Origin: an uncultured Candidatus Saccharibacteria bacterium
GTDB taxonomy: Bacteria; Patescibacteriota; Saccharimonadia; Saccharimonadales; JALRHH01
Length of the DNA: 64,000 bases
Assembly: GCA_964559915.1 (NCBI GenBank)
Contig: CAZLJP010000002.1
Coordinates: 2,423-66,422, forward strand
Direction of reading: 5' to 3'
Shown: positions 1 to 64,000 of the stretch, one piece after another
Layout of the letters: each line of letters begins with the position of its first letter
How positions within the stretch are numbered: position 1 is the first letter of the stretch
Program-made: the position numbers and the translations under genes
The notes under the pieces: model-generated
What the model was told of the DNA's origin: nothing
The model's database searches: none
Seen by the model: the letters and a program-made list of their open reading frames with translations, nothing else

Positions 1-67
1 GTTACTTCCTGGCAACACCAGAGAAAACCAAGAAGAAATAACAACAGACCTATCTATCACTAACGAG

Positions 68-73
68 TATAAT
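68..73 (+). promoter_or_regulatory. -10 hexamer TATAAT 8 nt upstream of the dnaX ATG (leaderless-type promoter)
   Basis: TATAAT at 68-73, ATG at 82, no Shine-Dalgarno in the gap; the same geometry recurs at many genes in this window. Confidence 0.4.
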
Positions 74-81
74 ACTTGTAA

Positions 82-1563
82 ATGGGACAGGCACTATATC
101 GGAAATACCGTTCAAAGTCGCTGGACGAAATTATCGGCCAGCCACATATTACTACTGTATTAGCTAATGCACTGAAATCGGGCGCCATTAGTCATGCATA
201 CCTATTTTCTGGCCCTAGAGGTACTGGTAAAACCAGTATTGCCCGCATCCTGGCACACGAGATTAATCAGTTACCGTACGAAAGTGACAGTACCCACCTA
301 GATATTATAGAGATAGATGCGGCCAGTAATCGTCGCATCGACGAGATACGTGAACTACGTGAGCGAGTACACACCGCACCCACTAGCTCTAAATACAAGG
401 TATATATCATTGATGAGGTCCACATGCTGACCCGTGAGGCCTTTAATGCGCTGCTCAAAACCCTGGAGGAGCCGCCAGCACATGCTGTGTTTATTCTTGC
501 CACTACAGAGGCACACAAGCTACCAGAAACGATTGTAAGCCGCACACAACGCTTTACTTTCAAGCCTGTTGAGCAGGACAAGGTCGTAGAGCATTTGCGG
601 CACATTGCAAAGCAAGAAGGCGTAACAATATCTGATGAAGCATTAGGCCTGATTGCCGCCCATGGTGGTGGTAGTTTCCGTGATAGCATCAGTCTGCTTG
701 ATCAAATACGCGGACATGGCGATAAAGTCACAGAAACAGATGTGCAGGGTATGCTTGGCATCGCGCCGGACGCAGCTATTAATCAACTTATTTCCATACT
801 TGCCGGAGGCACGCCTGCTGATTTAATTACAGTGCTGTCTGATATGAAGCAAAACGGCTATCAGGCAGGGCAGCTTGCCAAGCAATTAGCTGGCCTCATA
901 CGAACCGATTTACTAGCTGGTATTACCAAGCTACCGAGTGAAAACTTACCTATATTACTGCATAAGCTCTTAGATGTACCGGCCAGCGCTGATCCAGAGA
1001 CTCATTTGGAGTTAGTACTACTTGATACGCTGCTTCAACGAACACCCTTGCCACAGGCGTCTCCAGAAAAAGTTGAGCCAGTCGTCGCTACAAAGCCAGT
1101 CAAATCAGTGCCCCAGCAACCCGTTGCCGAGCCAATTAAAAAACAAGAAACCCCCGAAGCCCCAGTCGAACAACCAACCAAACCAGTTGAAAAGAAAGCT
1201 ACCAAACCAGCCGTGCCCTCCTCGGATATAAGCTTATGGAATGACGTACTTAATAGTCTCAAAAAGACGCATAATACACTGTACGGTGTAGCACGTATGG
1301 CAGATGCAAGTTTTCAAGGTGATGAACTGATACTTGGCATGCGTTTTGCATTTCATCAGCGCCGCTTGAACGAAAGCAAGAACAAGCAAGTTATTAGTGA
1401 AGTTGTTAATGCACTAGCTGGACGCGATATCACCGTTACTTGTGTGCTTGTATCAGCCGGGGCTACAGATGAAGCACCAGTTGCCGGGCCAGCTCCTGCA
1501 CAAAATGAAACAATTTCAACCATAAGCAATATCTTCGGTGGCGCCGAAGTGTTAGACTCTTAG
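82..1563 (+). CDS. dnaX: DNA polymerase III subunit gamma/tau
   Basis: 493 aa; clamp-loader AAA+ N-terminus with Walker A GPRGTGKTS, DEVHML box and SRTQ sensor; Pro/Gln/Lys-rich linker followed by a tau-like C-terminus. Confidence 0.95.
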   Translation: MGQALYRKYRSKSLDEIIGQPHITTVLANALKSGAISHAYLFSGPRGTGKTSIARILAHEINQLPYESDSTHLDIIEIDAASNRRIDEIRELRERVHTAPTSSKYKVYIIDEVHMLTREAFNALLKTLEEPPAHAVFILATTEAHKLPETIVSRTQRFTFKPVEQDKVVEHLRHIAKQEGVTISDEALGLIAAHGGGSFRDSISLLDQIRGHGDKVTETDVQGMLGIAPDAAINQLISILAGGTPADLITVLSDMKQNGYQAGQLAKQLAGLIRTDLLAGITKLPSENLPILLHKLLDVPASADPETHLELVLLDTLLQRTPLPQASPEKVEPVVATKPVKSVPQQPVAEPIKKQETPEAPVEQPTKPVEKKATKPAVPSSDISLWNDVLNSLKKTHNTLYGVARMADASFQGDELILGMRFAFHQRRLNESKNKQVISEVVNALAGRDITVTCVLVSAGATDEAPVAGPAPAQNETISTISNIFGGAEVLDS

Positions 1564-1568
1564 ATACT

Positions 1569-2945
1569 ATGGATGGACAGGATAGGGTACCAGCAGGGGC
1601 AAAAATCCCTCCTCAGAACACCGATGCAGAAGCCAGTTTGCTGGGGGCAATTCTCATTGACACTGACGCAATTGTTAAAATTGCTGATACTATCCGCGCC
1701 GACGACTTTTACGAAGAAAAACACCGTCGTATTTACGAGGCAGTTGTCAGTTTATACGAAAAGCACAGCCCGATTGATGTGCTGACATTATCTGACCAAC
1801 TGCGCGGTACTGGTTTTCTAGATATCGTGGGTGGCCCGGGCTATCTGACAGAGCTAACCAACTTTGTGCCAACGGCAACACACGTAGAACAATATGCTGA
1901 TATCGTGTCACAGAAGGCGCTGCGCAGGCGGCTTATTAAAGCATCGCAGGACATTGTTGGATTCGGTTACGACGAGGGACGTAGCTTACAGGATTTGATT
2001 GAAGAGGCTGAAAGCCGGTTGTTTGAGGTCAGTAATCGACATGTCAAACAAGATGTTACGAGTATTGAAACGATTCTAACGGAAAGCTTTGACCGACTAG
2101 ACGAACTCCACAAAGATAAGGGCAAGATTCGTGGCGTGCCAACTGGCTTCCGCGATCTGGATAATATCTTGGCTGGACTACAAAAATCTGATTTGTTTAT
2201 TCTGGCTGCACGTCCATCAATGGGTAAAACAGCCCTGGCACTTAACCTGGCACACAATATAGGCACCAAGTCTGATGCAGCCGTACTGATATTTAGTCTT
2301 GAAATGAGCAAGGAGCAGCTCGTTGACCGCATGCTATCTATGCAATCTGGTGTTGACGCCTGGGCACTTCGTACCGGTAATTTGAGCGACAGTGACTTCG
2401 AGAAAATTGGTCACGCCATGGGTGCACTCTCAGAGGCGCAGATATTTATTGATGATACACCTGGTATTACCGTGAGTGACCTTCGTACCAAAGCCCGCCG
2501 TGAAGCACATTTACACCCTGTTGGACTAGTTATTGTTGACTACTTGCAGTTGATGAGCGGCAGTAGCCGATTTGGTGGTGACGGCAACCGTGTGCAAGAA
2601 ATTTCTGAGATATCCCGTGGTCTCAAGGCCATTGCTAGGGAACTCAATGTGCCAGTAATTGCACTGAGCCAGTTGAGCCGCTCGGTAGAAAGCCGCCATC
2701 CACAAATTCCACAGCTAGCCGACCTTCGTGAGTCAGGTTCGATTGAGCAAGATGCCGATGTCGTAGCCTTTATTTACCGCGAAGATTACTACAATAATGA
2801 AACTGACCGTAAAAATATTACTGATATCTTTATCAAAAAACATCGTAATGGGCCCACCGGGGCAGTAGAACTATACTTTGACCGTGACAAACAACGTTTC
2901 CGCACACTAGACAGCAAACACAGTACTCCGTTCGACGCACAATAA
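1569..2945 (+). CDS. dnaB: replicative DNA helicase DnaB
   Basis: 458 aa; N-terminal PPQNxDAEASLLGAIL motif, Walker A ARPSMGKTA, Walker B LVIVDYLQL, LSQLSR motif. Confidence 0.95.
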   Translation: MDGQDRVPAGAKIPPQNTDAEASLLGAILIDTDAIVKIADTIRADDFYEEKHRRIYEAVVSLYEKHSPIDVLTLSDQLRGTGFLDIVGGPGYLTELTNFVPTATHVEQYADIVSQKALRRRLIKASQDIVGFGYDEGRSLQDLIEEAESRLFEVSNRHVKQDVTSIETILTESFDRLDELHKDKGKIRGVPTGFRDLDNILAGLQKSDLFILAARPSMGKTALALNLAHNIGTKSDAAVLIFSLEMSKEQLVDRMLSMQSGVDAWALRTGNLSDSDFEKIGHAMGALSEAQIFIDDTPGITVSDLRTKARREAHLHPVGLVIVDYLQLMSGSSRFGGDGNRVQEISEISRGLKAIARELNVPVIALSQLSRSVESRHPQIPQLADLRESGSIEQDADVVAFIYREDYYNNETDRKNITDIFIKKHRNGPTGAVELYFDRDKQRFRTLDSKHSTPFDAQ

Positions 2946-3037
2946 AACGTTATATCCTACGGATATTGCTGCAAGTACTCGTAAAATATAAGCAAGCTCC
3001 TACTTTCCTCCGTTCTTTTGCTATACTATCTATAATA

Positions 3038-4261
3038 ATGAAACTGACATTTAAGCGGGTGAGGGCGTTTTTCTTAGATAACTGGGCGCTGGGATTATTA
3101 ATCGCAGGTGGTGCGGCCATAGCCTCTTTTCTGCTGCTTTTCAGGCTCGGTAGCTTAGTCCAGGGCCTGTCAGTAGACGAGTTTGCCCTACAACAGCAGT
3201 TAGCGCACAACCAGTTTTCTCTTGGCACAATTATCCGTGACCCATTGTTCTTGCCATACTATGTGGGCTTGTATCTACTGCAGCTCACGCCATTTCATGG
3301 CCCTACGGCAGTACGTAGCATTGGGGCATTATTCGGTCTACTGGGTAGTCTTGGCTTCTTTTATGTTCTGCGGCACTGGTACACTACTAGAATTGCGTTC
3401 TTTGGTACCGCCCTGTTCGCTACGTCTGCGTGGTTTTTGCACAGTGCACGGTATGCCTCAGAAGATGCTACATATCTATTACTGCCGCTGCTGATTGCTG
3501 GTGTTATTGCACTACAAGCCCGAACACGCGCCAAACGGGCGGTGTTAGCAGTTGTGGTATTTGGTCTATTAGCGCTGTATATACCAGGTGTTATTTGGCT
3601 CATTGCCGCTGCCTTGTTCCTTAAGCGGCAAATCATTATCAGTGCTATCAAGCTGCAACCAGGCTGGTTTAATGCCATATTAGGAGTACTCACAGCTATA
3701 TTACTCAGCCCACTAGTTGTTATGCTAGCCAAGCCGTTACGAGGTAGCAGTTGGAGCCACAATATTCTTGATTTGTATGGACTACCTACGCGGCTGCCTA
3801 GTGTTGGTGACATTGCACATAACATCAAAGATACTTTCGCTGACATCTTTATATATAGCCATAACGGGCCAATTTACACAGCCGGGCACTTACCGTGGCT
3901 TGATATAGCCACCGTAGCCCTAGTCATTATTGGTGTGTATCAGTTCATCAAACACCGGGCATTAGATCGCAGCAAATTGATAGCCATTGTCGGCATTGCG
4001 AGCTTTATTTTAGTAGCCTTGGGCGGTGAAGTACCTTTGCTAGTTTTTCTGCCATTTGTATACTTAGTCGCCGTAGAAGGACTCAAGTGGCTGCTTGACA
4101 GCTGGCTCCGTGTCTTCCCACGTAACCCGTTTGCACGCAGCTTTGGCATCGTTATTATCGTACTCATTGTCGGTACAATATCTCTGTACCAGCTCAATCG
4201 ATACTTTCTAGCGTGGGGATTTAATCCTGAGACTCGCGCGGTATTCAACAAGCTGCCATAA
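3038..4261 (+). CDS. polytopic membrane glycosyltransferase, GT-C fold (GT39/GT83 ArnT/PMT-like), tentative
   Basis: About 12 predicted hydrophobic helices; DE motif (SVDEF) in the first extracytoplasmic loop. The track ORF starts at 2966, but the ATG at 3038 lies 10 nt after TATACT (3022-3027). Confidence 0.5.
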   Translation: MKLTFKRVRAFFLDNWALGLLIAGGAAIASFLLLFRLGSLVQGLSVDEFALQQQLAHNQFSLGTIIRDPLFLPYYVGLYLLQLTPFHGPTAVRSIGALFGLLGSLGFFYVLRHWYTTRIAFFGTALFATSAWFLHSARYASEDATYLLLPLLIAGVIALQARTRAKRAVLAVVVFGLLALYIPGVIWLIAAALFLKRQIIISAIKLQPGWFNAILGVLTAILLSPLVVMLAKPLRGSSWSHNILDLYGLPTRLPSVGDIAHNIKDTFADIFIYSHNGPIYTAGHLPWLDIATVALVIIGVYQFIKHRALDRSKLIAIVGIASFILVALGGEVPLLVFLPFVYLVAVEGLKWLLDSWLRVFPRNPFARSFGIVIIVLIVGTISLYQLNRYFLAWGFNPETRAVFNKLP

Positions 4262-4369
4262 ACTGCTACAATAGCTACGTTATCACAAGGGGTGAAGACA
4301 GAGGGTTGAGAAATAAAACTCTACCCTGAATCTTTTACCTCTCACCCTAATACGACTGCAAGGAGAACC

Positions 4370-4663
4370 ATGAGTAAATTTGACCAAGCAAAGATGCTAT
4401 TAAAACTGAAGAAAATGCAGAAAGAACTGCAGAAAATGACCATTGAAATAGAAAAAGGTGATGGCGCTGTAGTCGTAGAGATTACGGGTGAACAAAAGCT
4501 TAAGAAAGTACGTATTGACCCTGACTACGTAGACCTTGATGACATTGGCCAGCTGGAACGCTGGGTTGAAGATGCCGTCAAAGAAGCGATTGCTGAAAGT
4601 CAAAAGATTGCTGCAGAGAAAATGGGCCCCATGATGGGCGCACTGGGCGACCTGGGATTGTAA
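4370..4663 (+). CDS. ybaB: YbaB/EbfC family nucleoid-associated protein
   Basis: 97 aa; typical size and coiled N-terminus; conserved position between dnaX and recR; AAGGAG SD at 4360-4365. Confidence 0.85.
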   Translation: MSKFDQAKMLLKLKKMQKELQKMTIEIEKGDGAVVVEITGEQKLKKVRIDPDYVDLDDIGQLERWVEDAVKEAIAESQKIAAEKMGPMMGALGDLGL

Positions 4664-4666
4664 TTA

Positions 4667-5275
4667 ATGGCAGTACTGCCACCAGCATTAACTGAACTTA
4701 TTGAAGCACTTGGCGCTTTGCCTGGTGTTGGTCCGCGTACCGCGGAACGGTATGCCTACTATCTACTTAGGACTGATGCTGCTGTCGGCAAGCGCTTGGC
4801 ATTATCGGCCAGCACCATCCATGATAATATCGGCTACTGTAAAAAGACTTTTGCATTGGTAGAAAAGGGCAAAGAACTGTCTGACCTCTATACTAATCCA
4901 AACCGTGATAAGCAATTAATAGCGGTTGTGGCAGAGCCATTTGATATCGTGGCGATAGAGAAAACGGGCCAATTCAAAGGTACCTATCATGTGTTGGGTG
5001 GACTTGTATCGCCAATCGATGGCATTAACCCGGAGCAACTACGAATTAGTGAACTTATAGCACGTATTGATGAAGATAATGTAGAGGAAATTATATTAGC
5101 TACTAATGCCAGTGTAGAGGGTGAATCAACGGCGCTCTATATTCAACAGCAGCTTGGCGACCGCAAGGTTACTATTAGTCGTTTGGCTCGTGGCTTATCA
5201 GTGGGCGTAGACTTAGAGTACGCCGACCAAATTACCCTCGGCCGCGCCCTGTCAGAACGTACACAACTCCTATAA
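4667..5275 (+). CDS. recR: recombination protein RecR (Cys4 zinc-finger positions degenerate)
   Basis: 202 aa; HhH motif LPGVGPRTAERYAYYLL, Toprim region ILATNASVEGESTALYI; only one Cys where CxxC...CxxC is expected. Confidence 0.9.
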   Translation: MAVLPPALTELIEALGALPGVGPRTAERYAYYLLRTDAAVGKRLALSASTIHDNIGYCKKTFALVEKGKELSDLYTNPNRDKQLIAVVAEPFDIVAIEKTGQFKGTYHVLGGLVSPIDGINPEQLRISELIARIDEDNVEEIILATNASVEGESTALYIQQQLGDRKVTISRLARGLSVGVDLEYADQITLGRALSERTQLL

Positions 5276-5285
5276 ACCTGATACA

Positions 5286-6293
5286 ATGACCACAATGACT
5301 GAACAGATTAAGAATATTTTGGGCAATGTCCAGCGGATAGTTGTGCTTCAGGCCGATAACCCTGATGCGGACAGCCTTGGCAGCGCATTGGCACTTGAGG
5401 CTATTCTAAGCGAACAGGACAAGGATGTAGTCCTCTATTGTGCCGTAGACATCCCAGACTATCTTAAGTACCTGACAGGCTGGAGCCGAGTGGTGCGTGA
5501 TTTGCCCAAAGAATTCGATGCCAGCATTATCGTTGATGCATCAACTATGACCTTATTTGAAAAAGCTATAGAATCTGGCGAATTCAAGTGGCTGGCTGGC
5601 AAACCATGTATTGTATTTGATCACCATGCAGAAACAAATAATGACATAGATTTTGCTACCGTAGTACACAATCAGGACGGCGCATCATCAACTGCAGAAG
5701 TAATTTTTGATTTTGCCACGGCTGCCTACGACAACATTCCCAAAGATGCATTTGACCCCCTTATGGCTGCAATCTTAGGTGACACCCAAGGCCTAACAAA
5801 TCAGTTAGCCTCAGCCCATACCTATGAGGTTATGAGTAATCTGATAGGCGCTGGAGCTAATCGTCCTGCATTAGAAGACCAACGACGTGCTGCTAGTAAA
5901 ATGCATGAATCGATTTACCGCTATAAGGGACTTCTCATTGAGCGAACCCAGTTTGCCGCTGATAATCAAATTGCGTATGTGGCAATTCCTCACGAAGAAA
6001 TTAAAATATACAGCCCATTATATAATCCCGGGCCACTTATACAGCCCGATATGCTGCAGACCGAAGGTGTAAGAGTCGGCATCGTGTTCAAGGTATACGA
6101 TGATGGCAAAGTGACCGGCATGATACGTTGTAATGCAGATGCAGAAATAGCCAACAAGATTGCCGTACATTTTGGTGGTGGGGGTCACGGTTTTGCGGCT
6201 GGATTCAAGATTACCGATGGCCGACCATTTGATGAAATTAAATCTGAATGCATCGCCAAAACTATTGAATTACTACATACAGCCGGCAACTAG
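5286..6293 (+). CDS. DHH/DHHA1 family phosphoesterase (NrnA-like oligoribonuclease/pAp phosphatase)
   Basis: 335 aa; motifs DNPDADSLGS, VFDHHAE (DHH) and GGGHGFAAG (DHHA1). Confidence 0.8.
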   Translation: MTTMTEQIKNILGNVQRIVVLQADNPDADSLGSALALEAILSEQDKDVVLYCAVDIPDYLKYLTGWSRVVRDLPKEFDASIIVDASTMTLFEKAIESGEFKWLAGKPCIVFDHHAETNNDIDFATVVHNQDGASSTAEVIFDFATAAYDNIPKDAFDPLMAAILGDTQGLTNQLASAHTYEVMSNLIGAGANRPALEDQRRAASKMHESIYRYKGLLIERTQFAADNQIAYVAIPHEEIKIYSPLYNPGPLIQPDMLQTEGVRVGIVFKVYDDGKVTGMIRCNADAEIANKIAVHFGGGGHGFAAGFKITDGRPFDEIKSECIAKTIELLHTAGN

Positions 6294-6299
6294 ATTCGC

Positions 6300-6327
6300 T
6301 TGCAATTTGCCCATTCAATGCTATACT
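6300..6327 (+). promoter_or_regulatory. sigma-70-like promoter (TTGCAA-N16-TATACT)
   Basis: -35 at 6300-6305 and -10 at 6322-6327; an ATG follows 8 nt later at 6336. Confidence 0.45.
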
Positions 6328-6335
6328 AGCATCTT

Positions 6336-6395
6336 ATGCATACCGTAAAACACAGCCCAACAATGATGTGCTGCCGAGGGATTATCCTGCGGTAG
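6336..6395 (+). CDS. candidate leaderless 19-codon leader peptide MHTVKHSPTMMCCRGIILR with tandem Cys codons
   Basis: ATG 8 nt after the -10 box; TGC TGC at 6369-6374; stop at 6393; an intrinsic terminator follows 25 nt later; cysS is in the downstream operon. Confidence 0.3.
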   Translation: MHTVKHSPTMMCCRGIILR

Positions 6396-6419
6396 GTTTG
6401 CTGATTTATGTAATAAACA

Positions 6420-6449
6420 ACGGACCTCATCGGTCCGTTTTTGATTTTT
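6420..6449 (+). terminator. rho-independent terminator / possible attenuator
   Basis: 7-bp stem ACGGACC/GGTCCGT with a 5-nt loop, then TTTTTGATTTTT; sits 20 nt upstream of the ATG at 6469, whose SD is GAGAGGA. Confidence 0.6.
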
Positions 6450-6468
6450 AATAGAGAGGAAAATTAAA

Positions 6469-6957
6469 ATGAGTTATTCACCAGAAGCGTTTGGTACCGA
6501 AACATTACAAACCCCAGAAGAACGAGCAGAGCGTTTTGCGCGCGCTATTACAAGCCTTGTGGTTAACACTACTTTCTCTGAAGAAATGAGACTACCGGAC
6601 GACCCCAATTACACTGTTGTTCTGGATGACCCAAGGGGGCATTTCCCATTGCAACACATAAGCCCTTTAAATATTGGAGCAGAGCTTGGCTCACGCCAAA
6701 ATCGAATCTACGCGGTTAGTAGCGTTAACGATCCACGAATTGAAGAAGTTCGTAGCTTGCACAAGCTGCAAGTTGAGCTGAAACGTAGCCAGCTACCAGC
6801 TGACCAAGCACAGGCTCAGCAGTATCGTCATGTTGCACGTATTATCCAACGCAGCATTCCAAAGCCTCGCCAGTTTACGTTTAAAACAAGGACATTGGCT
6901 GACACTCTTGAAATTATTCGGCCTATAGACGACCCAAAATACTTCAATATAGGGTAA
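6469..6957 (+). CDS. hypothetical protein
   Basis: 162-aa ORF with a good SD; no family recognised. Confidence 0.55.
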   Translation: MSYSPEAFGTETLQTPEERAERFARAITSLVVNTTFSEEMRLPDDPNYTVVLDDPRGHFPLQHISPLNIGAELGSRQNRIYAVSSVNDPRIEEVRSLHKLQVELKRSQLPADQAQAQQYRHVARIIQRSIPKPRQFTFKTRTLADTLEIIRPIDDPKYFNIG

Positions 6958-6969
6958 TATATAGGGTAT

Positions 6970-8370
6970 ATGAGGCTTCATAATACCCTTACTCGCCAGC
7001 TTGATGAAGTACAGCCGCTAGAGGACAAGCATGTCCGTCTGTATACCTGTGGGTTAACGGTATATAGCCAGCCACATATCGGTAACTGGGTGGCATACAT
7101 TTACTGGGACATCCTGGTGCGCACACTTATCGATGCAGGCTACAAAGTAACTCGTGTACAGAATATAACTGATGTTGGCCATCTGACATCTGATGAAGAC
7201 GCCGGCGAGGACAAGATGCTCAAGGGCGCGCTTAAAGAAGGCATTACTGCCTGGCAAGTAGCAGAGAAGTACATCGCAATTGCTGATAATGAAGCATATA
7301 ACCAACTTGGCCTACTGCGACCGGACCATATACCTCGTGCAACCGAGTACATACCGCAACAGATTGCATTCGTAAAAGAACTCGATAAAAAAGGGTTCAC
7401 TTATGTTATTGATGACGGTGTCTATTTTGATACATCAAAGCTCAAAAATTACGGCGCATTAGCCAGGCTTGATATTGACGGTCTGCAATTTGGTGCCCGC
7501 GTAGCTGATACGGGCAAAAAGAACCCAACAGACTTTGCTGTCTGGAAGTTCAGCGACCCAGCCGAAAAGCGTGATATGGAATGGGAAAGCCCATGGGGCA
7601 CAGGTTTTCCGGGCTGGCATCTTGAGTGTTCTGTGATGGCACGTGAGCTATTAGGCGACCAAATCGACATACATACGGGCGGCATTGACCACATACCAGT
7701 GCACCATACCAATGAGATAGCACAGACAGAGGCTGTCACGGGTAAACAATTCAGCAAGTATTGGGTACATGCCAATCATATTAAGGTTAACGGAGAAAAG
7801 ATGTCCAAATCATTGGGCAATATTTATACTCTCAAAGATATCCAGGATAAGGGTTTTGATATTCAAGCCTTCAAGCTGCTGGTTCTCAGCAAGCATTACG
7901 GCACTGAAGGTAACTTTACGTGGGAGATTCTAGAAGCTGCCCAGAACCGCCTGAATAGCTACCACGCTATGGCCGACCAACAATGGCAAGTGACTGATTC
8001 CGGTACGGTAACCGATGCTCATATTAGCGAGGCCAAAGAGGCTATTCGTAACGCATTACGGGACAATCTGAACACTCCTGAAGCTCTTGCCACCCTGAGC
8101 AAGCTAGAAGGGGCTATTGACACCGGTGGTATTAGCACGCGTAGTCAAGGAGCGTACCTAGTGTTTTTAAAGTGGCTCGATGATGTACTGGGTCTGCAGT
8201 TAGCAACACGCCAAGACATAACCAAAGACCAACAAATTCTTCTGGCAGAGCGCCAAGAAGCCCGAGATGCCAAGAATTGGGAAATATCAGACCGTCTACG
8301 CGACCAACTCAAAGACCAGGGCATAGAGCTAAACGACACACCCCACGGCCAAATTTGGTCCCGCGCTTAA
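6970..8370 (+). CDS. cysS: cysteine--tRNA ligase
   Basis: 466 aa; class I signatures HIGN (PHIGNW) and KMSKS; WHLEC zinc/cysteine-binding motif. Confidence 0.95.
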   Translation: MRLHNTLTRQLDEVQPLEDKHVRLYTCGLTVYSQPHIGNWVAYIYWDILVRTLIDAGYKVTRVQNITDVGHLTSDEDAGEDKMLKGALKEGITAWQVAEKYIAIADNEAYNQLGLLRPDHIPRATEYIPQQIAFVKELDKKGFTYVIDDGVYFDTSKLKNYGALARLDIDGLQFGARVADTGKKNPTDFAVWKFSDPAEKRDMEWESPWGTGFPGWHLECSVMARELLGDQIDIHTGGIDHIPVHHTNEIAQTEAVTGKQFSKYWVHANHIKVNGEKMSKSLGNIYTLKDIQDKGFDIQAFKLLVLSKHYGTEGNFTWEILEAAQNRLNSYHAMADQQWQVTDSGTVTDAHISEAKEAIRNALRDNLNTPEALATLSKLEGAIDTGGISTRSQGAYLVFLKWLDDVLGLQLATRQDITKDQQILLAERQEARDAKNWEISDRLRDQLKDQGIELNDTPHGQIWSRA

Positions 8371-9440
8371 GACTTGGCGGGTAATAGATTCTTGTGGTGT
8401 AGGTAGTCAACTATCAGAATACGAATTGAGCCTGCTAATGGGATAGCTACCAAACCGCCAAGTAGGCCACCAAAGCTTACGCCAACAATAACCGAGGCAA
8501 AGACCAACAGTGGTGACATATTAGTAGAATTCGACTGAATACGCGGCTGAATAACATAGTTCTCTATCTGTTGGTACAGAATGTAATAGGCCAATACTAT
8601 AAGAGCCGCGACAGGTGAAGTAAACAGCGCTACCAAACTAACAATAACTGCACCGATGGTGTGTCCAACCATAGGAATAAGTCCACAGATAAACACAATA
8701 ACCATCAATGCCACAGGATAGCCTACACCAAGAATTAACAGAGGCACTAGAATCATAACCGCAGCAATGGCCGCCAACAGCACCTGGCCGTTTACAAAGC
8801 CCTTTACCACACGGTACATAGCTTCTGCCAGCTTTTCGGCATGGTCACGCTTGGCCTTGGGTAGCATGTTCTTACTAAGGCCGAGCCAATGCGGCCCTTC
8901 AATAAGCATCATAAAGGTCAGTACAAGAATAGTAAGCATTGAGAAAATACTGCCTGATACTTTACTAACACCGCTCACCGCGCTGCCGCTGACATTCTTA
9001 AGCCTATCAGATAGCTGTGAAGAGAATTTATCTACTTGGTCTTCGAGATTATACTTACGCACAAATTTACCAAGCCCAGTGTCTTCGCTTCTGACGTCTT
9101 GAACGATATCCGGTGCTGCTTTGATAAAGTTATTGGTCTGACGAACCAGCGGTGGTACTAAGCTAGCGATAAACCCAACTAAAAATACAATCACAATCAG
9201 GAACGAAATAGTGGTGCCGAGTTTACGGCTCCCGCGTCGTTTGCCAGGTAGATGCTCGGCAATCCAATGCACTGGCGCATTGAGTGCTAAAGCCAGGAAG
9301 AAAGCAGAAAATATCAATATAAGTGCATGAGTGGCTTTGCTAAGAGCAGTCAAGAAAAGGAGCCACACCAGAACAATAGCCAACACGCGAATAACAGTTT
9401 TAGATGAAACGGTGATTTCTTGAGGGGCTGTTTTGCTCAT
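8367..9440 (-). CDS. AI-2E family transporter (PerM/YhhT-like permease)
   Basis: 357 aa; about 8 TM segments with a large central loop; typical C-terminal GGLxGxxxxP pattern; 4-nt overlap with the upstream GT4 gene. Confidence 0.75.
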   Translation of the reverse strand: MSKTAPQEITVSSKTVIRVLAIVLVWLLFLTALSKATHALILIFSAFFLALALNAPVHWIAEHLPGKRRGSRKLGTTISFLIVIVFLVGFIASLVPPLVRQTNNFIKAAPDIVQDVRSEDTGLGKFVRKYNLEDQVDKFSSQLSDRLKNVSGSAVSGVSKVSGSIFSMLTILVLTFMMLIEGPHWLGLSKNMLPKAKRDHAEKLAEAMYRVVKGFVNGQVLLAAIAAVMILVPLLILGVGYPVALMVIVFICGLIPMVGHTIGAVIVSLVALFTSPVAALIVLAYYILYQQIENYVIQPRIQSNSTNMSPLLVFASVIVGVSFGGLLGGLVAIPLAGSIRILIVDYLHHKNLLPAKS

Positions 9441-10597
9441 TTGGCTATATTATCCTGCTTTGAGGGCCGTTTGGCAACGGCGTTTTGATAGATGTCCACT
9501 AGCTGTGGCCCAACGTATGCTACATCATATTGCTTCACGGCTTGTTGCTGTTCGTCATGAATGCGTGTTTTTATGGCATCATCACTAATAAACCTCTGTA
9601 AAGTACTACTAAAGGTTGCTGTATCTTGGGGGTCAAACAGGGTTTCTGGCCATGGAGCCAACACGCTGGCATAGCCCGGGTTACTACCACCCAGTACTAC
9701 CCCCGCATTTGCTGCCATACCCTCTAGCAAAACAATTCCAAAGCTTTCACCGCCCATAGCCGGAAATACTGCGATATCGGCTTGATGCAAGAAACTAGAC
9801 TTAGCCTCTTCCGTGATAAACCCATCAAACGACACTTGGCTTGCTAAATCATGTGCTTGTGCATAGTCCTGCAGAGTAGATAGTAGGGCGCCTTTGCCAC
9901 CGATATGAACCTCTACCATACTGCGTATATCTGCTGGGAGCCCGACAACTGCCTTGAGTAGCTGGAGGGCGCCTTTGCGTTCCACCAGACGACCCAAAAA
10001 CACAATGCGCGTTATTGGGCTGGTTTTGCGCTCAGGACCTTGTGTACTTTGCAGGGCAGATAGATTCACGACGTTTGGTAGTACAGTGGCCTCGACACCA
10101 AAGGCTTGCTTAGCAAATATGGCCGCTGGCTGAGAAACTGCTAATACCTTGTCGAAGCGACGCAGATTACGACGCAGAATGGCACCTAATAGACGTGTCG
10201 CCGTACGCTCGAGCGCTGCATAGGGCAAGATATGGAAGGTGCCGATAATAGCCGTGGTGGCGGGTGCAGCCGCAATAATACGTCCAGCCAAAAATGGACT
10301 GTATGGCATTTGGACATGCAAAACGTCGAACTGCTCGGTTTGTAATAACTGCTTGATGGCACGACGTTTGGCAGGCAAAGGAATAGTTAACTTATTTTTA
10401 TTAAATGTCACTGCAACATTGCGGCTGAGGCTATGAATATGAGCAATATCACTACGACTGGTTTGTCCGACCAGGTAATGGACCTCATGACCTTGCGCCG
10501 CTAACCATTCACCAAGTAATAAAACATATTGCTGCACACCATCAGGCTTGTCGAGTGTATCGTCTACGACCAAGCCTATCTTCATGGTTTGTGGCAT
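9437..10597 (-). CDS. glycosyltransferase family 4 (GT-B)
   Basis: 386 aa; N-terminal GGVQQYV-type motif; C-terminal E(x7)E region GESFGIVLLEGMAAN. Confidence 0.8.
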   Translation of the reverse strand: MPQTMKIGLVVDDTLDKPDGVQQYVLLLGEWLAAQGHEVHYLVGQTSRSDIAHIHSLSRNVAVTFNKNKLTIPLPAKRRAIKQLLQTEQFDVLHVQMPYSPFLAGRIIAAAPATTAIIGTFHILPYAALERTATRLLGAILRRNLRRFDKVLAVSQPAAIFAKQAFGVEATVLPNVVNLSALQSTQGPERKTSPITRIVFLGRLVERKGALQLLKAVVGLPADIRSMVEVHIGGKGALLSTLQDYAQAHDLASQVSFDGFITEEAKSSFLHQADIAVFPAMGGESFGIVLLEGMAANAGVVLGGSNPGYASVLAPWPETLFDPQDTATFSSTLQRFISDDAIKTRIHDEQQQAVKQYDVAYVGPQLVDIYQNAVAKRPSKQDNIAK

Positions 10598-11721
10598 TAT
10601 TTTTGGCCTTTGTAGAGTTCGGTATACAGTGCTTCGTATTGGTCGACTACTTTGGGATAATCGAACTGCTTAACATATTCCTGAGCCCATTCATTCCAGG
10701 ATGCCCTCATACCCTCATCGGTTAGAAGTAAATGTAATCTACGGGCAAAATCTTCAGAGTGACGAGGATTAATCAGCGATAGCTCGCCGCGGCCCTGCAA
10801 AACCGAACGATAGCCCGAGTTATCACCAGCTACGGCCGGTGTGCCACAGGCCATTGCTTCTAGCAGTACAATGCCAAAACTCTCGCCATACAAAGCTGGT
10901 GAACAGAGTATGGTAGAGGATTGAATAAGGCTGATTTTGTCTATATCACTAACATAGCCAAGAAATTGCAGATTCTTATCAGTTAGGCCAAGGTCAATTG
11001 CCAATTCTTCAAGCTTGAGGCGGTCGGGGCCATCTCCACCAATAATTAACTGCGCTTCGGGTAGGGTTTCCAGCAGCAATGCAAAAGCTTTAAGTAGATA
11101 TTTAACACCTTTTCGTTTCTCAAGGCGGCCAATGTAGAAAATAGTAGGAATCGTGGTTTTGGTGGCCGGTTTGGGCTGGTACCTGGCTAGGTCAATACCG
11201 TTGGGGATAATTGTAATAGGCGCATCCGTCAGTTGACTGACATATTCTGCGGCCGCATCTGATACGGCGGTTAGACTATGTAGTGATTTAAGGACAGAAC
11301 GTGTGTAAGGGGTGATGACCTTTTCAATAGTCCGACTCATGCGTGTCTCGGGCAATTTGGCATGGAACGTAGCTACGTTTATAGCATTACTTTGCGCTAA
11401 AATCTGGCGACTGATTATGGGTACCCACGGCTCATGGAAATGCAAGATATCGAATTGTTCCGCCTCTAATGCCTCAGTGATTCGGTCTTTCTTACGAGTG
11501 GCAGATACCTGGGCGGTTGTGTGCTGGGGGGTTTTCATATCGGCAGAAGCACCCAGAAAAATAACGTTTTTGGGCTGTTCACCAGTGTAACTACGGGGTT
11601 GTGGCGTGATAATTTTAACCTGATGACCGCGCGCCATAAGCTCTGCCTGGGTGGCGGCAATATGTTCCTGGACACCGCCTCCTTTGAATATATCGTAGGG
11701 GCATATGAGGCCTATTTTCAT
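10597..11721 (-). CDS. glycosyltransferase family 4 (GT-B)
   Basis: 374 aa; GGGVQEHI motif; GESFGIVLLEAMACGTPAV EX7E motif; translationally coupled to the next GT4 gene. Confidence 0.8.
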   Translation of the reverse strand: MKIGLICPYDIFKGGGVQEHIAATQAELMARGHQVKIITPQPRSYTGEQPKNVIFLGASADMKTPQHTTAQVSATRKKDRITEALEAEQFDILHFHEPWVPIISRQILAQSNAINVATFHAKLPETRMSRTIEKVITPYTRSVLKSLHSLTAVSDAAAEYVSQLTDAPITIIPNGIDLARYQPKPATKTTIPTIFYIGRLEKRKGVKYLLKAFALLLETLPEAQLIIGGDGPDRLKLEELAIDLGLTDKNLQFLGYVSDIDKISLIQSSTILCSPALYGESFGIVLLEAMACGTPAVAGDNSGYRSVLQGRGELSLINPRHSEDFARRLHLLLTDEGMRASWNEWAQEYVKQFDYPKVVDQYEALYTELYKGQK

Positions 11722-11751
11722 CTTGATATAAGTATACCAGACAGGGGCGTA

Positions 11752-12675
11752 TTAGCTGGCCAGGACAGTTCGAATCTCAGCCGGAATAAGAGGCGCAGCG
11801 TCCTTTTTGGTAGCAATCACACTGGGCGCATGATTATCCAAAATAGATACTGCCAGGTGAAAATCATTAAATATAACCCTGTAGTGCTGCTCAACTTTGT
11901 GGTTATCAAAATATTTTTCGCCGGCTACAGAGATGTGCCACACCGGCAAATCAACCTTTTTGCCACAATTATCAAGTGTTAGCATCTGTACCGTGGTTAG
12001 CCAGTGGGTCCGAACATCATTGGCGTGCCATAGGTGCACTTCGAAATCCATAAGCTGGTTAAATTCTTTAGGTGTGGTGTTCTGAAACTTGTGCTTGGCA
12101 TTGTGAGTACGGGCATATACGGACCGTAGTAGCACGGGATGGAGTAGTACATTTCTAAAGAAAATCGCTGGTAATCGGTGCGATAAGAAGCGCGAAGCTA
12201 CTACGTAGGCGCTGTGTCGGCGGCGACTAAACAAAAAATCAGTTTCGTGGGCGAATCCAACTACGCTAACGAGTAAATCGACTTTTTTAGCCATTTCTGG
12301 GTAACGCTGCAACATTCGGGTTGCTACTACGAAACCAAACGATAGGCCAGCAATGGTGAAGCGACGATTTTTATAGTGCATCTTAATAAACGTTGCAAGG
12401 TAGTCGGCGAGGGCGTCAAGTGTTGGTTTTTCTCCAATCTTGTAGAAGCTATCCATGCCACCAAAACCCGGTAAATCGATGGCCGTCACTGCACCGTAAT
12501 CATTCAAGCCCTGAATAAGGCCCCACCAGCGTTCAAGTGTAGAATGGTGCCCATATATAAAAAGAATCTCTCGTTTGTGCTCCTGGGGCGCTGGCATGCG
12601 CAACATACGGCCATTAAGACCGTTTACATACAGGGGCACAATATAGTCTATTGGACTATTTTTAGTATCTGACAT
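11752..12675 (-). CDS. alpha/beta-fold hydrolase
   Basis: 307 aa; HG oxyanion region (IYGHHS); nucleophile elbow GLSFG. Confidence 0.6.
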   Translation of the reverse strand: MSDTKNSPIDYIVPLYVNGLNGRMLRMPAPQEHKREILFIYGHHSTLERWWGLIQGLNDYGAVTAIDLPGFGGMDSFYKIGEKPTLDALADYLATFIKMHYKNRRFTIAGLSFGFVVATRMLQRYPEMAKKVDLLVSVVGFAHETDFLFSRRRHSAYVVASRFLSHRLPAIFFRNVLLHPVLLRSVYARTHNAKHKFQNTTPKEFNQLMDFEVHLWHANDVRTHWLTTVQMLTLDNCGKKVDLPVWHISVAGEKYFDNHKVEQHYRVIFNDFHLAVSILDNHAPSVIATKKDAAPLIPAEIRTVLAS

Positions 12676-12714
12676 TGTATTTATTGTAGTACATATAGCG
12701 GGGTAAAGACTAGC

Positions 12715-13953
12715 TTAGAGCTGTGGTATTAAGCGTGAAATAAGTGTTGGTTTACGCAGCGCCTGATGCGTTACAACCGGTACTTCGACCGAGTCCCTGC
12801 CAAAACGCATAGTCACTGCGCCCACACGACTCTCCGTAGGAGTAGGAAGCAGTAGGGTGTTGAGCTTAATTATTGGGGTCTGCGGTTTACTCCGCCACAC
12901 AACGCCAGCTACATCTGTATTAACGACCGCATCGACTGATTGGCCCGCCACAGAATAGCTGCCGACTGGCTGATTAGCTTTGATAACGGTTTGGTATTCA
13001 AACCCATCTAGTACCGAACGAATAAGTGGTACCGAGTCCCGGAGTGCTGCAGATAAGTTTGGAGCACCCATAATCACGCTTACCGCTATCACTTTGTGCC
13101 CATTAATCTCACGAACTGCCGCAGCCATAAAACAGCCTCCTGCTGCTTCTGTATTGCCAGTTTTCACGCCTACAATAGCGTCCTTGCCTAGCAGCATATT
13201 AACGTTAAATATTCTGCCAGCCACCGGTATGATAGCTTCTTTTTGTGCTGCTATTTCAGCAATAACCGGGTTATCCATGGCATTAACTGCTAGCTTTACC
13301 AGGTCTTCTGCCGTACTGACTGTTTGAGAGTCATAGCCACTGGCGTCTGCAAACTGAGTGTTAGTCATGCCAAGGGATTTAGCAAAGTTGTTTACAAAAG
13401 CCAGGTATTTATCGTCTGAGCCATATGCCCAGCGAACCAGTGTGTGTGCAATGTTATTAGCGGAGGGGAGTAGTAGTGCCTGGAGTGCCTCATACTCTGT
13501 AATTTCTTCACCGTATTGGACTGGTACATTAGACCCGTCCATTGCAATGGTGCGGTTGTACTCTTCTACGTCTGACTGATTAATTGTGATAATTGGGCCT
13601 TTTTCACCCACATTAAGCGGCTTTTGCTTGAGCACAGCCAAAGCAGTCATCACCTTAGCCACGCTGGCGGTTGGTAAGGCCTTTGGGGTACCGTGCGTAT
13701 CTAATATGCCATAGCCCACAGCGCCCACAGCTGCCTGTCCATAGTCAGGCCAGGCAATTGATACATCCTTTTTGGCCGGAATTGATACTGATACAACGTC
13801 AGCATGTAGGGCAGGAATGGGACGTAGTGCAGCAAAGCCTAGATACACAGTAATCACAACTAGTATAAAAAAGAGCTTCCCAGGGCGTTTTGTACGTTTT
13901 GCCTTAGGACGCTTAACAGCTTTAAAATCTTGCGGTTCTACCACTCTCATCAT
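12715..13953 (-). CDS. D-alanyl-D-alanine carboxypeptidase (S11, PBP5-like), membrane anchored
   Basis: 412 aa; N-terminal TM segment; SxxK (SVAK), SxN (SANN) and KTG motifs in the correct order. Confidence 0.85.
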   Translation of the reverse strand: MMRVVEPQDFKAVKRPKAKRTKRPGKLFFILVVITVYLGFAALRPIPALHADVVSVSIPAKKDVSIAWPDYGQAAVGAVGYGILDTHGTPKALPTASVAKVMTALAVLKQKPLNVGEKGPIITINQSDVEEYNRTIAMDGSNVPVQYGEEITEYEALQALLLPSANNIAHTLVRWAYGSDDKYLAFVNNFAKSLGMTNTQFADASGYDSQTVSTAEDLVKLAVNAMDNPVIAEIAAQKEAIIPVAGRIFNVNMLLGKDAIVGVKTGNTEAAGGCFMAAAVREINGHKVIAVSVIMGAPNLSAALRDSVPLIRSVLDGFEYQTVIKANQPVGSYSVAGQSVDAVVNTDVAGVVWRSKPQTPIIKLNTLLLPTPTESRVGAVTMRFGRDSVEVPVVTHQALRKPTLISRLIPQL

Positions 13954-14038
13954 TTACTAACAGTATACCGAACATAAGCGTCTTCAGTACAGCGCATTCC
14001 AAATAATATGCACTGACATTTTATTGGTGCGTTTTAGT

Positions 14039-14057
14039 TGGCTAGGGCGGAGGGATT
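14039..14057 (-). pseudogene. 3' fragment of a second tRNA-Gln (T-stem 3' strand, acceptor 3' strand CGCCCTA, then G-CCA)
   Basis: 19 nt, identical to the 3' end of the intact tRNA-Gln except for one base; that base complements the variant base 2 of the 5' fragment at 14280-14328. Confidence 0.7.
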
Positions 14058-14169
14058 AATCTATTGCTTCTGGCTGGGGCGGAGGGATTCGAACCCCCGA
14101 ATGCCAGTACCAAAAACTGGTGCCTTACCACTTGGCCACGCCCCAACGAAGCCAGAAGTAATAGATTAA
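14056..14169. repeat. 19-bp inverted repeat (14056-14074 / 14151-14169) bracketing the intact tRNA-Gln
   Basis: ttaatctattgcttctggc versus gccagaagtaatagattaa: 18 of 19 positions complementary (one A.C mismatch in the RNA). The arm at 14056-14074 includes the encoded GCCA end of the tRNA. Confidence 0.85.
14071..14145 (-). tRNA. tRNA-Gln (anticodon UUG), CCA encoded
   Basis: 75-nt cloverleaf read by hand: acceptor TGGGGCG/CGCCCCA, D arm GCCAAGTGGTAAGGC, anticodon stem CCAGT/ACTGG with loop TTTTGGT, T arm GGGGG-TTCGAAT-CCCTC; closely resembles E. coli tRNA-Gln. Confidence 0.9.
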
Positions 14170-14279
14170 TTGTCAATTATACGGGATTCGACTCACCTTC
14201 GGCGAGCCCTCGACTTCATGATTGAAAACAAGTTTTCATCAGAAGGTCGACTTGCAGCTTGCCGCAGGCAATCTTCACT

Positions 14280-14328
14280 CCGAATGCCAGTACCAAAAAC
14301 TGGTGCCTTACCACTTGGCCACGCCCTA
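14280..14328 (-). pseudogene. 5' two-thirds of a second tRNA-Gln (acceptor 5' strand TAGGGCG through the first two T-stem bases)
   Basis: 49 nt, identical to positions 1-49 of the intact tRNA-Gln except for base 2 (A instead of G); diverges abruptly inside the T stem. Confidence 0.75.
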
Positions 14329-14352
14329 ATATACTTGTAAATTAACAGATTG

Positions 14353-14381
14353 ATTCTACCCTATAATCAACTAGAAGACAA
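14353..14381 (-). promoter_or_regulatory. possible promoter for the tRNA-Gln locus (TTGTCT-N17-TAGAAT on the minus strand)
   Basis: Hexamers read on the minus strand, about 20 nt upstream of the 5' tRNA fragment. Confidence 0.3.
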
Positions 14382-14400
14382 ACTGGGGTGAGGCTTATGC

Positions 14401-14429
14401 TTGCGTAGCGATGTAAAAGGAGTACTATT
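14401..14429 (+). promoter_or_regulatory. promoter TTGCGT-N17-ACTATT preceded by GGCTTATGC (member of the TTATGCTTGC motif set)
   Basis: -35 at 14401-14406 and -10 at 14424-14429; ATG at 14435. Confidence 0.4.
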
Positions 14430-14434
14430 GCAGA

Positions 14435-15010
14435 ATGTCAGAAACAACTCCTATCAACTACGCCGTACGGATGGGCCTCGAACTACACGAAAATCCATTT
14501 GGGCCACTCGATATGTACGCCACCATCCCTTTGGATAAAGTGGGACGGCATCTTGCACAACAGCCAGATGATAATCTAGACTATGCAATTCTGTATTTTC
14601 CAGATAAGAATAAGTCATATTCGGGACACGACGAGCACATCTCCGTCATCAAATATACTGAAGAATATGCAGATGAGAGTAAGCACATGCTACAAAAGGC
14701 AAGCTCACTCAAGGTAGGGAATTGGGCGCTTAACAGTTACCAGGCCAAAAAAGATGCCCAGATGTACACAAAATCAGTCTACGATACGACACCTGGGTTA
14801 CGCAGACAGTGCGAACAGCTTGGGCTGCCATATATGGCAATTTTGTTCAAAAGCGCTGTAGACGCCCCAGAGATTACACACGCGACACTTCATATTGCGG
14901 CCTACGCACGGCTTAAAAGAGGTCTTAGGTTCTTTATGTCTGATATCGAACTAGGCAAAACACACTTCTATGACGGAAACGCTGCGAATGTAGCGCGAGC
15001 TATATCCTGA
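14435..15010 (+). CDS. hypothetical protein
   Basis: 191-aa ORF immediately after the promoter; no family recognised. Confidence 0.55.
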   Translation: MSETTPINYAVRMGLELHENPFGPLDMYATIPLDKVGRHLAQQPDDNLDYAILYFPDKNKSYSGHDEHISVIKYTEEYADESKHMLQKASSLKVGNWALNSYQAKKDAQMYTKSVYDTTPGLRRQCEQLGLPYMAILFKSAVDAPEITHATLHIAAYARLKRGLRFFMSDIELGKTHFYDGNAANVARAIS

Positions 15011-15936
15011 AATACACTTGTACCACTTGTCGTATCATACGACTTGGTATGTGACTTTGTGAAAATAACCAACACATAGGGCCGCGTGCCATTATCAATA
15101 ACTGTTGCGTCGTGCACGCGGTCTATGAGGTAGCCTGGCTTGTGATATATCTTGGTACCGCTTGGAACGATTGACGTGATGTAGTCTACCTCTTTGGCGC
15201 GCTGCATATACGATAGTAGTAGGTCTGTGTGCTCTTGGTTTAGAAGCCGCTGCTGATATAGGTTATTTAACAACCGCGCAAGACTGGCAGGAGTAACGGT
15301 ATTTTTGTCTGGGTCATAGCCCTCAAAGCCAATTTTATCTGCATAGGCCGCAAGCTCGACATGTGTCATGATGTGATTATTAAAGTCGTCCCATGCGTCG
15401 TTATCACTGTCCACGATAAGGGCTTCAAGAGCCGCCTTGGCTGTCCGATTACCGACCGGTTCGCTTAAATTATCCTTACCACCCTCGACATCACTCAAAA
15501 AGGCAATTGCAGTCAGTAACTTGGATGTACTAGCTGCCTCAAACGGGCTTTGTTCACCGTAGTTAAGGGCTTGCCCCGTCTTAATATCTATAACTGACAC
15601 ACCGATATCCATACTAGAAGTTGTCTGAACAGTCTGATTGATTGCTGCGCTCATGGCCGTAAAATCAAGCTGTTTTGGCTCCGGTTCGCGGGTTTGCACG
15701 CCAGCCACCTGGGAATCCGACTGACTTTTTGCATCATGCTTGTTCCACGAACCCACAAAAACCATAGCTAAAATGCCAACCAATACTAGAACGATGGTTG
15801 CTTGGGCGCCCCGGCGTTTCGGAGGGGCTACATTACGTCGCTGCAAAGCAGGACTGCTGCGGTGCCTGTTCTGAGGATAGCTCACTGAGCGTATAAGTTC
15901 GGGTGGACGTTTTTGGCGTGGCAAAAGTAATGACAT
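14968..15936 (-). CDS. class A beta-lactamase-like serine hydrolase, membrane anchored
   Basis: SxxK (STSK), SDN (DSDND) and a KTG-like KPG motif. The track ORF extends to 16131, but the Met at 15936 precedes the basic/TM N-terminus. Confidence 0.7.
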   Translation of the reverse strand: MSLLLPRQKRPPELIRSVSYPQNRHRSSPALQRRNVAPPKRRGAQATIVLVLVGILAMVFVGSWNKHDAKSQSDSQVAGVQTREPEPKQLDFTAMSAAINQTVQTTSSMDIGVSVIDIKTGQALNYGEQSPFEAASTSKLLTAIAFLSDVEGGKDNLSEPVGNRTAKAALEALIVDSDNDAWDDFNNHIMTHVELAAYADKIGFEGYDPDKNTVTPASLARLLNNLYQQRLLNQEHTDLLLSYMQRAKEVDYITSIVPSGTKIYHKPGYLIDRVHDATVIDNGTRPYVLVIFTKSHTKSYDTTSGTSVFQDIARATFAAFPS

Positions 15937-16241
15937 AGTTTTTAGCAAATAACCAATACATTGTATCGCAAGCCACATATGCTTACGAGCATAATAGTCA
16001 TAATTTTTACAGCACTTGTAGCTTAATGACCGTACGCTACTAGTACATACCCAAAAACTGAGAGGGGGCTGTATGGAAAAAAGAGTATTGAGCGGCGAGA
16101 TGCATAAGGAATACAAGCAAAACCACAGCATTGTGTGGGACGATTATCTTGTGTATTAAATGTAAATAATTTCACTGCTGTATCTTGTAATAGTCCGTAC
16201 CATAAGAGGGCAGTAATCATAAAGGGGAAAGGGCCTAGATA

Positions 16242-16391
16242 ATGAAAAAAACTACTGTAGCCAAAAATGTAAGCGTGCGGGACGCACTAAGTTTCACAGA
16301 ATTATACGACGAGATTTCCAGCGATTGGGAACTCAAAGCAGAGCGTTTACAGCATCGCCGCTGGCGTGAGCTAAAACGCAGACTATCCTAG
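16242..16391 (+). CDS. small hypothetical protein (49 aa, Arg-rich C-terminus)
   Basis: ATG preceded by a GGGGAAAGGG purine tract; ORF ends 14 nt before a strong terminator; below the length cutoff of the ORF track. Confidence 0.35.
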   Translation: MKKTTVAKNVSVRDALSFTELYDEISSDWELKAERLQHRRWRELKRRLS

Positions 16392-16404
16392 GGACTAGCC
16401 ATAG

Positions 16405-16440
16405 AAAAACGCCTTCTGATTATGCGCAGAAGGCGTTTTT
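16405..16440. terminator. bidirectional rho-independent terminator
   Basis: 9-bp GC-rich stem CGCCTTCTG/CAGAAGGCG flanked by AAAAA and TTTTT, between convergent genes. Confidence 0.85.
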
Positions 16441-16457
16441 GTTTGTGGAAGTTACAC

Positions 16458-16967
16458 TTATTTTTTAGCAGTGTATGAATCACGAATCTGGTACAAGAAG
16501 TACAGACCAATGGCTACACCAATGAGGTTACCAATAAATGAACCTGCGCCACGTCCATCAATAAAGATATTAAGTACTGCATACCCGGCGCTTAGTATGA
16601 CGCCAAGAAATAACAGGTCCCAACCACGCTTAGCATGTGCCTTGAGTGGCTTGTAAGCAGCAACCATCAAAGCGCCACTAACGGCCACGAAGGCAATACT
16701 GACAAAAATTACTACCTTGTCGAAGCTGCTGTAGCCAACATTAATACCGGTGTATGTTGCCAAAGTCTGTGCATAATCAGCCAACGGGCTAACAACGCCG
16801 TCGTATAGGCGCCATAGACCCCATGCAGACCACAGCTGTAGTACGCCCAATATGAGGGCTACAATTGGCCAATATTCTACGATTGTTTTCTTTGTGTCTT
16901 TTGGCAAGGCTGGCGCGTTTTTGTATAAATCGCCGAGCTTTGTTTCGAGTGTTGCTAATTGTCCCAT
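16458..16967 (-). CDS. hypothetical integral membrane protein (4 TM segments)
   Basis: 169 aa with four hydrophobic segments; no family recognised. Confidence 0.55.
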
Positions 16968-17099
16968 AGATACTCTCCAGTTATTATCATTCTTAGCTTA
17001 GTCCTGTTTTTATCAGTCTGCAATACTTATACACAGCAATCTCTCAGTTTGGCCATGCTATACTATGTAAAGCTTAAAATTATCTCAAGAGGAAATTAC

Positions 17100-18662
17100 A
17101 TGAGTAAAACAAAACCATTAGATGTGGCTGTTCAACACGGCCTAGACTTAAGTCACCGCGAGATTATGGTAATTATTGGCGCATTAATGTCCGCTATGCT
17201 ATTAGCTGCGCTTGACCAAACTATTGTCTCGACTGCGCTACCCAAGATTGCCAGTGATTTACACGGGCTTAGTAAATATTCATGGGTTGCGACGGCTTAT
17301 CTTCTGACTAGTGCTGTATCAACACCGCTGTACGGCAAAATTAGTGACATGTTTGGCCGCAAACGTATTTTCCAAAGCGCCATCTTGATATTTCTTATCG
17401 GTTCCGTGCTCTGTGGCCTTGCCCAGAATATGAATCAACTGATTGTCTTCCGTGGTATCCAAGGCATAGGTGCCGGTGGACTGATGACACTGGTGTTTAC
17501 CATCATAGGCGATATCGTGCCACCACGGCAACGTGGCAAGTATCAGGGATATTTTGGCGCAGTGTTTGCTGTTTCTAGTGTGATTGGGCCACTGTTAGGT
17601 GGACTATTTACTGATCATCTGAGCTGGCGCTGGATATTCTTCATAAATGTACCTATCGGCATCTTTGCGATGTCTGCGATTGCTGCTCGGCTGCATCTGC
17701 CGGTAAATAAGTCGCCACATAAAGTCGATTACGCCGGGGCCGGCTTGTTAGCTACAGCGGTCGTTTCGTTGCTGCTAGCTACGGTGTGGGGCGGTGTGGA
17801 CTATCCATGGCTGTCGGCACAAATACTAGGCCTCTTCAGTACCAGTGCTATCGCCACAGGCCTATTCATTCTGCGTGAGCGAGTTGCCAAGGAGCCTGTT
17901 ATTTCACTCGGCCTATTCAAGAACGATATCTTTCGCACTTCAACCATCCTAGCCTTGCTTATCGGTATGGTGATGTTTGGTGCACTGATATTCCTGCCCG
18001 AGTATCAGCAGCTGGTGCGCGGTGACACAGCGACTAAATCAGGCCTGATGCTGTTACCACTCGTAGCTGGCATGATGGCTGCGTCTATTACATCTGGGCG
18101 GCTTATATCTAAGACGGGCAAGTACCGTCCGTTCCCAATTATCGGTACTGCGCTCGTCACACTTAGTTTCTGGCTATTCAGCCACATTGCTATTGATACC
18201 AGTCGGGTGATGCTGGGCATTTGGATGGTTATCCTTGGAATGGGCGTGGGCCTGGTAATGCCGGTACTGACACTGGCTGTGCAAAATGCTGTCGATCGCA
18301 AAAATATGGGGACAGCAACTTCTACGGTTACGTTCTTTAGGAGCATCGGTAGCTCATTGGGTGCGGCAATCTTTGGCGCTATACTTGCCAGCCGCCTGAC
18401 ACATCATTTACTAGAAACGCTGCCGGCAGAGCAGGGTCAATCTGCCGCTTCCGCACTGAAGGGCAGTGTTGCCTCGCTGCAACACCTACCACCAGAGACG
18501 ATACACACCGTATTGGTAGCATTCTCGAGCTCATTCCACGATGTATTCTTGTTTGGTATCCCGTTTGCCATCCTGGCATTCATAACCACGCTGTTCCTAC
18601 GTGAATCGCCTCTCAGAGGCGCACCATCGGCTGAAGCCAAAGCCGAATCACTCAGCGTATAG
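17100..18662 (+). CDS. MFS transporter, DHA2 (EmrB/QacA, 14-TMS) family
   Basis: Motif A-like [11 protein letters not shown]; 14 hydrophobic segments; start moved to the ATG at 17100 (SD AAGAGGAAA) from the track start at 16959. Confidence 0.85.
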
Positions 18663-18696
18663 CCTAGCGACTCTTTTGTAGCTACAATATACAGCA

Positions 18697-21534
18697 ATGG
18701 AGTTTACGCCAAACCCGGGACAAGAAAAGGTTCTGAATCACAAACAGGGGCCACTATTAGTGGTTGCCGGCGCCGGTACAGGTAAAACCCGTACTATTAC
18801 CGAGAAAATAGGCAAGCTACTGGACCAAGGTGTGGCGCCAACTGCAATATTAGCCGTTACATTCACAGAAAAAGCCACCGGCGAGATGCAAGACCGTATT
18901 TTGCGCAGCCGTACCGGTTTGCTGCTTGATTTGCCCATCCTGACGTTCAATGGCTACGGCGATAGTATCTTGCATGAATTTGGCGTTCACATCGGGTTAT
19001 CGAGCAATTACCGACTGTTGAGTGAAGAGGCCCAGATTGTGTTTTTCCGTGAGCGACTTGTTCAATTTGAGCTCGATTATTTCTTACCATCAGTCGGCAT
19101 GCCGGACCAAGCTATCTCAGATATACTCAGATATCTAGGCAAGCTCAAACAACATCTCGTCACGCCAGATACCTATCAAACATTTGCAAACCAGCTAGCA
19201 TCTGGTGATGCCGCCGACAAAGAAAACAAGCGCATGCACCAAGAATTGGTGCGCATTTACACAAAATATACTGAGCTATGTAGGGCCGAGAACTTTATTG
19301 ATTATGACGACCAAATCTTTCTGGCAATTCAGCTACTCGAGCAGCGGCCAAATATCCGAAAAGTACTCCAGGAACGCTATCACACTATATTTATTGACGA
19401 GTTCCAGGATACCAACCCAATGCAGTCCCATTTAATAGACCTTGTTGTCAACAATCAACAAAACCTGATTGTGGTAGGTGATGATGACCAAGCAATCTAT
19501 GGCTGGCGAGGCGCCACGCTTAGCAACATCCTGAGCTTTAAGGAACGCTACCCAAAGGCAGACAGTGCAGCCTTGACTATCAATTACCGTAGCCATCAGA
19601 GTATTTTGGATGCTGCACACAATCTGATTCAGCACAATAATCCTTACCGATTGGAAGAATCACTGGCCATTGATAAGCGCCTGACCAGCACTCAGCCTGG
19701 CCATACACCAACACTGCATCATTTCGACACGGTACAATCCGAATTGGCATGGATAGCCAATGATGTAGCCGAACGGTTATCCAAGTTAAAAGAAGGAGAA
19801 GAGCCAAGTATCGCCATCCTGACACGCTCCAATACATCTAACCAACTAGTCCACCGTGCACTAGAGGCTATTGGCGTGCCACACCGCGTTGTTGGTGCCA
19901 GCCCCGATTTGTATGAGCAGCCTGTCGTTCGGACGCTTACTGAGCTCTTACGTACATTAGTTGAACCAGATAATAACAATAGTCTCCACCTAACGTTGAC
20001 TGGTGAGCTATTTGGCATCAGCAATCAACTTATCGCGCCCTTAGCTAGCAAGGCGGGCAAGACACACGATTTATTACAGGTAGCACTTAGTGACATATCA
20101 GAAACAAAAAATGCGCTAGAACTCATCACGAGTCTTCGGGAGGACGCCGCAACCGTACCTGTTGATAAGTTACTCTGGCGCGCCATTGTGGCAAGTGGAT
20201 ACAAAGACCGTTTGCTCAAGGCAGCCCTAACCAATGAGCAATCAGAAAGCTACGCCAGTAATCTCAGTCAATACTTTGAAACCCTCCGTGAGTTTACGCG
20301 TATTGCTATCCAACCTACTGCAACGCAGTACATGCTCTCGTTGCCGGCATTACGCGCTGGTGGCGAAAAGGTTGATGATACGCTTGGAATTACCGAAAGT
20401 GAGGTCGTAGTCAGCACTATTCACAAATCCAAAGGCTTGGAATGGGATACCGTGTACGTACCGCTGCTCATGACACAAACCTTCCCATATCTGGGCGGTA
20501 GTGGTGGCTTTGAAATTCCCGAGGAACTTCGGGCTAGCACCACCAGCCCCGCTGATGAACGATTAGCAGAAGAACGCCGTCTGATGTATGTTGCAGCTAC
20601 CCGTGCACGTAAGAATCTAATGCTCAGTTTTGCCGAATATACTCGCGCTGGTGCCACACGGGCACGTAAACCAAGTATTTTTATTGATGAACTACTGGGT
20701 GAGGGCGCAGCTGCGGCTATGCCGATACATCAGACGAGCGCTGCAGCAGTATCCCTAGTTGAACCATCTACCCAGGAGCACAAAGTAGCTATACCAACTA
20801 GCATACTAAACGGCCATACAGTACGGCTTAGCGCCAGCCAGGTTGATACACTGCTCGAGTGTCCGCTTGATTTCTGGTACCGCTACGTCATAGGACTACC
20901 GTCAGACAGCACAACTCGTACCAGCTACGGTAACCTCATGCATGATTTATTTAGAACTATCAACGAAGCTAAACTTAACGGTGCTGTGCCTAGCATTGAC
21001 AGCTTGCACCAGCAACTTGATGCTGACTGGAACCGTGAAGGCTATGCCACTATTGAGCAAGAAAAACGTAACCTAGCCCAAGCACATGCCACTCTAGCGC
21101 GCTTTTATGAGCAGGCTTTGGCCTCGCAACCACCATTACTGGTAGAAAAAGAATTCCAGGTTCGCCTAGCAGAGGAAGATATCGTACTACATGGCCGTAT
21201 GGATGTAGTACTTGATGAAGATGGCGTGGAGATACGCGATTACAAAACAGGGCGCAAGGATTACGACGAAAAGAAGCTCAAAGCTAAGGCCAGTGCTAGT
21301 ACACAGCTGGCAGTGTATGCTTTGGCATGGCAAATCAATCATGACGAACTTCCGGCGCGTGTTGCGCTGCATTATGTTGATGACGATATGGTTGGTGCCG
21401 TTACTAAGCAACCTAAATCTATAGAGACGCTCCGCATCAAGCTGGCTCAAGCAGCTGAAGAAGTACGTGCGGGTAAATTTGAGCCACGTGGTCAACACAA
21501 GTATTGCCAGCATCCACCTTTGGCTGAGCTCTAG
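18697..21534 (+). CDS. UvrD/PcrA-type SF1 helicase fused to a C-terminal PD-(D/E)XK (RecB-like) nuclease domain
   Basis: 945 aa; Walker A GAGTGKT, motif II DEFQDT, motifs V/VI (TIHKSKGLEWD, YVAATRAR); C-terminal GRMDVV...EIRDYKTG nuclease motif. Confidence 0.85.
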   Translation: MEFTPNPGQEKVLNHKQGPLLVVAGAGTGKTRTITEKIGKLLDQGVAPTAILAVTFTEKATGEMQDRILRSRTGLLLDLPILTFNGYGDSILHEFGVHIGLSSNYRLLSEEAQIVFFRERLVQFELDYFLPSVGMPDQAISDILRYLGKLKQHLVTPDTYQTFANQLASGDAADKENKRMHQELVRIYTKYTELCRAENFIDYDDQIFLAIQLLEQRPNIRKVLQERYHTIFIDEFQDTNPMQSHLIDLVVNNQQNLIVVGDDDQAIYGWRGATLSNILSFKERYPKADSAALTINYRSHQSILDAAHNLIQHNNPYRLEESLAIDKRLTSTQPGHTPTLHHFDTVQSELAWIANDVAERLSKLKEGEEPSIAILTRSNTSNQLVHRALEAIGVPHRVVGASPDLYEQPVVRTLTELLRTLVEPDNNNSLHLTLTGELFGISNQLIAPLASKAGKTHDLLQVALSDISETKNALELITSLREDAATVPVDKLLWRAIVASGYKDRLLKAALTNEQSESYASNLSQYFETLREFTRIAIQPTATQYMLSLPALRAGGEKVDDTLGITESEVVVSTIHKSKGLEWDTVYVPLLMTQTFPYLGGSGGFEIPEELRASTTSPADERLAEERRLMYVAATRARKNLMLSFAEYTRAGATRARKPSIFIDELLGEGAAAAMPIHQTSAAAVSLVEPSTQEHKVAIPTSILNGHTVRLSASQVDTLLECPLDFWYRYVIGLPSDSTTRTSYGNLMHDLFRTINEAKLNGAVPSIDSLHQQLDADWNREGYATIEQEKRNLAQAHATLARFYEQALASQPPLLVEKEFQVRLAEEDIVLHGRMDVVLDEDGVEIRDYKTGRKDYDEKKLKAKASASTQLAVYALAWQINHDELPARVALHYVDDDMVGAVTKQPKSIETLRIKLAQAAEEVRAGKFEPRGQHKYCQHPPLAEL

Positions 21535-21535
21535 A

Positions 21536-22441
21536 TTATCCGCCGATGATGACGTTGCGCTGATTACTAGTCAGCTTGTAGCGAGTAGCAAGCTGATAAC
21601 CAACCGCAGCATGCAACAAACGGCCGAACTCAGCTTCGTCCTTGGCCATCTTTTGGCACAGTTCAACAATCTTAGGCGCGTCGGCCTGGAAGAAGGGGAC
21701 CCCCCCCTGATCACGGTCATTGCTCTTGCCAGCCACGGTATTCAGCGCTACGCCCTCAGCCCAATGGTTGTGACGTGCGTTTTCTGGATCTTGTTCAGGT
21801 TTCTGGTGGTCTCCGTTTAGTACCTCGACAACACCATCATGCTCACGAATTGCGTTGATAATAGCGTAACCGCTCCAATCGTCAAGCTCTGAGTCAACGG
21901 CACGTTCCGCAGCACTATCAATTGTCTGTTGCCAGGTAGATTGATTAAAGTGCTCGCCCAATGCATCACGCATCTGACTAATAAATTCAATGTCATTACC
22001 ATGTTTTGCCAGTTCACTGATAATAGCTGGGTAGCCATCAGCTGCGCCGCAGTTGCTCTTTTCGTCTGTAGCATGGTTATCTATGTGACCGCCAAGCTTT
22101 TCGCCTGCCTGTACCAAGTAGTTTGCCACAGCATTTACACGAGCAGTAGGGCCTGCCTCGCGTTCGGTATCGGTGTATAGACTCCAATCAGCTAGTTCGG
22201 CAGCAGCAAAACCAGTCGTTACGTTGCCACCAGCCATTTTATTGCGAACAGGCTGTGCTTCTAGGGCCTCACGCTCGTCAATACATACCACATGCTCGTC
22301 CTGTATATCGGCCTGTTTGCCATATACGGCTTGAACGAGTACTTCGTCAGATATTTCACCTGTTGGAGCTACTGCGCCTGCGCCCTCGCCGTAGTGCATA
22401 ATGTGCTGTTCGGTAATCATAGTCTGCCTTTCGTTTTCCAT
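21536..22441 (-). CDS. hypothetical acidic protein
   Basis: 301-aa uninterrupted ORF convergent with the helicase gene (1-nt gap); no family recognised. Confidence 0.55.
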   Translation of the reverse strand: MENERQTMITEQHIMHYGEGAGAVAPTGEISDEVLVQAVYGKQADIQDEHVVCIDEREALEAQPVRNKMAGGNVTTGFAAAELADWSLYTDTEREAGPTARVNAVANYLVQAGEKLGGHIDNHATDEKSNCGAADGYPAIISELAKHGNDIEFISQMRDALGEHFNQSTWQQTIDSAAERAVDSELDDWSGYAIINAIREHDGVVEVLNGDHQKPEQDPENARHNHWAEGVALNTVAGKSNDRDQGGVPFFQADAPKIVELCQKMAKDEAEFGRLLHAAVGYQLATRYKLTSNQRNVIIGG

Positions 22442-22620
22442 AAGGATAAATGCTCACTTTCGAATATATTCATAGAGATTGTATTATTTTAATCAACAAG
22501 TATGTGATTATACGCTCCCTTGTCAATTTTGTTAATTGGCACTAGATGTGGGAGTATGGGGCAATATAGACCACTACAGGTAGCGTGCCATGCTATACTA
22601 TAGCTATAAGGAGCAGCACT

Positions 22621-22962
22621 ATGTCTGAACACTTGTCTGACCATCCCCACATACCTATAGTTTCAGACGGCGTTGCTCAGGCGGTAAGTAATGATCTGGA
22701 GCGTGACCCTGACTTCAAGGACCGTCTGTTCCACGATATGAATGAGGAGCAGCACGTACTGATTGCAGCCGTCATGACTGAGGCAAACCACCAAGCAGAA
22801 GGTGACATTGCAAAAAAAGAAGCCTTCATAAAAGGCGCCTTATACGTACTCGGTGCACTGCGTCGACAGGGAATGGCTGTTCAATTAGAACAATTACTTA
22901 AGGCAGAGCAGGCATCTGATATCGAAATTCTCGTTGTAGACCCAGACGATACCGCAGTTTAG
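22621..22962 (+). CDS. hypothetical protein
   Basis: ATG at 22621 preceded by TATACT and AAGGAG; the track ORF starts at 22585. Confidence 0.5.
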   Translation: MSEHLSDHPHIPIVSDGVAQAVSNDLERDPDFKDRLFHDMNEEQHVLIAAVMTEANHQAEGDIAKKEAFIKGALYVLGALRRQGMAVQLEQLLKAEQASDIEILVVDPDDTAV

Positions 22963-22965
22963 AGC

Positions 22966-23390
22966 TTAGCGACGAGGGCGTCTCTTCAAACCGGCTACCT
23001 GGAGGCGTACTGATTGTCTATCTACTATTTGCTGGGCGTGCTCGAGGCTGACTTGGTCTTTGGCTTCGCTGACCATCTTTTTGGCGCGCTCAATTGCCGC
23101 TTCGGCTTCAGCCTCGCTGATATCATCAGCAGCGTCTGCTTCATCCACCAGCATGCGCAGGGTATTACCACTGACCTCAATAACGCCACCGTTGGTGGCA
23201 AAGAATTCACGTTGTGTATCAGAATCTTTTGAGTCTTTACGTACGGCAATTACACCAGTCGTAGCCACACTAACCAGTGGCATATGATCTTTCAGTACAC
23301 CAATCTCGCCGTCGAGCGTAGGCAAGACAACTTCGTAAACTTCGTCATCAAACTTCGTCCCGCTCAAGGCGACTAATTGAAAGTGAATCA

Positions 23391-23391
<1 letters not shown>
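22966..23391 (-). CDS. atpC: F-type ATP synthase subunit epsilon
   Basis: 141 aa; beta-sandwich N-terminus followed by a helical Ala/Glu-rich C-terminus; 1-nt overlap with atpD. Confidence 0.9.
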
Positions 23392-25092
<1,701 letters not shown>

Positions 25093-25096
<4 letters not shown>

Positions 25097-25332
25097 TTCG
25101 TAGCATCCTCTGCGGCTATTTGTTGAGCTTCTGCGGCTCGGCGGGCGGCGCCCGTTGCTTCGTCTACCTGCGTTACTCTTGGCTTAGCTAATTCTGCTTG
25201 CTCGTTCTGTTTAGTAGCTTCAATTTGATTGAGAGCCTCTTGCTGGTCAGCTTCGGGAATAGTCTCGCCATCCTGCTGCCATCCGGCTATTAGTTCATAA
25301 TCATCAATAGGGTTCATTAGCTCATCACTCAT
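25093..25332 (-). CDS. small acidic hypothetical protein embedded between atpG and atpD
   Basis: 79 codons; ATGA overlap with the atpG stop and ATGA overlap with the next ORF. Confidence 0.55.
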
Positions 25333-26195
25333 TTCATTGCCTCCGCGCCACCGCTAATTTCTGCTAGCTCTTGGGTGATGGCCGCCTGACGAGCTGTGTT
25401 AAGTTCTAGAGTATAATCATCTATCAGATCTTTGGCATTGTCGGTGGCATTTTTCATGGCAACCATGCGCATAGCGTGCTCAGATGCCAAACTTTCTAAT
25501 ACACCTTGCCAAATCTGTGTCTCAATCAGTCGAGTAGTCACTTGGTCGATAACTGTCTCTACATCAGGCTCAAAGTTGCTAAAATTACTGATTTTTTCTG
25601 CATCAAACTCTGGTACCTCGGCTGGAAGCAGCTGTTGGTCACGAGTTTCTTGCGCAACAGTCGACTTAAACTTGGTGTAGATAAGATGCACTTGGTCAGT
25701 GGCACTGGTTTTGTAATGTTCGATAATACTATTAAGGATTGGACGGACGTCATTGGCGGTTGGATGGTCACCCAGGCCAGGGTAGACGGCGATTAGCTCA
25801 ACCTCGCCGAGCCGACGAACAAACTGCGCGCCTTTGTTGCCAATGGCAATAACTTGGCTTTTTACCTTGGCCTCTTTGTCAGCCCGCAGGCCCTTCGTCA
25901 ACTGCTTAAACACATTGGCGTTGTAGGCACCGGCCAAGCCGCTGTTGCTTGTCACGATAATGTACAGACGATTAGTGACAGTGCGCTTTTCAAACAACGG
26001 CTGGCGCTCAACCTCACTAATACCGCTCAAACGAACCAATAGCTCATCTGCGAGCTCTGCATAGGCACGTGACGCCAGGGCGTATTCTTGCGCACGACGT
26101 AGCTTGCTTGCGCTCACCAACTGCATAGCCTTGGTAATCTGGCGTGTGCCCTTAACGGATTTAATCCGTTGTTTGAGTGCAATCGTACTAGCCAT
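25329..26195 (-). CDS. atpG: F-type ATP synthase subunit gamma
   Basis: 288 aa; N-terminal IKSVKGTRQITKAMQLVSASKLRRAQ and C-terminal ARQAAITQELAEI helices. Confidence 0.93.
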   Translation of the reverse strand: MASTIALKQRIKSVKGTRQITKAMQLVSASKLRRAQEYALASRAYAELADELLVRLSGISEVERQPLFEKRTVTNRLYIIVTSNSGLAGAYNANVFKQLTKGLRADKEAKVKSQVIAIGNKGAQFVRRLGEVELIAVYPGLGDHPTANDVRPILNSIIEHYKTSATDQVHLIYTKFKSTVAQETRDQQLLPAEVPEFDAEKISNFSNFEPDVETVIDQVTTRLIETQIWQGVLESLASEHAMRMVAMKNATDNAKDLIDDYTLELNTARQAAITQELAEISGGAEAMK

Positions 26196-26418
26196 CTTTA
26201 TCCTCTGTAATTCCTAACATAACTTCTGTTTGTGCTAATCCAAGTTCACTAACACGACGCTGAATGCGCTCCTGGCGAAGATAATCTTTCCGAGGAGCCA
26301 GTCGTGAGTTTTCCATCGCAGCAATTTCACCCGAAAGTTGTTCATCAGTCAGCTCTTCAGCAGGAGCATATGGAATATGACTGTGCGAGTTTTCTTGATG
26401 CAACAAACGACCAAACAT
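26188..26418 (-). CDS. small hypothetical protein embedded between atpA and atpG
   Basis: 76 codons; ATG 2 nt after the atpA stop; 8-nt overlap with the atpG start; the atpG SD (GAGGA) lies inside its 3' end. Confidence 0.5.
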   Translation of the reverse strand: MFGRLLHQENSHSHIPYAPAEELTDEQLSGEIAAMENSRLAPRKDYLRQERIQRRVSELGLAQTEVMLGITEDKDG

Positions 26419-26420
26419 GA

Positions 26421-27965
26421 CTACTTCTTTGCTTCCTTGGTTTCGTATTGCTTAGCTATAGCGTTTGCTACCTTTAGGATGGCTTCGTTGTCCTTGTCGC
26501 TGACTTTGTCGCCAGTGTTTACAGTTTCTACCAGCTTGGCGTGCTTGCTCTTTAGCTCACGTAGCAAGGATTCACGGGCAGCTTCAATCTTTTCGACTGG
26601 CACAATATCAAATGCGCCTTCGTTAGCGGCATACAGCACGCTGTACATCTCCCAGATTGCGTACGGGGCAAACTGTAGTTGCTTGAGTAGCTCTGTCAGA
26701 CGCTGGCCACGCTCAATGGTGTGACGAGTTTCGGCATCAAGGTCGGTAGAGAACTGGCTAAAGGCAGCGAGTTCGCGGAACTGTGCCAGCGCTAGCTTCA
26801 GGCTACCGCCAGCAGCCTTAATAGCCTTGGTCTGGGCAGCACCACCAACACGAGAGACAGACAGACCCACAGAGATAGCCGGGCGGATACCCTGGTAGAA
26901 CAGGTTAGTTTCAAGGAAAATCTGGCCGTCGGTAATGGAAATAACGTTGGTTGGGATGTAGGCTGAAATGTCACCAGCCTGGGTTTCGATAATAGGCAAG
27001 GCAGTGAGTGAACCAGCACCCAATTCGTCGCTCAGCTTGGCAGCACGCTCCAGTAGGCGAGAGTGCAGATAGAACACATCACCAGGATAAGCTTCGCGGC
27101 CCGGTGGGCGGCGGAGCAGCAGTGACATCTGACGGTAGGCAGCGGCGTGCTTGGTTAAATCATCGTAGATAATCAGGGCATGACCCTTGTTATCACGGAA
27201 GTATTCACCAATAGAAGCACCGACATATGGAGCGAGGTACAACATAGCAGCCGGGTCAGATGGACCGGTCGCCACAATAATAGTCTGGTCCATGACGCCT
27301 TCACGCTTGAGGCGCTCTTGTAGGGCGGCTACCTTGGAAGCTTTTTGGCCAATGGCAACATACACGTTAATGACACCAGTCTTTTGCTTACTTTGGTTAA
27401 CCATAGTGTCGACGGCAATGGCAGTTTTACCAGTCTGACGGTCACCAATAATAAGCTCACGCTGGCCACGGCCAATTGGCACCATGGTATCAATCGCCAT
27501 CAGGCCAGTCATCAGTGGCTCATGCACACTTTTGCGGTCCATCACACCAGGCGCAGGGCGCTCCACACGGCTCATTTGCTTGGTCTTGATAGCAGGGCCA
27601 CCGTCCAATGCGTTTCCGAGCGGGTCAACCACACGGCCAATTAATTCTGGGCCAACTGGTACTTCTAGCACCTTGCCAGCCAAACGAGCGGTCGCACCGG
27701 CACGCACGTCTACGTCCCCACCGAGTAATACAGCACCGATTTCTTCCTGTGCAAGGTTAAAGGCAAAGGCCACGACTGGCGTGCCATCAATGCCTTCGAT
27801 TTCAATCATTTCGTTATAGCCACACTTGCTGAGACCATAAATCCAAGCGATACCGTCACCCACGCGGGTAACAACACCGACTTCTTCAATCTCAGGACGT
27901 GCCTTCAGCTCGGCAATTGCCGTGCGGATGTCCTGGGATAGTTCTTTAATAGAAAGTTCTGCCAT
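26421..27965 (-). CDS. atpA: F-type ATP synthase subunit alpha
   Basis: 514 aa; Walker A GDRQTGKT; ALIIYDDLTKHA; PGREAYPGDVFYLHSRLLERA. Confidence 0.97.
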   Translation of the reverse strand: MAELSIKELSQDIRTAIAELKARPEIEEVGVVTRVGDGIAWIYGLSKCGYNEMIEIEGIDGTPVVAFAFNLAQEEIGAVLLGGDVDVRAGATARLAGKVLEVPVGPELIGRVVDPLGNALDGGPAIKTKQMSRVERPAPGVMDRKSVHEPLMTGLMAIDTMVPIGRGQRELIIGDRQTGKTAIAVDTMVNQSKQKTGVINVYVAIGQKASKVAALQERLKREGVMDQTIIVATGPSDPAAMLYLAPYVGASIGEYFRDNKGHALIIYDDLTKHAAAYRQMSLLLRRPPGREAYPGDVFYLHSRLLERAAKLSDELGAGSLTALPIIETQAGDISAYIPTNVISITDGQIFLETNLFYQGIRPAISVGLSVSRVGGAAQTKAIKAAGGSLKLALAQFRELAAFSQFSTDLDAETRHTIERGQRLTELLKQLQFAPYAIWEMYSVLYAANEGAFDIVPVEKIEAARESLLRELKSKHAKLVETVNTGDKVSDKDNEAILKVANAIAKQYETKEAKK

Positions 27966-27975
27966 TATTTCTACA

Positions 27976-28380
27976 TTAATCCTTTCCTGTAGCTACGAGT
28001 GATTTAAACTTATTCAACTTTGCTTGTACCGACAAATCCAGCTGCTTATCAGCCAGTTCCACGCGGATGCTACCAATAACGCTGTTATCATGGTATTCAT
28101 TGAGTTCGATGCGCTTGGCATCAGGGTACAGCCCACGAACCTGGGCACGGACTTGGTCTCGCACCTGCTCGGTGAGGTCATATTTGCTCACGACGTTAAC
28201 GTCGATAACACCACGACTGGCGCGGGCAAGCATGACATCCCGAAGCAGTGAATCCAGCTCGGAGGTACGTCCCTCGGCCAACAAATAGGCAGCAACTTCG
28301 CGCGATAAGCCGGCAGTATTACTACTAAGTGACTTTTCAGCAATAAGAGCTGCAATGTCGTGACGAGGAACTTTACTCAT
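27976..28380 (-). CDS. atpH: F-type ATP synthase subunit delta (OSCP), unusually short
   Basis: 134 aa in the canonical position between atpF and atpA; C-terminal GSIRVELADKQLDLSV pattern resembles the delta C-terminal domain. Confidence 0.7.
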   Translation of the reverse strand: MSKVPRHDIAALIAEKSLSSNTAGLSREVAAYLLAEGRTSELDSLLRDVMLARASRGVIDVNVVSKYDLTEQVRDQVRAQVRGLYPDAKRIELNEYHDNSVIGSIRVELADKQLDLSVQAKLNKFKSLVATGKD

Positions 28381-28383
28381 GTT

Positions 28384-28920
28384 CTAAGCCTTCTGACCCT
28401 TCAGAGCACGCTCTACGAGGGCGACGTCTTTCTTAGCATCAACTTTTTCACCAATAATGGCTTCGGTAGCTTCTGACACCAGACCAACCATCTCTTTTTC
28501 AAGATTTTTACGGGCACGCGCGGTTTCTTGGTCAATCCGGCTCTTGGCATCTACTAAAATACTGTCAGCCTTAGTTTTGGCTTTATCTTCGGTCTCTCTT
28601 GCTGCCTCGCGAGCATTGTCACGAGCGGTCGCCAAAATACCATCAGCTTCTTTGCGGGCATCGGCCAGCTCTTCGGCGACTTTGGCTTCCAGTGTGGCTT
28701 GTTGGCGCTTCATGTCTTCGCCCAGTCGTACACCGTTTTCAATGTGCTCGCGGCGCTCGTCCAACATCTTGATAATTGGGCCAAAGGCGTACTTTTTGAG
28801 TACCCAAAAGGCCAACACAAAGGTAATAAGCTGGATGATAAAGGCCTTGCCATCAACACCCAAAGCTCCAATACCTGATGCCTCAGATTCAGCTGCGAAG
28901 TTAGTTAGTAAAATATGCAT
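28384..28920 (-). CDS. atpF: F-type ATP synthase subunit b
   Basis: 178 aa; single N-terminal TM segment then a long Ala/Glu/Lys/Arg-rich helix. Confidence 0.8.
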   Translation of the reverse strand: MHILLTNFAAESEASGIGALGVDGKAFIIQLITFVLAFWVLKKYAFGPIIKMLDERREHIENGVRLGEDMKRQQATLEAKVAEELADARKEADGILATARDNAREAARETEDKAKTKADSILVDAKSRIDQETARARKNLEKEMVGLVSEATEAIIGEKVDAKKDVALVERALKGQKA

Positions 28921-28937
28921 ATATCCTTAGATTTTCC

Positions 28938-29174
28938 TTATTTTACGAAGAATGTTGAAGCAAAGGCCAACAGTCCGTACACCTCAATCAGACCAACAAA
29001 TACCAAAGCCTGACCAAGAAACTTAGCAGCTTCTGGGTTACGGCCAACAGCACCAAGGTAGCTTGCGCCCACCAGGCCAATACCAATAGTTGGGCCAATA
29101 AAGCCTGCACCAATCATGATACCTTTGCCGATAATATCTGTGTTTGCCGCAGCAAACGTTACGAGTTCTGTCAT
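28938..29174 (-). CDS. atpE: F-type ATP synthase subunit c
   Basis: 78 aa; two-TM hairpin, GRNPE loop, ion-binding Glu in GLIEVYGLL. Confidence 0.9.
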   Translation of the reverse strand: MTELVTFAAANTDIIGKGIMIGAGFIGPTIGIGLVGASYLGAVGRNPEAAKFLGQALVFVGLIEVYGLLAFASTFFVK

Positions 29175-29225
29175 TATTATTTCTCCTTTGTAGTTATTAA
29201 CTTATGATATGACATTCGTGAGTCC

Positions 29226-30083
29226 TTACGCCACCGCTTTCTGCGCCGAAGCAGCTTCAAGCGGCTCATCCTCATGCTCGTCATGCGCATGCGCACTGTT
29301 AACAGCAATGGCGAGGTAATTAACCCCAAGGATAACAAAAATATAAGCTTGCAGGGCTCCGACGCCCAGTTCAAGCAGAGTAAATGGCAGAGCAGTAATA
29401 GGTGCCAGAATGTTGTTTGGCGCCAGCATACCGCCTAGGAATGCGAATACGGCAATCACAATCTCACCAATGGTGACGTTCAGGAACAATCGGAGTGCCA
29501 GGCTCAGTGAGCGAGTCAGGTCGGTAAGCATTTCAATCAGACCAATTACTAGATACAGTGGGTTCAGCGGACTACCAATAAAGAAGTGGCTGATGAACTT
29601 GCGAAAACCGCCGATTTCGCGGATTGAAGACACGTACACAAAGCCCATAGTCACTAAGCCAATCGCTAAGGTAGCGTTGAGGTCAGCAGTGAACGGGCGG
29701 AACACCGGATGGCCGTCGAGCTGTAGTGGCTCACCAACACCAAGCATCAATCCCGCCCAGTTATTAATCAGAACAAAGAAAAAGAGTGTTACAAAGAACG
29801 GCACGTATTTACGGCCGACTTTCTTGTCATTAAATGCGTTTTGCACTAAATCGCTGATGAACGACACACCAGCCTCAACTAGCTGCACAAAACCACCCTT
29901 AGGGCGAATCGCAACTTTGCGTGCTACCGCTACAAAAGCAAGAATCATCAGTGCCGCCACTACCCAACCCATAAGGATTGAGTTGGTGATATGAAATCCG
30001 CCTAAATCAAACAAACCGAGTGGTGATACATGTACTACTGGCGCGTCTTCGGCAAAGCGAGACAGAAGATTAATCATCGGCAT
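29226..30083 (-). CDS. atpB: F-type ATP synthase subunit a
   Basis: 285 aa polytopic protein; conserved Arg in SLALRLFLN. Confidence 0.9.
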   Translation of the reverse strand: MPMINLLSRFAEDAPVVHVSPLGLFDLGGFHITNSILMGWVVAALMILAFVAVARKVAIRPKGGFVQLVEAGVSFISDLVQNAFNDKKVGRKYVPFFVTLFFFVLINNWAGLMLGVGEPLQLDGHPVFRPFTADLNATLAIGLVTMGFVYVSSIREIGGFRKFISHFFIGSPLNPLYLVIGLIEMLTDLTRSLSLALRLFLNVTIGEIVIAVFAFLGGMLAPNNILAPITALPFTLLELGVGALQAYIFVILGVNYLAIAVNSAHAHDEHEDEPLEAASAQKAVA

Positions 30084-30411
30084 CCTCTGCTTCGTACTGT
30101 TGCTGAATCTTACGCTTCTGGGCAGCGGTTAGCTTGGGGTTGGGTAGGCTATTAGCAACTTGCATAGTGCGCCACATTACCAAACCCGCACCAACAAAGG
30201 CTACGGCCAAACCAACAAAAGTATAGATAGTTACGTCCATTTTTTTATCAAGCTGATAGCCGCCAATGACGGGTACCAAAATAACAATCGCCAGCTGCCA
30301 GCTCATATTCAAAGCCATCCCAAGAAAGGTAGAGACCGAATTTTTGGCAAAACCTGAATCACCCCTATTAGGAGTCGGCGTTGAAATAAGAGTAGCGTCG
30401 GCTCGTTTCAC
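30070..30411 (-). CDS. AtpZ/AtpI-like small membrane protein (atp operon first gene), GTG start
   Basis: 113 aa, two TM segments, position upstream of atpB; GTG lies 8 nt after a TATACT box. Confidence 0.5.
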   Translation of the reverse strand: MKRADATLISTPTPNRGDSGFAKNSVSTFLGMALNMSWQLAIVILVPVIGGYQLDKKMDVTIYTFVGLAVAFVGAGLVMWRTMQVANSLPNPKLTAAQKRKIQQQYEAEDADD

Positions 30412-30419
30412 TTCTGATT

Positions 30420-30449
30420 AGTATAGCAGTCCAACAGGGGCAAACGCAA
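30420..30449 (-). promoter_or_regulatory. atp operon promoter TTGCGT-N18-TATACT (minus strand)
   Basis: -10 is the reverse complement of 30420-30425 and -35 the reverse complement of 30444-30449; the start codon follows 8 nt after the -10. Confidence 0.5.
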
Positions 30450-30558
30450 GCGTGCTGGGCCACTCGCGCCTCCCGTTTCCTTCAGGGCGCTTATGGGGAA
30501 CCTTTAGTTCGCTCATGGCGCTTGCTTAACCCATCAGAATCCGAAAGACGCGATTGAC

Positions 30559-31179
30559 CTACAGCAGCGTGGACCAGTAGTACCAGAAATGATTGAGAAT
30601 AACTGACAGAATGATTAGGTACCAAACTACGACAATCTCGTGTGGATACTTTTGGATGAAAGCTGCTACAACCTTGAGCTGAGGTGGCAACACCAATGTA
30701 CCGCTACGAAGGTTATACAGCGTGGTGTATACAAATGTCGCAATAGTTACGACCCAGACAACCATACAATATGGACAGAGTGCACCGATACTAAAGATGC
30801 TCTGGAACTGTAGCCAGGTCACGAAACTTACGCCAAATATGGTGCCAGCCTGTAGCCCAAGCCAGAACCAGCGCTTAAACTGCGCACCGGCCAGCAGTGC
30901 TGCACCAATTGTTGCGACAATACCAAAGCCAACAAGCCCGATAATCGGGTTAGGGAAGCCAAAAGCCGAGGCTTGCGGCGTATTAATCACGGAGCCACAG
31001 GCAATAATAGGGTTTAGGTCACAGCTTAGTACTGCAGACGGATTTTTGAGCAATTCAATTTTCTCTACAGTAAGTATTCCAGCAGCAAGAACACCTATAA
31101 TGCCGCCAACCAGTAGCAGCCAGGGAAAGTATGTAATTAGTCTGGATTTGGAATTAGATTTGGATGTTTTTGTAGCCAT
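30559..31179 (-). CDS. vitamin K epoxide reductase (VKOR) family protein
   Basis: 206 aa; 4-5 TM segments, loop cysteine pair (SCDLNPIIACGS) and a membrane CxxC (CPYC). Confidence 0.75.
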   Translation of the reverse strand: MATKTSKSNSKSRLITYFPWLLLVGGIIGVLAAGILTVEKIELLKNPSAVLSCDLNPIIACGSVINTPQASAFGFPNPIIGLVGFGIVATIGAALLAGAQFKRWFWLGLQAGTIFGVSFVTWLQFQSIFSIGALCPYCMVVWVVTIATFVYTTLYNLRSGTLVLPPQLKVVAAFIQKYPHEIVVVWYLIILSVILNHFWYYWSTLL

Positions 31180-31214
31180 AAAACCAGTTTACCAAACTAA
31201 ATCATTACTATAAA

Positions 31215-31460
31215 ATGTATATTATGAGTATAACTGTTTATTCTGCTGATTGGTGTGCGTTCTGTCATGCAGCCAAGAACTACTTTGATAGTATTGGTGC
31301 CAAGTACGAAGACCGTAACGTAGAACACGACCCCAAGTTCATGCAAGAAGCCATCGAGAAGTCAGGCCAGATGGGCATCCCCGTTATTGACATCGACGGT
31401 CAGATTATCGTTGGTTTTGACAAACCAAAAATTGACGCAGCTCTCCTTAAGAGCAAATAG
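31215..31460 (+). CDS. glutaredoxin/NrdH-like small redoxin
   Basis: 81 aa (or 78 aa from the ATG at 31224); WCAFC active site; GIPVI and thioredoxin-fold pattern; divergent from the VKOR gene. Confidence 0.8.
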   Translation: MYIMSITVYSADWCAFCHAAKNYFDSIGAKYEDRNVEHDPKFMQEAIEKSGQMGIPVIDIDGQIIVGFDKPKIDAALLKSK

Positions 31461-31528
31461 TGAAATAACTTACAGTTCTCTCTGTTGCACATCTGTTAAA
31501 ATGCGCTTACGTAATCGGGAGAAGCGTA

Positions 31529-32023
31529 ATGCCAGAGCAACAAATAGTACCAAAACCCGAAATATTTGTATTTAGCCAAGAGGACACTGCTGTAGTGATG
31601 TCTGCCAAGCGTCTGCAAAACGCTATGTACCGTGATCCTGATAGCTTTGTTAATGCATTAACTACTGATAATGACAACGCCAAGGTTCGTCGTGCGGGCG
31701 AGATGATCGACTTATTAATCAGCCGCAAAGATTTGTTAGAAATGTATTTTGACGACCACACAGAGTCAGCTATCAACAAAGACGCGACCCACCAAAGCCT
31801 GTTAAATCAACGTCGACAGATGGCCCAAGCCAACACCAATGTCAGTCGAATGAGCGAGTCCGCACAAGAGCGGAGCGACAGAAAAGCCGAGGAGTTGCGC
31901 GAACGGACCGTTAAGAATCGCTGTGCCATTTTTGCTGGACGTGTTATTGCATGGCAAACCGTTTCGGGCAGTCGTCCAGGTGGCGACCCTGCAACCGCCA
32001 GAAAACTACGCCAAGCCGTGTAA
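31529..32023 (+). CDS. hypothetical protein
   Basis: 164-aa ORF; no family recognised. Confidence 0.5.
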   Translation: MPEQQIVPKPEIFVFSQEDTAVVMSAKRLQNAMYRDPDSFVNALTTDNDNAKVRRAGEMIDLLISRKDLLEMYFDDHTESAINKDATHQSLLNQRRQMAQANTNVSRMSESAQERSDRKAEELRERTVKNRCAIFAGRVIAWQTVSGSRPGGDPATARKLRQAV

Positions 32024-32046
32024 GTACACTGTAGTACTATTAGTGC

Positions 32047-32613
32047 ATGGCATTTGAGGATTACCAGACCAAAGATTCTGTTGTTGTTGTCTACACCGGC
32101 GACAGCAAGGGCAAAACCAGCGCCAGTGTAGGCCTGATGGCGCGAGCCCTCGGCAATGGCTGGCGTGTAGCCTATATCCAGTTCATCAAGTACTGGGGCG
32201 TTGGCGAGCACGTCTTTATCCGTGATATTGGCCCTGTATACGGTGATTCTTTATTCTTCTACAAGGGTGGCAAAGGGTTCTATAATGCTGGTGACCTGAG
32301 CGAGCAGCATGTTAGCGAGCAGCAGCACAAAGACGCCGCCAAAGAGACCTACAAAATAGCGCTCGATTGCGCTACTAGCGGCAAATACGACCTAGTTATC
32401 TGCGACGAAATTAACAACGCTGTCCATGACGGCCTATTAACCGAAAAACAGCTGCAGGCCCTCCTGGATCAGCGAGGTGATACGAGCCTCTGCCTGACTG
32501 GCCGCAACTTCCCAGACAAAATGCTGGATAAAGTAGATATCGCCACCAACATGACCAAAATTAAGCACCATTTTGATGAGAAGTTCCTTGCCAATAAGGG
32601 CATCGACTTCTAA
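32047..32613 (+). CDS. CobA/CobO/BtuR-family P-loop ATPase (ATP:corrinoid adenosyltransferase-like)
   Basis: 188 aa; VYTGDSKGKTSASVGLMARALGNGWRVAYIQFIK, DLVICDEI and TGRN motifs; TACTAT box 6 nt before the ATG. Confidence 0.7.
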   Translation: MAFEDYQTKDSVVVVYTGDSKGKTSASVGLMARALGNGWRVAYIQFIKYWGVGEHVFIRDIGPVYGDSLFFYKGGKGFYNAGDLSEQHVSEQQHKDAAKETYKIALDCATSGKYDLVICDEINNAVHDGLLTEKQLQALLDQRGDTSLCLTGRNFPDKMLDKVDIATNMTKIKHHFDEKFLANKGIDF

Positions 32614-32654
32614 TCATCACGCTTATACTATAATTTGTTTTATTGTAAATAATA

Positions 32655-32684
32655 TTGTATTCCTGCGTGTTGCTGTTCTATACT
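32655..32684 (+). promoter_or_regulatory. promoter TTGTAT-N18-TATACT, 8 nt before the ATG at 32693
   Basis: Hexamers read directly; no SD in the gap. Confidence 0.4.
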
Positions 32685-32692
32685 GAGCAATT

Positions 32693-34108
32693 ATGTTCGA
32701 GAGTAATTTGCCGCTACCCTTGGCGCAACCACGCATCATGGGTCTAGAAACAGAGTATATGTTTATACCCCAGGTTAATGGGGCGGCAAATTTGGATAAC
32801 AGCTTACTTGGAAAAGCACTGCCAAGCGATATTCACATAAATAGTTCGTTTTTATCCAACGGTGCTCGGTTCTATATGGATACGGGTAGTCACCCCGAGT
32901 ATGCAACTCCGGAATGTTTGACTGGTCGCGGTGTGGCCATCGCCGCCGCTGCGGGTGAAATAATCACAGGAGCTACTGTAGGCACAGCACTCAGCCATGT
33001 ACCGAAAATTGCCCAGAACTTTGGTCTATTCAAGAGGACCGTCGACAGTAAGGGCGTCGTAGCGGGGGACCACGAGAACTACTATGTAACCAGAAATACA
33101 TTACCAAGTAGCGTTGCTCCACGCCTTGTACCACATCTAGTCAGCCGCATACTTTTTACAGGTCCAGGCATGGTAGATCGGGACGGACTCTTCTCCATCG
33201 ACCAACGTGCTTGGAGCATGAGCAACGAAGATATTGGCAGCACTAGCACCAAGGAACACAAACCATTTTTGTTATCACGTGAAGAAGATCACAGCAAGAA
33301 TGGTCGTCGCGTACAAGTTATGTCTGGGAGCGCCAATATGATGGGCCAGGCGATACAATTTAGATTCGACAGCACCTCACTAGCGCTACGACTGGTTGAG
33401 CACGGCAAGATTCCAAAATGGCTGCGCGTAGAAAACCCTGGCTACGCAATACAAAATATTGCCAGCGAACATCTGAATGACAGCCTCAAATTCAAAGAGA
33501 GAGTCAGGCTGGGTAATGGTTCCTATAGAACTGCAGCTGAGCTTCAGTATGAATACGCATCTCGAGCGTATTTACTTGGTGAGGCAGGCGATTTGAATGA
33601 ATACGATGCACAGTTTGCGCGACGCTGGGTAGAGATGAGCCAGGATGCTATGGATGGCAAGATTGATAAATGGAAAAATGAGATTGAATGGCTCACTAAA
33701 CTAGAGTTATTGCTTACATACAAGAGTGGTCGCGAGTCAGTATCAATCGAAAGAATGAAGCAGCTTGATATGAAATTTCACGAAGTCGTGTGCCTCCGTG
33801 CACAAACAATTCAAACAAAGCTCAAAAAGGCTGGGCGCATTGCATTAATCGCAAATGGCGGGGCTATAAAACAAGCTTGCTACGAAGCTCCCGACGATAC
33901 ACGAGCCAGAGTTCGCGGCAACGCAATTACAGCACTGGCCCGTGGCGCATTACCAGTCACCGCATACGGCAACTCACCACTTGTCCCCGAGTGGCTCCAA
34001 TGGCCAATTACGGATCGTCGCATGTTGGTGCACGCGGAAGGGCTACGCCTCCTGCAGGCCGATCCGTATTCTACCGAAGACGACTTCGCCAAAGTTACCG
34101 GCGCTTAG
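32693..34108 (+). CDS. Pup-ligase/deamidase family protein (PafA/Dop homolog)
   Basis: 471 aa; signatures RIMGLETEY, NGARFYMDTGSHPEYATPEC, GDHENYY and FTGPG typical of the PafA/Dop carboxylate-amine ligase family. Confidence 0.8.
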   Translation: MFESNLPLPLAQPRIMGLETEYMFIPQVNGAANLDNSLLGKALPSDIHINSSFLSNGARFYMDTGSHPEYATPECLTGRGVAIAAAAGEIITGATVGTALSHVPKIAQNFGLFKRTVDSKGVVAGDHENYYVTRNTLPSSVAPRLVPHLVSRILFTGPGMVDRDGLFSIDQRAWSMSNEDIGSTSTKEHKPFLLSREEDHSKNGRRVQVMSGSANMMGQAIQFRFDSTSLALRLVEHGKIPKWLRVENPGYAIQNIASEHLNDSLKFKERVRLGNGSYRTAAELQYEYASRAYLLGEAGDLNEYDAQFARRWVEMSQDAMDGKIDKWKNEIEWLTKLELLLTYKSGRESVSIERMKQLDMKFHEVVCLRAQTIQTKLKKAGRIALIANGGAIKQACYEAPDDTRARVRGNAITALARGALPVTAYGNSPLVPEWLQWPITDRRMLVHAEGLRLLQADPYSTEDDFAKVTGA

Positions 34109-34901
34109 ATAATTTTATTCGCAGTTCATGGAGCAGCTTCATAGGATAGAGGAGTGGTGCAAGCACGTACAGTACGACAGCTCCGACAAAACCCGTTGGC
34201 CATAGCTTCTTGTGATGCACCCTCAATGATTGCGGCCAGAGCATCAGTACTCCCCATAATTTATCGTGGTCCTGGAATACACGGCGCAGCTTAACACCCA
34301 CCACAAACCGCGGATGATATACAATAGGCACTCCTGTGTCGTGTATATGTACTGCTATGTCTATGTCTTCGTGGATGTCGTCCCTCAGACAGATACTGGA
34401 TTGTACCTTTTGCCATGTTTTCTTTTGGATTGCCATATTAGAGCCGAATAAGAAATGATGCCCCAGAGCAATACGATTCACTCGGAATGCAAGGATATCC
34501 AACATGTAGCGCGAAAAGCGAGGGAATGGCGTATTGTAGTACGCGCCCGCACCGGTAAATGCAACTTCAGGGTACGTAGTTTGCTGATAAAAATCAGTGA
34601 TGTACTCGACCCAGTTTGTAGGCAAAATACTATCACTATCGATTCTGCCAATTATATCGCCGCGCGCGGCGTTGAAGCCAGCATCACGAGCATAGACTAT
34701 GCCTTGTTTTTTGGCACGAACAATACGCACAAACTGGTACGAACGGGCAATTTCTGCGGTCTTGTCTGTCGAGTTATTGTCTACCACGATGACTTCGAAT
34801 GGCCGCACTGTCTGGGCGGCTACCGAGTCCAAACACGCTTTCAGATGTCGTTCTTCGTTATAAGCTGGTATAATCAGCGATAAAGCTAATGGTTTTTTCA
34901 T
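34095..34901 (-). CDS. glycosyltransferase family 2
   Basis: LSLIIPAYNEERHL, VVDNNSTD and DSD motifs; start placed at the Met at 34901 (MKKPLA) rather than the track start at 35090. Confidence 0.8.
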   Translation of the reverse strand: MKKPLALSLIIPAYNEERHLKACLDSVAAQTVRPFEVIVVDNNSTDKTAEIARSYQFVRIVRAKKQGIVYARDAGFNAARGDIIGRIDSDSILPTNWVEYITDFYQQTTYPEVAFTGAGAYYNTPFPRFSRYMLDILAFRVNRIALGHHFLFGSNMAIQKKTWQKVQSSICLRDDIHEDIDIAVHIHDTGVPIVYHPRFVVGVKLRRVFQDHDKLWGVLMLWPQSLRVHHKKLWPTGFVGAVVLYVLAPLLYPMKLLHELRIKLSKRR

Positions 34902-34929
34902 ATAAGTAACTGTTCTCATCATAGCAAAC

Positions 34930-36054
34930 ATGCCTAAAACAACTCGCAAGAAACCAACTCGTAAACAAACCGTCAAGCAGCTTTGGTTTGGTGTAGTTAC
35001 TAACTTTGCCAAAACTCTGTGGCAACGCAATTTATGGAATAAATTCCTTATCAGCGTCAGTATAATCCTGCTGATACTTGTTGGTGGCATGTACGGTATC
35101 GCTCAGTGGTATATTTTTAGCCACCGTAATCAGCCCCTGCAGCTTGGCGTGACATTCATTCCCAGCTACGCGCGCTATTTGGGCGTAGACCCAGAAGAAA
35201 CATTCCAAGCCATTCTGACAGATTTAAAGCCAAGCAATGTGCGGCTTGTCAGTTATTGGGATGATATTGAAAAAACACCCGGTAATTATGACTTTACTGA
35301 GCTGGATTGGCAGTTTGGTATGGCCGAAGCAGCCGGTGCCAAGGTAAGCTTGGCCGTTGGCCTACGCCAGCCACGCTGGCCGGAGTGCCACATGCCTACC
35401 TGGCAGCTCAATCAACCCAAAGATGTGTGGTACCCACAGCTCAAGACATTCATGACAGCCACGATTAACCATTACAAAGACAATCCTGCACTTGAAAGCT
35501 ATCAGCTAGAGAATGAGTTCTTCCTGAGCGTCTTTGGTGAATGTCCTGACTTTAGCCGTGACCGCTTGGTTGAGGAATATAATCTGGTAACCAGCCTAGA
35601 CACAAACACTCCTGTCATTGTGAGTCGTAGCAACAATGCTATCGGATTCCCGATTAACGACCCCAAACCATCAGCCTACGGCGTATCAGTCTATAAGCGA
35701 GTCTGGGACAAGACAGTCACCAAACGCTACGTTGAATATCCGTTCCCGGCTTGGTTCTACGGCTTCTTAGCAGGTGGTAGCAAAATCATAGATGGCCGCG
35801 AACTGATGATTCACGAACTCCAGGCCGAAGCCTGGGCACCAGATGGTTACCAGATAGCCACAGCGCCTGTTGACGAACTCTACAAATCCATGAATCCACA
35901 ACGCCTACATGATAGATTTGAATATGCCGAGGCAAGTGGCATCAAACGCATTGACTTATGGGGAGCCGAGTGGTGGTACGCTATGAAGGTCAATCGTAAC
36001 GCACCGGAGCTGTGGAATGTCGCTATCCAGGAATTCAAAGAAGGCCAGCAATAA
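34930..36054 (+). CDS. membrane-anchored glycoside hydrolase, clan GH-A TIM barrel (family unassigned)
   Basis: N-terminal basic/TM anchor; acid/base motif YQLENEF and nucleophile motif IHELQAEAW. Confidence 0.6.
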   Translation: MPKTTRKKPTRKQTVKQLWFGVVTNFAKTLWQRNLWNKFLISVSIILLILVGGMYGIAQWYIFSHRNQPLQLGVTFIPSYARYLGVDPEETFQAILTDLKPSNVRLVSYWDDIEKTPGNYDFTELDWQFGMAEAAGAKVSLAVGLRQPRWPECHMPTWQLNQPKDVWYPQLKTFMTATINHYKDNPALESYQLENEFFLSVFGECPDFSRDRLVEEYNLVTSLDTNTPVIVSRSNNAIGFPINDPKPSAYGVSVYKRVWDKTVTKRYVEYPFPAWFYGFLAGGSKIIDGRELMIHELQAEAWAPDGYQIATAPVDELYKSMNPQRLHDRFEYAEASGIKRIDLWGAEWWYAMKVNRNAPELWNVAIQEFKEGQQ

Positions 36055-36943
36055 TACCTCGTTTGGGGTAAGCTTTTCAGTCAAACAGTGTCGTAACTTT
36101 GGGTTGGATTGGCAGCCAGTTCTACAAAGCCTAATTGCAGACATGGGGTTCCGCCGGTTTCGTTTGATGAGTTATTGGAACGAGCACGAAACAACGCCCG
36201 GCCAATATGATTTTGCTGCCCTAGATGCGCAAATAGAGCTAATTAAACAAAGCGGTGGTGTGATTAGCCTGTGCCTAGGCGTTCGTCAGCCGCGTTGGCC
36301 AGAGAATCACTGGCCGGACTGGGCCTGGGCACTCAACGATGACCAACGCGACCAAAAGCTCCTAGAATACATCGAAACAGTTGTTACGCGCTATAAAAAT
36401 GAGCCAGCAATCATTGATTACCAGCTCGAAAACGAGGCACTGCTCAAAAGTTTTGGTGAGCGAGCTAATGTGGACAGAGTATTACTGCAGCTTGAGTACA
36501 GCCTCGTACGGCATTTGGATCCGCAGCGACGCATCATTATGAGCACCAGCACATCATGGGGTATTCCTATGCGCCAGCCCATCCCAGATATCATCGGCTT
36601 TTCATATTATCAGGTACTATTTCATGCAGGCAGATATCGTCGTTCGTTCCATCGGCCATGGCTTGACCGCTGGCGCGCCTATGCTATCAGAATACTGTTG
36701 AGAAGGCCCAGCTTTATCCATGAGCTCCAGGCAGAGCCATGGGGCCCCAGTAATATATGGGAAATGTCGTTGGACGAGCAATATCAGTCCATGAGCCCCG
36801 CACAGCTTCGTACAAATCTGCAGCAGGCACGCGCTACGCACCTAAAACCCATTGATTTATGGGGTGGGGAGTGGTGGTATTGGCTCAAAACGCATGGTCA
36901 GCCAGAAATCTGGGATACTGTTCAAAAAGAAACAAGTCTATAA
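36017..36943 (+). CDS. glycoside hydrolase, clan GH-A, paralog of the preceding gene without a TM anchor
   Basis: Collinear similarity to 34930-36054 (RLxSYW, GxYDF, RQPRWPE, YQLENEA, HELQAEPW, DLWGxEWWY); start overlaps the upstream gene by 38 nt. Confidence 0.6.
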   Translation: MSLSRNSKKASNNTSFGVSFSVKQCRNFGLDWQPVLQSLIADMGFRRFRLMSYWNEHETTPGQYDFAALDAQIELIKQSGGVISLCLGVRQPRWPENHWPDWAWALNDDQRDQKLLEYIETVVTRYKNEPAIIDYQLENEALLKSFGERANVDRVLLQLEYSLVRHLDPQRRIIMSTSTSWGIPMRQPIPDIIGFSYYQVLFHAGRYRRSFHRPWLDRWRAYAIRILLRRPSFIHELQAEPWGPSNIWEMSLDEQYQSMSPAQLRTNLQQARATHLKPIDLWGGEWWYWLKTHGQPEIWDTVQKETSL

Positions 36944-37044
36944 TTATAGTATCCCTGCGGCATAATTAAACTCGTTCGGCATAAGATGAGTCAACTCCTC
37001 TTATGCACTTACTATCCTTTAATTATAACATACTTTGTAAAGTT

Positions 37045-37073
37045 TTGCAATATTTACCTCTGTTGTGTAAAAT
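37045..37073 (+). promoter_or_regulatory. smpB promoter TTGCAA-N17-TAAAAT, 6 nt before the ATG
   Basis: Hexamers read directly; leaderless geometry. Confidence 0.45.
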
Positions 37074-37079
37074 AGGGTA

Positions 37080-37535
37080 ATGGTTAAGAAAAAGCCCACT
37101 CAGACCAAGATTATCAGTAACCGCCGCGCCCGCCATGACTATGAGCTGGGTGATAGTTTAATTGTGGGCCTAGAACTAAATGGCCGCGAGACCAAAGCAC
37201 TTCGTATGGGTCATGGCCAGCTGCAGGGCGCCTACGTGACAGTCAAGGATAATGAGCTGTGGCTGCTAAACTGCACAATTCACGGCACCAATGGCATACC
37301 TATAGATGAGTCAGAACAAGCTCGTACCCGCAAACTACTGGCTAAACGCAAACAAATAGATGAGTTTATTGCAGCCAAACACCAGGGCAAGAGCATCATT
37401 CCACTTGAGATTCTGACTCGCGGCCGTTATATCAAAGTTCGCATATCTCTGGGTAGGGGCAAGAAGCACTATGACAAGCGCCAGACGCTCAAAAAGCGCG
37501 ACGAAGAGCGTGATGCTCGACGCCTAGCTGTCTAG
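37080..37535 (+). CDS. smpB: SsrA-binding protein SmpB
   Basis: 151 aa; ISNRRARHDYEL, GxETKALR-like motif and a basic C-terminal tail. Confidence 0.92.
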   Translation: MVKKKPTQTKIISNRRARHDYELGDSLIVGLELNGRETKALRMGHGQLQGAYVTVKDNELWLLNCTIHGTNGIPIDESEQARTRKLLAKRKQIDEFIAAKHQGKSIIPLEILTRGRYIKVRISLGRGKKHYDKRQTLKKRDEERDARRLAV

Positions 37536-37671
37536 GGCTTTACAGATACACATCAAACCTATAAAATAACCCCCGTTAGCTTGATTCTGAAGGGAAAAGA
37601 GCAGCCAGACAAAAAGTCACGCCTTTTTGCCTGCGCGATGAGAAAAACCGTAGGTTTGTCTCCATTGTTAT

Positions 37672-37746
37672 TCCCGGGTGGCGCAGCGGTAGCGCAGTTG
37701 ACTGTTAATCAATTGGTCGCCGGTTCGAATCCGGCCCCGGGAGCCA
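37672..37746 (+). tRNA. tRNA-Asn (anticodon GUU), CCA encoded
   Basis: 75-nt cloverleaf read by hand: acceptor TCCCGGG/CCCGGGA, anticodon stem GTTGA/TCAAT with loop CTGTTAA, T arm GCCGG-TTCGAAT-CCGGC. Confidence 0.92.
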
Positions 37747-37752
37747 TGAAAG

Positions 37753-37778
37753 AAGACTCACATCTGTGGGTCTTTTTT
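37753..37778 (+). terminator. rho-independent terminator after tRNA-Asn
   Basis: 9-bp stem AAGACTCAC/GTGGGTCTT, 4-nt loop, T6 run. Confidence 0.8.
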
Positions 37779-37836
37779 CATGCTTCTGAGTCGGATTTGA
37801 ACCGGATCTTTTGTGAAACAAAAGCGGTTCGATAAG

Positions 37837-37876
37837 CAAGGCCACGCGCAGGAGCTAGCTCCGAGCATGGCTGCTG
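37837..37876. repeat. copy A of a 40-nt conserved core (GGAGCTAGCTCC hairpin inside a longer helix)
   Basis: 31/40 identical to 40348-40387; two base-pair positions covary between the copies. Confidence 0.6.
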
Positions 37877-37888
37877 GTTATATGTAAT

Positions 37889-37908
37889 AATCCGGCCCCG
37901 GGAGCCAT
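37889..37908 (+). repeat. exact 20-nt direct repeat of the tRNA-Asn 3' end (aatccggccccgggagccat)
   Basis: Identical to 37728-37747; att-like duplication 142 nt downstream of the tRNA. Confidence 0.9.
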
Positions 37909-37916
37909 ACAAAGAG

Positions 37917-37940
37917 CCCACCATTTTAGGTGGGTTTTTT
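37917..37940 (+). terminator. rho-independent terminator nested inside a 25-bp inverted repeat
   Basis: Stem CCCACC/GGTGGG, loop ATTTTA, T6 run. Confidence 0.7.
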
Positions 37941-37962
37941 GTATGGCTCCCGGGGTCGGATT
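37938..37962 (-). repeat. inverted copy of the tRNA-Asn 3' end motif (one mismatch)
   Basis: tttgtatggctcccggggtcggatt is the reverse complement of 37889-37913 with one substitution. Confidence 0.85.
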
Positions 37963-38291
37963 AACAGAACGTTCGATAATTTGACCGATCAGGGAAAATT
38001 ATATGCCGAAGCTAAGAATGACAAGTCCTATAAGAAATAAAGTCATTCCTGGCCTGAAGCTATAATCCGGCCAAAATCACAGGTCGCCCGGTTAGGTCTT
38101 CAAGGGCTATCGCAGGAATTCATTCTGAGAAAGCCTGTAGAAGTGCATCAGTCGGCCGATAGAGCCAATATCATAGTTAGAAATCCTAAATCGCCGAAAA
38201 TAACAGAAAAACAGACAAGACGAACGAACTTATTGCCGGCATTCTACCGATAATCAACCATAACAAATAGAAAATCCGTGTAAAATATCTT

Positions 38292-38777
38292 CTATTTACC
38301 GAATAACTGCGTTGAAAGCTCTGGTTCATCGGTTTCGGTCAGCAGATAAATACTGGCATTATCAAGTTCTTGTCTTGTACTACTATTCAAACCAAATGAC
38401 TGGCTAAAGATTTCTAGTATTTTGTGCTCTGAATCATCTCGTGCAACTCGGTTAATCGAAATCTTCTGGCATGCCAAACAGAGATGGATTAACATAATCT
38501 CACCTAGTCGATAATAGCCTTCGTGCTTAAATGTTAAGCCGATTGGCTCCATGCCGCCACAACAGGTTGCACGGCGGTCACCCTTAGTCTCGTCAACATG
38601 TTTTGACCAAAGGCACCAGTTGCAGTGGTTACGGTTGACCGTACCCATAATGTCGTTGATAACGACAAACTGTTTACAGTGCGAACAACGGAAGCCACCA
38701 GCTTTATGTTCTCGATTCCATTCCTGTTTTCTACGTTTTTTGTAATCTAATTCATCACTATACTCATAGCGTTTCAT
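38292..38777 (-). CDS. RNHCP domain-containing Cys-rich protein
   Basis: 161 aa; CSHC, NRNHCNWC, CCGG and CLAC cysteine clusters matching the RNHCP-domain pattern. Confidence 0.7.
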   Translation of the reverse strand: MKRYEYSDELDYKKRRKQEWNREHKAGGFRCSHCKQFVVINDIMGTVNRNHCNWCLWSKHVDETKGDRRATCCGGMEPIGLTFKHEGYYRLGEIMLIHLCLACQKISINRVARDDSEHKILEIFSQSFGLNSSTRQELDNASIYLLTETDEPELSTQLFGK

Positions 38778-38792
38778 CTATATCCCTACATG

Positions 38793-38817
38793 AAAAAACC
38801 AGCCAATACTGGCTGGT
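38793..38817 (-). terminator. rho-independent terminator inside the 5' leader of the RNHCP gene (attenuator segments 3:4)
   Basis: Minus-strand RNA ACCAGCCA-GTAT-TGGCTGGT followed by TTTTTT, 16 nt upstream of the SD (AGGGA) and ATG at 38777. Confidence 0.7.
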
Positions 38818-38880
38818 CATGCTGGATAGGTAGATGTACTAACTATTTTCTAAATTGATGTTCGAGTTAAGCTGTTTTTT

Positions 38881-38929
38881 GACCAGCCAGAAACTACCGC
38901 CTCGATAGCGGTGACGACTTCTGCACTGG
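38881..38929 (-). promoter_or_regulatory. candidate antiterminator (segment 2) and anti-antiterminator (segment 1) of the RNHCP leader
   Basis: RNA CTGGCTGGTC (reverse complement of 38881-38890) is a perfect 10-nt complement of terminator 5' arm GACCAGCCAG (reverse complement of 38809-38818). It can alternatively pair with CCAGTGCAGAA (reverse complement of 38919-38929). Confidence 0.45.
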
Positions 38930-39185
38930 TTGTGGTTTTATATCTGTAACTTAACATACATAGAAATTTTGGCACATAGATATATGTGCGTCAAATAATT
39001 GTTAGGTGTGAGGCTTCTATTTACAGGTATTGCAAGGTTAATATTCAATAACCCCAACAAGGTCGGTGTCAACTGTTTCTTCTATCGTGTTGGCTAGCTC
39101 GCAGTACCGGTACGCACATACGGCAACTTCATGCCAAAACTTCCTTTATCAGTCGTAACTTACACTCATCAAAATCCACACTTGC

Positions 39186-39215
39186 GGTTCGAAACTCGTC
39201 TGCTACCGGGAGCCA
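39186..39215 (+). repeat. tRNA-3'-end-like motif copy (ggttcgaaactcgtctgctaccgggagcca)
   Basis: Shares GGTTCGAA and CGGGAGCCA with the tRNA-Asn 3' end; internal 4-bp stem CTCG/CGGG with an 8-nt loop; followed by the terminator CACTTTG/CAAGGTG and TTTTTGTTT. Confidence 0.6.
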
Positions 39216-39273
39216 AGCATAAGCACTTTGTTGAAAGGCAAGGTGTTTTTGTTTAATTTGCTAAAATAATCAA

Positions 39274-39642
39274 ATGATAGAAATTGGCATTGAAACATCA
39301 ATTCTAGAAGACATCCTCTCTGGCAAAAAAACTATTGAATGCAGGCTAGGCAAGCAAAAGTTTCTGAAGATTAGGCCTGGAGACGTATTAAGCATTCGAG
39401 AAGATACATGGAAAGGTGACAAGATACTTCGCAGTATTCCAAATAGGGCAGAGATAAAGGTCACTCAAATTTTATATTTTGAAACTTTTACTGAGGCGTT
39501 CGCATCAATAGACTTTAAGGAAGCCATCCCAAGTGCAGCCTCGCCCAGTGAGGCAGTGGAAGCATATCGTAAATTTTATACTTCGGAAGACGAAAAAAAG
39601 TACGGGGTGGTAGCTATATATTTTGAACTCTTGCAGTTCTAA
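39274..39642 (+). CDS. ASCH (PUA-like) domain protein
   Basis: 122 aa; LSGKKTIECRLGK...IRPGD pattern typical of ASCH domains. Confidence 0.55.
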   Translation: MIEIGIETSILEDILSGKKTIECRLGKQKFLKIRPGDVLSIREDTWKGDKILRSIPNRAEIKVTQILYFETFTEAFASIDFKEAIPSAASPSEAVEAYRKFYTSEDEKKYGVVAIYFELLQF

Positions 39643-39664
39643 CCTCATCGACTAGAGGGAGTTA
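39636..39664 (+). repeat. tRNA-3'-end-like motif copy (gttctaacctcatcgactagagggagtta)
   Basis: 25/29 identical to 40208-40236; stem CCTC/GAGG with an 8-nt loop; overlaps the stop codon of the ASCH gene. Confidence 0.6.
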
Positions 39665-39703
39665 TAACGCTTAAGCTTTACAAACTATCATTTTTGTGGT
39701 ATT

Positions 39704-40198
39704 TTGTTTTTTATGTCAGAGGCATTCTCACCGCCAACCCAGCAAAAGCACGATGAACCGCATCTTGCACAAGATGTATTACTTTGGATAGTAAATGATT
39801 ACTTCCCGACAGAAGAAGATAGAGAGTTAGCCGAGTCTAGAAAAGCCGAAATCTTGGACGACATCCCATTTGATGTTTTGTATGCTCATTTAAATGATGA
39901 AGGTGAAGTGGGTATGGATGCCGATTATATTGGTGGTCTCCTATTACTAGCAAAAGAACGTATAGATGCAACTCCTGATGCAACCTCACAACTCACCAAT
40001 CTCAACATTATTCGCAACATGTCTGGTCACAATTTGAGTAAACCTACACCAACAGGTTTTCAATCACTCGCGCCCTCAAAGATACTGCGTGGCGAACTTG
40101 GACAAGAAACACAACTCGATTTCTTGCGAGGAATATTCTACGGAGTGCAGCTTGCAATTGAAGCCACTCAAATGGAAGATAAAGTTACTGAGGCATAA
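39704..40198 (+). CDS. hypothetical acidic protein
   Basis: 164-aa ORF (alternative ATG at 39713); no family recognised. Confidence 0.5.
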   Translation: MFFMSEAFSPPTQQKHDEPHLAQDVLLWIVNDYFPTEEDRELAESRKAEILDDIPFDVLYAHLNDEGEVGMDADYIGGLLLLAKERIDATPDATSQLTNLNIIRNMSGHNLSKPTPTGFQSLAPSKILRGELGQETQLDFLRGIFYGVQLAIEATQMEDKVTEA

Positions 40199-40206
40199 TT
40201 AGAATT

Positions 40207-40236
40207 AGTTCCAACCTCGTCGACTAGAGGGAGCCA
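40207..40236 (+). repeat. tRNA-3'-end-like motif copy (agttccaacctcgtcgactagagggagcca)
   Basis: Ends in GGGAGCCAT like the tRNA-Asn; stem CCTC/GAGG with an 8-nt loop; followed by a terminator ending GGGTCTTTTTT, as after the genuine tRNA. Confidence 0.65.
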
Positions 40237-40347
40237 TACAGAAAAGATCCTTATTCGAGGGTCTTTTTTGTATCTCCCCGTGTCGCATCCGAATTGGTGA
40301 CCGCAGATTTTCTTTAGAAAATATACAAGGTTGCCGAGTTTGGTCAT

Positions 40348-40387
40348 CAAGACCGCGCACAGGAGCTTGCTCCAAACACGGTTGCAG
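40348..40387. repeat. copy B of the 40-nt conserved core (GGAGCTTGCTCC hairpin)
   Basis: 31/40 identical to 37837-37876; same position relative to a preceding GGGAGCCAT motif and GGGTCTTTTTT terminator. Confidence 0.6.
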
Positions 40388-40592
40388 ATGTGCAACTATC
40401 CGAGCCCAAATTTGTTATTATAAGCGCAGGAATAGTAAACAGAAATCTTACGTAAACCAATTGTTTATTTTTTATGTTCAAAGTGCTACATTTACGAGAG
40501 ATGTGGCCAGGAGTCTTTGCATAAAAGCTGAGGGGGAAGACAACCTGTGACGTTATTATTTAATAAAGCTGAGATTCTAAGAAGGATGCGAG

Positions 40593-41978
40593 ATGGTAAA
40601 AGTTACAAAAATTGACACACCAGAACCAAGCAAGCATACGAAAAAGTCGTTGACCTCACTAGGTGTATTTAAGCGATGGTACACGAGGAAACCAGTAATT
40701 ATCACACTTTTGATATTTTTATTCCCTGTAGGCCTGGCACTAATGTGGAAGTTTGCTGTATGGACTAAAAAGACCAGGTGGGTTGTCACGGGGGTGACGG
40801 CGTTGTTAGTAATATTGGGTGCAATCGGTATCTACAACTCCACCCCTTCTATCGTCGTCAACAACACAAAAGGCAACAAGATAAACACTGATGATAGAGA
40901 ATATACACTTATGGGCAGAGTGTCTACGGCTAAGGGCGTAGCTAACCTGACTATTGATGGGCGATTCGTGTCCCTTACTGAAGACTCGGAATTCTCATAT
41001 AAAGTATCACTAGAAGAGGGTGATAATACTTTTAATCTAGCCTCCACAAATGAAAATGGTACATACGAAAAGTCAATACAGATACACCGTACAACCCAAG
41101 CTGAATTTGCAGCCAGAGCAGAATCAGAGAAGCTCAAAGCCGATAAAAATACCAACAAAGAGAGAAAAACTGAAGCACCAGCCCAGAAAAGCACAAATAG
41201 CGATGCATTCTACATCAACAATGCGTATTACAAAGGTGACAGTAAATACGACGTTGTCGTATACAGTTCCAGCAAGGATACTTTACAAATCTATATCAAT
41301 GACAAAAATCCAGTAAAAACCAAAGTAAACGATGAGGGTTGGGCTACGTTTAAGAATATCAAACTTAGCGGACGGTCAAAGCTGAGCTTTGCAAAAAAAG
41401 TTGGATGGATTAAGTATTCTCCTGTAAATTACGTTAAGTATATAAGCGTAGGCGGTAAGCAAGTAAAGTTAATGGATGCTGCCGAAGCGGTAGCGCTTGA
41501 TAAAGCTGATGCCGAAGCCAAAGCGGCAGCTGAAGCCAAGGCTCAAGCTGAAGCACAAGCCCAACACAACGCATATATAGGCGGCCTAGCAAAAACGTAC
41601 TGTTCAAATCATGCTGCGTGGAGAAAAATATATGTACCGCAAAGCACTTCAAAAGATGCGTGGGATAACCCGAACAAAGACTTAGTAACTACAAACCCTA
41701 AACAATCAGATTGCGTAACGATAATGACATTTTTTGTCGATGTTATGCTTTCAGAACACGTGGATAACATTGTCAATAAGAAAGTGGCAGTCGACATGAA
41801 TAGGGCTGAGGTGCTTGCATCTTGGGGTTGGCCCAATAACAACAGTAACTACTCATCGAGCTTAGGATCGTCTGATACTTGGAACTACAACACCGGAACT
41901 TGCTACTACGGTATATGTCCCAACCAGCAGTATGTTAATTTCTATAATGGCAAGGTGACAAGCACCGGAAATTACTAA
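40593..41978 (+). CDS. membrane-anchored extracytoplasmic hypothetical protein with an Ala/Glu/Lys/Gln-rich linker
   Basis: 461 aa; two N-terminal TM segments, AEAKAAAEAKAQAEAQAQ low-complexity linker, Cys-containing C-terminal domain; SD AAGGA. Confidence 0.6.
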   Translation: MVKVTKIDTPEPSKHTKKSLTSLGVFKRWYTRKPVIITLLIFLFPVGLALMWKFAVWTKKTRWVVTGVTALLVILGAIGIYNSTPSIVVNNTKGNKINTDDREYTLMGRVSTAKGVANLTIDGRFVSLTEDSEFSYKVSLEEGDNTFNLASTNENGTYEKSIQIHRTTQAEFAARAESEKLKADKNTNKERKTEAPAQKSTNSDAFYINNAYYKGDSKYDVVVYSSSKDTLQIYINDKNPVKTKVNDEGWATFKNIKLSGRSKLSFAKKVGWIKYSPVNYVKYISVGGKQVKLMDAAEAVALDKADAEAKAAAEAKAQAEAQAQHNAYIGGLAKTYCSNHAAWRKIYVPQSTSKDAWDNPNKDLVTTNPKQSDCVTIMTFFVDVMLSEHVDNIVNKKVAVDMNRAEVLASWGWPNNNSNYSSSLGSSDTWNYNTGTCYYGICPNQQYVNFYNGKVTSTGNY

Positions 41979-42065
41979 GAAACATCACGAGCAAATCTTG
42001 AGAATATACTGCATGAATTTGGCGGCTCATACTCAATATATACCTTCAGGAAGTCATCACACTTC

Positions 42066-42095
42066 AGTTCGAAACTCGTTCACTAGCGGGAGCCA
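42066..42095 (+). repeat. tRNA-3'-end-like motif copy (agttcgaaactcgttcactagcgggagcca)
   Basis: Close relative of 39186-39215, including the upstream cacactt; stem CTCG/CGGG with an 8-nt loop; a terminator follows (CTTCTG/CAGAGG then TTTTGTTTT). Confidence 0.6.
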
Positions 42096-42151
42096 TGAGC
42101 ATTGTGACTTCTGTTTCAACAGAGGTTTTGTTTTATGCTATACTCAAAATT

Positions 42152-42334
42152 ATGAGTGAAACCATTAGCAATCCAGATGGTTTAGATGAGAACTTCTGGG
42201 GACCTGCACCTACCGAAGAAGACATTGCAACTGCTGAATTAGAAATGGCAGAACGTGCTAAAAAATGGGAAACTAATCCTCCTAAAAGACCAGCGTACTA
42301 TCAACGACACCCAGACGCCTCAGAGCCTATCTAG
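42152..42334 (+). CDS. small hypothetical protein (60 aa)
   Basis: ATG 8 nt after TATACT (42138-42143); the track ORF start at 42095 lies inside the repeat/terminator and is unlikely. Confidence 0.45.
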   Translation: MSETISNPDGLDENFWGPAPTEEDIATAELEMAERAKKWETNPPKRPAYYQRHPDASEPI

Positions 42335-42340
42335 AGAAGC

Positions 42341-42370
42341 AGTCCTAACCTAGTAAGTTAGAGGGAATTA
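42341..42370 (+). repeat. diverged tRNA-3'-end-like motif copy (agtcctaacctagtaagttagagggaatta)
   Basis: Aligns with the 39636 and 40207 copies; a weaker hairpin; followed by the terminator ACCTCTG/CAGAGGT and TTTTTGTTTT. Confidence 0.45.
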
Positions 42371-42425
42371 AAAGTATTTGACCTCTGTTAACGCAGAGGT
42401 TTTTGTTTTCTGTTAGTATAAAGAT

Positions 42426-43112
42426 ATGCACAAAGAGCTATCTATTACTCTTATTGGCTCATTCAAGAAAGATCCTGAAGCGTTAAAGATTCTCTTTAAA
42501 CAACTTTCTGAGCAGTACACCATTCTCTCTCCAAAAACTATTGATTGGGTTGACCCCAATGATGAGTTCTTACGTGCTAAGCATGAAGGTGATAAGACTG
42601 TTCAAGAAATTGAAGAAGCTCACTTACATGCAATCCGCAACTCCGACTTCACGGTACTAGTTACACCCGATGGTTACGTGGGTCTTAGTGGTTCTCTAGA
42701 AGTAGGGTTTGCTCATGCGTTGGGAATACCAGTCATCGCAACAGAGACAGTCAATGATCAGACTATTGCAGCCATGGTTGACGGTATCCTTGGTGAAACA
42801 ATTGGCACTCATGATTACGGACGTGGTCTCAAAGCCTTACAGAAACAGTACGCCACTATTGCTAAGCGCAATAAATGGGACAAAGAATCTGCTCGCGACA
42901 CGATGTTGCTTTTAACCGAAGAAGTCGGTGAGTTGGCTCGAGCAATTCGCAAACACGAGGGCCTGGACAGAGATGGTGGATTTGACGTTCAGCTGAGCGA
43001 AGAACTGGCGGATGTACAGATATACTTGGCGCACTTAGCAAACACTGTTTCTATTGATCTTGGCGATGCGGTCACTAATAAGATAATAAAGAACCAGAGT
43101 AAAAAGACATGA
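42426..43112 (+). CDS. fusion protein: nucleoside 2-deoxyribosyltransferase-like N-terminal domain plus MazG-type nucleotide pyrophosphohydrolase C-terminal domain
   Basis: 228 aa; C-terminal EEVGELARAIRK...EELADVQIYLAHLAN is a MazG signature; N-terminal IGSF...AIRNSDFTVLV...GYVGLSGSLEVGFAHALGIPV resembles the NDT/Rcl-like Rossmann fold. Confidence 0.55.
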   Translation: MHKELSITLIGSFKKDPEALKILFKQLSEQYTILSPKTIDWVDPNDEFLRAKHEGDKTVQEIEEAHLHAIRNSDFTVLVTPDGYVGLSGSLEVGFAHALGIPVIATETVNDQTIAAMVDGILGETIGTHDYGRGLKALQKQYATIAKRNKWDKESARDTMLLLTEEVGELARAIRKHEGLDRDGGFDVQLSEELADVQIYLAHLANTVSIDLGDAVTNKIIKNQSKKT

Positions 43113-43136
43113 ATTCATAACCCGTTCTGGTTATGC

Positions 43137-43164
43137 TTGCAGTTATTTCTTATAGGCATACAAT
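43137..43164 (+). promoter_or_regulatory. promoter TTGCAG-N16-TACAAT with upstream GGTTATGC
   Basis: Member of the TTATGCTTGC motif set; the downstream gene has a strong AGGAGGAGG SD. Confidence 0.4.
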
Positions 43165-43213
43165 ATTTAAAATTCTGACGAATGTTTTTAGATAAACCAT
43201 AGGAGGAGGCAAT

Positions 43214-43588
43214 ATGTTTGGTCACAAGAACGAAGAATGGAAAACTCCAGTTGGTGAACTCTTTGTACATAGTCATGTCTATGAATCACAAGATGGAGCC
43301 GAACATGAAGGACTTGAAGAAGTCACCACAAGAAGTGCTTTCAATTTCTCCAAGAAACTCGGCCGCTTAAGACAAAAGCACGCCCCAGAATCACAGGCCA
43401 TTATCCCAACTGGTGTCGATGAGATAGGGGAGTTTATTGCTGACTCATTCGGCAAACTGCGTGAAGCCTCAATGCAGCAATCTGATTTTATGTCAGGTGA
43501 TGTCTTTGTTGTTGGCAAGAACGGTAGTTTGCGGCGTATTAATGAAGATGGCTCACAACAACAAATCATTGAACCTAGCCGCGTATAG
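43214..43588 (+). CDS. hypothetical protein
   Basis: 124-aa ORF with a strong SD; no family recognised. Confidence 0.55.
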   Translation: MFGHKNEEWKTPVGELFVHSHVYESQDGAEHEGLEEVTTRSAFNFSKKLGRLRQKHAPESQAIIPTGVDEIGEFIADSFGKLREASMQQSDFMSGDVFVVGKNGSLRRINEDGSQQQIIEPSRV

Positions 43589-43621
43589 CAATAGTCGGAG
43601 AGGTTTTTGTTTTGGTTATGC

Positions 43622-43650
43622 TTGCAACTGGGCACGAGATTTGAAATATT
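43622..43650 (+). promoter_or_regulatory. promoter TTGCAA-N17-AATATT with upstream GGTTATGC, 6 nt before the ATG
   Basis: Read directly; leaderless geometry. Confidence 0.4.
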
Positions 43651-43656
43651 AAAGTC

Positions 43657-43941
43657 ATGTGTGAATTCAACAGCCCTTACTCTCTATCAAGTGGCCATTG
43701 CTTAGACAACCCAGCAGCGCCCAGCTACACCAGAACCGAGCCTATCGTACAGTCACCCCAGGCTTGGGAAACACGAGCGGCCGAGCTAGATGAAAGTCAT
43801 GCTGCAGTTATTGCCCAGGCAGAGAACGATGCAGCTGCACTGCAAGCTGATGTGCACTTTTATAAGTCACTTGGTTCAAAATTCATCGGGATTGCACTGA
43901 GGCCTGGCACTGGCCCAACAGTAAAAATCTGGGAACATTAG
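43657..43941 (+). CDS. hypothetical protein
   Basis: 94-aa ORF; no family recognised. Confidence 0.45.
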   Translation: MCEFNSPYSLSSGHCLDNPAAPSYTRTEPIVQSPQAWETRAAELDESHAAVIAQAENDAAALQADVHFYKSLGSKFIGIALRPGTGPTVKIWEH

Positions 43942-43942
43942 G

Positions 43943-43974
43943 ATTAGCCCCGCCCTCGTCCACCAGGGAACCCA
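43943..43974 (+). repeat. most diverged tRNA-3'-end-like motif copy (attagccccgccctcgtccaccagggaaccca)
   Basis: Stem CCCT/AGGG with an 8-nt loop; followed by agcataagcact, the same 12-mer that follows the 39186 copy. Confidence 0.45.
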
Positions 43975-44139
43975 GCATAAGCACTGTACGATTTTTGTAA
44001 TCTATGGTATAATTTACCCAAGCAAGTGGTTATTATAGCCTCTCCGTCTCTATAACTAGTCCTTCAAAAGACTTACTATCATTTTCGGGCAGACATACTA
44101 AGTATGAGTGATATTAAGTAAAAGCAAGGATACACAATT

Positions 44140-44400
44140 ATGGCAACTAAATTATACGTAGGTGGACTCTCATACAGCGTCAAAGATACTGATCTTGAGG
44201 CAATGTTTACAGAATTTGGCACCGTAGCCAGCGCAAAAGTAATCACTGACCGTGACAGCGGCCAATCAAAAGGTTTTGGATTTGTTGAGTTGAACGACGA
44301 TGCAGAAGCAAAAGCCGCAATTGCAGCCCTAAACGGCAAAGACGTTGAAGGCCGCAGCCTGACCGTCAACGAAGCACGTCCCCAAACTGACCGTCGCTAG
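44140..44400 (+). CDS. RRM-type RNA-binding protein
   Basis: 86 aa; RNP2 KLYVGGL and RNP1 KGFGFVEL; about 125-nt 5' UTR after an extended -10 (TGGTATAAT near 44005). Confidence 0.9.
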   Translation: MATKLYVGGLSYSVKDTDLEAMFTEFGTVASAKVITDRDSGQSKGFGFVELNDDAEAKAAIAALNGKDVEGRSLTVNEARPQTDRR

Positions 44401-44442
44401 TTAGTTTTAGCTCCAGCAACCTAAACAGTTAGTCTATTCGTC

Positions 44443-45492
44443 ATGTCCAAAATTAGTAAGTCTATTGAAATTGCCATCTCCACCAACAAGCGACTAAGCT
44501 CGATGAGCCTTGCGTCCCGTTTGGAAATTAAGGGTGTCCTGGAAAAGCAGTACAGCGATGTACGTATCACTGACATATGTGACAGTGAAGCACTTGATGA
44601 GCTGATTGCTCGCCAACCGGATTTGGTGTTTTTGGGCATGAAGTTTCTGAAGGGTGAATCGGGTACTAACACCGGTCCTATCTGGCTGAGCCAGCGTTTA
44701 TCTGAAGCGGGTATTGCATACACTGGTTCGGGCCGGGCTGCTTCGGCGCTTGAGCACAACAAACACTTGGCCAAACAGCAGGTCTCTAAGCATGGGCTGG
44801 CGACTGCTGCATCACTGCTTATCAAGCAGGGGATGCGCTATGGGGCACAAGACATCACCATTGGTTATCCGGTCTTTATTAAACCAGTGGATGGCGGCGG
44901 CGGGTCTGGTATTAATGAGCGTTCTCTTGTACATAACTTTGCTGCACTAAAGCTACAGATTGCATGGCTGATGGAGAACTACCAGGCTGACGTACTACTA
45001 GAAAGCTACCTGCCGGGCCGGGAGTTTAGCGTTGGCATACTACAAAAACCTTATTCAGCCCAGCCACACGCATTACCACTTGAAATAGTTGCGCCACTCA
45101 ATGGCACCGGCTCGCGGTTTCTGAGTAGCCGCATCAAGCAGGCAGATACAGAGCAAACCCTAAGAATCATGGACGAAGGCCTAAAAAGTAGCCTCAGCGG
45201 CTTTGCCATACGCGTATTTGAGGCACTCGGCGGCCGAGGCTACGGTCGAATTGATATCCGCATGGACTCTGATGGCACGCCGCACTTTCTTGAGGCAAAT
45301 TTACTGCCAAGTCTTCTGAATAACTACGGAAATTTGCCAAAAGCATCACTAATGAATATTGGCCTAACACACAGCCAGTTAATCCTGCAGATTGCGGCTC
45401 TGGGCATGAAAAGCAGCAGCAAACAACTACCCATTGCAGACAATCCATTGAGCTACATAGTGAGTACTACCCCTAAGCAGCTGCTCATATAA
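44443..45492 (+). CDS. ATP-grasp enzyme of the D-alanine--D-alanine ligase family
   Basis: 349 aa; YPVFIKPVDGGGGSGI, LLESYLPGREFSVGIL and GRIDIRMDSDGTPHFLEANLLPSL motifs. Confidence 0.7.
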   Translation: MSKISKSIEIAISTNKRLSSMSLASRLEIKGVLEKQYSDVRITDICDSEALDELIARQPDLVFLGMKFLKGESGTNTGPIWLSQRLSEAGIAYTGSGRAASALEHNKHLAKQQVSKHGLATAASLLIKQGMRYGAQDITIGYPVFIKPVDGGGGSGINERSLVHNFAALKLQIAWLMENYQADVLLESYLPGREFSVGILQKPYSAQPHALPLEIVAPLNGTGSRFLSSRIKQADTEQTLRIMDEGLKSSLSGFAIRVFEALGGRGYGRIDIRMDSDGTPHFLEANLLPSLLNNYGNLPKASLMNIGLTHSQLILQIAALGMKSSSKQLPIADNPLSYIVSTTPKQLLI

Positions 45493-45531
45493 ACATCTGG
45501 TCCTGGGTAATTATTTGTGTTTTGGTTATGC

Positions 45532-45560
45532 TTGCATTACCGGTAATTTAGCGCATAATG
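45532..45560 (+). promoter_or_regulatory. promoter TTGCAT-N16/17-CATAAT with upstream GGTTATGC, 8 nt before the ATG
   Basis: Read directly; leaderless geometry. Confidence 0.45.
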
Positions 45561-45567
45561 CACGATT

Positions 45568-46164
45568 ATGGAATTTGAATTCACAACCACTGATAGGCTC
45601 ATGACCGACAAACAGCTCGCCAACCATAGGCGCCTGTCCAGGGAGCGAATAGAAGCCTTGACCGACCAAAAGCAGCATATGGATGCCAGAAAAGCAGAGC
45701 TAGCACCACTGGTTGGAGCACTCATGTTTGATGCTTCGATTGTATACGATACCCTGCGACCGAATGCGCAGCACATTTCTGAGGCTACGATGGATTTCCC
45801 GCTAAAACATCAACAAATTAGCTTACATAAAGACTCTGTTTCTACGAGCGACCAGCTAATGATTCAACTACCCAACACTAACAGTCTGACTATTACACAA
45901 CTATCCCCTGAAGACGATTGGCATTTAAATATGATTCACAGTAGGCATATGGGCCCATTGACCACCGACCAGACCATACTAGAGGAGCTGGGCGGTCGGG
46001 ATATAAGTTTTAACACAGGCGTATTCCAATACTCAAAATTATGGAGCCGCAAGACATATTTTGTGGATGAGCCCTGCAGCTACTTCAATAACTACGCCGG
46101 GGCCGAGGAGCGTATTGAAATAATCAGCACAGATTTACAATCTGCCGTCAATCTTTATTCCTAG
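45568..46164 (+). CDS. hypothetical protein
   Basis: 198-aa ORF; no family recognised. Confidence 0.5.
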   Translation: MEFEFTTTDRLMTDKQLANHRRLSRERIEALTDQKQHMDARKAELAPLVGALMFDASIVYDTLRPNAQHISEATMDFPLKHQQISLHKDSVSTSDQLMIQLPNTNSLTITQLSPEDDWHLNMIHSRHMGPLTTDQTILEELGGRDISFNTGVFQYSKLWSRKTYFVDEPCSYFNNYAGAEERIEIISTDLQSAVNLYS

Positions 46165-46231
46165 AGTTATAGATTGAGTTTTACTAAGCGAGTCTGGAGC
46201 ACATAATAAGAAAACTTTGGGATGCTTATGC

Positions 46232-46260
46232 TTGCAAAAATCGAGTTGGTGGCATGAAAT
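46232..46260 (+). promoter_or_regulatory. promoter TTGCAA-N17-TGAAAT with upstream GCTTATGC, 6 nt before the ATG
   Basis: Read directly; leaderless geometry. Confidence 0.4.
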
Positions 46261-46266
46261 AGTTGC

Positions 46267-46665
46267 ATGCAATCTTTTGAGACAACATTTGTACTAAGAG
46301 TTTCCCAATTAGACACCACTGGCGTGGGCTGTTTCGCTTTAGACCCCCTACAAGAAGGGATGCGCCTGCACCTTCCTCATGACACGAGCACAAATCGGAT
46401 ACTCGCCATTGATGAGATACCTGACACGCATTTGAAGTACTGCCCGCGGCTTGAATCAGGCTATTTCCTGGCGCCTGCTAATTTTGCAATGATGTCTATC
46501 TTTTGGTATATCAACCACGATAAAAATCCCAATATTGTTACTGAGAAATGGCGCCTGTTTACCGCACGCGACATTGAACCAGGAGAGGAGTTGACTATGT
46601 ATTACCCAGACTTATTAACACACCCCAAGAACAAAGCATGGGTGATTCCAGAGCTACATATTTAA
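46267..46665 (+). CDS. SET domain protein (putative lysine methyltransferase)
   Basis: 132 aa; YINHDKNPN (NHSxxPN-like) and GEELTMYY (ELxxDY-like) motifs. Confidence 0.6.
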   Translation: MQSFETTFVLRVSQLDTTGVGCFALDPLQEGMRLHLPHDTSTNRILAIDEIPDTHLKYCPRLESGYFLAPANFAMMSIFWYINHDKNPNIVTEKWRLFTARDIEPGEELTMYYPDLLTHPKNKAWVIPELHI

Positions 46666-46688
46666 ATTTGCATATGTTATTCGAATTA

Positions 46689-46717
46689 TGGCCTCTGTTA
46701 TGGGGGTCTTTTTGTTT
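46689..46717 (+). terminator. rho-independent terminator
   Basis: Stem GGCCTC/GGGGTC (with G.U pairs), loop TGTTAT, then TTTTTGTTTG. Confidence 0.55.
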
Positions 46718-46738
46718 GTCCTGGTATGATTAGTAGTA

Positions 46739-47521
46739 ATGGTTACGCAAAAACAGGGTTTACTCAGTAATTCTCGGTTCTATATCTTGGTGTTTTCGGC
46801 ACTGCTGAGTATAAGCGCCTTTGCATACCTACGGCTGCATATATCCAGTGACCAACTTTTCTACATACGCAGTCAGCAAGTCTTTGGATTGCTGTGTATT
46901 ATCTATTGGTATCTGGCCCTGATCATCTCACCAATTGGCTATATAGTCGGCAAGCAACGCACCAAACATCTTGAGTTTTCACGACGGGCAATTGGTGTTT
47001 CGGCTTTTTATTTTGCGTTTTTGCATGGAGTAGTTGCCCTGTGGGGGCAACTTGGCGGTATTGGTCAGCTGCAATATCTGCCATCATTGTTCAGGTGGTC
47101 ATTACTCGGAGGCCTGATAGCCTTCTTGGTGCTATCAATTATGGCTGCAACCTCTTTTGACAAAGTGGTCAGCTATATGACCTTCAAACGCTGGAAATTA
47201 CTGCATCGTCTGGTGTATATCGGTGGGGTGCTGGTTATTCTGCATATCTGGACGATTGGGACGCATCTGGCATATTGGGGCGTACAACTGGCGGCGTTTA
47301 TTGCACTGGCCATCCTAGCCGGGCTGGAGCTGTTTCGGATAAGCAAGGTATCAAAGCGGCTACTACAGCTAGACAAGGCACAAATGTTTATCTTGTTCAT
47401 TTCATTGTGGCTTGCAGTCGTATTTTTGATTTTCTCTATTCCGACTTTTGTGCAGAATTATCACAGCAAACACACTAGTCACAATGGCTCCCACAGTGGT
47501 AGCGGGGGGCACCACCAATGA
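46739..47521 (+). CDS. ferric-reductase-like transmembrane (heme-b, MsrQ/YedZ-type) protein with a His-rich tail
   Basis: 260 aa; 6 TM segments with conserved His pairs (FLHGVVAL; LHRLVYIGGVLVILH); C-terminal HSKHTSHNGSHSGSGGHHQ; TATGAT box 8 nt before the ATG. Confidence 0.6.
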   Translation: MVTQKQGLLSNSRFYILVFSALLSISAFAYLRLHISSDQLFYIRSQQVFGLLCIIYWYLALIISPIGYIVGKQRTKHLEFSRRAIGVSAFYFAFLHGVVALWGQLGGIGQLQYLPSLFRWSLLGGLIAFLVLSIMAATSFDKVVSYMTFKRWKLLHRLVYIGGVLVILHIWTIGTHLAYWGVQLAAFIALAILAGLELFRISKVSKRLLQLDKAQMFILFISLWLAVVFLIFSIPTFVQNYHSKHTSHNGSHSGSGGHHQ

Positions 47522-48039
47522 AAAAACTCCTGATGGGCCTGGTGATGAGTCTTTTTATTTTGCTTCCAGCTACCCCAGCAGCTGCACATGTACTGGTAAC
47601 GGATGAGTCGCATACCAAGGGTGCGATTATTCATATTATGCCCGATGACGACCCAATTGCAGGCCAGCAAAGCACACTCTACTTTGATACGCAGTCAAAC
47701 TTCACCAGCAATGACAGCGTGTCACTCACGATTACCGATGCTGCTGGTAACAAACGAGCAGTTACTGCAAGCACCGAGGGCTCGCTGGCAACAGCCAGCT
47801 ATACCTTCCCCGTACAGGGTGTATACGACCTGCAGTTCGTGGTGAAGCTTGGCGATAAGTCATATGTCTATAATCAATCACAGCGCGTATCACGGGGCAC
47901 AAGTACCAGCGCACTAGATGCACCCAACTATGACTGGGCTGAGATGCTACTCATTGCAAGCATGTTAGGTTTTGCGGTGCTGAGTATCCTGGTGTTTAAT
48001 AACCATAGAGACATCGTCAAGCACAGCAAGTTCAAGTGA
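47518..48039 (+). CDS. secreted, C-terminally anchored CopC-like copper-binding protein (tentative)
   Basis: 173 aa; signal peptide ending AAA|H gives an N-terminal His; beta-rich domain; C-terminal TM segment; ATGA overlap with the upstream gene. Confidence 0.4.
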   Translation: MKKLLMGLVMSLFILLPATPAAAHVLVTDESHTKGAIIHIMPDDDPIAGQQSTLYFDTQSNFTSNDSVSLTITDAAGNKRAVTASTEGSLATASYTFPVQGVYDLQFVVKLGDKSYVYNQSQRVSRGTSTSALDAPNYDWAEMLLIASMLGFAVLSILVFNNHRDIVKHSKFK

Positions 48040-48074
48040 TATACTAAGCAGCGATAAGCATGAACGGAGCGTGT

Positions 48075-48719
48075 ATGAACCTAGTATCTAGGGCGAACAA
48101 ACTATCACTAATCGGATTACTTGCGAGTGTCCTTGCATTAATTTTTAGCGCTACCGCATCTGCTCATGTAACCGTTAAGCCTGCTGAGGTTGTAACTGCA
48201 GGATTCCAAACATTCACTATTGGTGTACCAAACGAGAAAAATATCCCCACAACCGGTATTAAGCTAACTATTCCTGATGGCCTGAAGCACGTATCACCAA
48301 CTCAGAAGGCTGGCTGGGAGATACAGATCGAGAAGCAGGGTGAAGGCGAATCAGCCGTTGTAAAATCAATCACTTGGACGGGCGCTGTTAATGCTGGCTT
48401 TAGAGATGAGTTTACCTTTAGTGCACAGGTACCCGAAAAACCTACTGACCTGCAATGGAAGGCTTACCAAACGTATGCTGACGGTACGGTTGTTTCATGG
48501 GATAAGTCAGGTGACAGTGGCCACGATGACGAAGACAGTAACTCTGGCCCATTCTCCGTCACCAAGGTTGTACCCGTAGCTAGTCAAGAGAATGCTCAGC
48601 AAAGAGTTGAGTCTGTTGCAGCTGATGCAAAGAAAACCGCTGACCGCTCGCTATATATGGGAGTTGCCGGTATCTTAGTAGGCCTCGTTGCTCTGGCGGC
48701 CGCTACTCGCAAAAAATAG
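48075..48719 (+). CDS. YcnI (DUF1775) family copper-binding protein, C-terminally anchored
   Basis: Signal peptide ending ASA|HVTVKP, FTIGVPNE and ITWTG motifs, C-terminal TM segment plus RKK; the track start at 48060 is also possible. Confidence 0.7.
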   Translation: MNLVSRANKLSLIGLLASVLALIFSATASAHVTVKPAEVVTAGFQTFTIGVPNEKNIPTTGIKLTIPDGLKHVSPTQKAGWEIQIEKQGEGESAVVKSITWTGAVNAGFRDEFTFSAQVPEKPTDLQWKAYQTYADGTVVSWDKSGDSGHDDEDSNSGPFSVTKVVPVASQENAQQRVESVAADAKKTADRSLYMGVAGILVGLVALAAATRKK

Positions 48720-48814
48720 TAACCATAAATATACACAGAGTATAGAGTAGTGGCCTACCTAGTAGCCAAGAAAACAGCGGCAAATAGCACCACACCTGTG
48801 GTACCATAAGAGAT

Positions 48815-49180
48815 ATGGAACAAGAGAGAGCAACAGCACTTGAGGCTACTTTTGAAAGCTTGAGTGATACCGAGCTAATTGATCAATTTTATGTAAGTGA
48901 AGGCAATCCTGTGATTGGCAAAGAATTAGCTGTAAGGATTTTTGCTCATGCAAACTTCACAGATGACCCAAACACGACGCCACTCATCGGACGGGATGGC
49001 AAGCAAGTTGTCCAGGCAGGTCAACCGCTTGTCTTAAGTGACTATGTTAATTTTGCTGTCACGCATCATTTTGACGCAGTTGAAGGTATTCTAGACTTTC
49101 TAAGGATGAAGTCTGGCACGCAAGACTATGAAACAGTACGTCAGAGTGTCGTAGGGCGGTTACGGGCCGACGGGGCTTAG
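48815..49180 (+). CDS. hypothetical protein
   Basis: 121-aa ORF; no family recognised. Confidence 0.5.
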   Translation: MEQERATALEATFESLSDTELIDQFYVSEGNPVIGKELAVRIFAHANFTDDPNTTPLIGRDGKQVVQAGQPLVLSDYVNFAVTHHFDAVEGILDFLRMKSGTQDYETVRQSVVGRLRADGA

Positions 49181-49207
49181 TAACGTTAAGTAGGGTGGAC
49201 AATGTAA

Positions 49208-50527
49208 ATGCCTGAACAGACTCAAGCCCTGGTGGAACATGATCAGTTAGACGGCATACAAATCTCGTCCGAGATTCCACCTTCGCATGATGGCTTTGAT
49301 ATTAATCCAGAGGCTATAACCAAAGAAGGCTTGGTTAAAGCGTGTGCTAAGTTTCGTGAAATTGCCGAAAGTAACCCTAAACTAGCAGAAAAGATGGCAG
49401 AGCAAGCGATTGAATCGGTAAAAGAACGAGCTGCGATGCGGGAAGAGAATATAGACGAAGGTGCGATAAAAAAGCGCCAGTGGTCATCAATGAGCGAGCG
49501 CGGCAAGCAAAAGGCTCAGCCCGAGGCGAAACAAGAGCCTGAAAAAATTCAGCCGGCAGAGAAACGAGTGTCCGAAAATACGGTGAAGCCAGAACCAATT
49601 AAAAAGACTACCGCTGAAGAATATCCCATAGAACCAGTCATAAGTGCTACTGAAATAACCATACCTATACAGCAAGATGTAGTTATGCTGACGCACCAAG
49701 CCGAGGCCACACGGCAACGTATCGAGATACTTAAAAACAGCAAAACTATGGAACGAGTGAAATCTGTATTAAAAGAAGATGTAGTATATGACAAGACCAA
49801 GGCACGGATAATTACCGACAGTAAGCCTGTCATAGAAACAACCGAAAGTTCCGCCCCAGCCACGACGCCCGAACAGGACATAGCAGCATCAGTAGAGACA
49901 GAGCAGATGGTGGTAAATGTTGCTGAAGAAAATGCTGAACAAATTTCTGACCAAAACGTGCAGGATACAGAGCATGCCATAGATGTAGGGGAGCCAGAAT
50001 TTGGGATACTAGAAATTCATCAATCAGAAACACTATTAGGCATCCCAGAGCTAATCGATAGCGAGGAAATTGTAGATGATGAGTCTGTGCCCATAATAAC
50101 AAGGACCGTAACCGAGCGACTCAGTGAGCTTCCGCTAGCGGAAAAAGAATCCACCGGAATACTTATCGCAGACATGGTGGAAGCAGTACAGACCATACAG
50201 AAGCTACAGTTACAGGAAGCCACACAAGTACTGGCTGAGGCTCAGCAAGTCGAGTTAGAAGAAATGATTGTGAGCCTGTTTGGGCAACTAAGCATAAAAT
50301 ACAAGCCAGAGGATATCAAACAGTTTATGGCCGCTCTGGGGCAGCCAGATGTGCAACGGGCAATTATTGAGGGCACACCTATAGACAAGCTTGGCTTAGA
50401 ACATCTAGGAACACATGAAGCCAAGCACAGGTTTGGCAAAATGATGCGAACAATGACCGAAGACGTGGAGCGCGACATCAAACAGCTCCTGGGCGTTTTG
50501 GCACTCCTGCAAACAGCCAACGGATAA
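49208..50527 (+). CDS. hypothetical highly acidic (Glu-rich) protein
   Basis: 439-aa uninterrupted ORF; all overlapping antisense track ORFs are shorter; no family recognised. Confidence 0.55.
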   Translation: MPEQTQALVEHDQLDGIQISSEIPPSHDGFDINPEAITKEGLVKACAKFREIAESNPKLAEKMAEQAIESVKERAAMREENIDEGAIKKRQWSSMSERGKQKAQPEAKQEPEKIQPAEKRVSENTVKPEPIKKTTAEEYPIEPVISATEITIPIQQDVVMLTHQAEATRQRIEILKNSKTMERVKSVLKEDVVYDKTKARIITDSKPVIETTESSAPATTPEQDIAASVETEQMVVNVAEENAEQISDQNVQDTEHAIDVGEPEFGILEIHQSETLLGIPELIDSEEIVDDESVPIITRTVTERLSELPLAEKESTGILIADMVEAVQTIQKLQLQEATQVLAEAQQVELEEMIVSLFGQLSIKYKPEDIKQFMAALGQPDVQRAIIEGTPIDKLGLEHLGTHEAKHRFGKMMRTMTEDVERDIKQLLGVLALLQTANG

Positions 50528-50780
50528 CCTACTCGACGACTGGCAATGCCTCGACAGGCAGTTCAAGTATATTTACAGGTCGTTTAATCTGTTGAAATTT
50601 ATAGTATTTGATTGGCATGCCGTGGTATCAAACACCCGATAATAATGAGGGGAATCAATGGTTTCGCCCCTAAAATTCTTGGCTGAGGTAGGCTGATTGA
50701 TTCGCCTGATAATCCAACCATCCGGTTGTTGTTCTAGAATTCATTTAATCTTGGGATAGTGGTTAAAAACCATGTTCGTA

Positions 50781-51398
50781 TTATGACCGAGCATCAGAAT
50801 GCAGACAATACGCACCCACGACTATCATCCAAATGGTTTGCGGATAAGCAACGAATCGTTCCATTCCACCCAGACCAACCCCAAGATATGTTTGTGACAT
50901 AAATAGTACTAGAGCCGCAAGTCCTACGAAACCACTTAGATAGCTATAGTATCTGAGCCACCGAGGCAGTCGCAGCTGAGTGGCCAGCAATAGTATTGCA
51001 ATATTGCCCAATGTGAATGGTAGTACAGCTCCAGCACCATGTATAAAGCCGATAGTGTTTTCTGGGTATAGGCCTACTATCATTGTCCCAAAGCCGGCAG
51101 CTATCATAGCGGCAAATCCTGCTTGGCTCTTACGACTCTTATGTATGGCTTTGTATAAAAATACGGCTCCCAGTAATTGCGTCGTTCCTAGAGTAAAAAA
51201 TGAAACGTTCATCCATGTGTGCATTGGCGAACAAACATATCTATCACCAAAAACCGCACACGCAGTATTGCCCAAATCACTAATAGTATTGTGCGCCAGA
51301 CTAAATTGCCCAACATATGCTTTGGCAACGAGTATCTGAACCACAAAATACTGAGTACACAGTATCCAGAGTAGTGAGCCAGTAAACTTAGCTTTCAT
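50781..51398 (-). CDS. DUF998 family integral membrane protein
   Basis: 205 aa; 6 TM segments; NTISDLG motif typical of DUF998. Confidence 0.6.
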   Translation of the reverse strand: MKAKFTGSLLWILCTQYFVVQILVAKAYVGQFSLAHNTISDLGNTACAVFGDRYVCSPMHTWMNVSFFTLGTTQLLGAVFLYKAIHKSRKSQAGFAAMIAAGFGTMIVGLYPENTIGFIHGAGAVLPFTLGNIAILLLATQLRLPRWLRYYSYLSGFVGLAALVLFMSQTYLGVGLGGMERFVAYPQTIWMIVVGAYCLHSDARS

Positions 51399-51478
51399 AG
51401 ATGTCCATTACTAACTTGGTATGGCCAGACAGAGTAGAATAATGGCCAAACTAATGTGTGCAATTGGATGTATCTCGC

Positions 51479-52468
51479 TCATGCATTCAGCTTTTGTTTG
51501 TGCCAGTCAGGGTACGCCTCATCAACATAATTTCGCATAGCTAGCGCAGCAGTAACACCCTCACCTACAGAACAGGCAATTTGCCAGGTTGAGCCACTGC
51601 GTACATCGCCCGCCACAAACACACCGGGCAGATGCGTCTGCAGGTCTACATCCGACAGTACAAAGCCTCGTTCGTCCAGCCCTAAATCTTTCATGCCATG
51701 GCTATTAGGCAAGAGTCCTATAAACACAAAAATGCCATCAGCCTCGTAGTTGTGTGCTTCATTGTCATGTTGTGCGGCGATAGTAATGGGCCCGTGCGGC
51801 TCAGACTTGGCTATACTTTGAACCGCTACATTGTATATAACCTTGATATGCGGTTCTTTGGCGATAGCTTCTTGCAACACTTCGCTGCCAGTCAGCTCAT
51901 CACCACGCACCAAGATGGTAACCGAGTCTGCGAAACGAGCTATAAATAGACTCTCTTGCAGAGCAGAGTTACCGCTACCGATGACTACAACATTCTTAGC
52001 CTTGTATAACGGTGCATCGCAGGTTGCACAAAAGTGTATACCACGGCCAATCAGTTCTTGCTCACCAGGAACGTTTAATTGACGATAAGTCGAGCCAGTT
52101 GTTACCACCACGCTCTTAGCGCTAAATAGTGCATCAGGTGTCTGGACCAAAGACAGACCATCGTCTGTTTTAGTAATGCCAGTTACTTCATAAAAATTTA
52201 CGCACTCTGCTCCAAAGCGTTCTGCCTGGGCAACCATCTCGTCTATAAGCTCGCGCCCACTAACGCCCTTGCTAAAACCGGGGTAGTTGTCTATGGTTTC
52301 AGTGATGGCGGCCATGCCACCAAATGCTCCTTTTTCCAGCAGTAATGTCTTCATACCTTCGCGGGCAGTGTAGACGGCCGCCGACAATCCAGCCGGGCCA
52401 CCCCCAACAATTATTGCATCATACACAATCTCGGTGCTTGGCTCTGGTGTTGCCATACTAGATTCCAA
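51479..52468 (-). CDS. trxB: thioredoxin-disulfide reductase
   Basis: 329 aa; FAD GGGPAG, redox CATC, NADPH GSGNSA, C-terminal GDV motif. Confidence 0.93.
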   Translation of the reverse strand: MESSMATPEPSTEIVYDAIIVGGGPAGLSAAVYTAREGMKTLLLEKGAFGGMAAITETIDNYPGFSKGVSGRELIDEMVAQAERFGAECVNFYEVTGITKTDDGLSLVQTPDALFSAKSVVVTTGSTYRQLNVPGEQELIGRGIHFCATCDAPLYKAKNVVVIGSGNSALQESLFIARFADSVTILVRGDELTGSEVLQEAIAKEPHIKVIYNVAVQSIAKSEPHGPITIAAQHDNEAHNYEADGIFVFIGLLPNSHGMKDLGLDERGFVLSDVDLQTHLPGVFVAGDVRSGSTWQIACSVGEGVTAALAMRNYVDEAYPDWHKQKLNA

Positions 52469-52706
52469 GTGCTAGCTTGAACTTGCCTTGGTCAAAGCCT
52501 AAGATTTTAGTCATAGACTTATCATCTGCCGTAATGACCGTAAACGGCACGCCGATGCTGCCATCGTTGACCGACATGAATTCCATCATGGCAGCAGCGT
52601 CTTCGTCGGTATTTTTTTTGGTATACGGTACTTGCTGTTTGTCGAGCCATGAGGTCACAAGGTGACAGGTGGCACAGGTAGTAGTTGAGTAAATAGTTAC
52701 GTTCAT
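52458..52706 (-). CDS. NrdH/glutaredoxin-like redoxin
   Basis: 82 aa; CATC active site and a thioredoxin-fold pattern; overlaps the trxB start. Confidence 0.75.
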   Translation of the reverse strand: MNVTIYSTTTCATCHLVTSWLDKQQVPYTKKNTDEDAAAMMEFMSVNDGSIGVPFTVITADDKSMTKILGFDQGKFKLALGI

Positions 52707-52723
52707 TGGGGTTCTCCTTTTAT

Positions 52724-54424
52724 TTATGATCCAAATGTAAATGCATTGAGTTCTACGCCGTCAGGCACAGTCAGTTCAATGGTGCCGTCGCTACGGAATT
52801 TGCCATAGTCAACCAGGCGATACAACTTAAACTCGCTGACCGTCACCGCGCTTTGTTTGACGTCAGACCCGGCTGCGCCCTCGGTGCTGATTGGCTGGCC
52901 GTTGAGCTGCACCATTACCTGGGCCGGAGTAGAGGAGCCCATCACCAGATAGACATCCTTGGCTGAAACATGGAACCGCAGCGTACTATTGCCACGAGCA
53001 ATAATATTCTTGTCACGAACCTCCCACGTACCGCCTAATGTCCAGAAATTCTTAGGTAAGTCTGCTGCAGGGGTAAAGGTCTGAGTAGGCGCCGCTGCTA
53101 GGGCTTTATCGTTCTGGAAGTTACTTGCCCGGACTTTGCCCAGATATGTTTCTGGTGTCTGGCCACTGGTTATCGGCACTGCATCTTTACTGACTGTCAT
53201 ATCGTTGCCAAGGCTGGCACCGTTTTCACGCAGCAGTGCTCGGATAGCCTGCTCAGTCTCTTTGTACTCGCCCTCGCCCTCATGAATACGCCGGACCTTG
53301 CCTTCGGCATCAATCAGATAACCCGCAGGCCACGAACGGTTTTGGAACGCATTCCAGGTAGCAAAATCATTATCAAGTGCTATCGGGTAGGGCAGCCCTT
53401 GGTCCTTGGCAGCTTTGCGAACATTGTCTACGTTTTTCTCGAAGGCAAACTCTGGAGCGTGCACGCCTACTATGACAAAACCTTTGTCTTTATACGTGTT
53501 ATACCAGTCTACGAGGTATGGATTATTCCGGATACAGTTGATACAGCTATACGTCCAAAAGTCTACAAGCACCACTTTGCCTTTAAGGTCGGCCTTGGTA
53601 AGCGGCTTACTATTTATCCAGTCGTTTAGTCCCACAAACTCGGGGGCATCATATGGTTCTGCCACGTTAAGCGTTTCTTCGTTTGTCTTACGACCATCTG
53701 GCAGTAGCTTAGTACTGAGGCTATCAAAATTAAATGGGGTATGTGTCGACACATATGTCTGGAATTTTTTATCATAGCCGGTAAAGATAAGAATACCGAT
53801 GATGATGAACAGTATAGCTATTGTGCGCTGGAACCAACCCTTGGGATTGCTCGCAAATTTAATCTTGGAGACAAAACGCTGTCCATAGTAGCCGATGGGC
53901 AGTAGCACAGCACCAAGCCCAATGATGTAGGCAATGATGTAAGCCATAGCCTCAAAAAAGTTAACAGGCAGTACGGTTGCCAAAATGTAGGCGTACACCG
54001 GGCTACAACTACTAAAGACGGGCCCTAAGGCCGCGCCAATAATAATTGGGCCGGTGTACTTATTCTTATTCTGGTAGCCTTTGCTCAATGAGCCAATCGC
54101 GCGCTGTTCTATACCAAGCCTCGCAATAACCCTGGCATATATAGTGGGGAACAGCGTCAACGTACCGAGCGCAATAATGATAGCACCAGAAACATAGGTG
54201 AATGTTTGTGGTGGGATATCAATCAGCAGGGTAGTGGCCTTGAGAAGTAATGTGAAGGTTAGTAGTGATACGGCCAACGACGCCACAATTATGAGTGGTC
54301 GTTTGCGGTCCTTAGTATCGCCACTCACCGAACCACCAATAATAATCGGAAGCAGGGCAAGCACACATGGTGCGAGCACGGTCAGTGCTCCTGCGATTAA
54401 TGATCCAATGAGTAGTAGCAACAT
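52724..54424 (-). CDS. DipZ-like fusion: CcdA/DsbD-type thiol-disulfide transporter, thioredoxin-like domain and C-terminal beta domain
   Basis: 566 aa; N-terminal TM domain with Cys in TM1 (APCVLALLP) and SSCSPVY; periplasmic WTYSCINC redoxin motif. Confidence 0.8.
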   Translation of the reverse strand: MLLLLIGSLIAGALTVLAPCVLALLPIIIGGSVSGDTKDRKRPLIIVASLAVSLLTFTLLLKATTLLIDIPPQTFTYVSGAIIIALGTLTLFPTIYARVIARLGIEQRAIGSLSKGYQNKNKYTGPIIIGAALGPVFSSCSPVYAYILATVLPVNFFEAMAYIIAYIIGLGAVLLPIGYYGQRFVSKIKFASNPKGWFQRTIAILFIIIGILIFTGYDKKFQTYVSTHTPFNFDSLSTKLLPDGRKTNEETLNVAEPYDAPEFVGLNDWINSKPLTKADLKGKVVLVDFWTYSCINCIRNNPYLVDWYNTYKDKGFVIVGVHAPEFAFEKNVDNVRKAAKDQGLPYPIALDNDFATWNAFQNRSWPAGYLIDAEGKVRRIHEGEGEYKETEQAIRALLRENGASLGNDMTVSKDAVPITSGQTPETYLGKVRASNFQNDKALAAAPTQTFTPAADLPKNFWTLGGTWEVRDKNIIARGNSTLRFHVSAKDVYLVMGSSTPAQVMVQLNGQPISTEGAAGSDVKQSAVTVSEFKLYRLVDYGKFRSDGTIELTVPDGVELNAFTFGS

Positions 54425-54499
54425 TTGTTAGGCCCTCCAGGGAATTTTATGGTGCTGGCTGCACTAAATTGTGCAGCCAGCTAATTGGTCTCTCTAGAA

Positions 54500-55132
54500 T
54501 TAGATAGTAGAAGGATCTACAGGGAGTAGAACATTCTTGATAACGTGAGTTACACCGTTGCTTGAGATAACGTCAGCTGTCTCAATTTCGACCTGCTGGC
54601 CAGTAGCATCTACAACATATACTTTGTTGTCTATAACTTTAAAGCCTAGCTCGCCGCCCTGAACAGTCTTAACCTTGGCGCCAGAAGCAGCCATTGCACG
54701 CAAATCGGCAGTGGTGTAAGTACCAGGAACAACGTGGTAAGTAAGAACAGTTGTCAGCAAGTCATTACTTCCAGCTACCTTATCTAAGATGTTCTTAGGT
54801 ACAGCTTCGAAAGCAGAGTTGCTTGGGCCAAATACGGTAAATGGGCCAACACCCTTAAGCGTATCAACCAAGCCAGCCTTTTGAACGAGGCTTACTACAG
54901 TTGTAACATTCTTGGCGTTAACTGCATTGTCGACGATGTCGAGGTTTGCAACCATTTTGGCACCACCAACAGTAACACCATCAGTGTTATTTGATGCTTC
55001 CATCTTTGATGTATCTTCTTTGTTATTGTTGTCTTGCTTGTTATTACCAGCTGCGTAGCCGATACCACCACCTATAAGGGCAGCGACAACTAAGGTAATA
55101 ATCATACCTGCAGCACCGTGATTACTTGACAT
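54500..55132 (-). CDS. fasciclin (FAS1) domain protein, membrane anchored
   Basis: 210 aa; GPFTVFGPSNSAFEA and LTYHVVPG motifs; N-terminal TM segment. Confidence 0.85.
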   Translation of the reverse strand: MSSNHGAAGMIITLVVAALIGGGIGYAAGNNKQDNNNKEDTSKMEASNNTDGVTVGGAKMVANLDIVDNAVNAKNVTTVVSLVQKAGLVDTLKGVGPFTVFGPSNSAFEAVPKNILDKVAGSNDLLTTVLTYHVVPGTYTTADLRAMAASGAKVKTVQGGELGFKVIDNKVYVVDATGQQVEIETADVISSNGVTHVIKNVLLPVDPSTI

Positions 55133-55183
55133 TTATTCCTCCTCGGAGCTCCTTCATGGATACTCTCTTATATAGTTTAGTCA

Positions 55184-55218
55184 GTTTACTTGACTTAGTA
55201 AACATACATTGATAGTAT
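55184..55218 (+). promoter_or_regulatory. marR promoter (TTGACT-N17-TAGTAT) overlapped by the palindrome GTTTACT-N6-AGTAAAC (candidate MarR operator)
   Basis: Inverted repeat at 55184-55203 spans the -35 hexamer at 55190-55195, in the divergent intergenic region. Confidence 0.45.
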
Positions 55219-55228
55219 AGTAAGTACT

Positions 55229-55696
55229 ATGATTGTGTCAAATAGATTTTTAGAACAAGTACACTCAGCCAGCGATTTAAAGACTTACCAGGTAGGTGTC
55301 CTCGAAGCGGCCGCACACAGGGCGCTACGACAACACAAGGATGAGCTCTTAAAAGGCTACGGGCTAACTGGCAGCGACTGGTATCTTATTGGTACCGTAG
55401 CTGATACTGGCAAGCAGGGCATCCGTTCTACTGACCTCGCCCAGTTACTTGGTGTTACTATGGGATTCCTTACTAAGACAATCGCCTTATTAGAAGCAAA
55501 GGGCATACTCATAAAAAAGGCCAACGCTAAAGACGCACGTTCTAATCACATTGCTCTTAATAGTAAGTACCGCCGGACATTAGACGAAATTGAACAGGCG
55601 CTGCGACACAAGCTCAAGCAATCAATCTATAGCCTTGTAACACCAGAAGAACTGACGACGTACATTCAAGTACTTGAGAAGTTCGGACGACTATAG
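55229..55696 (+). CDS. MarR family transcriptional regulator
   Basis: 155 aa; winged-helix region STDLAQLLGVTMGFLTKTIALLEAKGILIKK...D.R. Confidence 0.85.
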   Translation: MIVSNRFLEQVHSASDLKTYQVGVLEAAAHRALRQHKDELLKGYGLTGSDWYLIGTVADTGKQGIRSTDLAQLLGVTMGFLTKTIALLEAKGILIKKANAKDARSNHIALNSKYRRTLDEIEQALRHKLKQSIYSLVTPEELTTYIQVLEKFGRL

Positions 55697-55708
55697 GAAA
55701 TTCTGAAC

Positions 55709-56479
55709 ATGCTCGCCACACTCGCTTGGCTGCTGGCGTTATCACTTGTTATCAATGGAGTACTATTCCTTATAGCTTACCACTTGCAATCAGATAAACT
55801 GACCGATGCCTCATACGCAATCAGTTTTATCTCGTTGGCCGTTGCCAGCTACGTTGCATCAGATAAAAACACTTATAAACTACTTGCACTAGCATTGGTG
55901 TGCATTTGGGCGCTTCGTATTGGTGGATTCTTACTCTATAGAGTTATTCGTAGCGGTAAAGACCGCAGGTTTGATGACATCCGCAATAAATTCTTTAAAT
56001 TCGGTAGCTTCTGGCTAGGACAGGCCATTACTATATGGGTTCTGCTGATTCCACTGACGCTGGCCTTTGATGCCGATATGCAGTGGCAAAATATTGCCCT
56101 ACTTGGTACGGCTATATGGCTGGCTGGATTCTTGATAGAAACCGTGGCCGACGCTCAAAAATATCGTTTTACAAACAACTCTGCAAATAAGGACAAATGG
56201 ATAGACAGCGGCCTGTGGCGCTATTCACGCCACCCAAATTACTTCGGTGAAATATTGGTGTGGATTGGGCTCTATCTCTATGCGTTGCCAGCTCTGTCTA
56301 CGGTGGGCACACTCGTCGGCATCAGCAGCCCAGTATTAATTGCTGTGTTATTACTATTCATCAGCGGCATTCCTATTCTAGAAAAAGAGGCCGACAAACG
56401 CTGGGGTAAGCAATCGGCGTATCAAGCATACAAGAAACGTACAAGCATATTGATACCACTCCGGTCTTGCAATTATTAG
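55709..56479 (+). CDS. DUF1295 / steroid-5-alpha-reductase-like membrane protein
   Basis: 256 aa polytopic protein; GLWRYSRHPNYFGE motif. Confidence 0.8.
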   Translation: MLATLAWLLALSLVINGVLFLIAYHLQSDKLTDASYAISFISLAVASYVASDKNTYKLLALALVCIWALRIGGFLLYRVIRSGKDRRFDDIRNKFFKFGSFWLGQAITIWVLLIPLTLAFDADMQWQNIALLGTAIWLAGFLIETVADAQKYRFTNNSANKDKWIDSGLWRYSRHPNYFGEILVWIGLYLYALPALSTVGTLVGISSPVLIAVLLLFISGIPILEKEADKRWGKQSAYQAYKKRTSILIPLRSCNY

Positions 56480-56525
56480 ATTTTCTGGCACAATATATCT
56501 GAATTGAAAAAACCTATGTATACTC

Positions 56526-57014
56526 ATGTTTAAAAAATCTGCCGATAGAATCACGTACCCAGAAATTGAAAGTCATTTTACACAACTTGATGACCCATCT
56601 GATGGCAAACACCTCGACTGGCCGTACAAGGGCTATTATTTTTTTGAGATAACTGGCAAGCTCGTGGGCAAGCAACATAGCTTGCGGAAGGGAACCGAGG
56701 GCAGATGGCACTCGTTCATCCCAAGCGCAGCTGCTTTTCTTGATGAGCAAGCTCAGACGGGACGCGCAACACATTTTGTTACTCTTGGGACGGGTGGTTA
56801 CATTGGGGAGCTAGCTTTTGAAGCAAACTCAGCACCAGATACGAAGGTCGCAATCGGTGGACTACTGAAATATCTGAATGGGGACTATAGTCCAGCCGAA
56901 ACTGAAAAACTACAGGCTCGAACTCAACAACTCTATATTGCCAATCAAAAGGGGCTTGAGCACAGCCTAAATCATGCGCTAGATACCATTCTCCACGACG
57001 GCCATTTTCAGTAA
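56526..57014 (+). CDS. hypothetical protein
   Basis: 162-aa ORF; no family recognised. Confidence 0.5.
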   Translation: MFKKSADRITYPEIESHFTQLDDPSDGKHLDWPYKGYYFFEITGKLVGKQHSLRKGTEGRWHSFIPSAAAFLDEQAQTGRATHFVTLGTGGYIGELAFEANSAPDTKVAIGGLLKYLNGDYSPAETEKLQARTQQLYIANQKGLEHSLNHALDTILHDGHFQ

Positions 57015-57017
57015 TAG

Positions 57018-58271
57018 CTAGCGCTTTTTAGAGAGTGAATGGCCAACTTTTTCGATGGCACCAACCACCAACGCATTGCCCATAAAGAATGCGCGCTTAC
57101 CATCTGATACACCGGCTAGTTGTGTGTGATTATCGGGGAACATATCGAGCCTTTCGAGCTCCAAGGGAACAAGTCGACGTAGGCGGCCAGAGGGTGTCCT
57201 GACCACGTGTTTGAACCGGGAAGCGCCAGAGCCGCCCTCGCCGGTTATAATCGTTCGAGAGGGCTTGTCGAGCGCGTCAGGGAATACCATAGCACCTTCT
57301 GCATAGTGGTAGACATGCCCGCTGGTGCTTTTGCGCTCTTCTTTCTTAGCGCCTTTAAGATATGTCCAAGCGGGTAGTGTGGCTTCGGATATAAAGAACT
57401 CTTCGGGCACATCTTTTTCGTCAATTAATATATCTCCTAGCGTACTACTGTTGCCGGTATAGACTGGCACGGCTTTGCCGGTGTAAACCTTTCGGTCAAT
57501 TATCATGCCAGCAGTATCAAATGGGCTTAGCTTGGGTTTATTAGCAGAGAAATTATCCGTAAGTTCTGCATAGGTGCCCTCGAGGGCAACCTCGTGTGTT
57601 GTCAGAGTCTGTTCAATAGGGAAGGCATCAGCGAGCACACCGTCCCGGATCAGCCAGTCACTTGCGGTAGCTTTTTTAGCTTTTTCGTAGAGTTTTGTGC
57701 CTTTTTTGTAGCCAACAATAAACACACGGCGGCGGCGTTGCGGAAAACCGTAATCGGCCGCATTTATAACACGCCACTCTACGGCATACCCCAAGTCAGA
57801 GAGTGATGCCAGCATAACGGCAAAGTCTTTACCACGCTGATTGACGGGGGATTTGAGCAAACGGTCGACGTTTTCTAGGAACAAATAGTCTGGAGCTTTA
57901 TCAGCCTTGCGCTTCAGAATAGAGTAAATTGACCAAAACAGGACGCCCTTTTTCCCAATCAAACCATGAGAGTTCTTGAGGGTACTGGCAACAGAGTAAT
58001 CCTGGCACGGGAATCCGCCCACCAGCAAGTCGTGGTCAGGGATGGTTTCAAAATCAGTTTCAATGACTTTTTCAATATTGCGGCCATCGAAGCCCTTGTC
58101 GCCAAATCGCGCCATGTAGACTTCTGAGGCATGTTGTCGTGTTGTTGCGGGCTCGAATTGATTTGCCCATACAGTTTCAAAGCGCGTCTTTGTATTGCTA
58201 GCTCTATCAAGCCCAATACGGAAGCCTCCGACACCAGCGAAGAGCTCGACGATTTTAATTTTGTCTGCCAT
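57018..58271 (-). CDS. DNA (cytosine-5)-methyltransferase
   Basis: 417 aa; motif I ELFAGVGG, motif IV GGFPCQDYS, motif VI ENV, motif VIII QRRRRVF, motif X GNALVV. Confidence 0.93.
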   Translation of the reverse strand: MADKIKIVELFAGVGGFRIGLDRASNTKTRFETVWANQFEPATTRQHASEVYMARFGDKGFDGRNIEKVIETDFETIPDHDLLVGGFPCQDYSVASTLKNSHGLIGKKGVLFWSIYSILKRKADKAPDYLFLENVDRLLKSPVNQRGKDFAVMLASLSDLGYAVEWRVINAADYGFPQRRRRVFIVGYKKGTKLYEKAKKATASDWLIRDGVLADAFPIEQTLTTHEVALEGTYAELTDNFSANKPKLSPFDTAGMIIDRKVYTGKAVPVYTGNSSTLGDILIDEKDVPEEFFISEATLPAWTYLKGAKKEERKSTSGHVYHYAEGAMVFPDALDKPSRTIITGEGGSGASRFKHVVRTPSGRLRRLVPLELERLDMFPDNHTQLAGVSDGKRAFFMGNALVVGAIEKVGHSLSKKR

Positions 58272-58344
58272 GCTTAGCCATATTTTAGCAATTTAAACTG
58301 TTTCGATCAAGCCCATTTGGGGCAGCTTTGCTACAATTGTGTAT

Positions 58345-59676
58345 ATGGCTCAAGGCACCTACGACAAAACATCACCCCAATCGCTCCTGGAGTTTGCCCG
58401 TGGGCTGTCTGGCAAGACACTGGCTGAGGCCGTAGATATGTCTCAAGTTATAGAAAACACCCGCAATAAAGGCGACCTCGGTAAGATGGTCGAAAAATAC
58501 TATTATGGCGTTATAACTGACGACACGTCCCATGAGCCGGATTTTCCCGAGGCTGGCGTAGAGCTCAAAACCACAGGAGTGCTTAAGCGCTCAGCCGGTG
58601 GCTATCGAGCAAAAGAACGTCTTGTACTGACAATGATTAATTACATGAAATTGGTTAACGAAGAGTGGGGAAGTTCATCGCTGATGGAAAAATGTAGCAT
58701 GATGCTACTACTGTTTTATCTGTATGAAAAAGATTTGTCTATTTTTGACAGGCGCTTCGTGCTACATCCAGTTTTATTTGAGTTCCCTGAAGCAGACCTG
58801 CAGATTATTAAACGCGACTGGGAAACCATTCAACAAAAAATCAAAGACGGTAAGGCCCATGAACTATCAGAAGGTGACACGTACTACCTGAGTGCCTGTC
58901 GAAAGGGTTCGGGCGGCGAAAACGAAAAGCCCCGGCAGCAACCACGCTCAAGCATTCCAGCTAAATCTCGAGCGTTTTCACTCAAATCTAGTTATATGAA
59001 CCAGGTTATTTCCGGACACACCTCTGAAGTCGGTACGCTAAATATCACACCAAAAGTTACTATCGAACAAGCCACTCAGCGTAAATTTGAGCCCTATCTT
59101 GGTAAAACAATTGAAGAAATCTCGACAATGCTGGATTTTCACAAACAAGGCAAAAACAATAAAGGTTTTTATCGTAGCCTGACAATGCGGGTTCTTGGGG
59201 GCACTACACAAACCGTGCCCGAGCTGGAGAAAGCAGGAGTTGAGCTCAAGACCATCCGTGTGAATAAAGACTGGATGCCAGCCGAAGCAATGTCGTTTCC
59301 AACCTTCAAATATATGGATATCATCGATGAAACTTGGGAACAAAGCAGCTTCTTTGCCAAAATTGAGCAGAAGTTCTTGTTTGTGATTTTTAGAGAAGAT
59401 GAAAATGGTGATTTAAGGCTTGAGAAAGTTAACTACTGGAACATGCCGTATAGCGACCGCGAAGAGGCACGCCGCGTATGGGAAGAAACGAAACGGCGGG
59501 TGGTGAGTGATGCAAGTAGTCTACCCAAGTCATCCGAAAGCCGGGTTGCGCATGTTCGTCCTAAGGCCAGAGACGCCCAGGACACACTGCCTACGCCGCA
59601 GGGCACTATGCTTGTGAAGAAATGTTTTTGGCTGAACCGCAGCTATATAGCAGAGGTAATCAAGACAGCTCTTTAA
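58345..59676 (+). CDS. type II restriction endonuclease, Sau3AI/MutH-like
   Basis: N-terminal MutH-like catalytic pattern (GDLGKMVEKYY...EPDFPEAGVELKT) and a duplicated C-terminal pseudo-nuclease (VELKTIRV); divergent from the m5C methyltransferase; ATG 7 nt after TACAAT. Confidence 0.7.
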   Translation: MAQGTYDKTSPQSLLEFARGLSGKTLAEAVDMSQVIENTRNKGDLGKMVEKYYYGVITDDTSHEPDFPEAGVELKTTGVLKRSAGGYRAKERLVLTMINYMKLVNEEWGSSSLMEKCSMMLLLFYLYEKDLSIFDRRFVLHPVLFEFPEADLQIIKRDWETIQQKIKDGKAHELSEGDTYYLSACRKGSGGENEKPRQQPRSSIPAKSRAFSLKSSYMNQVISGHTSEVGTLNITPKVTIEQATQRKFEPYLGKTIEEISTMLDFHKQGKNNKGFYRSLTMRVLGGTTQTVPELEKAGVELKTIRVNKDWMPAEAMSFPTFKYMDIIDETWEQSSFFAKIEQKFLFVIFREDENGDLRLEKVNYWNMPYSDREEARRVWEETKRRVVSDASSLPKSSESRVAHVRPKARDAQDTLPTPQGTMLVKKCFWLNRSYIAEVIKTAL

Positions 59677-59702
59677 CAAGATTTTTGAGGTACTATATAG
59701 GT

Positions 59703-60227
59703 ATGAAATTCGAAAGCAAACTAATAACTATTAATGGTTGGCTCATCGCACGGCTACCTGATGAAGTAAGCAAGCAATTGCCGTCACGTGGGCAGGTGGC
59801 AGTGCTGGGGGCTATTAACGACCACCAGTTTAAAACTGTCTTAGAACCGGACGGTAACTGGGGGCACTGGATACACATAGACCAGCAGCTAGGGCATACG
59901 ACACGGGTGAAAGCAGGTGATACGGTGAAATTCCAGCTAGAAGTTACCAAAGATTGGCCAGAACCCACCATTCCCAATGATTTTGCGGCTGCGCTTGGCA
60001 ATGCACCAGACAAGGTCAAGGAAAAGTGGCAAGACATTACACCCATGGCTCGCTGGGAGTGGATTCGCTGGGTTAATTCTACTGGCAGAGAAGAAACCCG
60101 CACTATTCGCATAGAGAAATCTATATCCAAACTGAACGGCAAACACCGCAGACCGTGCTGTTTTAATTTAGCAGCCTGCACCGAACCAGCCGTCTCTAAA
60201 AGTGGCATCTTACTAGGAGTTGTGTAG
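59703..60227 (+). CDS. DUF1905 plus YdeI/OmpD-associated domain protein
   Basis: N-terminal LPDEVSKQLPSRGQVAVLGAINDHQFKTVLEPDGNWGHWIHI (DUF1905-like) and C-terminal WEWIRWVNSTGREETRTIRIEKSISKL (YdeI-like); the track start at 59622 overlaps the endonuclease gene. Confidence 0.65.
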   Translation: MKFESKLITINGWLIARLPDEVSKQLPSRGQVAVLGAINDHQFKTVLEPDGNWGHWIHIDQQLGHTTRVKAGDTVKFQLEVTKDWPEPTIPNDFAAALGNAPDKVKEKWQDITPMARWEWIRWVNSTGREETRTIRIEKSISKLNGKHRRPCCFNLAACTEPAVSKSGILLGVV

Positions 60228-60617
60228 ATGACTGGGGCGGATATCAAAGCCCACGTCATGGAATTGGGGTTGCCAGAGGGGAGCTATATCATTATAGGTA
60301 GCGCCTTGTTGGCTGCCCTAAATATCCGAACGTCAGATGACATAGATATGGTGGTGTCAGAAGCGGTGTATGACAGATTTCATGCGGCAGGCTGGGAAGC
60401 GTACGCAGTAGGCCAGAAAACCATGTTAAGAAACGGCGTTTTTGATATTGGCACCACCTGGGAGAACAAGAGGCTTGCAGAGTTGGCCGACAGTACAACA
60501 ATGATTGATGGCATCCGATATATGAACCTAGCCGAGCTACGCGCATGGAAACAGAACTGGGGACGCCCCAAAGACCTAATTGATATTCAGCTCATAGACG
60601 CATACCTGCACGAATAA
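60228..60617 (+). CDS. minimal nucleotidyltransferase-fold protein (tentative)
   Basis: 129 aa; IIGSALL...SDDIDMVV matches the GS...DxD NTase pattern; ATG abuts the upstream stop. Confidence 0.4.
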   Translation: MTGADIKAHVMELGLPEGSYIIIGSALLAALNIRTSDDIDMVVSEAVYDRFHAAGWEAYAVGQKTMLRNGVFDIGTTWENKRLAELADSTTMIDGIRYMNLAELRAWKQNWGRPKDLIDIQLIDAYLHE

Positions 60618-60651
60618 AATCAGTAAAACTGTTTCTCTGAATAACGCGGCG

Positions 60652-60879
60652 TTGTTTTGTTATAATGAAGCCATGCAAAAAATCGCTACACGAGTATTTA
60701 TCTACGCATCATTAAGCTTCGGCGTCCTGGGCATTATTATGGTCCTGGGTGGCTTTGACCCAGACGAGCACAACACAGGTATAGAAATGGTAGTAACCAA
60801 GCTATTTCAGGCCTGTGTATTCATCATACTGAGCTCATTTGCGCTCAGCGTGGCAGGAAAATACCTAAAAACTAAATAA
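60652..60879 (+). CDS. small two-TM membrane protein
   Basis: 75 aa (or 68 aa from the ATG at 60673); two hydrophobic helices. Confidence 0.4.
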   Translation: MFCYNEAMQKIATRVFIYASLSFGVLGIIMVLGGFDPDEHNTGIEMVVTKLFQACVFIILSSFALSVAGKYLKTK

Positions 60880-60897
60880 TATTTTTTAGATAAAACG

Positions 60898-60925
60898 AAG
60901 GCTCCCCGAAAAGGGAGCCTTTTAT
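60898..60925 (+). terminator. rho-independent terminator
   Basis: 9-bp stem AAGGCTCCC/GGGAGCCTT, loop CGAAAA, T-rich tail. Confidence 0.8.
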
Positions 60926-61199
60926 ATCCTAAGCGCTTTAGCGACTATATAGCGAATTGGTTGGGATTTAAAATCAAGTTATCTTGATGCTTGGTCGTAT
61001 AGACCCCTTGGCCCACTATCCGCTGCGCTTCATCCGACTGGTGCATAAATGAGACTGCAAACATTAATACCCTCCCGGTTATGTTTGTACTCAACAGTAT
61101 GCTCGTACACTCCATTTGATGCTGTAAACTGTAATACGCTTAATCGGTTAGATTTTTTACACTGTTTTTGTTTGACACTGTTTAATCTACACTAGGTAT

Positions 61200-61865
61200 A
61201 TGAGTATCAAGGAAATAGCCAAGACACTCCCTGGAACCGTGCGTCATTTCAAAGAAAAGACGCCGATTATTTACCAAGGCGAGATTCCACGTTGTGGCTT
61301 TTTCCTGAAGAAGGGCATCGTAAAGGTATACAACCTGCATGCCAACGGTAACGAGCAAATTGTACGATTCTATGGGCCTGGCGATTTTTTCCCGCTACCA
61401 TGGCTGTATAGCAAAGTAACGACCGAGTTCTACTACTACGAGGCAGTCGAAGACTGCGAAGTTATTAGTGTCACCAAACACGATATCGAAACTATAGTCA
61501 TACCTAATGCAGAACTGAGCCGCTATATCCTAGACTGTGTTTTGCGGGATCAGACCGCTCTGAAGCTGCGTATCGTGTCCCTAGAGCAGCCGCGCGCCAA
61601 CGAAAAACTCCAATACACGCTGTATTACTTGCTATACCGCTACGGCAAGCACGTCGGTAAAGATATGTATGTTATCAATATGACGCTGACGCACATCACC
61701 TTAGCTAATCTTGTGGGTTTAACCCGTGAAACAATCACCACCGAGATTAACAAGCTCAAGCGAAAGGGTGTTATTAGCTACACCAAAAAGATTTATAAGA
61801 TTGATCGCCGCAAACTAGAAGCGGTTATTGGTGAAGAAAATTTTAGCAGTCTGCTAGGAGAGTAA
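61200..61865 (+). CDS. Crp/Fnr family transcriptional regulator
   Basis: 221 aa; cNMP-binding beta-roll (GDFFP) and C-terminal HTH (TLANLVGLTRETITTEINKLKRKGVI). Confidence 0.85.
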   Translation: MSIKEIAKTLPGTVRHFKEKTPIIYQGEIPRCGFFLKKGIVKVYNLHANGNEQIVRFYGPGDFFPLPWLYSKVTTEFYYYEAVEDCEVISVTKHDIETIVIPNAELSRYILDCVLRDQTALKLRIVSLEQPRANEKLQYTLYYLLYRYGKHVGKDMYVINMTLTHITLANLVGLTRETITTEINKLKRKGVISYTKKIYKIDRRKLEAVIGEENFSSLLGE

Positions 61866-61866
61866 C

Positions 61867-62262
61867 TTAGCTGTCTAGTAGATTGCCAACGAGCTGTAAC
61901 AACTCCTTAGGCGAGGCCCAGGCTTTGAGCATATACTTGTCAGCGCCAAGTTCATAAGCCTGATCAATTTCTTTCTGCATATCAAAATTACTGAATACAA
62001 CGATTTTTGGTGGATGCTCACGAGTACGTGGCTGATAGGCCTCCAAAAAGCCCACCCCGTCTAATACTGGCATACGAAGATCGAGCAAAATAAGATCAGG
62101 GTCTTGTTTTTCGGCAATTTCAAGTGCTTGGCGCCCATCGTAGGCGCTTAACACTTTGTAGCCTGCACCTGCGAGGATGACCTGGTATGCTTCATTCAGC
62201 ATATTTTCGTCTTCGACTATTAATACAGTAGATTTCCCGTGACTTTTTCTCTCTGACATCAT
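61867..62262 (-). CDS. single-domain response regulator (CheY-like receiver)
   Basis: 131 aa; VEDE acidic pair, phospho-acceptor DLILLDLRMP, conserved K in KYMLKAW. Confidence 0.9.
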   Translation of the reverse strand: MMSERKSHGKSTVLIVEDENMLNEAYQVILAGAGYKVLSAYDGRQALEIAEKQDPDLILLDLRMPVLDGVGFLEAYQPRTREHPPKIVVFSNFDMQKEIDQAYELGADKYMLKAWASPKELLQLVGNLLDS

Positions 62263-62304
62263 GTGTAATATCCCTGGTATTGGTTTGGAATTCTGTAAGC
62301 TATC

Positions 62305-63999
62305 TTACACTTCATCTGCATCCGGCGCCACCTCAAATGGCAATACTAGCGTAAACACCGAACCCTTACCGTGTTCTGACACCACTTCAATATGCCCGTC
62401 ATGCATATCTGCTATGTTCTGCACAACGTACAGACCAATGCCTGTCCCACCTACGCCAATGCTCAAGTCATTTTCAATACGCTCGAATTGTTTGAACATT
62501 CGACTCTGTTGATCAGCGGGGATGCCTACGCCGTTATCCTTCACGACAATACGCAGGTTCTTGCCAAATGATAGGCGAATAGTAATCATACCTTTCTCGT
62601 GCGTGTACTTGATTGCGTTGGTGAGCAAATTCTCAATGGCCATGCGGATAGTATGTTCGTCACCGTAGAATAATCGGTCTCGTTTGGGTAGAGTCGCCTT
62701 AACGCGGTGATGTCGAGCGTTTATCTCATCATTGAGTTCATTGACGATATCACTGACGAGCTGGCTCGGAGAAAACTGCGATTTTGATAGCATAACACGA
62801 CCAGAACCAAGACGGGCAAGATACAACACATCATTAATGGTCTTTAGCTGCCGCTCATTCCCATCGTATGCCTTTGATAGAAAATCACGCTGCTGCTCAG
62901 TAATCTCACCAGAAAAACCCTGTAGTACCAGGCCAAGATACTGTTTTACGCCCGTGGCTGGTGTACGCAACTGATGCGATGCGAGTGATAGCAAGTTATC
63001 TTTGGCTTCGTTTAGGCTGCGTTCCTTTTCCAGCAATAATTCGTGTGACTTACCGCGCAGCACTAACCAGACCGCGCCAGCCAACAACATTGCTGTAATG
63101 GTGCCGAACAACAGTACGGCGAGTGGTCTTGACGATACGGAAGAGACGATTTCATTAAGATTGTAGACAAAACTAAAGTGAATGGCAGCATTATCAACCG
63201 TTAAGGACCGCGACTCCTCTTGATAGCGATGCTGCTTCAGCGCATCGTAGCGAGGGCTTTTATAGAGTATCTCCGTGTCATCTCCTATCCGCATAGAAAA
63301 CCCGATGTCTGACCGCGGTTGTTGCTGTACTACAGTTTCCATAAATTTATTTGCCAAAAAACCTACCAATAAATAACCCTCAATCGCAGCTCGGCGCTGT
63401 TCTACGGTATCAAGTGGCATACCAAATTTGTACTGCGGCGCATACATGATAAATGCCCTGCCGTTTGATGAAGAATCACTATTAGACTGGACCTTGTCGG
63501 TAATAGTAACCTTGCCACTATCCCGTGCCGCCGCCATAGCTTTTGCACGGTTTGGCTCAGTATAGCCGTCAAAACCAAGCGCTTTGGAAGTTGTTTCGGT
63601 GCTTGGTTCAATATAAATAATTGGGACAAATGTGTCTTTGGTGCTTGCCGGTGAGATAGTAAAATCTGGTGAAATTGTACTGCGTGCATCGGCGAGAAAT
63701 TGGTCACGTTGGCTCGCAGGTACGACTTTGGCATAACCTACATTCTGTGCACCCGGATAGCGTTCCAAGACCGCGGAGGTTGTAATAAATTGATGCCATT
63801 GCTGGTTGGTGACTATACCGTTGCCAGCAAATAGCCCCAGTCCGGCACGCAGTGTCTCCTCAAAAATATTCAGCCGGTCTTCTACGGCGCTTTCAGTAGC
63901 CTCGGTATAAGTGCGTACACTGGCACGTAATTCTTGGTTGGCATTGTTACGCGACATCAAAAACGAAATGAACACAACCGTCATAACCGCCACAAACAC
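62305..63999 (-). CDS. sensor histidine kinase with an extracytoplasmic CHASE-like domain; N-terminus may run off the window
   Basis: H box SHQLRTPAT, N box LLTNAIKYT, G boxes DNGVGI / GTGIGL; periplasmic region between two TM segments resembles CHASE; the ORF reaches the window edge with a GTG. Confidence 0.85.
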   Translation of the reverse strand: MFVAVMTVVFISFLMSRNNANQELRASVRTYTEATESAVEDRLNIFEETLRAGLGLFAGNGIVTNQQWHQFITTSAVLERYPGAQNVGYAKVVPASQRDQFLADARSTISPDFTISPASTKDTFVPIIYIEPSTETTSKALGFDGYTEPNRAKAMAAARDSGKVTITDKVQSNSDSSSNGRAFIMYAPQYKFGMPLDTVEQRRAAIEGYLLVGFLANKFMETVVQQQPRSDIGFSMRIGDDTEILYKSPRYDALKQHRYQEESRSLTVDNAAIHFSFVYNLNEIVSSVSSRPLAVLLFGTITAMLLAGAVWLVLRGKSHELLLEKERSLNEAKDNLLSLASHQLRTPATGVKQYLGLVLQGFSGEITEQQRDFLSKAYDGNERQLKTINDVLYLARLGSGRVMLSKSQFSPSQLVSDIVNELNDEINARHHRVKATLPKRDRLFYGDEHTIRMAIENLLTNAIKYTHEKGMITIRLSFGKNLRIVVKDNGVGIPADQQSRMFKQFERIENDLSIGVGGTGIGLYVVQNIADMHDGHIEVVSEHGKGSVFTLVLPFEVAPDADEV

Positions 64000-64000
64000 C

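Follow-up and report, generated by a model that had tools for sequence, protein, structure and literature searches.

A conserved structured RNA element in disrupted tRNA T arms beside intact tRNA genes of Saccharimonadia

The window analysed here is a 64,000-nucleotide stretch of DNA from an uncultured Candidatus Saccharibacteria bacterium, and its minus strand carries an intact tRNA-Gln gene set within the remains of a second one. Read 5′ to 3′ on that strand, the locus opens with a promoter-like site recognized by its match to consensus (14353-14381; −35 TTGTCT, 17-nt spacer, −10 TAGAAT, then a CAATCTGTTAA motif). There follow an outer 5′ fragment of tRNA-Gln(UUG) covering tRNA positions 1-52 (14278-14328), detected by repeat search and by a sub-threshold Rfam match to its D and anticodon arms (14319-14287); an 86-nt element, here called X, in which hairpins P1, P2 and P3 are closed by a T stem (14192-14277; covariance model R1, RNAalifold); and, directly 3′ of X, the remnant TCGAATCCC of the outer T loop and the 3′ strand of the T stem (14183-14191). 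A GTATAATTGACA spacer with TATAAT (14171-14182), which may be a second promoter or a mere part of the leader, precedes the 5′ arm of an inverted repeat that forms a leader-trailer helix (14150-14170) and the intact tRNA-Gln(UUG) gene, with a G2:C71 pair and an encoded CCA end (14071-14145). The 3′ arm of the helix (14055-14075) overlaps both the AGCCA of this tRNA and the first bases of a trailing 19-nt 3′ tRNA-Gln fragment, AATCCCTCCGCCCTAGCCA, which spans positions 58-76 and carries U71 (14039-14057). Just beyond this fragment lies a hairpin without strand assignment (14008-14032), called terminator-like on the plus strand only. The six-piece layout that an earlier note had described from the letters of this stretch holds in full, with every piece where the note had placed it.

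Repeat searches link these pieces through a 67-nt direct repeat (14263-14329 versus 14080-14146, 87%), a 19-nt 3′ repeat (14039-14057 versus 14071-14089, 95%) and the 21-nt inverted repeat of the helix arms (95%). The 19-mer of the 3′ repeat has only two sites in the window (chance expectation 0.00), 13 nt of spacer separate its two copies, and AATCCC occurs twice at the locus (14188-14183 and 14057-14052). The outer 5′ fragment equals the inner gene except at A2 and A51; the earlier note had ended it at 14280 with base 2 as the only difference, but the fragment, real as described, runs on to 14278, where it closes with G49 G50 A51 G52, A51 being the one mismatch among these four bases. About 7 nt (GGGTTCG) had been thought missing from the interrupted T arm; in fact only G53-T54 are replaced, and the remnant at 14191-14183 retains most of the T loop (TCG). 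The intervening 110 nt, described as hairpin-rich, are indeed structured, but resolve into X (14277-14192), the T-loop remnant and a TATAAT/TTGACA stretch.

The outer pieces are two halves of one former tRNA-Gln gene, as had been proposed, and the inner gene is the functional copy. The outer fragments read A at base 2 and T at position 71 where the inner gene has G and C, and the outer combination A2:U71 (TAGGGCG...CGCCCTA) is found in functional tRNA-Gln genes at the syntenic locus of five relatives (L001, L003, L069, L071 and L072). The 2:71 difference that the earlier note read as compensatory is present, but selection for pairing of the outer halves is not required to account for it: A2:U71 is the working allele of sister lineages, so the pair can be retained ancestry. 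In the history we propose, the outer halves represent this ancestral allele.

The inner tRNA-Gln(UUG) (14145-14071, minus strand) is the sole intact tRNA called at the locus by ARAGORN and Rfam, scores 63.9 bits against RF00005 (E 3.4e-13; threshold 29) and is identical in sequence to the inner tRNA of the related locus L002. The 5′ helix arm ends in TGGC, complementary to the GCCA of the tRNA 3′ end, and a 5-nt spacer, TTCGT, separates arm and tRNA, its first T (14150) doubling as the last base of the arm. A leader-trailer helix of 20-24 bp is kept in six genomes with unrelated arm sequences and G-U pairs; its length, for which at least about 20 bp would be expected, and its covariation would suit a putative RNase III-type processing helix. 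Apart from L060, mismatches are A-C about as often as G-U, and the identity of the arms could also stem from arm-to-arm gene conversion instead of selection on the RNA. IR-flanked tRNA without X occurs at L003 and L065, and X occurs without an enclosed tRNA elsewhere, so that the single 222-nt insertion bringing its own tRNA, as originally envisaged, is better described as a composite. The inverted repeat is a feature of the tRNA-Gln genes in this lineage and no part of an insert. A transposon or MITE bounded by terminal inverted repeats was considered for the IR-flanked tRNA and rejected, the arms being completely different between genomes; 12 nt lie outside the left arm, and only the AATCCC repeat could pass as a target-site duplication.

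X belongs to a family that comprises, besides the window, three related loci (L001, L002 and L068) and 26 metagenome loci; the search for further copies that the earlier note had suggested led beyond the window, which has a single copy. The metagenome members were obtained by a pattern scan that returned 59 loci, the other 33 being chance matches. Model R1 scores X loci at 50-124 bits in the sense orientation versus 12-27 bits in antisense, and the window copy at 113.8 bits (E 3e-31). The insert downstream of the tRNA-Asn gene in the window reaches only 6.5 bits against R1, at which level membership in the family is not demonstrable. Rfam 15 scans of the window (E ≤ 10) and of seven related loci (E ≤ 1) recovered tRNA and left X unmatched; two weak hits to other families, mascRNA-menRNA (18.6 bits, E 1.2) and Plastid-psbl-rps4 (15.1 bits, E 7.7), fall within the inner tRNA and are probably chance. 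The X pattern did not occur in viral contigs, the X region had no BLAST match in phage and plasmid collections, and a survey of the literature on T-loop insertions, disrupted or split tRNAs of Patescibacteria, structured RNAs of the CPR and tRNA fragments with integrases returned nothing X-like. X represents a previously undescribed RNA family whose sampled members all come from Saccharimonadia.

The three hairpins of X and the T stem that closes them form a four-way junction. Across an alignment of 21 sequences (A1), RNAalifold identified compensatory changes in 22 of 38 base pairs, compared with 3-8 covarying pairs in slid controls; paired cells amounted to 95.6% versus 30-50% in the same controls, and none of 500 shuffles reached the observed values. 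Conserved G-U pairing (columns 87-103, 20 of 21 sequences) works on the tRNA-sense strand alone, and hairpin P1 differs by compensatory changes among the window, L002, L001 and L068. X is by these measures a conserved structured RNA, judged on homologs collected with a search pattern that fixed the P2 tip, and the apparent invariance of that tip is partly an artefact of this pattern. On its 3′ side, TCGAA is invariant and is followed by TCC in most of the 21 aligned homologs. Three simpler identities were tried and set aside: a hammerhead ribozyme, suggested by CUGAUGA in the window, which is unconserved (homologs read CUCUUGA and CACUUGA); a small open reading frame in P2, with an equally unconserved ATG...TGA of 7 codons in the window; and a clean insertion with target-site duplication, X taking the place of G53-T54 rather than simply lying between two adjacent bases.

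The genomic setting of X is nearly uniform. With few exceptions it stands in place of G53-T54 in a T arm of tRNA origin beside an intact tRNA, and true D-loop copies are found at L058 and L040. The host contexts comprise Gln-UUG, Gln-CUG, Arg-UCU, Arg-CCG, Ser-GGA, Ser-GCU, Ser-UGA and Tyr; the T arm of the intact tRNAs reads GRGGGTTCGAATCCCTY, one sequence common to 22 of 22 host tRNAs, whereas neighbouring X-free tRNAs have other T arms. Every X-bearing copy is a truncated pseudo-tRNA adjoining the intact gene, and at no X locus was an X-bearing tRNA both full-length and the sole copy; about a dozen loci have X without an enclosed tRNA. The tRNA debris around X decays, as seen in antisense T-arm copies and in the anticodon stem of the outer fragment at L060, while X stays intact, and palindromic sense/antisense T-arm junctions adjoin it. 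Two X copies at L017 have diverged to about 75% identity. X of L008 (Gln-CUG) and L043 (Arg-UCU) are 93% identical, and L001 and L068 share X at 97% but their tRNAs at only 88%; relationships among X sequences cut across tRNA identity, as would be expected of a mobile element.

Comparison with related genomes places the nested layout in independent data sets, at L002 and L065, and at L060 minus the trailing fragment. Its presence in three related genomes means that it is old and no artefact. The trailing-fragment homologs of L002 and L065 are degenerate: L002 has lost one base of this fragment and carries a 35-nt insertion in the outer anticodon loop, and the outer copy of L065 is disrupted in all three loops. 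The window, L002, L001 and L068 all carry X at one and the same syntenic tRNA-Gln locus, and their flanking peptidases are 60-69% identical. From the same architecture it is gone in L065, L003 and L072, with no visible consequence, and at L069 and L071 another module, X3, stands in its place; X is therefore dispensable in some lineages. The tRNA module of the window is inverted relative to all relatives; repeat search and inspection revealed no repeat beyond about 5-10 nt at the borders of the inverted segment, and no single inversion or deletion between repeats interconverts the nested, X-upstream and X-downstream layouts. A separate Logan assembly of run SRR8931239 (L063) is identical to the window from the 3′ end of the inner gene across the 13-nt spacer and through the trailing fragment, and its contig breaks exactly at the end of the repeated 5′ part.

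The signals around these pieces suggest how they might be expressed together. The promoter-like site at 14381-14353 has 9 of 12 consensus matches and is the only sigma-70-like match on the minus strand; a motif TA(G)AATCTATCTGTTAA upstream of tRNA genes recurs in L002, L065, L071 and L035. Equivalents of the TATAAT spacer are TCCCGTATAATTAACA in L002, GTATACT in L060 and CACATTAACAAT in L065; the TATAAT of the window has no −35 and was not called by the promoter scan. On the minus strand the hairpin at 14008-14032 is followed by ATTATTTGG and, judged by its sequence, may mark the end of the transcription unit, and L004 has sense-strand terminators after the tRNA and after the X unit. In the predicted fold of the 306-nt transcript the outer acceptor strands pair, the hairpins form and so does the helix (z = −3.5).

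The explanation we favour, tentatively and at somewhat less than even confidence, is that the whole locus is transcribed as one unit: a structured RNA, itself under selection, would ride on a scaffold of tRNA origin, and the tRNA would be excised by way of the helix. Of the alternatives offered in the earlier note, a co-transcribed precursor with a processing helix is the one that has gained support, from the helix of six genomes, the upstream promoter match and the 306-nt fold; co-transcription, the enzymes of processing and X as a selected product are what we infer beyond the anatomy, family, covariation, strand specificity, synteny and age that the sequences show. Transcription from the promoter would yield a precursor that starts with the outer 5′ part and X, continues through leader arm, tRNA and trailer arm, and closes with the trailing fragment. 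The ~20-bp leader-trailer helix would sequester the CCA end and be cut by a double-strand-specific RNase, for example RNase III, whereupon RNase P and 3′ trimming would set the tRNA free. X, on its tRNA-derived scaffold, would be a second selected product besides the tRNA, and protein binding would suit its strongly conserved junction bases. Over longer times, X would have been copied among tRNA genes with the T arm GRGGGTTCGAATCCCTY, each time into a redundant tRNA copy arising from local sense-antisense-sense duplications.

The principal competitor, possible though less probable, holds that X is a past or present selfish, non-autonomous insertion element targeting tRNA elbow loops. Most insertions would go to the T-arm site GRGGG|TTCGAATCCCTY and an occasional one to GG|T in the D loop; since each would kill the gene it hit, survival would be limited to insertions that entered or accompanied a duplicated tRNA copy; the fold would serve the element's own propagation (ssDNA hairpins, an RNA intermediate or a ribozyme) and not the host; and the window locus would be an old insertion beside the surviving functional copy. 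The identical replacement of G53-T54 in Gln, Arg, Ser and Tyr contexts, the T arm shared by all 22 hosts and the D-loop copies of L058 and L040 fit such a targeting preference, but the left flanks (GGGG, AAGCG, AGAG) are unlike an IS200/IS605-type tetranucleotide target, and X has neither terminal inverted repeats nor a clean target-site duplication. Similarity that crosses tRNA identity, as between L001 and L068, speaks for movement, yet copy number is low, copies within a locus have diverged, and no two near-identical loci were seen that differ only in being filled or empty. Palindromic T-arm junctions look like what hairpin or template-switch intermediates would leave behind; the eight X-flanking products scanned in the window, however, include no transposase, integrase, reverse transcriptase or homing endonuclease, the Pfam labels at syntenic loci list no such mobility gene, and viral, phage and plasmid collections lack X. 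The confinement of every copy to a truncated pseudo-tRNA beside an intact gene, and the loss of X without replacement in some lineages, agree with a dispensable insertion; X nonetheless kept its locus over a time in which the identity of flanking proteins fell to about 60%.

A bolder synthesis, which we regard as speculative and rate a little below the selfish element, would make X the first member of a new group of tRNA-elbow elements in bacteria, RNA modules that may be catalytic or resemble introns, that spread by self-copying with no protein of their own and that Saccharimonadia tolerate or exploit on co-processed duplicate tRNA scaffolds. The targets of this self-copying would be the T loop, and the D loop, of genes with one T-arm sequence.

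Considerably less probable is an origin of X and the tRNA fragments as scars of integrative elements that target tRNA genes, whether phages, islands or CIME-like remnants. Repeated integrase-mediated crossovers within the T loop would have deposited the direct repeats of the tRNA 3′ end, and X would be a conserved part of an attP arm that outlasted the deletion of the element's interior. The 19-nt 3′-end direct repeat (AATCC...CCA) does start in the T loop at both tRNA loci of the window, and X-downstream loci run tRNA, about 150 bp and 3′-part repeat, the classical attL ... attR layout; X-upstream loci, however, duplicate the 5′ part of the tRNA, which is not a product of 3′-restoring integrases. 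The inversion of the tRNA module relative to all relatives would be possible through the palindromic T-loop core TTCGAA. An att arm, by contrast, would lack RNA-type compensatory changes with strand-specific G-U pairs over three hairpins. The repeats lie 13 nt apart at tRNA-Gln and 142 nt apart at tRNA-Asn with no integrase domain nearby, no integrase or transposase occurs among the 16 ORFs scanned near either tRNA, no other element genes appear in the scanned parts of the window, and no phage, plasmid or viral contig is similar. The scar of a larger element suggested in the earlier note is not supported, the eight neighbouring products scanned including no integrase, the phage, plasmid and viral collections offering no match to X, and the architecture being conserved at ~60% peptidase identity.

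Very unlikely is an expressed second tRNA-Gln, with X and the inner tRNA spliced out as an intron, much as in archaeal non-canonical tRNA introns or split tRNAs, to yield a functional A2:U71 isodecoder. The predicted fold does join the outer acceptor strands, and the leader-trailer helix resembles the helices by which split halves assemble in Nanoarchaeum; the outer T stem, however, is damaged (A51 mismatched, G53-T54 absent), the outer copies of L002 and L065 are disrupted further, L060 has no trailing fragment, and nowhere is an X-bearing tRNA a full-length only copy. Inspection of the sequence revealed no bulge-helix-bulge at the X boundaries. Unusual tRNA introns do occur in Patescibacteria, but the account of them concerns group I introns in the anticodon loop and leaves the T loop unmentioned (PMC13011429). 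Chance similarity, or a chimeric join of A2:U71 and G2:C71 alleles from two strains in a metagenome-type assembly, is scarcely credible given the 3′-repeat expectation of 0.00, the nested order in three other data sets and an independent assembly that shows the same inner 3′ end/spacer/trailing-fragment junction and breaks at the repeat boundary.

If the co-transcribed scaffold is the right explanation, Saccharibacteria, whose genomes are among the most reduced of bacteria, keep a conserved structured RNA whose only home is tRNA-derived scaffolds beside real tRNA genes. It would be an addition to the known RNA families, unusual in where it resides in the genome, a bacterial counterpart of the spread of archaeal tRNA introns, and an example of a bacterial tRNA inside a long leader-trailer helix. 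Annotation is affected as well: standard tools pass over the tRNA halves, the antisense tRNA pieces and the unannotated RNA at X loci. Model R1 and the roughly 30 loci provide a testable object for tRNA gene duplication, disruption and repair in ultra-small genomes.

Several known systems resemble parts of this arrangement. The long leader-trailer helices of bacterial rRNA operons are RNase III substrates, and there, as here, a covarying helix of about 20 bp formed by flanking sequence encloses a stable RNA; here, however, a single tRNA is enclosed and its CCA end is paired, and we know of no description of a long helix around one bacterial tRNA that pairs with its CCA end. PATEs, derived from IS200/IS605, and REP elements are small, protein-less, hairpin-rich elements of fixed orientation that make no target-site duplication. 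X shares all of these traits, but differs in its very low copy number, its restriction to tRNA loops and its three hairpins with RNA-like covariation; identity as an IS200/IS605 miniature element (PATE) was rejected on its variable left flank (GGGG/AAGCG/AGAG), its one copy in 64 kb and its exclusively tRNA-derived sites. Integrative elements that target tRNA genes leave remnants, among them CIME-like elements and, as attL/attR repeats, copies of the tRNA 3′ end. T-loop attB sites have been described for such elements (PMC1762012). The X loci resemble them in direct repeats of the tRNA 3′ part that start in the T loop and in fragment arrays 3′ of tRNA genes, and are unlike them in that neither integrase nor cargo turned up, that at some loci the duplicated part is the 5′ one, and that the neighbour of the repeats is a covarying, RNA-like element.

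Group I introns have a P1-P9 core and measure a few hundred nucleotides; X, at 86 nt and with no Rfam Intron_gpI match, was rejected as one. In Patescibacteria such introns lie in the anticodon loop of tRNA genes, at position 35/36 and others (PMC13011429). They and X share hosts of the same phylum-level group and the habit of a structured RNA in tRNA genes that standard annotation misses; the introns are self-splicing, whereas X sits in the T loop of hosts that cannot yield a tRNA. Related short introns share loop positions, including those in T and D loops, across archaeal tRNA identities in the Thermoproteales. Compared with the non-canonical introns of archaea, X resides in a bacterial host, is larger, has its own conserved multi-hairpin fold, displays no bulge-helix-bulge at its junctions as we read them, and occurs in truncated pseudo-tRNAs beside an intact gene and not in the only functional gene. 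What the two have in common is the same loop position in different tRNAs, implying copying from gene to gene, and, as in archaeal split tRNAs, helices of flanking sequence that bring tRNA parts together.

On the minus strand, the tRNA-Gln locus begins with a promoter-like site (−35 at 14381, −10 TAGAAT ending at 14353), which is the only call of a promoter scan on this strand. It is followed by the first 51 nt of an outer tRNA-Gln (14328-14278), which differ from the intact gene only in A2 and A51, and by an 86-nt structured segment that we term X (14277-14192). Directly after X lie TCGAATCCC (14191-14183), comprising the remaining T loop and T-stem 3′ strand, then GTATAATTGACA, and then a 21-nt inverted-repeat arm with a TGGC end (14170-14150), whose last T is the first base of a 5-nt TTCGT spacer. 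The intact tRNA-Gln(UUG) (14145-14071; ARAGORN; Rfam, 63.9 bits) is next, with the second arm overlapping AGCCA (14075-14055) and a 19-nt direct-repeat copy of the tRNA 3′ end bearing U71 (14057-14039). All pieces of the nested layout were present as the earlier note had described them, and a repeat search within the window placed the repeats far beyond chance expectation; AATCCC occurs twice at the locus. Most of the T-loop sequence previously considered missing was found in TCGAATCCC 3′ of X, and reading of the outer T arm indicated that X takes the place of G53-T54 only. The hairpin-rich stretch of 110 nt proved to consist of the discrete 86-nt X and spacer.

Metagenomes were scanned with a core pattern of X (TGAAAACTTGTTTTCA, a gap, then TCGAA), yielding 59 loci, 26 of them true X according to R1, a covariance model built from an alignment (A1) of 21 distinct homologs, and the other 33 chance matches. 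Homologs beyond the syntenic set were all collected by one fixed 16-mer, so that the family is in truth broader and more variable than recorded here. R1 scored 50-124 bits on the sense strand of these 26 loci, the window and three relatives (L001, L002 and L068; L numbers denote related genome or metagenome loci), and 12-27 bits on the antisense strand. The RNAalifold consensus comprises a closing stem of T-stem bases, a hairpin P1, a long P2 and a P3 with a GNRA-like loop, with compensatory changes in 22 of 38 pairs. When the structure was held fixed, 95.6% of cells paired, compared to 30-50% with slid partners, and none of 500 shuffles did as well as the real alignment. At several pairs nearly every sequence has G-U, a pattern confined to the tRNA-sense strand. 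The P2 tip is fixed by the search pattern; in homologs obtained through synteny or the model it varies with pairing kept (GAAGAC in L068, GCAAAC/GUUUGC in L058, a UCG loop in L017). None of X, X2, X3 and the long leader U had a match in Rfam 15, and X was absent from the phage, plasmid and viral collections searched; for a protein flanking the X locus that diverges most, the best named match is in Saccharimonadales.

Folded as a single RNA, the 306-nt region reached an MFE of −114.5 kcal/mol (z = −3.5), with an 8-bp stem joining the outer 5′ acceptor strand to the trailing fragment, a helix surrounding the inner tRNA, and hairpins matching P2 and P3, the P1 region adopting a different fold. 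This predicted fold and the sole promoter-like call upstream suggest that the locus would be transcribed as a single unit, with the working tRNA lying inside a scaffold of tRNA origin that presents X.

Neighbouring genes encode an S11 peptidase (minus strand, 12715-13953) along with a hydrolase, glycosyltransferases and a beta-lactamase-like protein; a 191-aa ORF without a Pfam match (14435-15010, plus strand) diverges from the tRNA module. Homologs of the peptidase at about 60-64% identity occur in Saccharimonadia genomes, and tRNA-Gln(UUG) lies upstream of it in every relative fetched, but on the opposite strand, indicating that the window has the tRNA module as a whole in inverted orientation. 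Judged against the neighbouring peptidase gene, and with L001, L002, L003, L065, L068, L069, L071, L072 and L073 as reference, the inverted segment includes the promoter (about 14030-14390); its borders in the window showed no substantial inverted repeats.

Comparison with related genomes recovered the nested form in L002 and L065, and other states elsewhere. The outer anticodon loop of L002 carries an exactly placed 35-nt hairpin (about 3840-3875); in L065, X has shrunk to a short palindrome and hairpins occupy the outer D and anticodon loops (about 2180-2265), with stems still similar to those of the functional gene, as also in L002. Relic tRNA loops seem to be preferred sites of hairpin gain. 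L003 has only the inverted-repeat-flanked tRNA, with recognisable spacer remnants, and L072 has no module. In L001/L066/L067 and L068, the tRNA and its terminator are followed by an antisense T arm, a short 5′ piece, X and a complete 3′ end, a layout shared by L069 and L071 with a module X3 in place of X. X3 (L069 about 1130-1230, minus; L071 about 880-1000, minus; L061 about 870-960, plus) has a P1 hairpin as in X (GGGGUCC AGU GGACCCC type) and different 3′ hairpins, is bounded by GGATTCGAAC, an antisense T-arm piece, and sense TCGAATCC, and is undetected by R1. The conserved structured leader U, about 110 nt with two covarying hairpins (CCGCGA/TCGCGG and TCACGA/TCGTGA), separates the promoter from the tRNA-Gln or its outer relic (L065 2290-2400, minus; L068, L070, L072).

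A peptidase tree separates L068, L003, L069 and L001 from the window, L065 and L002. The functional tRNA-Gln of the former group reads TAGGGCG...CGCCCTA, that is, A2:U71, so the outer halves in the window bear the allele functional in sister lineages, confirming the proposal that they are halves of one former tRNA-Gln. The compensatory 2:71 pair reported earlier therefore requires no selection on outer pairing.

In the window, L002, L003, L060, L065 and L026, a 20-24-bp helix encloses the tRNA: the 5′ arm with its TGGC end pairs with GCCA and the trailer, and a 3-6-nt spacer precedes position 1. Beyond TTCTGGC the arms are unrelated between genomes, with pairing kept at 0-2 mismatches; the L060 helix contains five G-U pairs. 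Pairing kept across six genomes with unrelated arms supports, for the helix, the earlier suggestion of a co-transcribed precursor that would be processed through it, although gene conversion between arms might also account for their identity. Because L003 has the helix without X, the helix is a feature of this lineage's tRNA-Gln gene and not part of a 222-nt insert.

Across the loci sampled, X always lies in tRNA-derived sequence. T-arm copies read (C/T)GGGG, X, then TCGAAT(C)C(C), indicating that X replaces G53-T54 of a T arm; one copy in L058 and one in L040 are truly within a D loop, and the copy upstream of tRNA-Arg in L017 has tRNA positions 1-25 as its left flank, with 26-53 deleted. About 12 distinct loci, including the window, show a tRNA 5′ part, X, a −10-like box and an intact copy of the same tRNA (type A), most with a short antisense T-arm piece (GATTCGAACCC) between X and the box. 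Type B, again about 12 distinct loci, consists of an intact tRNA, its terminator, an antisense duplicate of the 3′ part of that tRNA and a few nucleotides, then a sense T-arm 5′ strand, X and a complete 3′ end through CCA, with a second terminator-like hairpin after the X unit in L004, L042, L068, L001 and L017. In L017 and L040, X flanks one tRNA on both sides. Host tRNAs are Gln-UUG, Gln-CUG, Arg-UCU, Arg-CCG, Ser-GGA, Ser-GCU, Ser-UGA and Tyr; 22 of 22 share the T arm G(G/A)GGGTTCGAATCCCT(C/T), and adjacent X-less tRNAs have other T arms. Similarity of X crosses tRNA identity, being 93% between L008 (Gln-CUG) and L043 (Arg-UCU) and 91% between L042 (Gln-UUG) and L059 (Gln-CUG). L001 and L068 share 97% identity in X and 88% in their tRNAs; the window and L002 share 84% in X and have identical tRNAs. 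These values indicate that X moved by copying from one tRNA gene to another, or was homogenised within genomes, over evolutionary time. Copy number is low, with one X in the 64-kb window, and copies within single loci have diverged.

In terminators right after tRNA genes (L001, L004, L017, L035, L040, L059, L061, L068; window 37747-37782), NCCA together with an A-rich tract pairs with a T-rich tract and TGGN further downstream. As NCCA is the discriminator base plus CCA, the hairpin would sequester the tRNA 3′ end; TGGN often runs on into a repeat, in antisense, of the 3′ part of the tRNA. The window's tRNA-Asn locus (37672-37962, plus strand) has the same architecture as X loci: tRNA, terminator, antisense T-arm copy, a sense T-arm 5′ part with a T-loop insert of about 55 nt containing GCAAGG, 19 nt identical to the 3′ end of the tRNA (37889-37907), another terminator and, in antisense, a 3′-end copy with one mismatch (37944-37962). 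The insert scored only 6.5 bits against R1 and is not demonstrably X. Directly downstream of smpB and tRNA-Asn, 38000-44000 has a G+C of 0.41-0.44, against about 0.47 elsewhere, and encodes RNHCP, ASCH and MazG/deoxyribosyltransferase-like proteins. This stretch is a possible island, although the ORFs scanned included no integrase. smpB lies at 37080-37535, yet ARAGORN made no tmRNA call anywhere in the window.

We tentatively favour, at a little short of an even chance, a selected structured RNA that rides on scaffolds of tRNA origin and would be processed jointly with the tRNA. This reading draws on the strong strand-specific covariation of X, its presence at a single locus in genomes whose proteins now share about 60% identity, its low copy number, its persistence while flanking debris decays, and the sense-strand terminators; repeated loss of X and its replacement by other modules count against it. 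Possible, but clearly less probable, is a selfish element targeting T loops, as the single precise target sequence, spread over tRNA identities, D-loop copies, palindromic junctions and a host copy that is in every case a pseudo-tRNA would lead one to expect; against this stand low copy number, the lack of termini, and the absence of an enzyme among the flanking products scanned and of filled/empty pairs among the loci compared. The two readings are compatible, and X may be an old mobile module now domesticated. Scars of integrative elements would account for the 19-nt 3′ repeats but explain neither the RNA-type covariation nor the loci with a duplicated 5′ part, and we consider them improbable. 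That the outer gene is a second tRNA matured by splicing is very improbable; the outer copy was rejected as a tRNA for its A51, its lack of G53-T54 and its more damaged homologs in L002, L065 and L060. An assembly artefact or chance is negligible in our estimation, since L063, a separate Logan assembly of run SRR8931239, carries the inner 3′ end, 13-nt spacer and trailing fragment, starting exactly at the end of the duplicated 5′ part, where a de Bruijn graph is expected to break at the repeat, and three other data sets share the nested order. A small share of the probability falls to none of these readings.

The nearest analogues of X include archaeal non-canonical tRNA introns, which have spread among tRNA genes, and split tRNAs, as well as tRNA-targeting integrative elements, rRNA leader-trailer stems and IS200/IS605-type hairpin elements. 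Another near analogue, the group I introns of Patescibacteria tRNAs (PMC13011429), self-splice and occupy the anticodon loop, X lying mainly in the T arm. X fails those defining features of each class that could be tested. On a bolder and less probable reading, X may be an element of a categorically new kind that targets the tRNA elbow without a protein of its own; from the present comparison we regard the locus as a tRNA gene with a structured RNA insert.

What the first reader, a model, noticed from the sequence alone, without database searches (positions are those of the whole stretch)
37672..46717. tRNA-Asn-linked accessory island built from short self-contained gene units, with serial tRNA-3'-end-like repeats and no recombinase
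Seen in sequence:
- The last 20 nt of tRNA-Asn are repeated exactly 142 nt downstream (37889-37908) and again inverted (37938-37962).
- Diverged versions of the same end, with a 5-nt insertion, recur at 39186, 39636, 40207, 42066, 42341 and 43943, usually directly after a stop codon and before a terminator.
- The genes between them are small and mostly plus-strand. Each has its own promoter and terminator, and together they carry domains rarely seen together in a small genome: RNHCP, ASCH, NDT-like/MazG, RRM, Ddl-like ATP-grasp and SET.
- Two stretches of 325 and 490 bp are non-coding.
- I find no integrase, transposase or relaxase ORF.

Established knowledge: tyrosine-integrase islands accrete in tandem at tRNA 3' ends, each event leaving an att copy. 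Integron cassettes are bounded by structured attC sites.

Inference: this is either tandem accretion followed by heavy erosion, or a cassette-like system whose recombinase is encoded elsewhere.
Basis: partly seen in the sequence, partly recalled or inferred. Interest (0 to 1): 0.65.

Follow-up and report, generated by a model that had tools for sequence, protein, structure and literature searches.

The report
Serine-recombinase gene-cassette array at tRNA-Asn
Downstream of tRNA-Asn this Saccharibacteria genome carries a row of small self-contained accessory genes, each ending in a conserved 31-base site. That site looks like the phage-type docking half-site of a large serine recombinase that sits at this same tRNA in related genomes, which points to a gene-collecting platform not described before in these ultra-small bacteria.

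Summary
tRNA-Asn (37672-37746) is followed by an exact copy and an inverted copy of its 3' end. It is also followed by six co-oriented copies of a motif, AGTTCGAAnCTCGTCCACTAGnGGGAGCCA ("M"), found nowhere else in the 64 kb.

M is not an eroded tRNA copy. 82 copies occur in 41 Saccharibacteria sequences. Where a tRNA-Asn is held they lie downstream and co-oriented (31 of 32). They usually sit within about 10 nt of a stop codon, ahead of a terminator and a compact promoter.

The window has no recombinase. In relatives, however, large serine recombinase (LSR) genes abut tRNA-Asn antisense, and in most the reading frame runs across GAGCCA into the tRNA. Three such 9-11 kb elements end in an M-like site.

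In M the GTTCGAA box lies 5 nt further from GAGCCA than in the tRNA. That is the published attP-versus-attB rule for serine integrases.

Best reading: an LSR-less array of attR-type junctions, with cassettes left at an LSR attB. It is not an integron and not tyrosine-integrase accretion. How the arrays grow, and the role of a second structured repeat ("E"), are inferred or unexplained.

The parts
37672..37746 (+). tRNA-Asn (GTT). Its 3' end GGTTCGAATCCGGCCCCGGGAGCCA is the proposed attB-type left half-site plus crossover core (GAGCCA).
   Evidence: ARAGORN; Rfam, 70.9 bits. An identical tRNA in L131 is followed by a large serine recombinase (LSR) gene.
37747..37907 (+). Unit E1. It consists of a terminator hairpin, long hairpin P1 (GAACCGG...CGGTTC), hairpin P2 (CCACGCGCAGGAGCTAGCTCCGAGCATGG), then an exact copy of the last 19 nt of tRNA-Asn (37889-37907).
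   Evidence: nhmmer E=7e-30. P2 shows covariation. Exact copy confirmed. RNA fold z-score -3.0.
37908..37962 (+). Terminator hairpin (GAGCCCACC...GGTGGGTTTTTT) followed by an inverted copy of the tRNA 3' end (37944-37962, 1 mismatch). Together with 37889-37907 this forms a ~25-bp inverted repeat.
   Evidence: the hairpin is picked up only as spurious miRNA-like hits.
38083..38157 (+). Partial third copy of element E (the P2 region).
   Evidence: nhmmer E=1.2e-4.
38292..38777 (-). RNHCP-domain gene. It is the only minus-strand unit and has no M site of its own.
   Evidence: Pfam PF12647, E=1e-24.
39186..39215 (+). M1: GGTTCGAAACTCGTCTGCTACCGGGAGCCA. It is followed by the canonical right arm AGCATAAGCAC and a terminator (39221-39248). 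It is preceded by ~400 nt with no ORF.
39274..39664 (+). ASCH-domain cassette (39274-39642). M2 (39635-39664) overlaps its stop codon.
   Evidence: The same order is seen in sister assemblies.
39704..40236 (+). 164-aa cassette with no family match (39704-40198), with M3 (40207-40236) starting 9 nt after the stop.
40237..40407 (+). Unit E2: terminator, P1, P2 and a degenerate tRNA-3'-like end (ATCCGAGCCC). It directly follows M3, in the same way that E1 directly follows the tRNA.
   Evidence: nhmmer E=8e-27; alignment A3.
40593..42127 (+). 461-aa membrane/secreted protein (40593-41978), M4 (42066-42095) and a terminator (42106-42127).
   Evidence: This is the best-scoring M in the window (8.5e-8).
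42153..42401 (+). Small ORF (to 42334), diverged M5 (42341-42370, AGTCCTAACCTAGTAAGTTAGAGGGAATTA) and a terminator (42380-42401).
42426..43974 (+). Three genes: NDT-like/MazG (42426-43112), a 124-aa ORF (43214-43588) and a 94-aa ORF (43657-43941). These are followed by diverged M6 (43943-43974, ...CCACCAGGGAACCCA) and the canonical right arm GCATAAGCAC (43975-43984).
44140..46708 (+). Distal units without a recognisable M: RRM (44140-44400), Ddl-like ATP-grasp (44443-45492), a 198-aa ORF (45568-46164) and SET (46267-46665). The last terminator is at 46690-46708. The junctions carry a TTATGCTTGCA -35 box at 43131, 43616, 45526 and 46226.
   Evidence: The box also occurs outside arrays in other genomes, so it is a promoter feature and not a recombination site.

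Best explanation
The 3' end of tRNA-Asn is the chromosomal attachment site (attB) of a widespread family of large serine recombinase (LSR) integrative elements of Saccharibacteria. Motif M is the attP-type left half-site of those elements joined to the shared crossover core (GAGCCA). Each M with its right flank is therefore an attR-type junction. On this reading the window's island is an LSR-less array of such junctions: small cargo genes, each with its own terminator and promoter, left behind at the site.

Shown:
(a) M is a conserved, one-orientation site found only downstream of tRNA-Asn, right after stop codons.
(b) LSR genes occupy the same site in relatives, and in most their reading frames cross the core.
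(c) LSR elements end in an M-like site.
(d) The 5-bp offset between M and the tRNA matches the attP/attB geometry of serine integrases.

Inferred:
- An LSR element integrates at the tRNA. It later excises with its directionality factor, using an internal or more proximal attR. That restores a usable attB (tRNA + right arm) and leaves the distal cassettes in place. Using a more distal attR would instead pick up resident cassettes.
- Repeating this cycle builds an array whose oldest, most decayed units are the most distal.
- In this genome the recombinase acts in trans or has been lost.
For: 1. M is real and specific.
- 82 copies at E<=0.01 in 41 sources.
- In the 46 sources that hold a tRNA-Asn, 31 copies are downstream and co-oriented, 0 are upstream, and 1 weak copy is on the opposite strand. 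This is despite more upstream sequence (419 kb) than downstream (290 kb).
- None of the 25 multi-copy sources has copies on mixed strands.
- An unbiased metagenome scan for the motif returned mostly co-oriented arrays. In all 8 loci that held a tRNA-Asn, it lay upstream.
- 41 of 70 copies start within -8 to +14 nt of a stop codon.

2. The same right-arm classes follow both the tRNA CCA and M (AGCATAAGCAC+terminator; TAAGCATTTTGACCTCTGTT; terminator+E). This places the exchange point in GGAGCCA.

3. LSR genes lie downstream of tRNA-Asn and antisense to it in 9 of 46 sources.
- The domains are Resolvase+Recombinase+Zn_ribbon.
- In L029, L054, L064 and L055, and in independent homologues of 50-56% identity in L139-L147, the ORF ends inside the antisense tRNA 3' end (...W-L-R-x-L-D/G-S-N-Q*).
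- The family is large: 937 hits.

4. The right ends of three elements, 9-11 kb from the tRNA, are M-like:
- L029: ACTAGTTCGTAATGTTTCCACTAGACGGAGCCA
- L143: CAGTTCGCAACGTGTCAGCCAGTGCGAGCCA
- L139: ...CAAGGGGAGCCA

5. Geometry. The tRNA reads GGTTCGAAT-N10-GAGCCA and M reads AGTTCGAAC-N15-GAGCCA. PMC3783163 reports a 7-8-bp zinc-ribbon-domain motif shifted 5 bp toward the centre in attB relative to attP, at bp 11-19 versus 16-24.

6. LSR elements carry a 60-aa HTH_17/MerR gene, a candidate directionality factor.

7. M quality declines distally in the window, and the island has low GC.

8. L098 has LSR + Rep followed by three M-terminated cassettes.
Against: - No LSR gene or fragment is in the 64-kb window, and the rest of the genome could not be searched.
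- Canonical serine integrases recombine only attP x attB. The way many attR-type sites accumulate in tandem is therefore my inference, and no excision or alternative junction was observed.
- No cassette was found in two different array positions. Cassette proteins are nearly all unique, and ASCH homologues elsewhere are not in M arrays.
- The M-like right ends of L029, L139 and L143 score weakly with the M model (E 0.18 to >5) and were recognised partly by eye. L064 and L054 show none within the DNA held.
- The right half-site shows no clear dyad symmetry with M (inspection of the junction sequences).
- Element E ends in an exact copy of each host's own tRNA end, which a 2-bp serine-recombinase crossover does not predict.
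- In L083, L092 and L098 no tRNA-Asn lies within 6-12 kb upstream of the array.
Confidence: 0.55

Rival explanations
1. Fossil scars only. Each unit is the stump of a once-complete LSR element that integrated at tRNA-Asn and was then whittled down by ordinary deletions. On this view the M sites are dead attR relics, the array is no longer mobile, and no recombinase acts on it.
For: - The window has no LSR.
- Decayed LSR fragments and orphan LSR-proximal ends (F) are common next to tRNA-Asn in relatives: L027, L051, L061, L062, and F in 9 of 46 sources.
- The distal M copies in the window are degenerate.
- No cassette is shared between arrays.
Against: - Random deletion does not explain the uniform junction seen in dozens of genomes: GCCA | AGCATAAGCAC-terminator-extended -10-ATG.
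- It does not explain why the tRNA itself is joined to the same right-arm classes.
- It does not explain why 66 distinct M copies keep 19 near-invariant positions while the genes between them are unrelated.
- A new integration needs an intact attB, which imprecise deletion would rarely restore.
Confidence: 0.22
2. RNA-level or homologous-recombination module. M plus the terminator is a conserved 3'-UTR/terminator unit, for example a processing or protein-binding signal copied from the end of the tRNA-Asn transcript. The array is reshuffled by homologous recombination between these ~90-nt junctions after natural transformation, with no site-specific recombinase involved.
For: - M always lies between the stop codon and an intrinsic terminator, so it is transcribed.
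- Saccharibacteria are naturally competent and recombine incoming DNA (PMC10633639).
- Element E has a hairpin with compensatory changes, and G-U pairs fall on the sense strand.
Against: - M has no fold of its own. z-scores are about 0 except where the terminator is included, and there is no Rfam match.
- What is conserved in M is sequence, not pairing.
- This model explains none of the following: the restriction to the tRNA-Asn locus, the 5-bp offset, the LSR genes whose frames cross the same core, or the M-like ends of LSR elements.
Confidence: 0.1
3. Either tandem accretion by tyrosine-integrase elements, each leaving a tRNA-derived att copy that then eroded, or an integron-type platform with structured attC sites and a distant IntI.
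For: - An exact 19-nt tRNA-end repeat lies at 37889, and similar exact repeats lie 146-190 nt or several kb downstream in many relatives. Identity blocks of that length are typical of tyrosine-integrase att sites.
- Tandem accretion at tRNAs with partial-tRNA scars is known from tycheposons.
Against: - No tyrosine recombinase signature appears in the window or the loci scanned by regex (L001-L118).
- None appears among 57 cassette proteins (top 25 of 38 families shown).
- None appears in the kb-scale segments flanked by tRNA-end repeats.
- M differs from the tRNA by a constant 5-nt offset and a conserved CACTAG box, not by random decay.
- M is not a hairpin, lacks RYYYAAC...GTTRRRY boxes, and the cassettes have promoters.
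Confidence: 0.06

Closest known systems
Large serine integrase systems (A118/LI, Bxb1, phiC31, SPbeta): attP x attB integration, RDF-dependent attL x attR excision
   Same: - The recombinase family (Resolvase + Recombinase + zinc ribbon) sits at the same site in relatives.
- The core shared between the two sites is short.
- A 7-8-bp outer motif lies 5 bp further from the centre in the phage-type half-site (PMC3783163).
- The integrase gene lies next to the att site.
- A small HTH gene in the elements is a possible directionality factor.
   Different: - The target is the 3' end of a tRNA gene, and the integrase reading frame runs across attL into the antisense tRNA.
- Many attR-type sites stand in tandem with one small gene each and no integrase.
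- The canonical rules do not by themselves allow serial insertion.
Integrons and CALINs (clusters of attC sites lacking an integrase; PMC4889954)
   Same: - A co-oriented array of mostly single, unrelated accessory genes.
- Each gene is followed, directly after its stop codon, by a conserved recombination-type site.
- Insertion appears to happen at one fixed end.
- No recombinase lies next to the array.
- The cargo is highly diverse (38 Pfam families in 57 cassettes).
   Different: - The site is a linear sequence motif, not a folded imperfect palindrome.
- There is no IntI tyrosine recombinase.
- Cassettes bring their own terminator and promoter.
- The anchor is a tRNA gene rather than attI.
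tRNA-anchored genomic islands built by serial integration (Prochlorococcus tycheposons, 10.1101/2020.12.28.424599; CIME/ICE accretion in streptococci, the latter from my own knowledge)
   Same: - A hot spot at a tRNA 3' end.
- Newer insertions push older ones distally.
- Integrase-less remnants and partial tRNA copies lie scattered in the island.
   Different: - Those systems use tyrosine recombinases, have long tRNA-identical att repeats, and involve multi-gene elements.
- Here the repeat is a distinct conserved site, the units are single genes, and the linked recombinase is a serine recombinase.

Membership tests
Large serine recombinase (serine integrase) integrative element / its att sites | A gene with Resolvase, Recombinase and zinc-ribbon domains lies at the locus. 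| tested here: not met
   The window has none (tblastn with six LSR queries; Pfam). The feature is met at the same site in relatives: L131, L029, L054, L055, L064, L139-L147. The window therefore holds sites only, not a complete element.
Large serine recombinase (serine integrase) integrative element / its att sites | The attP and attB half-sites share an outer 7-8-bp motif that lies 5 bp closer to the centre in attB. | tested here: met
   GTTCGAA lies 10 nt from GAGCCA in tRNA-Asn and 15 nt from it in M. The rule comes from PMC3783163. The agreement is by sequence only; binding was not tested.
Large serine recombinase (serine integrase) integrative element / its att sites | The element is bounded by hybrid sites: attL (B-core-P') next to int and attR (P-core-B') at the far end. 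| tested here: met
   In L029, L139 and L143 the element is bounded by tRNA-Asn (with the LSR ORF crossing it) and by an M-like site 9-11 kb away. No far end was seen in L054 or L064 within the DNA held.
Large serine recombinase (serine integrase) integrative element / its att sites | Crossover at a central dinucleotide; attP x attB only, with excision requiring a directionality factor. | not testable with these tools
   Geometry suggests GA of GGAGCCA as the crossover. The L098 copy diverges after GGGA. A 60-aa HTH_17 gene in the elements is only a candidate directionality factor.
Integron (IntI + attI + attC cassettes) | An IntI tyrosine recombinase lies next to the array. | tested here: not met
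Integron (IntI + attI + attC cassettes) | attC is an imperfect palindrome of 57-141 nt with RYYYAAC...GTTRRRY boxes that folds as single-stranded DNA. | tested here: not met
   ssDNA folds of six junctions show only the terminator hairpin. z-scores ranged from +1.0 to -1.7, except where the terminator dominates. The boxes are absent by inspection.
Integron (IntI + attI + attC cassettes) | Cassettes are mostly promoterless and expressed from Pc. | tested here: not met
   Each junction carries a terminator followed by an extended -10 or TTGCA -35 box, with the ATG about 7 nt after the -10.
Tyrosine-integrase tRNA island (P4-like, tycheposon-like) | A tyrosine integrase gene or remnant lies in the island. 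| tested here: not met
   Regex scans of the window and loci L001-L118; Pfam of segments flanked by tRNA repeats.
Tyrosine-integrase tRNA island (P4-like, tycheposon-like) | Direct repeats identical to the tRNA 3' end (>=15 nt) flank the inserted units. | tested here: inconclusive
   This is true for E1 (37889-37907) and for similar repeats in 14 relatives. It is not true for the six M sites, which share only 7-9 nt with the tRNA.
tRNA-like structured RNA / known RNA family | A match to a curated covariance model, or a tRNA-like fold. | tested here: not met
   Rfam finds only the two true tRNAs. M has no fold. E has a covarying hairpin but matches no known family.

The most novel reading that the evidence does not exclude
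Saccharibacteria possess an integron-like gene-capture platform run by a large serine recombinase instead of a tyrosine recombinase. tRNA-Asn serves as the fixed docking site. M sites are interchangeable attR-type cassette ends. Mobile LSR 'shuttle' elements deliver and pick up single-gene cassettes by choosing among the M sites at excision. The structured E unit, which ends in an exact copy of the tRNA end, would be an accessory part of this platform, for example a spare docking site.
Probability: 0.3. Interest if true: 0.85.

Novelty: new variant of a known kind. Interest (0 to 1): 0.72.

Why it matters
Saccharibacteria and other Patescibacteria have tiny genomes, and little is known about how they gain genes. 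This locus would be a defined, recurrent entry point for accessory genes in them.

It is marked by a short sequence that can be searched for in any metagenome. It is also linked to a large, uncharacterised family of serine integrases with a predictable, universal target, the end of tRNA-Asn.

Three consequences follow:
1. It offers a testable mechanism for strain-level variation in these epibionts.
2. It offers a candidate site-specific integration tool for Saccharibacteria, which have only recently become genetically tractable. One homologue comes from a human oral metagenome.
3. If arrays really form by alternative attR use, it would be the first cassette-collecting system based on serine-recombinase chemistry.

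It also explains a practical nuisance: assemblies of these genomes tend to break at tRNA-Asn.

Tried and rejected
- Integron attC: rejected. The motif has no hairpin and no core boxes, there is no IntI, and the cassettes have promoters.
- tRNA-like or known RNA: Rfam finds nothing at gathering or relaxed thresholds.
- dif/Xer-like site: a single CATAACC-N6-GGTTATG inverted repeat at 43116 looked promising. It is unique, and TTATGCTTGCA turns out to be a general promoter box found outside arrays.
- Uptake-signal or REP-type genome-wide repeat: rejected. M is absent from the other 55 kb of the window and from 419 kb upstream of tRNA-Asn in relatives.
- Viral origin: there was no exact motif match in IMG/VR. 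PHROGs gave only generic ASCH/MazG hits and PADLOC gave none.
- Cassette mobility by shared cassettes: all-against-all comparison of 70 cassette proteins found only identical populations. The nearest ASCH homologues (51-58% identity) sit in unrelated, M-free contexts.
- Strain variation by exact-protein look-ups: sister assemblies have the same order. One protein was not on record.
- My first recombinase regexes missed the LSRs because their catalytic motif is R-K-S-S, not R-V-S-T.
- An HUH/IS200-type single-strand mechanism was considered because of the hairpins and the 146-190-nt E units. No Y1/HUH gene was found except an RCR Rep in L098. It is not excluded for E.

Full report
**Source and setting.** The window comes from an environmental Saccharibacteria (TM7) genome. 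SmpB is at most 80-87% identical to any other sequence on record. The upstream block ATP synthase ... GT2 - two GH-like genes - SmpB - tRNA-Asn is shared with many relatives.

- tRNA-Asn(GTT) lies at 37672-37746.
- Its last 19 nt recur exactly at 37889-37907, and inverted at 37944-37962 (0.02 expected).
- The 30-nt motif AGTTCNAANCTCGTNNNCTAGNGGGAGCCA occurs at 39186, 39635, 40207 and 42066 (0 expected).
- Diverged copies lie at 42341 and 43943.
- All copies are on the + strand, and none lies elsewhere in the 64 kb.
- GC content is 0.40-0.44 across 38-44 kb, against 0.47-0.49 around it.

**The motif (M) is a conserved site, not a decayed tRNA copy.**
- A profile of the window copies finds M in other Saccharibacteria.
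- An exact-pattern scan of metagenome contigs returned 37 loci, most with several co-oriented copies.
- In total there are 82 copies (E<=0.01) in 41 sources.
- In the 46 sources that hold a tRNA-Asn, 31 copies are downstream and co-oriented, none is upstream, and one weak copy is on the other strand.
- No multi-copy source mixes strands.
- 66 distinct copies give the consensus AGTTGCGAAGYWCGTCCACTAGNGGGAGCCA, with near-invariant CGTC, CACTAG and GGGAGCCA.
- M starts within -8 to +14 nt of a stop codon in 41 of 70 cases.
- It has no secondary structure of its own and no Rfam match.

**The junctions are standardised.**
- After GCCA comes one of a few right-arm classes. The commonest is AGCATAAGCAC followed by a terminator hairpin, a T-run, an extended -10 box and an ATG about 7 nt later, which implies leaderless mRNAs.
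- The same right-arm classes follow the CCA of the tRNA itself. So the point where the tRNA and M become interchangeable lies in GGAGCCA.
- L060 and L109 show textbook arrays of six or seven cassettes of 0.6-1.4 kb.
- Cargo is very diverse: 38 Pfam families in 57 cassettes. Of the 25 families listed, all but one are matched by a single cassette, and none of the 25 is a recombinase.
- None of the island genes, nor the right flank, is conserved downstream of tRNA-Asn in 80 species-level relatives.

**The recombinase.** The window has none. Looking up contigs that encode a related SmpB (P0070) showed two things.
- Many assemblies break at or just after tRNA-Asn.
- One context, with 11 further similar contigs, has a large serine recombinase (LSR) just downstream, antisense, next to a tRNA-Asn identical to the window's.

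Further findings on the LSRs:
- tblastn then found full or fragmentary LSRs downstream of tRNA-Asn, always antisense, in 9 of 46 sources.
- In L029, L054, L064 and L055 the ORF runs across the core and ends inside the antisense tRNA 3' end.
- The family is large, with 937 hits.
- Independent members of 50-56% identity, from human oral and marine metagenomes, do the same. One close member targets tRNA-Asp.
- These 9-11-kb elements also carry a 60-aa HTH_17/MerR gene, a SpoVG-like gene, two ~370-aa ORFs and cargo.
- Their far ends in L029, L143 and L139 are M-like sites followed by a terminator.
- L098 has an LSR plus a rolling-circle Rep followed by three M-terminated cassettes.

**Geometry.** The tRNA reads GGTTCGAAT-N10-GAGCCA, and M reads AGTTCGAAC-N15-GAGCCA. 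For serine integrases, the zinc-ribbon-domain motif lies 5 bp closer to the central dinucleotide in attB than in attP, at bp 11-19 versus 16-24 (PMC3783163). It puts the crossover at about GA of GGAGCCA.

**Interpretation.**
- M plus its right flank is an attR-type junction, and the tRNA is the attB left half.
- The window's island is an LSR-less series of such junctions. M quality falls off distally, which fits insertion at the tRNA-proximal end.
- How several attR-type sites come to stand in tandem is my inference. An integrated LSR element may excise using an internal or alternative M. That would restore tRNA + right arm and either leave distal cassettes behind or capture them.
- This inference fits the shared right arms and the two observed states of the tRNA junction, LSR-occupied or joined to a cassette-type right arm.
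- No excision product or shared cassette was seen.

**Element E.** The non-coding stretches hold a second repeat: 37747-37907, 40237-40407, and a partial copy at 38083-38157.
- It is also present in 10 of 46 sources.
- It always follows GCCA plus a bidirectional-looking terminator.
- It has a long hairpin P1 and a hairpin P2 with strong covariation. 91% of cells are paired, against 28-41% in slid controls. There are 27 compensatory cells against 8 in shuffles, with 0 of 500 shuffles reaching that number.
- It ends in an exact copy of that genome's own tRNA-Asn 3' end.
- Its tail (GGTTCGGT-CGTC ... GTGCACTAT ... GGAGCCA) resembles M with P2 inserted.
- In L008 and L027 the LSR-proximal sequence F follows E's tRNA-end copy, as if that copy had served as an attB.
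- A serine-recombinase crossover does not explain the exact 16-19-nt duplication, so E remains unexplained.

**Literature.** Full-text searches found no description of this architecture in Saccharibacteria or CPR bacteria, and none of serine integrases at tRNA-Asn. The comparators used are:
- natural competence in Saccharibacteria (PMC10633639);
- tycheposon accretion at tRNAs (10.1101/2020.12.28.424599);
- CALINs (PMC4889954).

**Verdict.** I score it as a new variant of known kinds (serine-integrase att sites; cassette arrays), with interest 0.72. The active LSR-driven cassette-platform reading gets probability 0.3.

Noticed in passing
L006 10707-10975; L040, L046, L051, L052, L054, L061, L062 and L131 (10602-10840), directly after the tRNA-Asn CCA: A third conserved non-coding element, 'F' (~250 nt). 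It reads (G/A)ACCAAGCAC.AACAGAGGTAGACCGG..TCC..GACCGG ... CCTCTGTTAG.GGTTCGAATCC ... GACCGGGTTCC.TGACC. In L131 it lies between the tRNA and the LSR stop codon, so it is probably the LSR-proximal end of one element subfamily. Elsewhere it is orphaned or sits next to LSR fragments. Rfam gives no match.
   Followed up: partly
Junctions listed, e.g. window 39665-39715, L094 3025, L102 665, L090 after the tRNA: One class of junction has the terminator's descending arm (GTGGTATTTT) doubling as an extended -10 box, with the next ATG 7-9 nt later. This suggests leaderless cassette mRNAs and a dual-purpose terminator/promoter.
   Followed up: no
L136 10001-11536: A close homologue (75% identity) of the tRNA-Asn-targeting LSR ends antisense inside a tRNA-Asp gene instead. 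The family has therefore switched tRNA targets.
   Followed up: no
L132-L135, L013, L041, L049, L052, L057; L001: Many independent assemblies end at or within ~170 nt after SmpB/tRNA-Asn. This is consistent with strain heterogeneity or repeats at this hot spot breaking assemblies.
   Followed up: partly
L098 6885-9456: A rolling-circle replication protein (REP_ORF2-G2P) lies next to a 500-aa LSR and beside an M array. It may be a small integrated ssDNA phage or plasmid. No tRNA-Asn lies within the contig.
   Followed up: partly
L062 10912-11178: A cluster of three or four low-GC tRNA genes (Trp, Cys and one more) lies just downstream of F. The cluster is within a segment bounded by a second copy of the tRNA-Asn end and an LSR fragment (14041-14355).
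   Followed up: no
window 57018-59676: A cytosine-methyltransferase-like gene (N-terminal FAGxGG motif, read from sequence) lies divergent from a MutH/Sau3AI-like endonuclease gene (Pfam MutH, 1.6e-38). This is a likely restriction-modification pair.
   Followed up: no
window 32693-34108: A Pup-ligase family protein (PF03136, 9e-72) is encoded in a Saccharibacteria genome, between a CobA-like gene and the glycosyltransferase/GH block.
   Followed up: no
L121 (Logan SRR31761990, 20 kb held): About 25 mostly plus-strand small accessory genes occur in a run, including a bacteriorhodopsin, NUDIX, SNase and the nearest ASCH homologue. There is no M, E or tRNA-Asn. This may be an array with a different junction type.
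   Followed up: partly
window 38778-39185: About 400 nt without an ORF lie upstream of M1, with a minus-strand terminator-like hairpin at 38797-38818. This is probably a decayed cassette gene.
   Followed up: no

Follow-up and report, generated by a model that had tools for sequence, protein, structure and literature searches.

The closest described counterparts of the leader discussed here are the ribosome-mediated transcription attenuators of the amino-acid operons in Proteobacteria (trp, his, thr, leu, ilv and pheA; Rfam families Trp_leader, His_leader, Thr_leader and Leu_leader). In these leaders, a short open reading frame (ORF) covers segment 1, the 1:2, 2:3 and 3:4 pairings exclude one another, the terminator stands just before the structural gene, and the position of the ribosome is decisive. 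Leaderless systems of this type are found in Actinobacteria: ilvBNC of Corynebacterium glutamicum has a leaderless leader-peptide attenuator with three hairpins (PMC11857589), and polycysteine leaderless short ORFs serve as leader-peptide attenuators in mycobacteria (10.1101/834739). Other leaders use an upstream ORF (uORF) as a sensor of translation stress. The uORF in the yxjB (tlrB) leader of B. subtilis senses tylosin (PMC6851288), and the toiL uORF of topAI-yjhQ in E. coli senses several classes of ribosome inhibitor (PMC12121999).

This work concerns the region upstream of a gene for an RNHCP-domain protein in an uncultured Candidatus Saccharibacteria bacterium. The gene lies in a stretch of 64,000 nt, which is referred to below as the window. 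Comparison of related sequences confirms that the RNHCP leader is a real cis-acting switch between termination and read-through that is conserved in Patescibacteria. The switch is probably a ribosome-mediated (leader-peptide) transcription attenuator of the trp type, with a leader peptide that is itself leaderless. Since the leader contains a short ORF that is apparently translated, it most likely senses the movement of a ribosome rather than a small molecule.

Architecture of the Leader

The features of the leader are collected in Table 1. A first-pass annotation, made by a model from the letters of the window, had placed an intrinsic terminator before the RNHCP gene, and this terminator was recovered both by folding and by a consensus scan. 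It consists of GACCAGCCAG-UAUU-GGCUGGUU, with a stem of 8-9 bp, followed by six U residues; 15 nt separate the U-tract from the RNHCP ATG (38777), and the Shine-Dalgarno sequence lies inside this interval. The same annotation had claimed that an upstream segment is complementary to the 5' arm of the terminator over 10 nt. The match is exact: CUGGCUGGUC (38890-38881) is the perfect complement of segment 3. The alternative pairing of the upstream segment around a small hairpin, also described there, is seen in the minimum free energy fold of 38965-38778, in which ACCAGU/GCUGGU and CAGAAG/UUUCUG pair around the ACCGCU/GGCGGU hairpin and the terminator is formed. This fold has an energy of -53.1 kcal/mol (z = -4.65), and none of 200 shuffled sequences was as stable. 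All pairings named for the 1:2 / 2:3 / 3:4 topology are thus present in the sequence. Segment 1 is lengthened by a 6-nt insert in the window genome and a few relatives, and the stop codon of the uORF adjoins the P3 hairpin.

The possible promoter TTGACG-N17-CAAAAT, likewise noticed at first pass, matches the promoter consensus at 9 of 12 positions and carries a TG extension. Its TTGAC and -10 box line up with TTGACA/TATAAT-type boxes in the alignment of relatives. The palindrome that had been reported in the promoter spacer (GCACATA/TATGTGC, 38989-38972) does exist, but its arms are 4 nt apart instead of 3, and the closest relatives do not conserve it.

Table 1. Coordinates of the predicted features of the RNHCP leader and its gene in the window
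Feature	Position	Strand	Description	Basis
Candidate promoter	38966..38994	-	-35 TTGACG 38994-38989, 17-nt spacer, extended -10 TGcCAAAAT 38971-38966	Consensus scan, relatives
Putative leader-peptide ORF (uORF)	38850..38957	-	ATG 38957-38955, 35 sense codons MLSYRYKTTTSAEVVTAIEAVVSGWSKNSLTRTSI, stop TAG 38852-38850	
P0, 5' arm	38950..38955	-	GUUAAG, uORF codons 1-3; partner is the linker downstream of segment 2	
Segment 1	38918..38936	-	Putative 5' strand of the anti-antiterminator, ACCAC AACCAGU G CAGAAG; uORF codons 8-14 (Thr-Thr-Thr-Ser-Ala-Glu)	Fold, alignment
Hairpin H	38896..38912	-	ACCGCU-AUCGA-GGCGGU, tip of the 1:2 helix	Fold, alignment
Segment 2	38881..38893	-	UUUCUGGCUGGUC; partner is segment 1 or segment 3	Fold, uORF frames, alignment
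P0, 3' arm	38866..38871	-	CUUAAC, in the linker 3' of segment 2	Fold, permutation test
P3 hairpin	38822..38849	-	AAA-AUAG 38849-38843, variable loop, CUAU-CCAG 38829-38822; conserved flanks	
Segment 3	38809..38818	-	GACCAGCCAG; shared by the terminator (as 5' arm) and the antiterminator (as 3' strand)	
Intrinsic terminator	38793..38818	-	Stem-loop 38818-38797, U-tract (U6) 38798-38793	Consensus scan, fold
Shine-Dalgarno sequence of RNHCP	38783..38787	-	AGGGA (AAGGA in relatives)	Sequence, relatives
RNHCP-domain protein gene	38292..38777	-	161 aa, regulated gene	Pfam PF12647, E = 1.2e-24

Distribution and Covariation

The whole leader was found upstream of RNHCP genes at 69 Patescibacteria loci, in hosts that comprise Saccharimonadales, one Levyibacteriota MAG and one MAG labelled Parcubacteria. 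When loci were reached via the RNHCP protein, 15 of 22 carried the leader, which is also present in three close relatives. In a pattern scan of metagenomes that was blind to gene content, all 53 true matches lay upstream of RNHCP, and the leader unit was never seen without this gene. This recurrence places the arrangement far beyond chance. The aligned leaders, 64 in number, fall into 25 clusters at 75% identity. Sixteen of them are anchored by the protein. The other 48 come from the search pattern, which itself accounts for part of the apparent invariance that CUAUCCAG and the terminator show there; among the protein-anchored leaders, CUAUCCAG is intact in 13 of the 16.

The alignment supports the switch at the level of single pairs. 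The antiterminator (columns 80-90 with 188-199) is paired in 91% of cells. Its pair 89:189 is UA in 45 leaders, CG in 12 and UG in three, and is unpaired in none, while bases 197-199, which belong to the terminator loop, covary with bases 80-82. The comparison of homologue leaders proposed at first pass therefore bore out both the recurrence of the leader upstream of RNHCP and the covariation of its antiterminator. The terminator helix is paired in 98% of cells and hairpin H in 82%; pair 60:72 of H occurs 50 times as CG, 12 times as GC and once as UA. The helix P1, in which segments 1 and 2 pair (columns 33-43 with 81-89), is paired in 71% of cells. It shows some covariation (39:85 and 42:82) but fails to track the U-to-C change at column 89, and support for P1 as the putative anti-antiterminator is moderate. 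For P0, the duplex of each leader's own arms has an energy of -7.33 kcal/mol against -5.23 +/- 0.26 for permuted partners, a value that none of 5000 permutations equalled.

The P3 hairpin (columns 147-151 with 169-173) is paired in 95% of cells, and its fifth pair covaries (UA 35, CG 7, UG 7). P3 and its flanks are near-invariant (AAAAUAG ... CUAUCCAG), whereas the P3 loop is variable; this loop and the linker differ among leaders in both length and sequence. A plain attenuator does not explain the near-invariance of P3 and its flanks. Pairing of CUAUCC with the RNHCP Shine-Dalgarno sequence (GGAUA in AAGGAUAUAG) was considered and set aside, as by eye it can form in the Saccharimonadales subgroup alone.

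Rfam 15 at gathering thresholds returned two tRNAs and nothing else over the whole window. At E ≤ 10, the region 38600-39400 gave a chance match to CRISPR-DR as its only hit, and no T-box leader. The leader therefore matches no known class, as had been supposed at first pass. The proximity of smpB and the presence of ...GGTTCGAAAC...CCGGGAGCCA at 39183-39215 also led us to consider whether the plus strand of the 496-nt intergenic region encodes a tmRNA or some other RNA. ARAGORN and Rfam were negative for such a gene, and CCGGGAGCCA (39206-39215) turned out to be a degenerate tRNA 3' end copy.

The Putative Leader Peptide

The small ORF that had been pointed out at first pass, with seven codons and its ATG at 38961, exists in the window genome; however, it is confined to this genome and probably begins upstream of the transcription start. 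The conserved uORF uses a different frame: its start is the ATG that follows (38957-38955), and its 35 codons extend through segments 1 and 2. A uORF of 25-37 codons is present in all 66 leaders with sufficient upstream sequence, where it starts with ATG in 62, GTG in three and TTG in one, and also in the three close relatives. Its frame is open in 64 of 64 aligned leaders, compared with 10 and 9 of 64 for the two alternative frames. Segment 1 lies 18, 21, 24 or 27 nt from the ATG, always a multiple of three. Indels up to the end of segment 1 preserve the frame, which holds as far as the 5' arm of hairpin H in all 64 leaders. Across segment 2, all three frames are used among relatives (37, 14 and 13 leaders), so that beyond hairpin H it is openness and not the peptide that is conserved. 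Owing to these frame shifts, the peptide is not conserved past about codon 15. The uORF always traverses segment 2, and its stop codon lies 3-40 nt past this segment; 34 of the 64 uORFs terminate in a cluster of stop codons beside P3.

The uORF starts 6-12 nt past a TAnnnT hexamer in 63 of 66 leaders. No Shine-Dalgarno sequence precedes it in 65 of 66, the remaining leader having an SD-like 4-mer upstream, and in the window none is present and the 5' UTR would be about 2 nt. The placement of the start and the missing Shine-Dalgarno sequence are consistent with leaderless initiation, and the transcript would then be leaderless or nearly so; they are indirect signs that the uORF may be translated.

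No run of codons for one amino acid is universal across the 64 leaders, which departs from the classical amino-acid logic. Segment 1 opens with a threonine codon in 46 of the 64 leaders; threonine occurs in runs of two or more in 25, and seven have no threonine at codons 5-16. Threonine or any other single amino acid was rejected as the signal: threonine is enriched but not universal, and its codons are not rare in the window genome. As a separate observation, NAY codons are locally in excess before segment 1 in about half of the protein-anchored leaders, according to a hand tally.

Proposed Mechanism

It is proposed that transcription starts at the AUG of the uORF or 1-3 nt upstream, which would give a leaderless leader mRNA. 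A 70S ribosome would then translate the 35-codon ORF that spans segment 1, hairpin H and segment 2. If the ribosome is absent or has gone past, the 5' end and the linker would pair as P0, and segments 1 and 2 as P1. Segment 3 would thereby be left free for segment 4, the terminator would form, and RNHCP would be off. The terminator is also expected while segment 2 is occupied by the ribosome (P-site near codons 19-28). A ribosome delayed within roughly the first 15 codons would instead cover P0 and segment 1 and expose segment 2, which could take the emerging segment 3 as the antiterminator. The terminator would thus be blocked, and RNA polymerase would enter RNHCP.

This scheme was modelled by folding the 64 leaders with the footprint of a ribosome masked at successive P-site codons. 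The full leader without a ribosome favoured the terminator in 52 of 64 cases. With the P-site at codons 1-8, the antiterminator was favoured in 56-80% of leaders, whereas at codons 16-28 the terminator was favoured in at least 88%. Before segment 4 is synthesized, a P-site anywhere in codons 1-15 gave close to 100% of the 2:3 pairing, and a P-site in codons 20-26 gave 0%. The folding behaves as expected for a 1:2 helix that a ribosome on segment 1 would disrupt; in the inferred direction of the switch, an early stall would turn RNHCP on. When the full leader of the window itself is folded at equilibrium, however, most ribosome positions give the terminator, and truncated transcripts without a ribosome favour the antiterminator in 53 of 64 leaders. 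The predicted outcome of the switch therefore rests on kinetic, co-transcriptional arguments.

The first-pass annotation had held that conditional termination controls RNHCP, and the cis position of the leader, its covarying antiterminator and the lack of space for a separate RNHCP promoter agree with this. Translation, which it had listed among the possible signals in the manner of an attenuator, is the option that the evidence favours.

The Regulated Gene and the Possible Signal

A full-text literature search found no biological paper naming RNHCP. The search for homologues yielded 594 proteins with many conserved Cys and His residues. The AlphaFold model has a pLDDT of 67, Foldseek against the PDB gave no match below E = 0.3, and neither a profile search of PDB sequences nor NCBIfam gave a match. 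The regulated gene is not biosynthetic. Within CPR, neither conserved neighbours of RNHCP nor a common downstream gene were found; SmpB, ASCH and RsgA are not near RNHCP in other loci. In non-CPR bacteria, the gene for an RsgA-family GTPase follows or overlaps RNHCP in all eight loci examined, and a Chloroflexia MAG has the order rsgA then RNHCP. A TetR gene lies just upstream in three of these eight loci, while the five without TetR all have a short ORF, led by a Shine-Dalgarno sequence, after a promoter-like site. FusB-like proteins are also among the links of RNHCP in other phyla. The RsgA, TetR and short-ORF context hints at a translation-stress response.

Our best guess at the signal is that translation slows down or is arrested in the first part of the uORF, which could come about through translation stress or ribosome-targeting compounds, and that an early stall would induce a protein of the ribosome or translation sphere. 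A shortage of charged tRNA-Thr or tRNA-Ala is less likely. A broader proposal, which we regard as speculative and rather doubtful, is that the leaderless uORF gauges how well ribosomes perform and induces RNHCP, an uncharacterised zinc protein, in response to slow or arrested 70S ribosomes, caused for instance by ribosome-targeting compounds from the host or neighbours or by defective small subunits. Together with the links to the RsgA-family 30S GTPase, TetR and leader peptides, this would amount to a widespread, unrecognised ribosome-stress or antibiotic-response module, of which the CPR attenuator would be the most conserved sensor.

Alternative Explanations

The near-invariance of P3 and its flanks beside a variable loop is what a protein-binding site typically shows. 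An RNA-binding protein might bind P3 and the AAAA/CCAG flanks beside segment 3 and bias the choice between terminator and antiterminator, either alone or on top of the uORF; the zinc-rich RNHCP itself is a possible candidate. Such autoregulation would be expected to leave the leader only with RNHCP, as is found, and the many Cys and His residues of RNHCP speak for it too. However, RNA binding by RNHCP is purely hypothetical, its model is poor and has no fold match, and protein binding leaves the open frame, the frame-preserving indels and the start codon at the transcription start unexplained. P3-like motifs elsewhere in the window, which might have pointed to a protein site or to mimicry, were unconvincing, with three matches against 0.65 expected and five of 100 shuffles reaching three. 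Protein-dependent attenuation is thus considered unlikely. The chance appears slimmer still that the leader is a metabolite or ion riboswitch, in which a pocket made of P3, its flanks and the 2:3 helix (or P1 and H) sets the choice and the ORF is incidental. The alternative terminator and antiterminator, the conserved unpaired nucleotides around P3 and the conservation of the leader sequence across CPR lineages would suit this explanation, which was close to the riboswitch-like reading offered at first pass. That reading finds no Rfam family, even at E ≤ 10, and where an aptamer would be expected there is a conserved ORF that looks translated. An incidental ORF would not remain open in all 64 leaders across three frames with frame-preserving indels; moreover, the linker and the P3 loop vary, and the motif is bound to one gene family and not to a metabolic regulon. 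Nor did anything point toward zinc or another metal, which had been suggested as the signal.

Promoter, ORF and strong terminator would also make up a complete unit, which raises the question of whether the leader is an independent small gene (25-37 aa) or a small RNA, with RNHCP expressed by constitutive leak-through and no decision being made. In other bacteria, terminated attenuator RNAs can have functions in trans (PMC6614838). However, the frame shifts leave the peptide unconserved past codon 15 or so, and the covarying antiterminator, which includes bases of the terminator loop, would be purposeless without a switch. The short distance from the U-tract to the RNHCP start makes RNHCP dependent on read-through, and the unit is never seen without RNHCP. 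Of the explanations weighed here, this one has the least probability, and a ribosome-mediated attenuator remains the preferred reading.

Comparison with Known Systems

Neither Rfam 15 nor the literature search turned up an earlier description of the leader, which would then be the first deeply conserved cis-regulatory attenuator for Patescibacteria, a group whose gene regulation is barely known. If the proposed mechanism is true, these ultra-small episymbionts regulate via leaderless translation and the coupling of transcription to translation. The leader also gives a first functional handle on PF12647 (RNHCP). As RNHCP would stand under a translation-sensing switch in CPR, and lies beside RsgA and behind TetR or short ORFs in other phyla, its possible part in the response to ribosome stress or antibiotics becomes directly testable.

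Riboswitches resemble the RNHCP leader in their expression platform, which opposes an antiterminator to an intrinsic terminator. The sensor part of the RNHCP leader, however, is a conserved ORF without a demonstrable aptamer or a match to a known class. The likeness to the erm/cat, tlrB and toiL leaders lies in the uORF as a sensor of translation stress, which is hypothetical for the RNHCP leader, and in a target outside amino-acid pathways; their logic fits the genomic link of RNHCP to RsgA, TetR or short leader ORFs. The outputs differ, since erm works by Shine-Dalgarno sequestration and toiL through Rho, whereas in the RNHCP leader a covarying antiterminator competes with an intrinsic terminator. 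A known arrest motif was not demonstrated in its uORF.

The leaderless attenuators of Actinobacteria share with the proposed RNHCP switch a 5'-terminal AUG without a Shine-Dalgarno sequence and a downstream structure that is remodelled by the stalled ribosome. In addition, a 5' hairpin can hide the start and serve as the anti-antiterminator, much as P0 and P1 would do here. Unlike the RNHCP leader, they respond to one defined amino acid through a run of its codons, and the metabolic genes under their control correspond to it; the mycobacterial leaders act on a ribosome-binding site instead of a terminator. Their hosts are unrelated to Patescibacteria, and the likeness is one of architecture, with no sequence similarity claimed.

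With the amino-acid operon attenuators of Proteobacteria, the RNHCP leader has in common the ORF over segment 1, the exclusive pairings, the position of the terminator and, in the proposed mechanism, the decisive role of the ribosome. Unlike them, it has no Rfam match, no universal codon run and no biosynthetic target. At 25-37 codons its uORF is longer; it extends through segment 2 and appears to be leaderless. An extra conserved hairpin (P3) is present, and the nucleotide sequence of the leader is conserved across CPR lineages. What defines the amino-acid subclass is a codon run together with the corresponding biosynthetic operon, which is not what defines the mechanism of attenuation. That mechanism is textbook knowledge, and the advance made here is a new family and a lead on its function rather than a new principle.

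Anatomy of the leader

The RNHCP gene (protein family PF12647) is preceded on the minus strand of the window by a leader of 216 nt. The first-pass annotation had described there a promoter-like site, an intrinsic terminator, a Shine-Dalgarno sequence (SD), a segment complementary to the terminator and an upstream partner of that segment, and every one of these elements was found. The strands are called segments 1 to 4: the terminator is formed by 3:4, the antiterminator by 2:3, and the 1:2 helix (P1), which encloses a small hairpin (H), frees segment 3. The minimum free energy fold of 38965-38778 contains the proposed 1:2 helix with its hairpin as well as the terminator; its energy of -53.1 kcal/mol (z = -4.65) was matched by none of 200 shuffled sequences.

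Features of the RNHCP leader in the window and of the short ORFs found outside Patescibacteria (L numbers denote fetched RNHCP loci, followed by positions within the locus)
Feature	Coordinates	Strand	Basis or sequence
Promoter-like site	38994-38966	minus	TTGACG-N17-CAAAAT; consensus scan
Leader-peptide ORF (uORF)	38957-38850	minus	peptide MLSYRYKTTTSAEVVTAIEAVVSGWSKNSLTRTSI
Segment 2	38890-38881	minus	perfect 10-nt complement of the terminator 5' arm
Intrinsic terminator	38818-38793	minus	GACCAGCCAG-UAUU-GGCUGGUU + U6; scan and fold
Shine-Dalgarno		minus	AGGGA, within the 15 nt between terminator and RNHCP ATG
RNHCP gene	38292-38777	minus	Pfam PF12647, E = 1.2e-24
Short ORFs, five operons without TetR	L090:2787-2822, L091:2851-2901, L092:2790-2828, L093:2335-2391, L094:2103-2144		peptides MTAFVLMVSPF, MSIFVSQDVPVQGIAG, MKEIVTMVVVFS, MSIFAFACGDVPVQGKIG, MSAIVIRDVPVQG

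At gathering thresholds, Rfam 15 reported only two tRNAs in the whole window, and at E<=10 nothing but a chance CRISPR-repeat match in 38600-39400, so that a known RNA family was not recovered for the leader. The palindrome noted earlier in the promoter spacer is present, but it is specific to the window. A 12-nt inverted repeat (38963-38974 / 39132-39143, GAAATTTTGGCA / TGCCAAAACTTC, 92% complementary) overlaps the -10 box and the transcription start with one arm. CUAUCC (38822-38830), which follows the hairpin before segment 3 (P3), is complementary to GGAUA of the RNHCP SD region AAGGAUAUAG (38778-38786); this complementarity occurs in the window, where it is paired in the fold, and in Saccharimonadales relatives, and is not general, as the SD sequences differ in other clades.

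Conservation and association with RNHCP

The close homologues of the window's RNHCP protein are annotated as Saccharimonadales or Saccharibacteria. A protein-profile scan with one genome per species yielded 22 RNHCP loci. Conservation upstream of homologues, on which the first-pass annotation had made its reading depend, was found at 15 of the 22, where the same leader stands at the same place; these loci belong to Saccharibacteria, an unclassified Patescibacteria MAG, a Levyibacteriota MAG and a MAG labelled Parcubacteria. The elements are arranged in the order promoter, UAUGUUA, ACCAC..GCCA, a CCCCUG/GGGG hairpin, UUGGCUGGUC, AAAAUAGUU ... ACUAUCCAG, GACCAGCC-loop-GGCUGGUUUUUU, SD and ATG. 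Among the 22 loci, the leader is absent before RNHCP of Paceibacterales, Gribaldobacteria, Chloroflexia and Proteobacteria. At the Paceibacterales locus (L018, around 2950-3003) the RNHCP ATG lies 5 nt past a TATAAT box without a leader, and no leader elements were found in the corresponding region of the Gribaldobacteria locus (L021, around 2950-3003). A divergent Saccharibacteria locus (L013:2780-3003) lacks the antiterminator; of the leader, just the promoter and a terminator-like hairpin, ACCAGUCA-CUGU-UGACUGGUUUUU, precede the gene.

A gene-blind metagenome scan, whose pattern covered the 3' half of the leader alone (CTATCCAG..CCAGCY..GCTGGTTTT), returned 60 loci, of which seven were chance matches devoid of any 5' element and 53 true leaders. 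Wherever the sequence extends past the terminator, an RNHCP reading frame comes next in all 53, although it is frameshifted in three. Three closer relatives (79-81% protein identity), obtained separately, carry the leader as well. The alignment comprises 64 distinct leaders, which form 25 clusters at 75% identity.

Alternative helices and covariation

To judge by this alignment, the switch is real. The terminator helix hardly varies, with pairing in 98% of cells. For the 2:3 pairing postulated in the first pass (columns 80-90 with 188-199), the share of paired cells is 91%, and covariation is seen, as at 89:189 (UA 45, CG 12, UG 3, unpaired 0), and none of the covarying positions was fixed by the search pattern. 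Moreover, terminator-loop bases 197-199 covary with 80-82, just 5' of GGCUGG, which would make no sense without formation of the alternative helix. In hairpin H, covariation is seen at 60:72 (CG 50, GC 12, UA 1). The 1:2 helix fared less well across homologues: it is paired in 71% of cells with compensatory changes at 39:85 and 42:82, but fails to track the change at column 89.

A further helix, P0, pairs the first uORF codons with the linker just past segment 2. Its sequences are clade-specific: GUUAAG/CUUAAC in the window, GUUGAG/CUCAAC in locus L032 and GUAAGUAAUAAA/UUUAUUACUU in L010. The duplex energy of own pairs was -7.33 kcal/mol versus -5.23 +/- 0.26 with permuted partners; none of 5000 permutations reached the own-pair value, and the result also stands with one representative per cluster.

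A probable leaderless leader peptide

Three-frame translation of the upstream regions revealed a uORF that begins at the conserved AUG of UAUGUUA. All 66 leaders with enough upstream sequence have its start codon (62 ATG, 3 GTG, 1 TTG), and its length is 25-37 sense codons. In the 64 aligned leaders this frame is always free of stops from its start codon through segment 2 (the other frames in 10 and 9). The AUG-to-segment 1 distance of 18, 21, 24 or 27 nt keeps the frame in 64/64, and it is likewise kept up to the 5' arm of the hairpin; past the hairpin, the frame over GGCUGGUC varies (37/14/13; read as LAG, SGW or WLV). The first ~15 codons therefore behave as coding sequence, and beyond them openness alone is kept, the nucleotides being conserved for pairing. 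The stop always falls 3-40 nt past segment 2, and in 34/64 leaders within a stop-codon cluster abutting P3.

No SD was found before the uORF in 65/66 leaders, and its start lies 6-12 nt (mode 8) past a TAnnnT box; the mRNA is thus predicted to be leaderless or nearly so. The 7-codon ORF of the first-pass annotation starts 4 nt before the uORF in another frame, is missing from the closest relatives, and its first codon probably precedes the transcription start.

Mechanism and signal

The anatomy matches a trp-type attenuator with a leaderless leader peptide whose translation is predicted. The ribosome was modelled as an unpaired footprint, -12 to +14 nt around the P-site. In full leaders, the terminator was favoured in 52/64 with no ribosome and in at least 88% when the P-site lay at codons 16-28; for codons 1-8, it was the antiterminator that was favoured, in 56-80%. 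A second model used transcripts cut before segment 4, the moment of decision: predicted pairing of segments 2 and 3 was near 100% at codons 1-15 and 0% at codons 20-26. It was still favoured in 53/64 without a ribosome, so the case for an off state without translation is a kinetic one, in which P0 and P1 would have to be the first to form. In the window, where a 6-nt insert lengthens P1 of the leader, the modelled equilibrium favours the terminator at most ribosome positions. Such rough models support the geometry, not rates. The alternative helices, the open frame and the exclusive tie to RNHCP are observations; translation of the uORF, its leaderless start and the direction of the switch are predictions.

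Near-invariance extends over P3, an AUAG/CUAU stem whose fifth pair covaries, and over its AAAA and CCAG flanks, but not over the loop; CUAUCCAG is intact in 13/16 protein-anchored leaders, a set without search-pattern bias. This is beyond the needs of a plain attenuator. P3 could be a pause hairpin melted by the terminating ribosome, a source of backstop stop codons (stops occur in all three frames beside it in 27/64 leaders), or a candidate protein-binding site. Attenuation assisted by a protein bound to P3 was retained because the plain attenuator does not account for this near-invariance, but it is considered improbable.

As to the signal read by the proposed ribosome-controlled attenuator, none of the amino acids fits by itself. 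Segment 1 opens with a Thr codon (mostly ACC) in 46/64 leaders, runs of at least two Thr occur in 25/64, seven leaders have no Thr in codons 5-16, and Thr codons are not rare in the codon usage of the window's genome. Codon identity and structure are inseparable here, because ACCA doubles as the pairing partner of UGGU. The regulated gene is a better lead to the signal than the codons.

Gene context of RNHCP

No conserved RNHCP neighbours were found within the Patescibacteria (CPR) loci compared. Outside this group (loci L086, L088-L094, L022 and L087), an RsgA-family GTPase gene directly follows or overlaps RNHCP in 8/8 loci examined, with a Pfam check (a Vibrio plasmid, Tenacibaculum, Halosquirtibacter, a Spirochaetales MAG and four others). 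A Chloroflexia MAG has the reverse order, rsgA then RNHCP, with a 4-nt overlap, and on a Streptomyces plasmid two RNHCP genes adjoin genes for a FusB-like FBP_C protein and an aminoglycoside phosphotransferase. A TetR gene lies directly upstream of three RNHCP-rsgA operons. The five without TetR all have, 150-400 nt upstream, a short ORF with a strong SD and a promoter-like site before it. Three of these ORFs share MS(I/A)(F/I)..DVPVQG; a GAACAGGA(A)C element further downstream matches the DVPVQ codons (GAUGUUCCUGUUC) by complementarity, and in L093 an anti-SD-like CUCCCUUUCC lies opposite the RNHCP SD. Judged from these sequences, the short ORFs have the look of a second family of leader-peptide attenuators for RNHCP, unrelated to the first. 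The hydrophobic MSIFV-type peptides resemble macrolide arrest peptides such as ErmCL, which we take as a lead only. From the RsgA, TetR and short-ORF context, RNHCP seems to be a member of the ribosome sphere that has repeatedly come under inducible and in many cases uORF-based control. A device that senses when translation is slowed or arrested fits this context, which is compatible with it rather than proof.

RNHCP modules are often neighbours of tRNA or tmRNA genes. The leader promoter of L003 is directly preceded by a tRNA-like sequence (2539-2612) that ends in ...CGCGCACCA and that Rfam does not call, with an Rfam minus-strand tRNA about 220 nt further upstream; L017 has a tRNA just downstream of the module (3500-3571), and L001 a tmRNA about 780 nt downstream (4260-4655). 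Together with the absent synteny, these neighbours suggest that the module relocates. In the window, the tRNA-Asn 3' end (AATCCGGCCCCGGGAGCCAT, 37728-37747) has an exact copy at 37889-37908 and an inverted one at 37936-37962; the copies (37728-37963) combine into a palindrome whose arms are 35 nt long, and a CCCACC/GGTGGG hairpin is nested within it. The opposite flank of the module has a degenerate piece like a tRNA 3' end (GCGGTTCGAAAC..CCGGGAGCCA, 39183-39215), followed by a terminator-like hairpin on the plus strand (39221-39248). The module is thus bracketed by att-like repeats, with no integrase, and may mark the scar of an integrated element. A tmRNA on the opposite strand, suspected from smpB 1.2 kb off and the CCGGGAGCCA end at 39206-39215, was excluded by ARAGORN and Rfam. 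The ~330 nt between the RNHCP stop codon and the palindrome (37964-38291) contain no convincing ORF and no RNA family match; a 47-aa ORF (38186-38329) overlaps the RNHCP end.

Comparison with known systems

The topology is shared with the classical attenuators of amino-acid operons, whose defining codon runs and biosynthetic targets the RNHCP leader lacks. The closest known systems also include the attenuators with leaderless leader peptides in Corynebacterium (PMC11857589) and mycobacteria (10.1101/834739), as well as the uORFs that sense ribosome inhibitors (PMC6851288, PMC12121999). A literature search found no paper mentioning RNHCP in the biological sense and no description of a leader of this kind from Patescibacteria. 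Mechanisms of this class are textbook knowledge; the family, the hosts and the target are new, and the main value of the leader is the handle that it offers on a protein family still uncharacterised and on how CPR bacteria regulate their genes.
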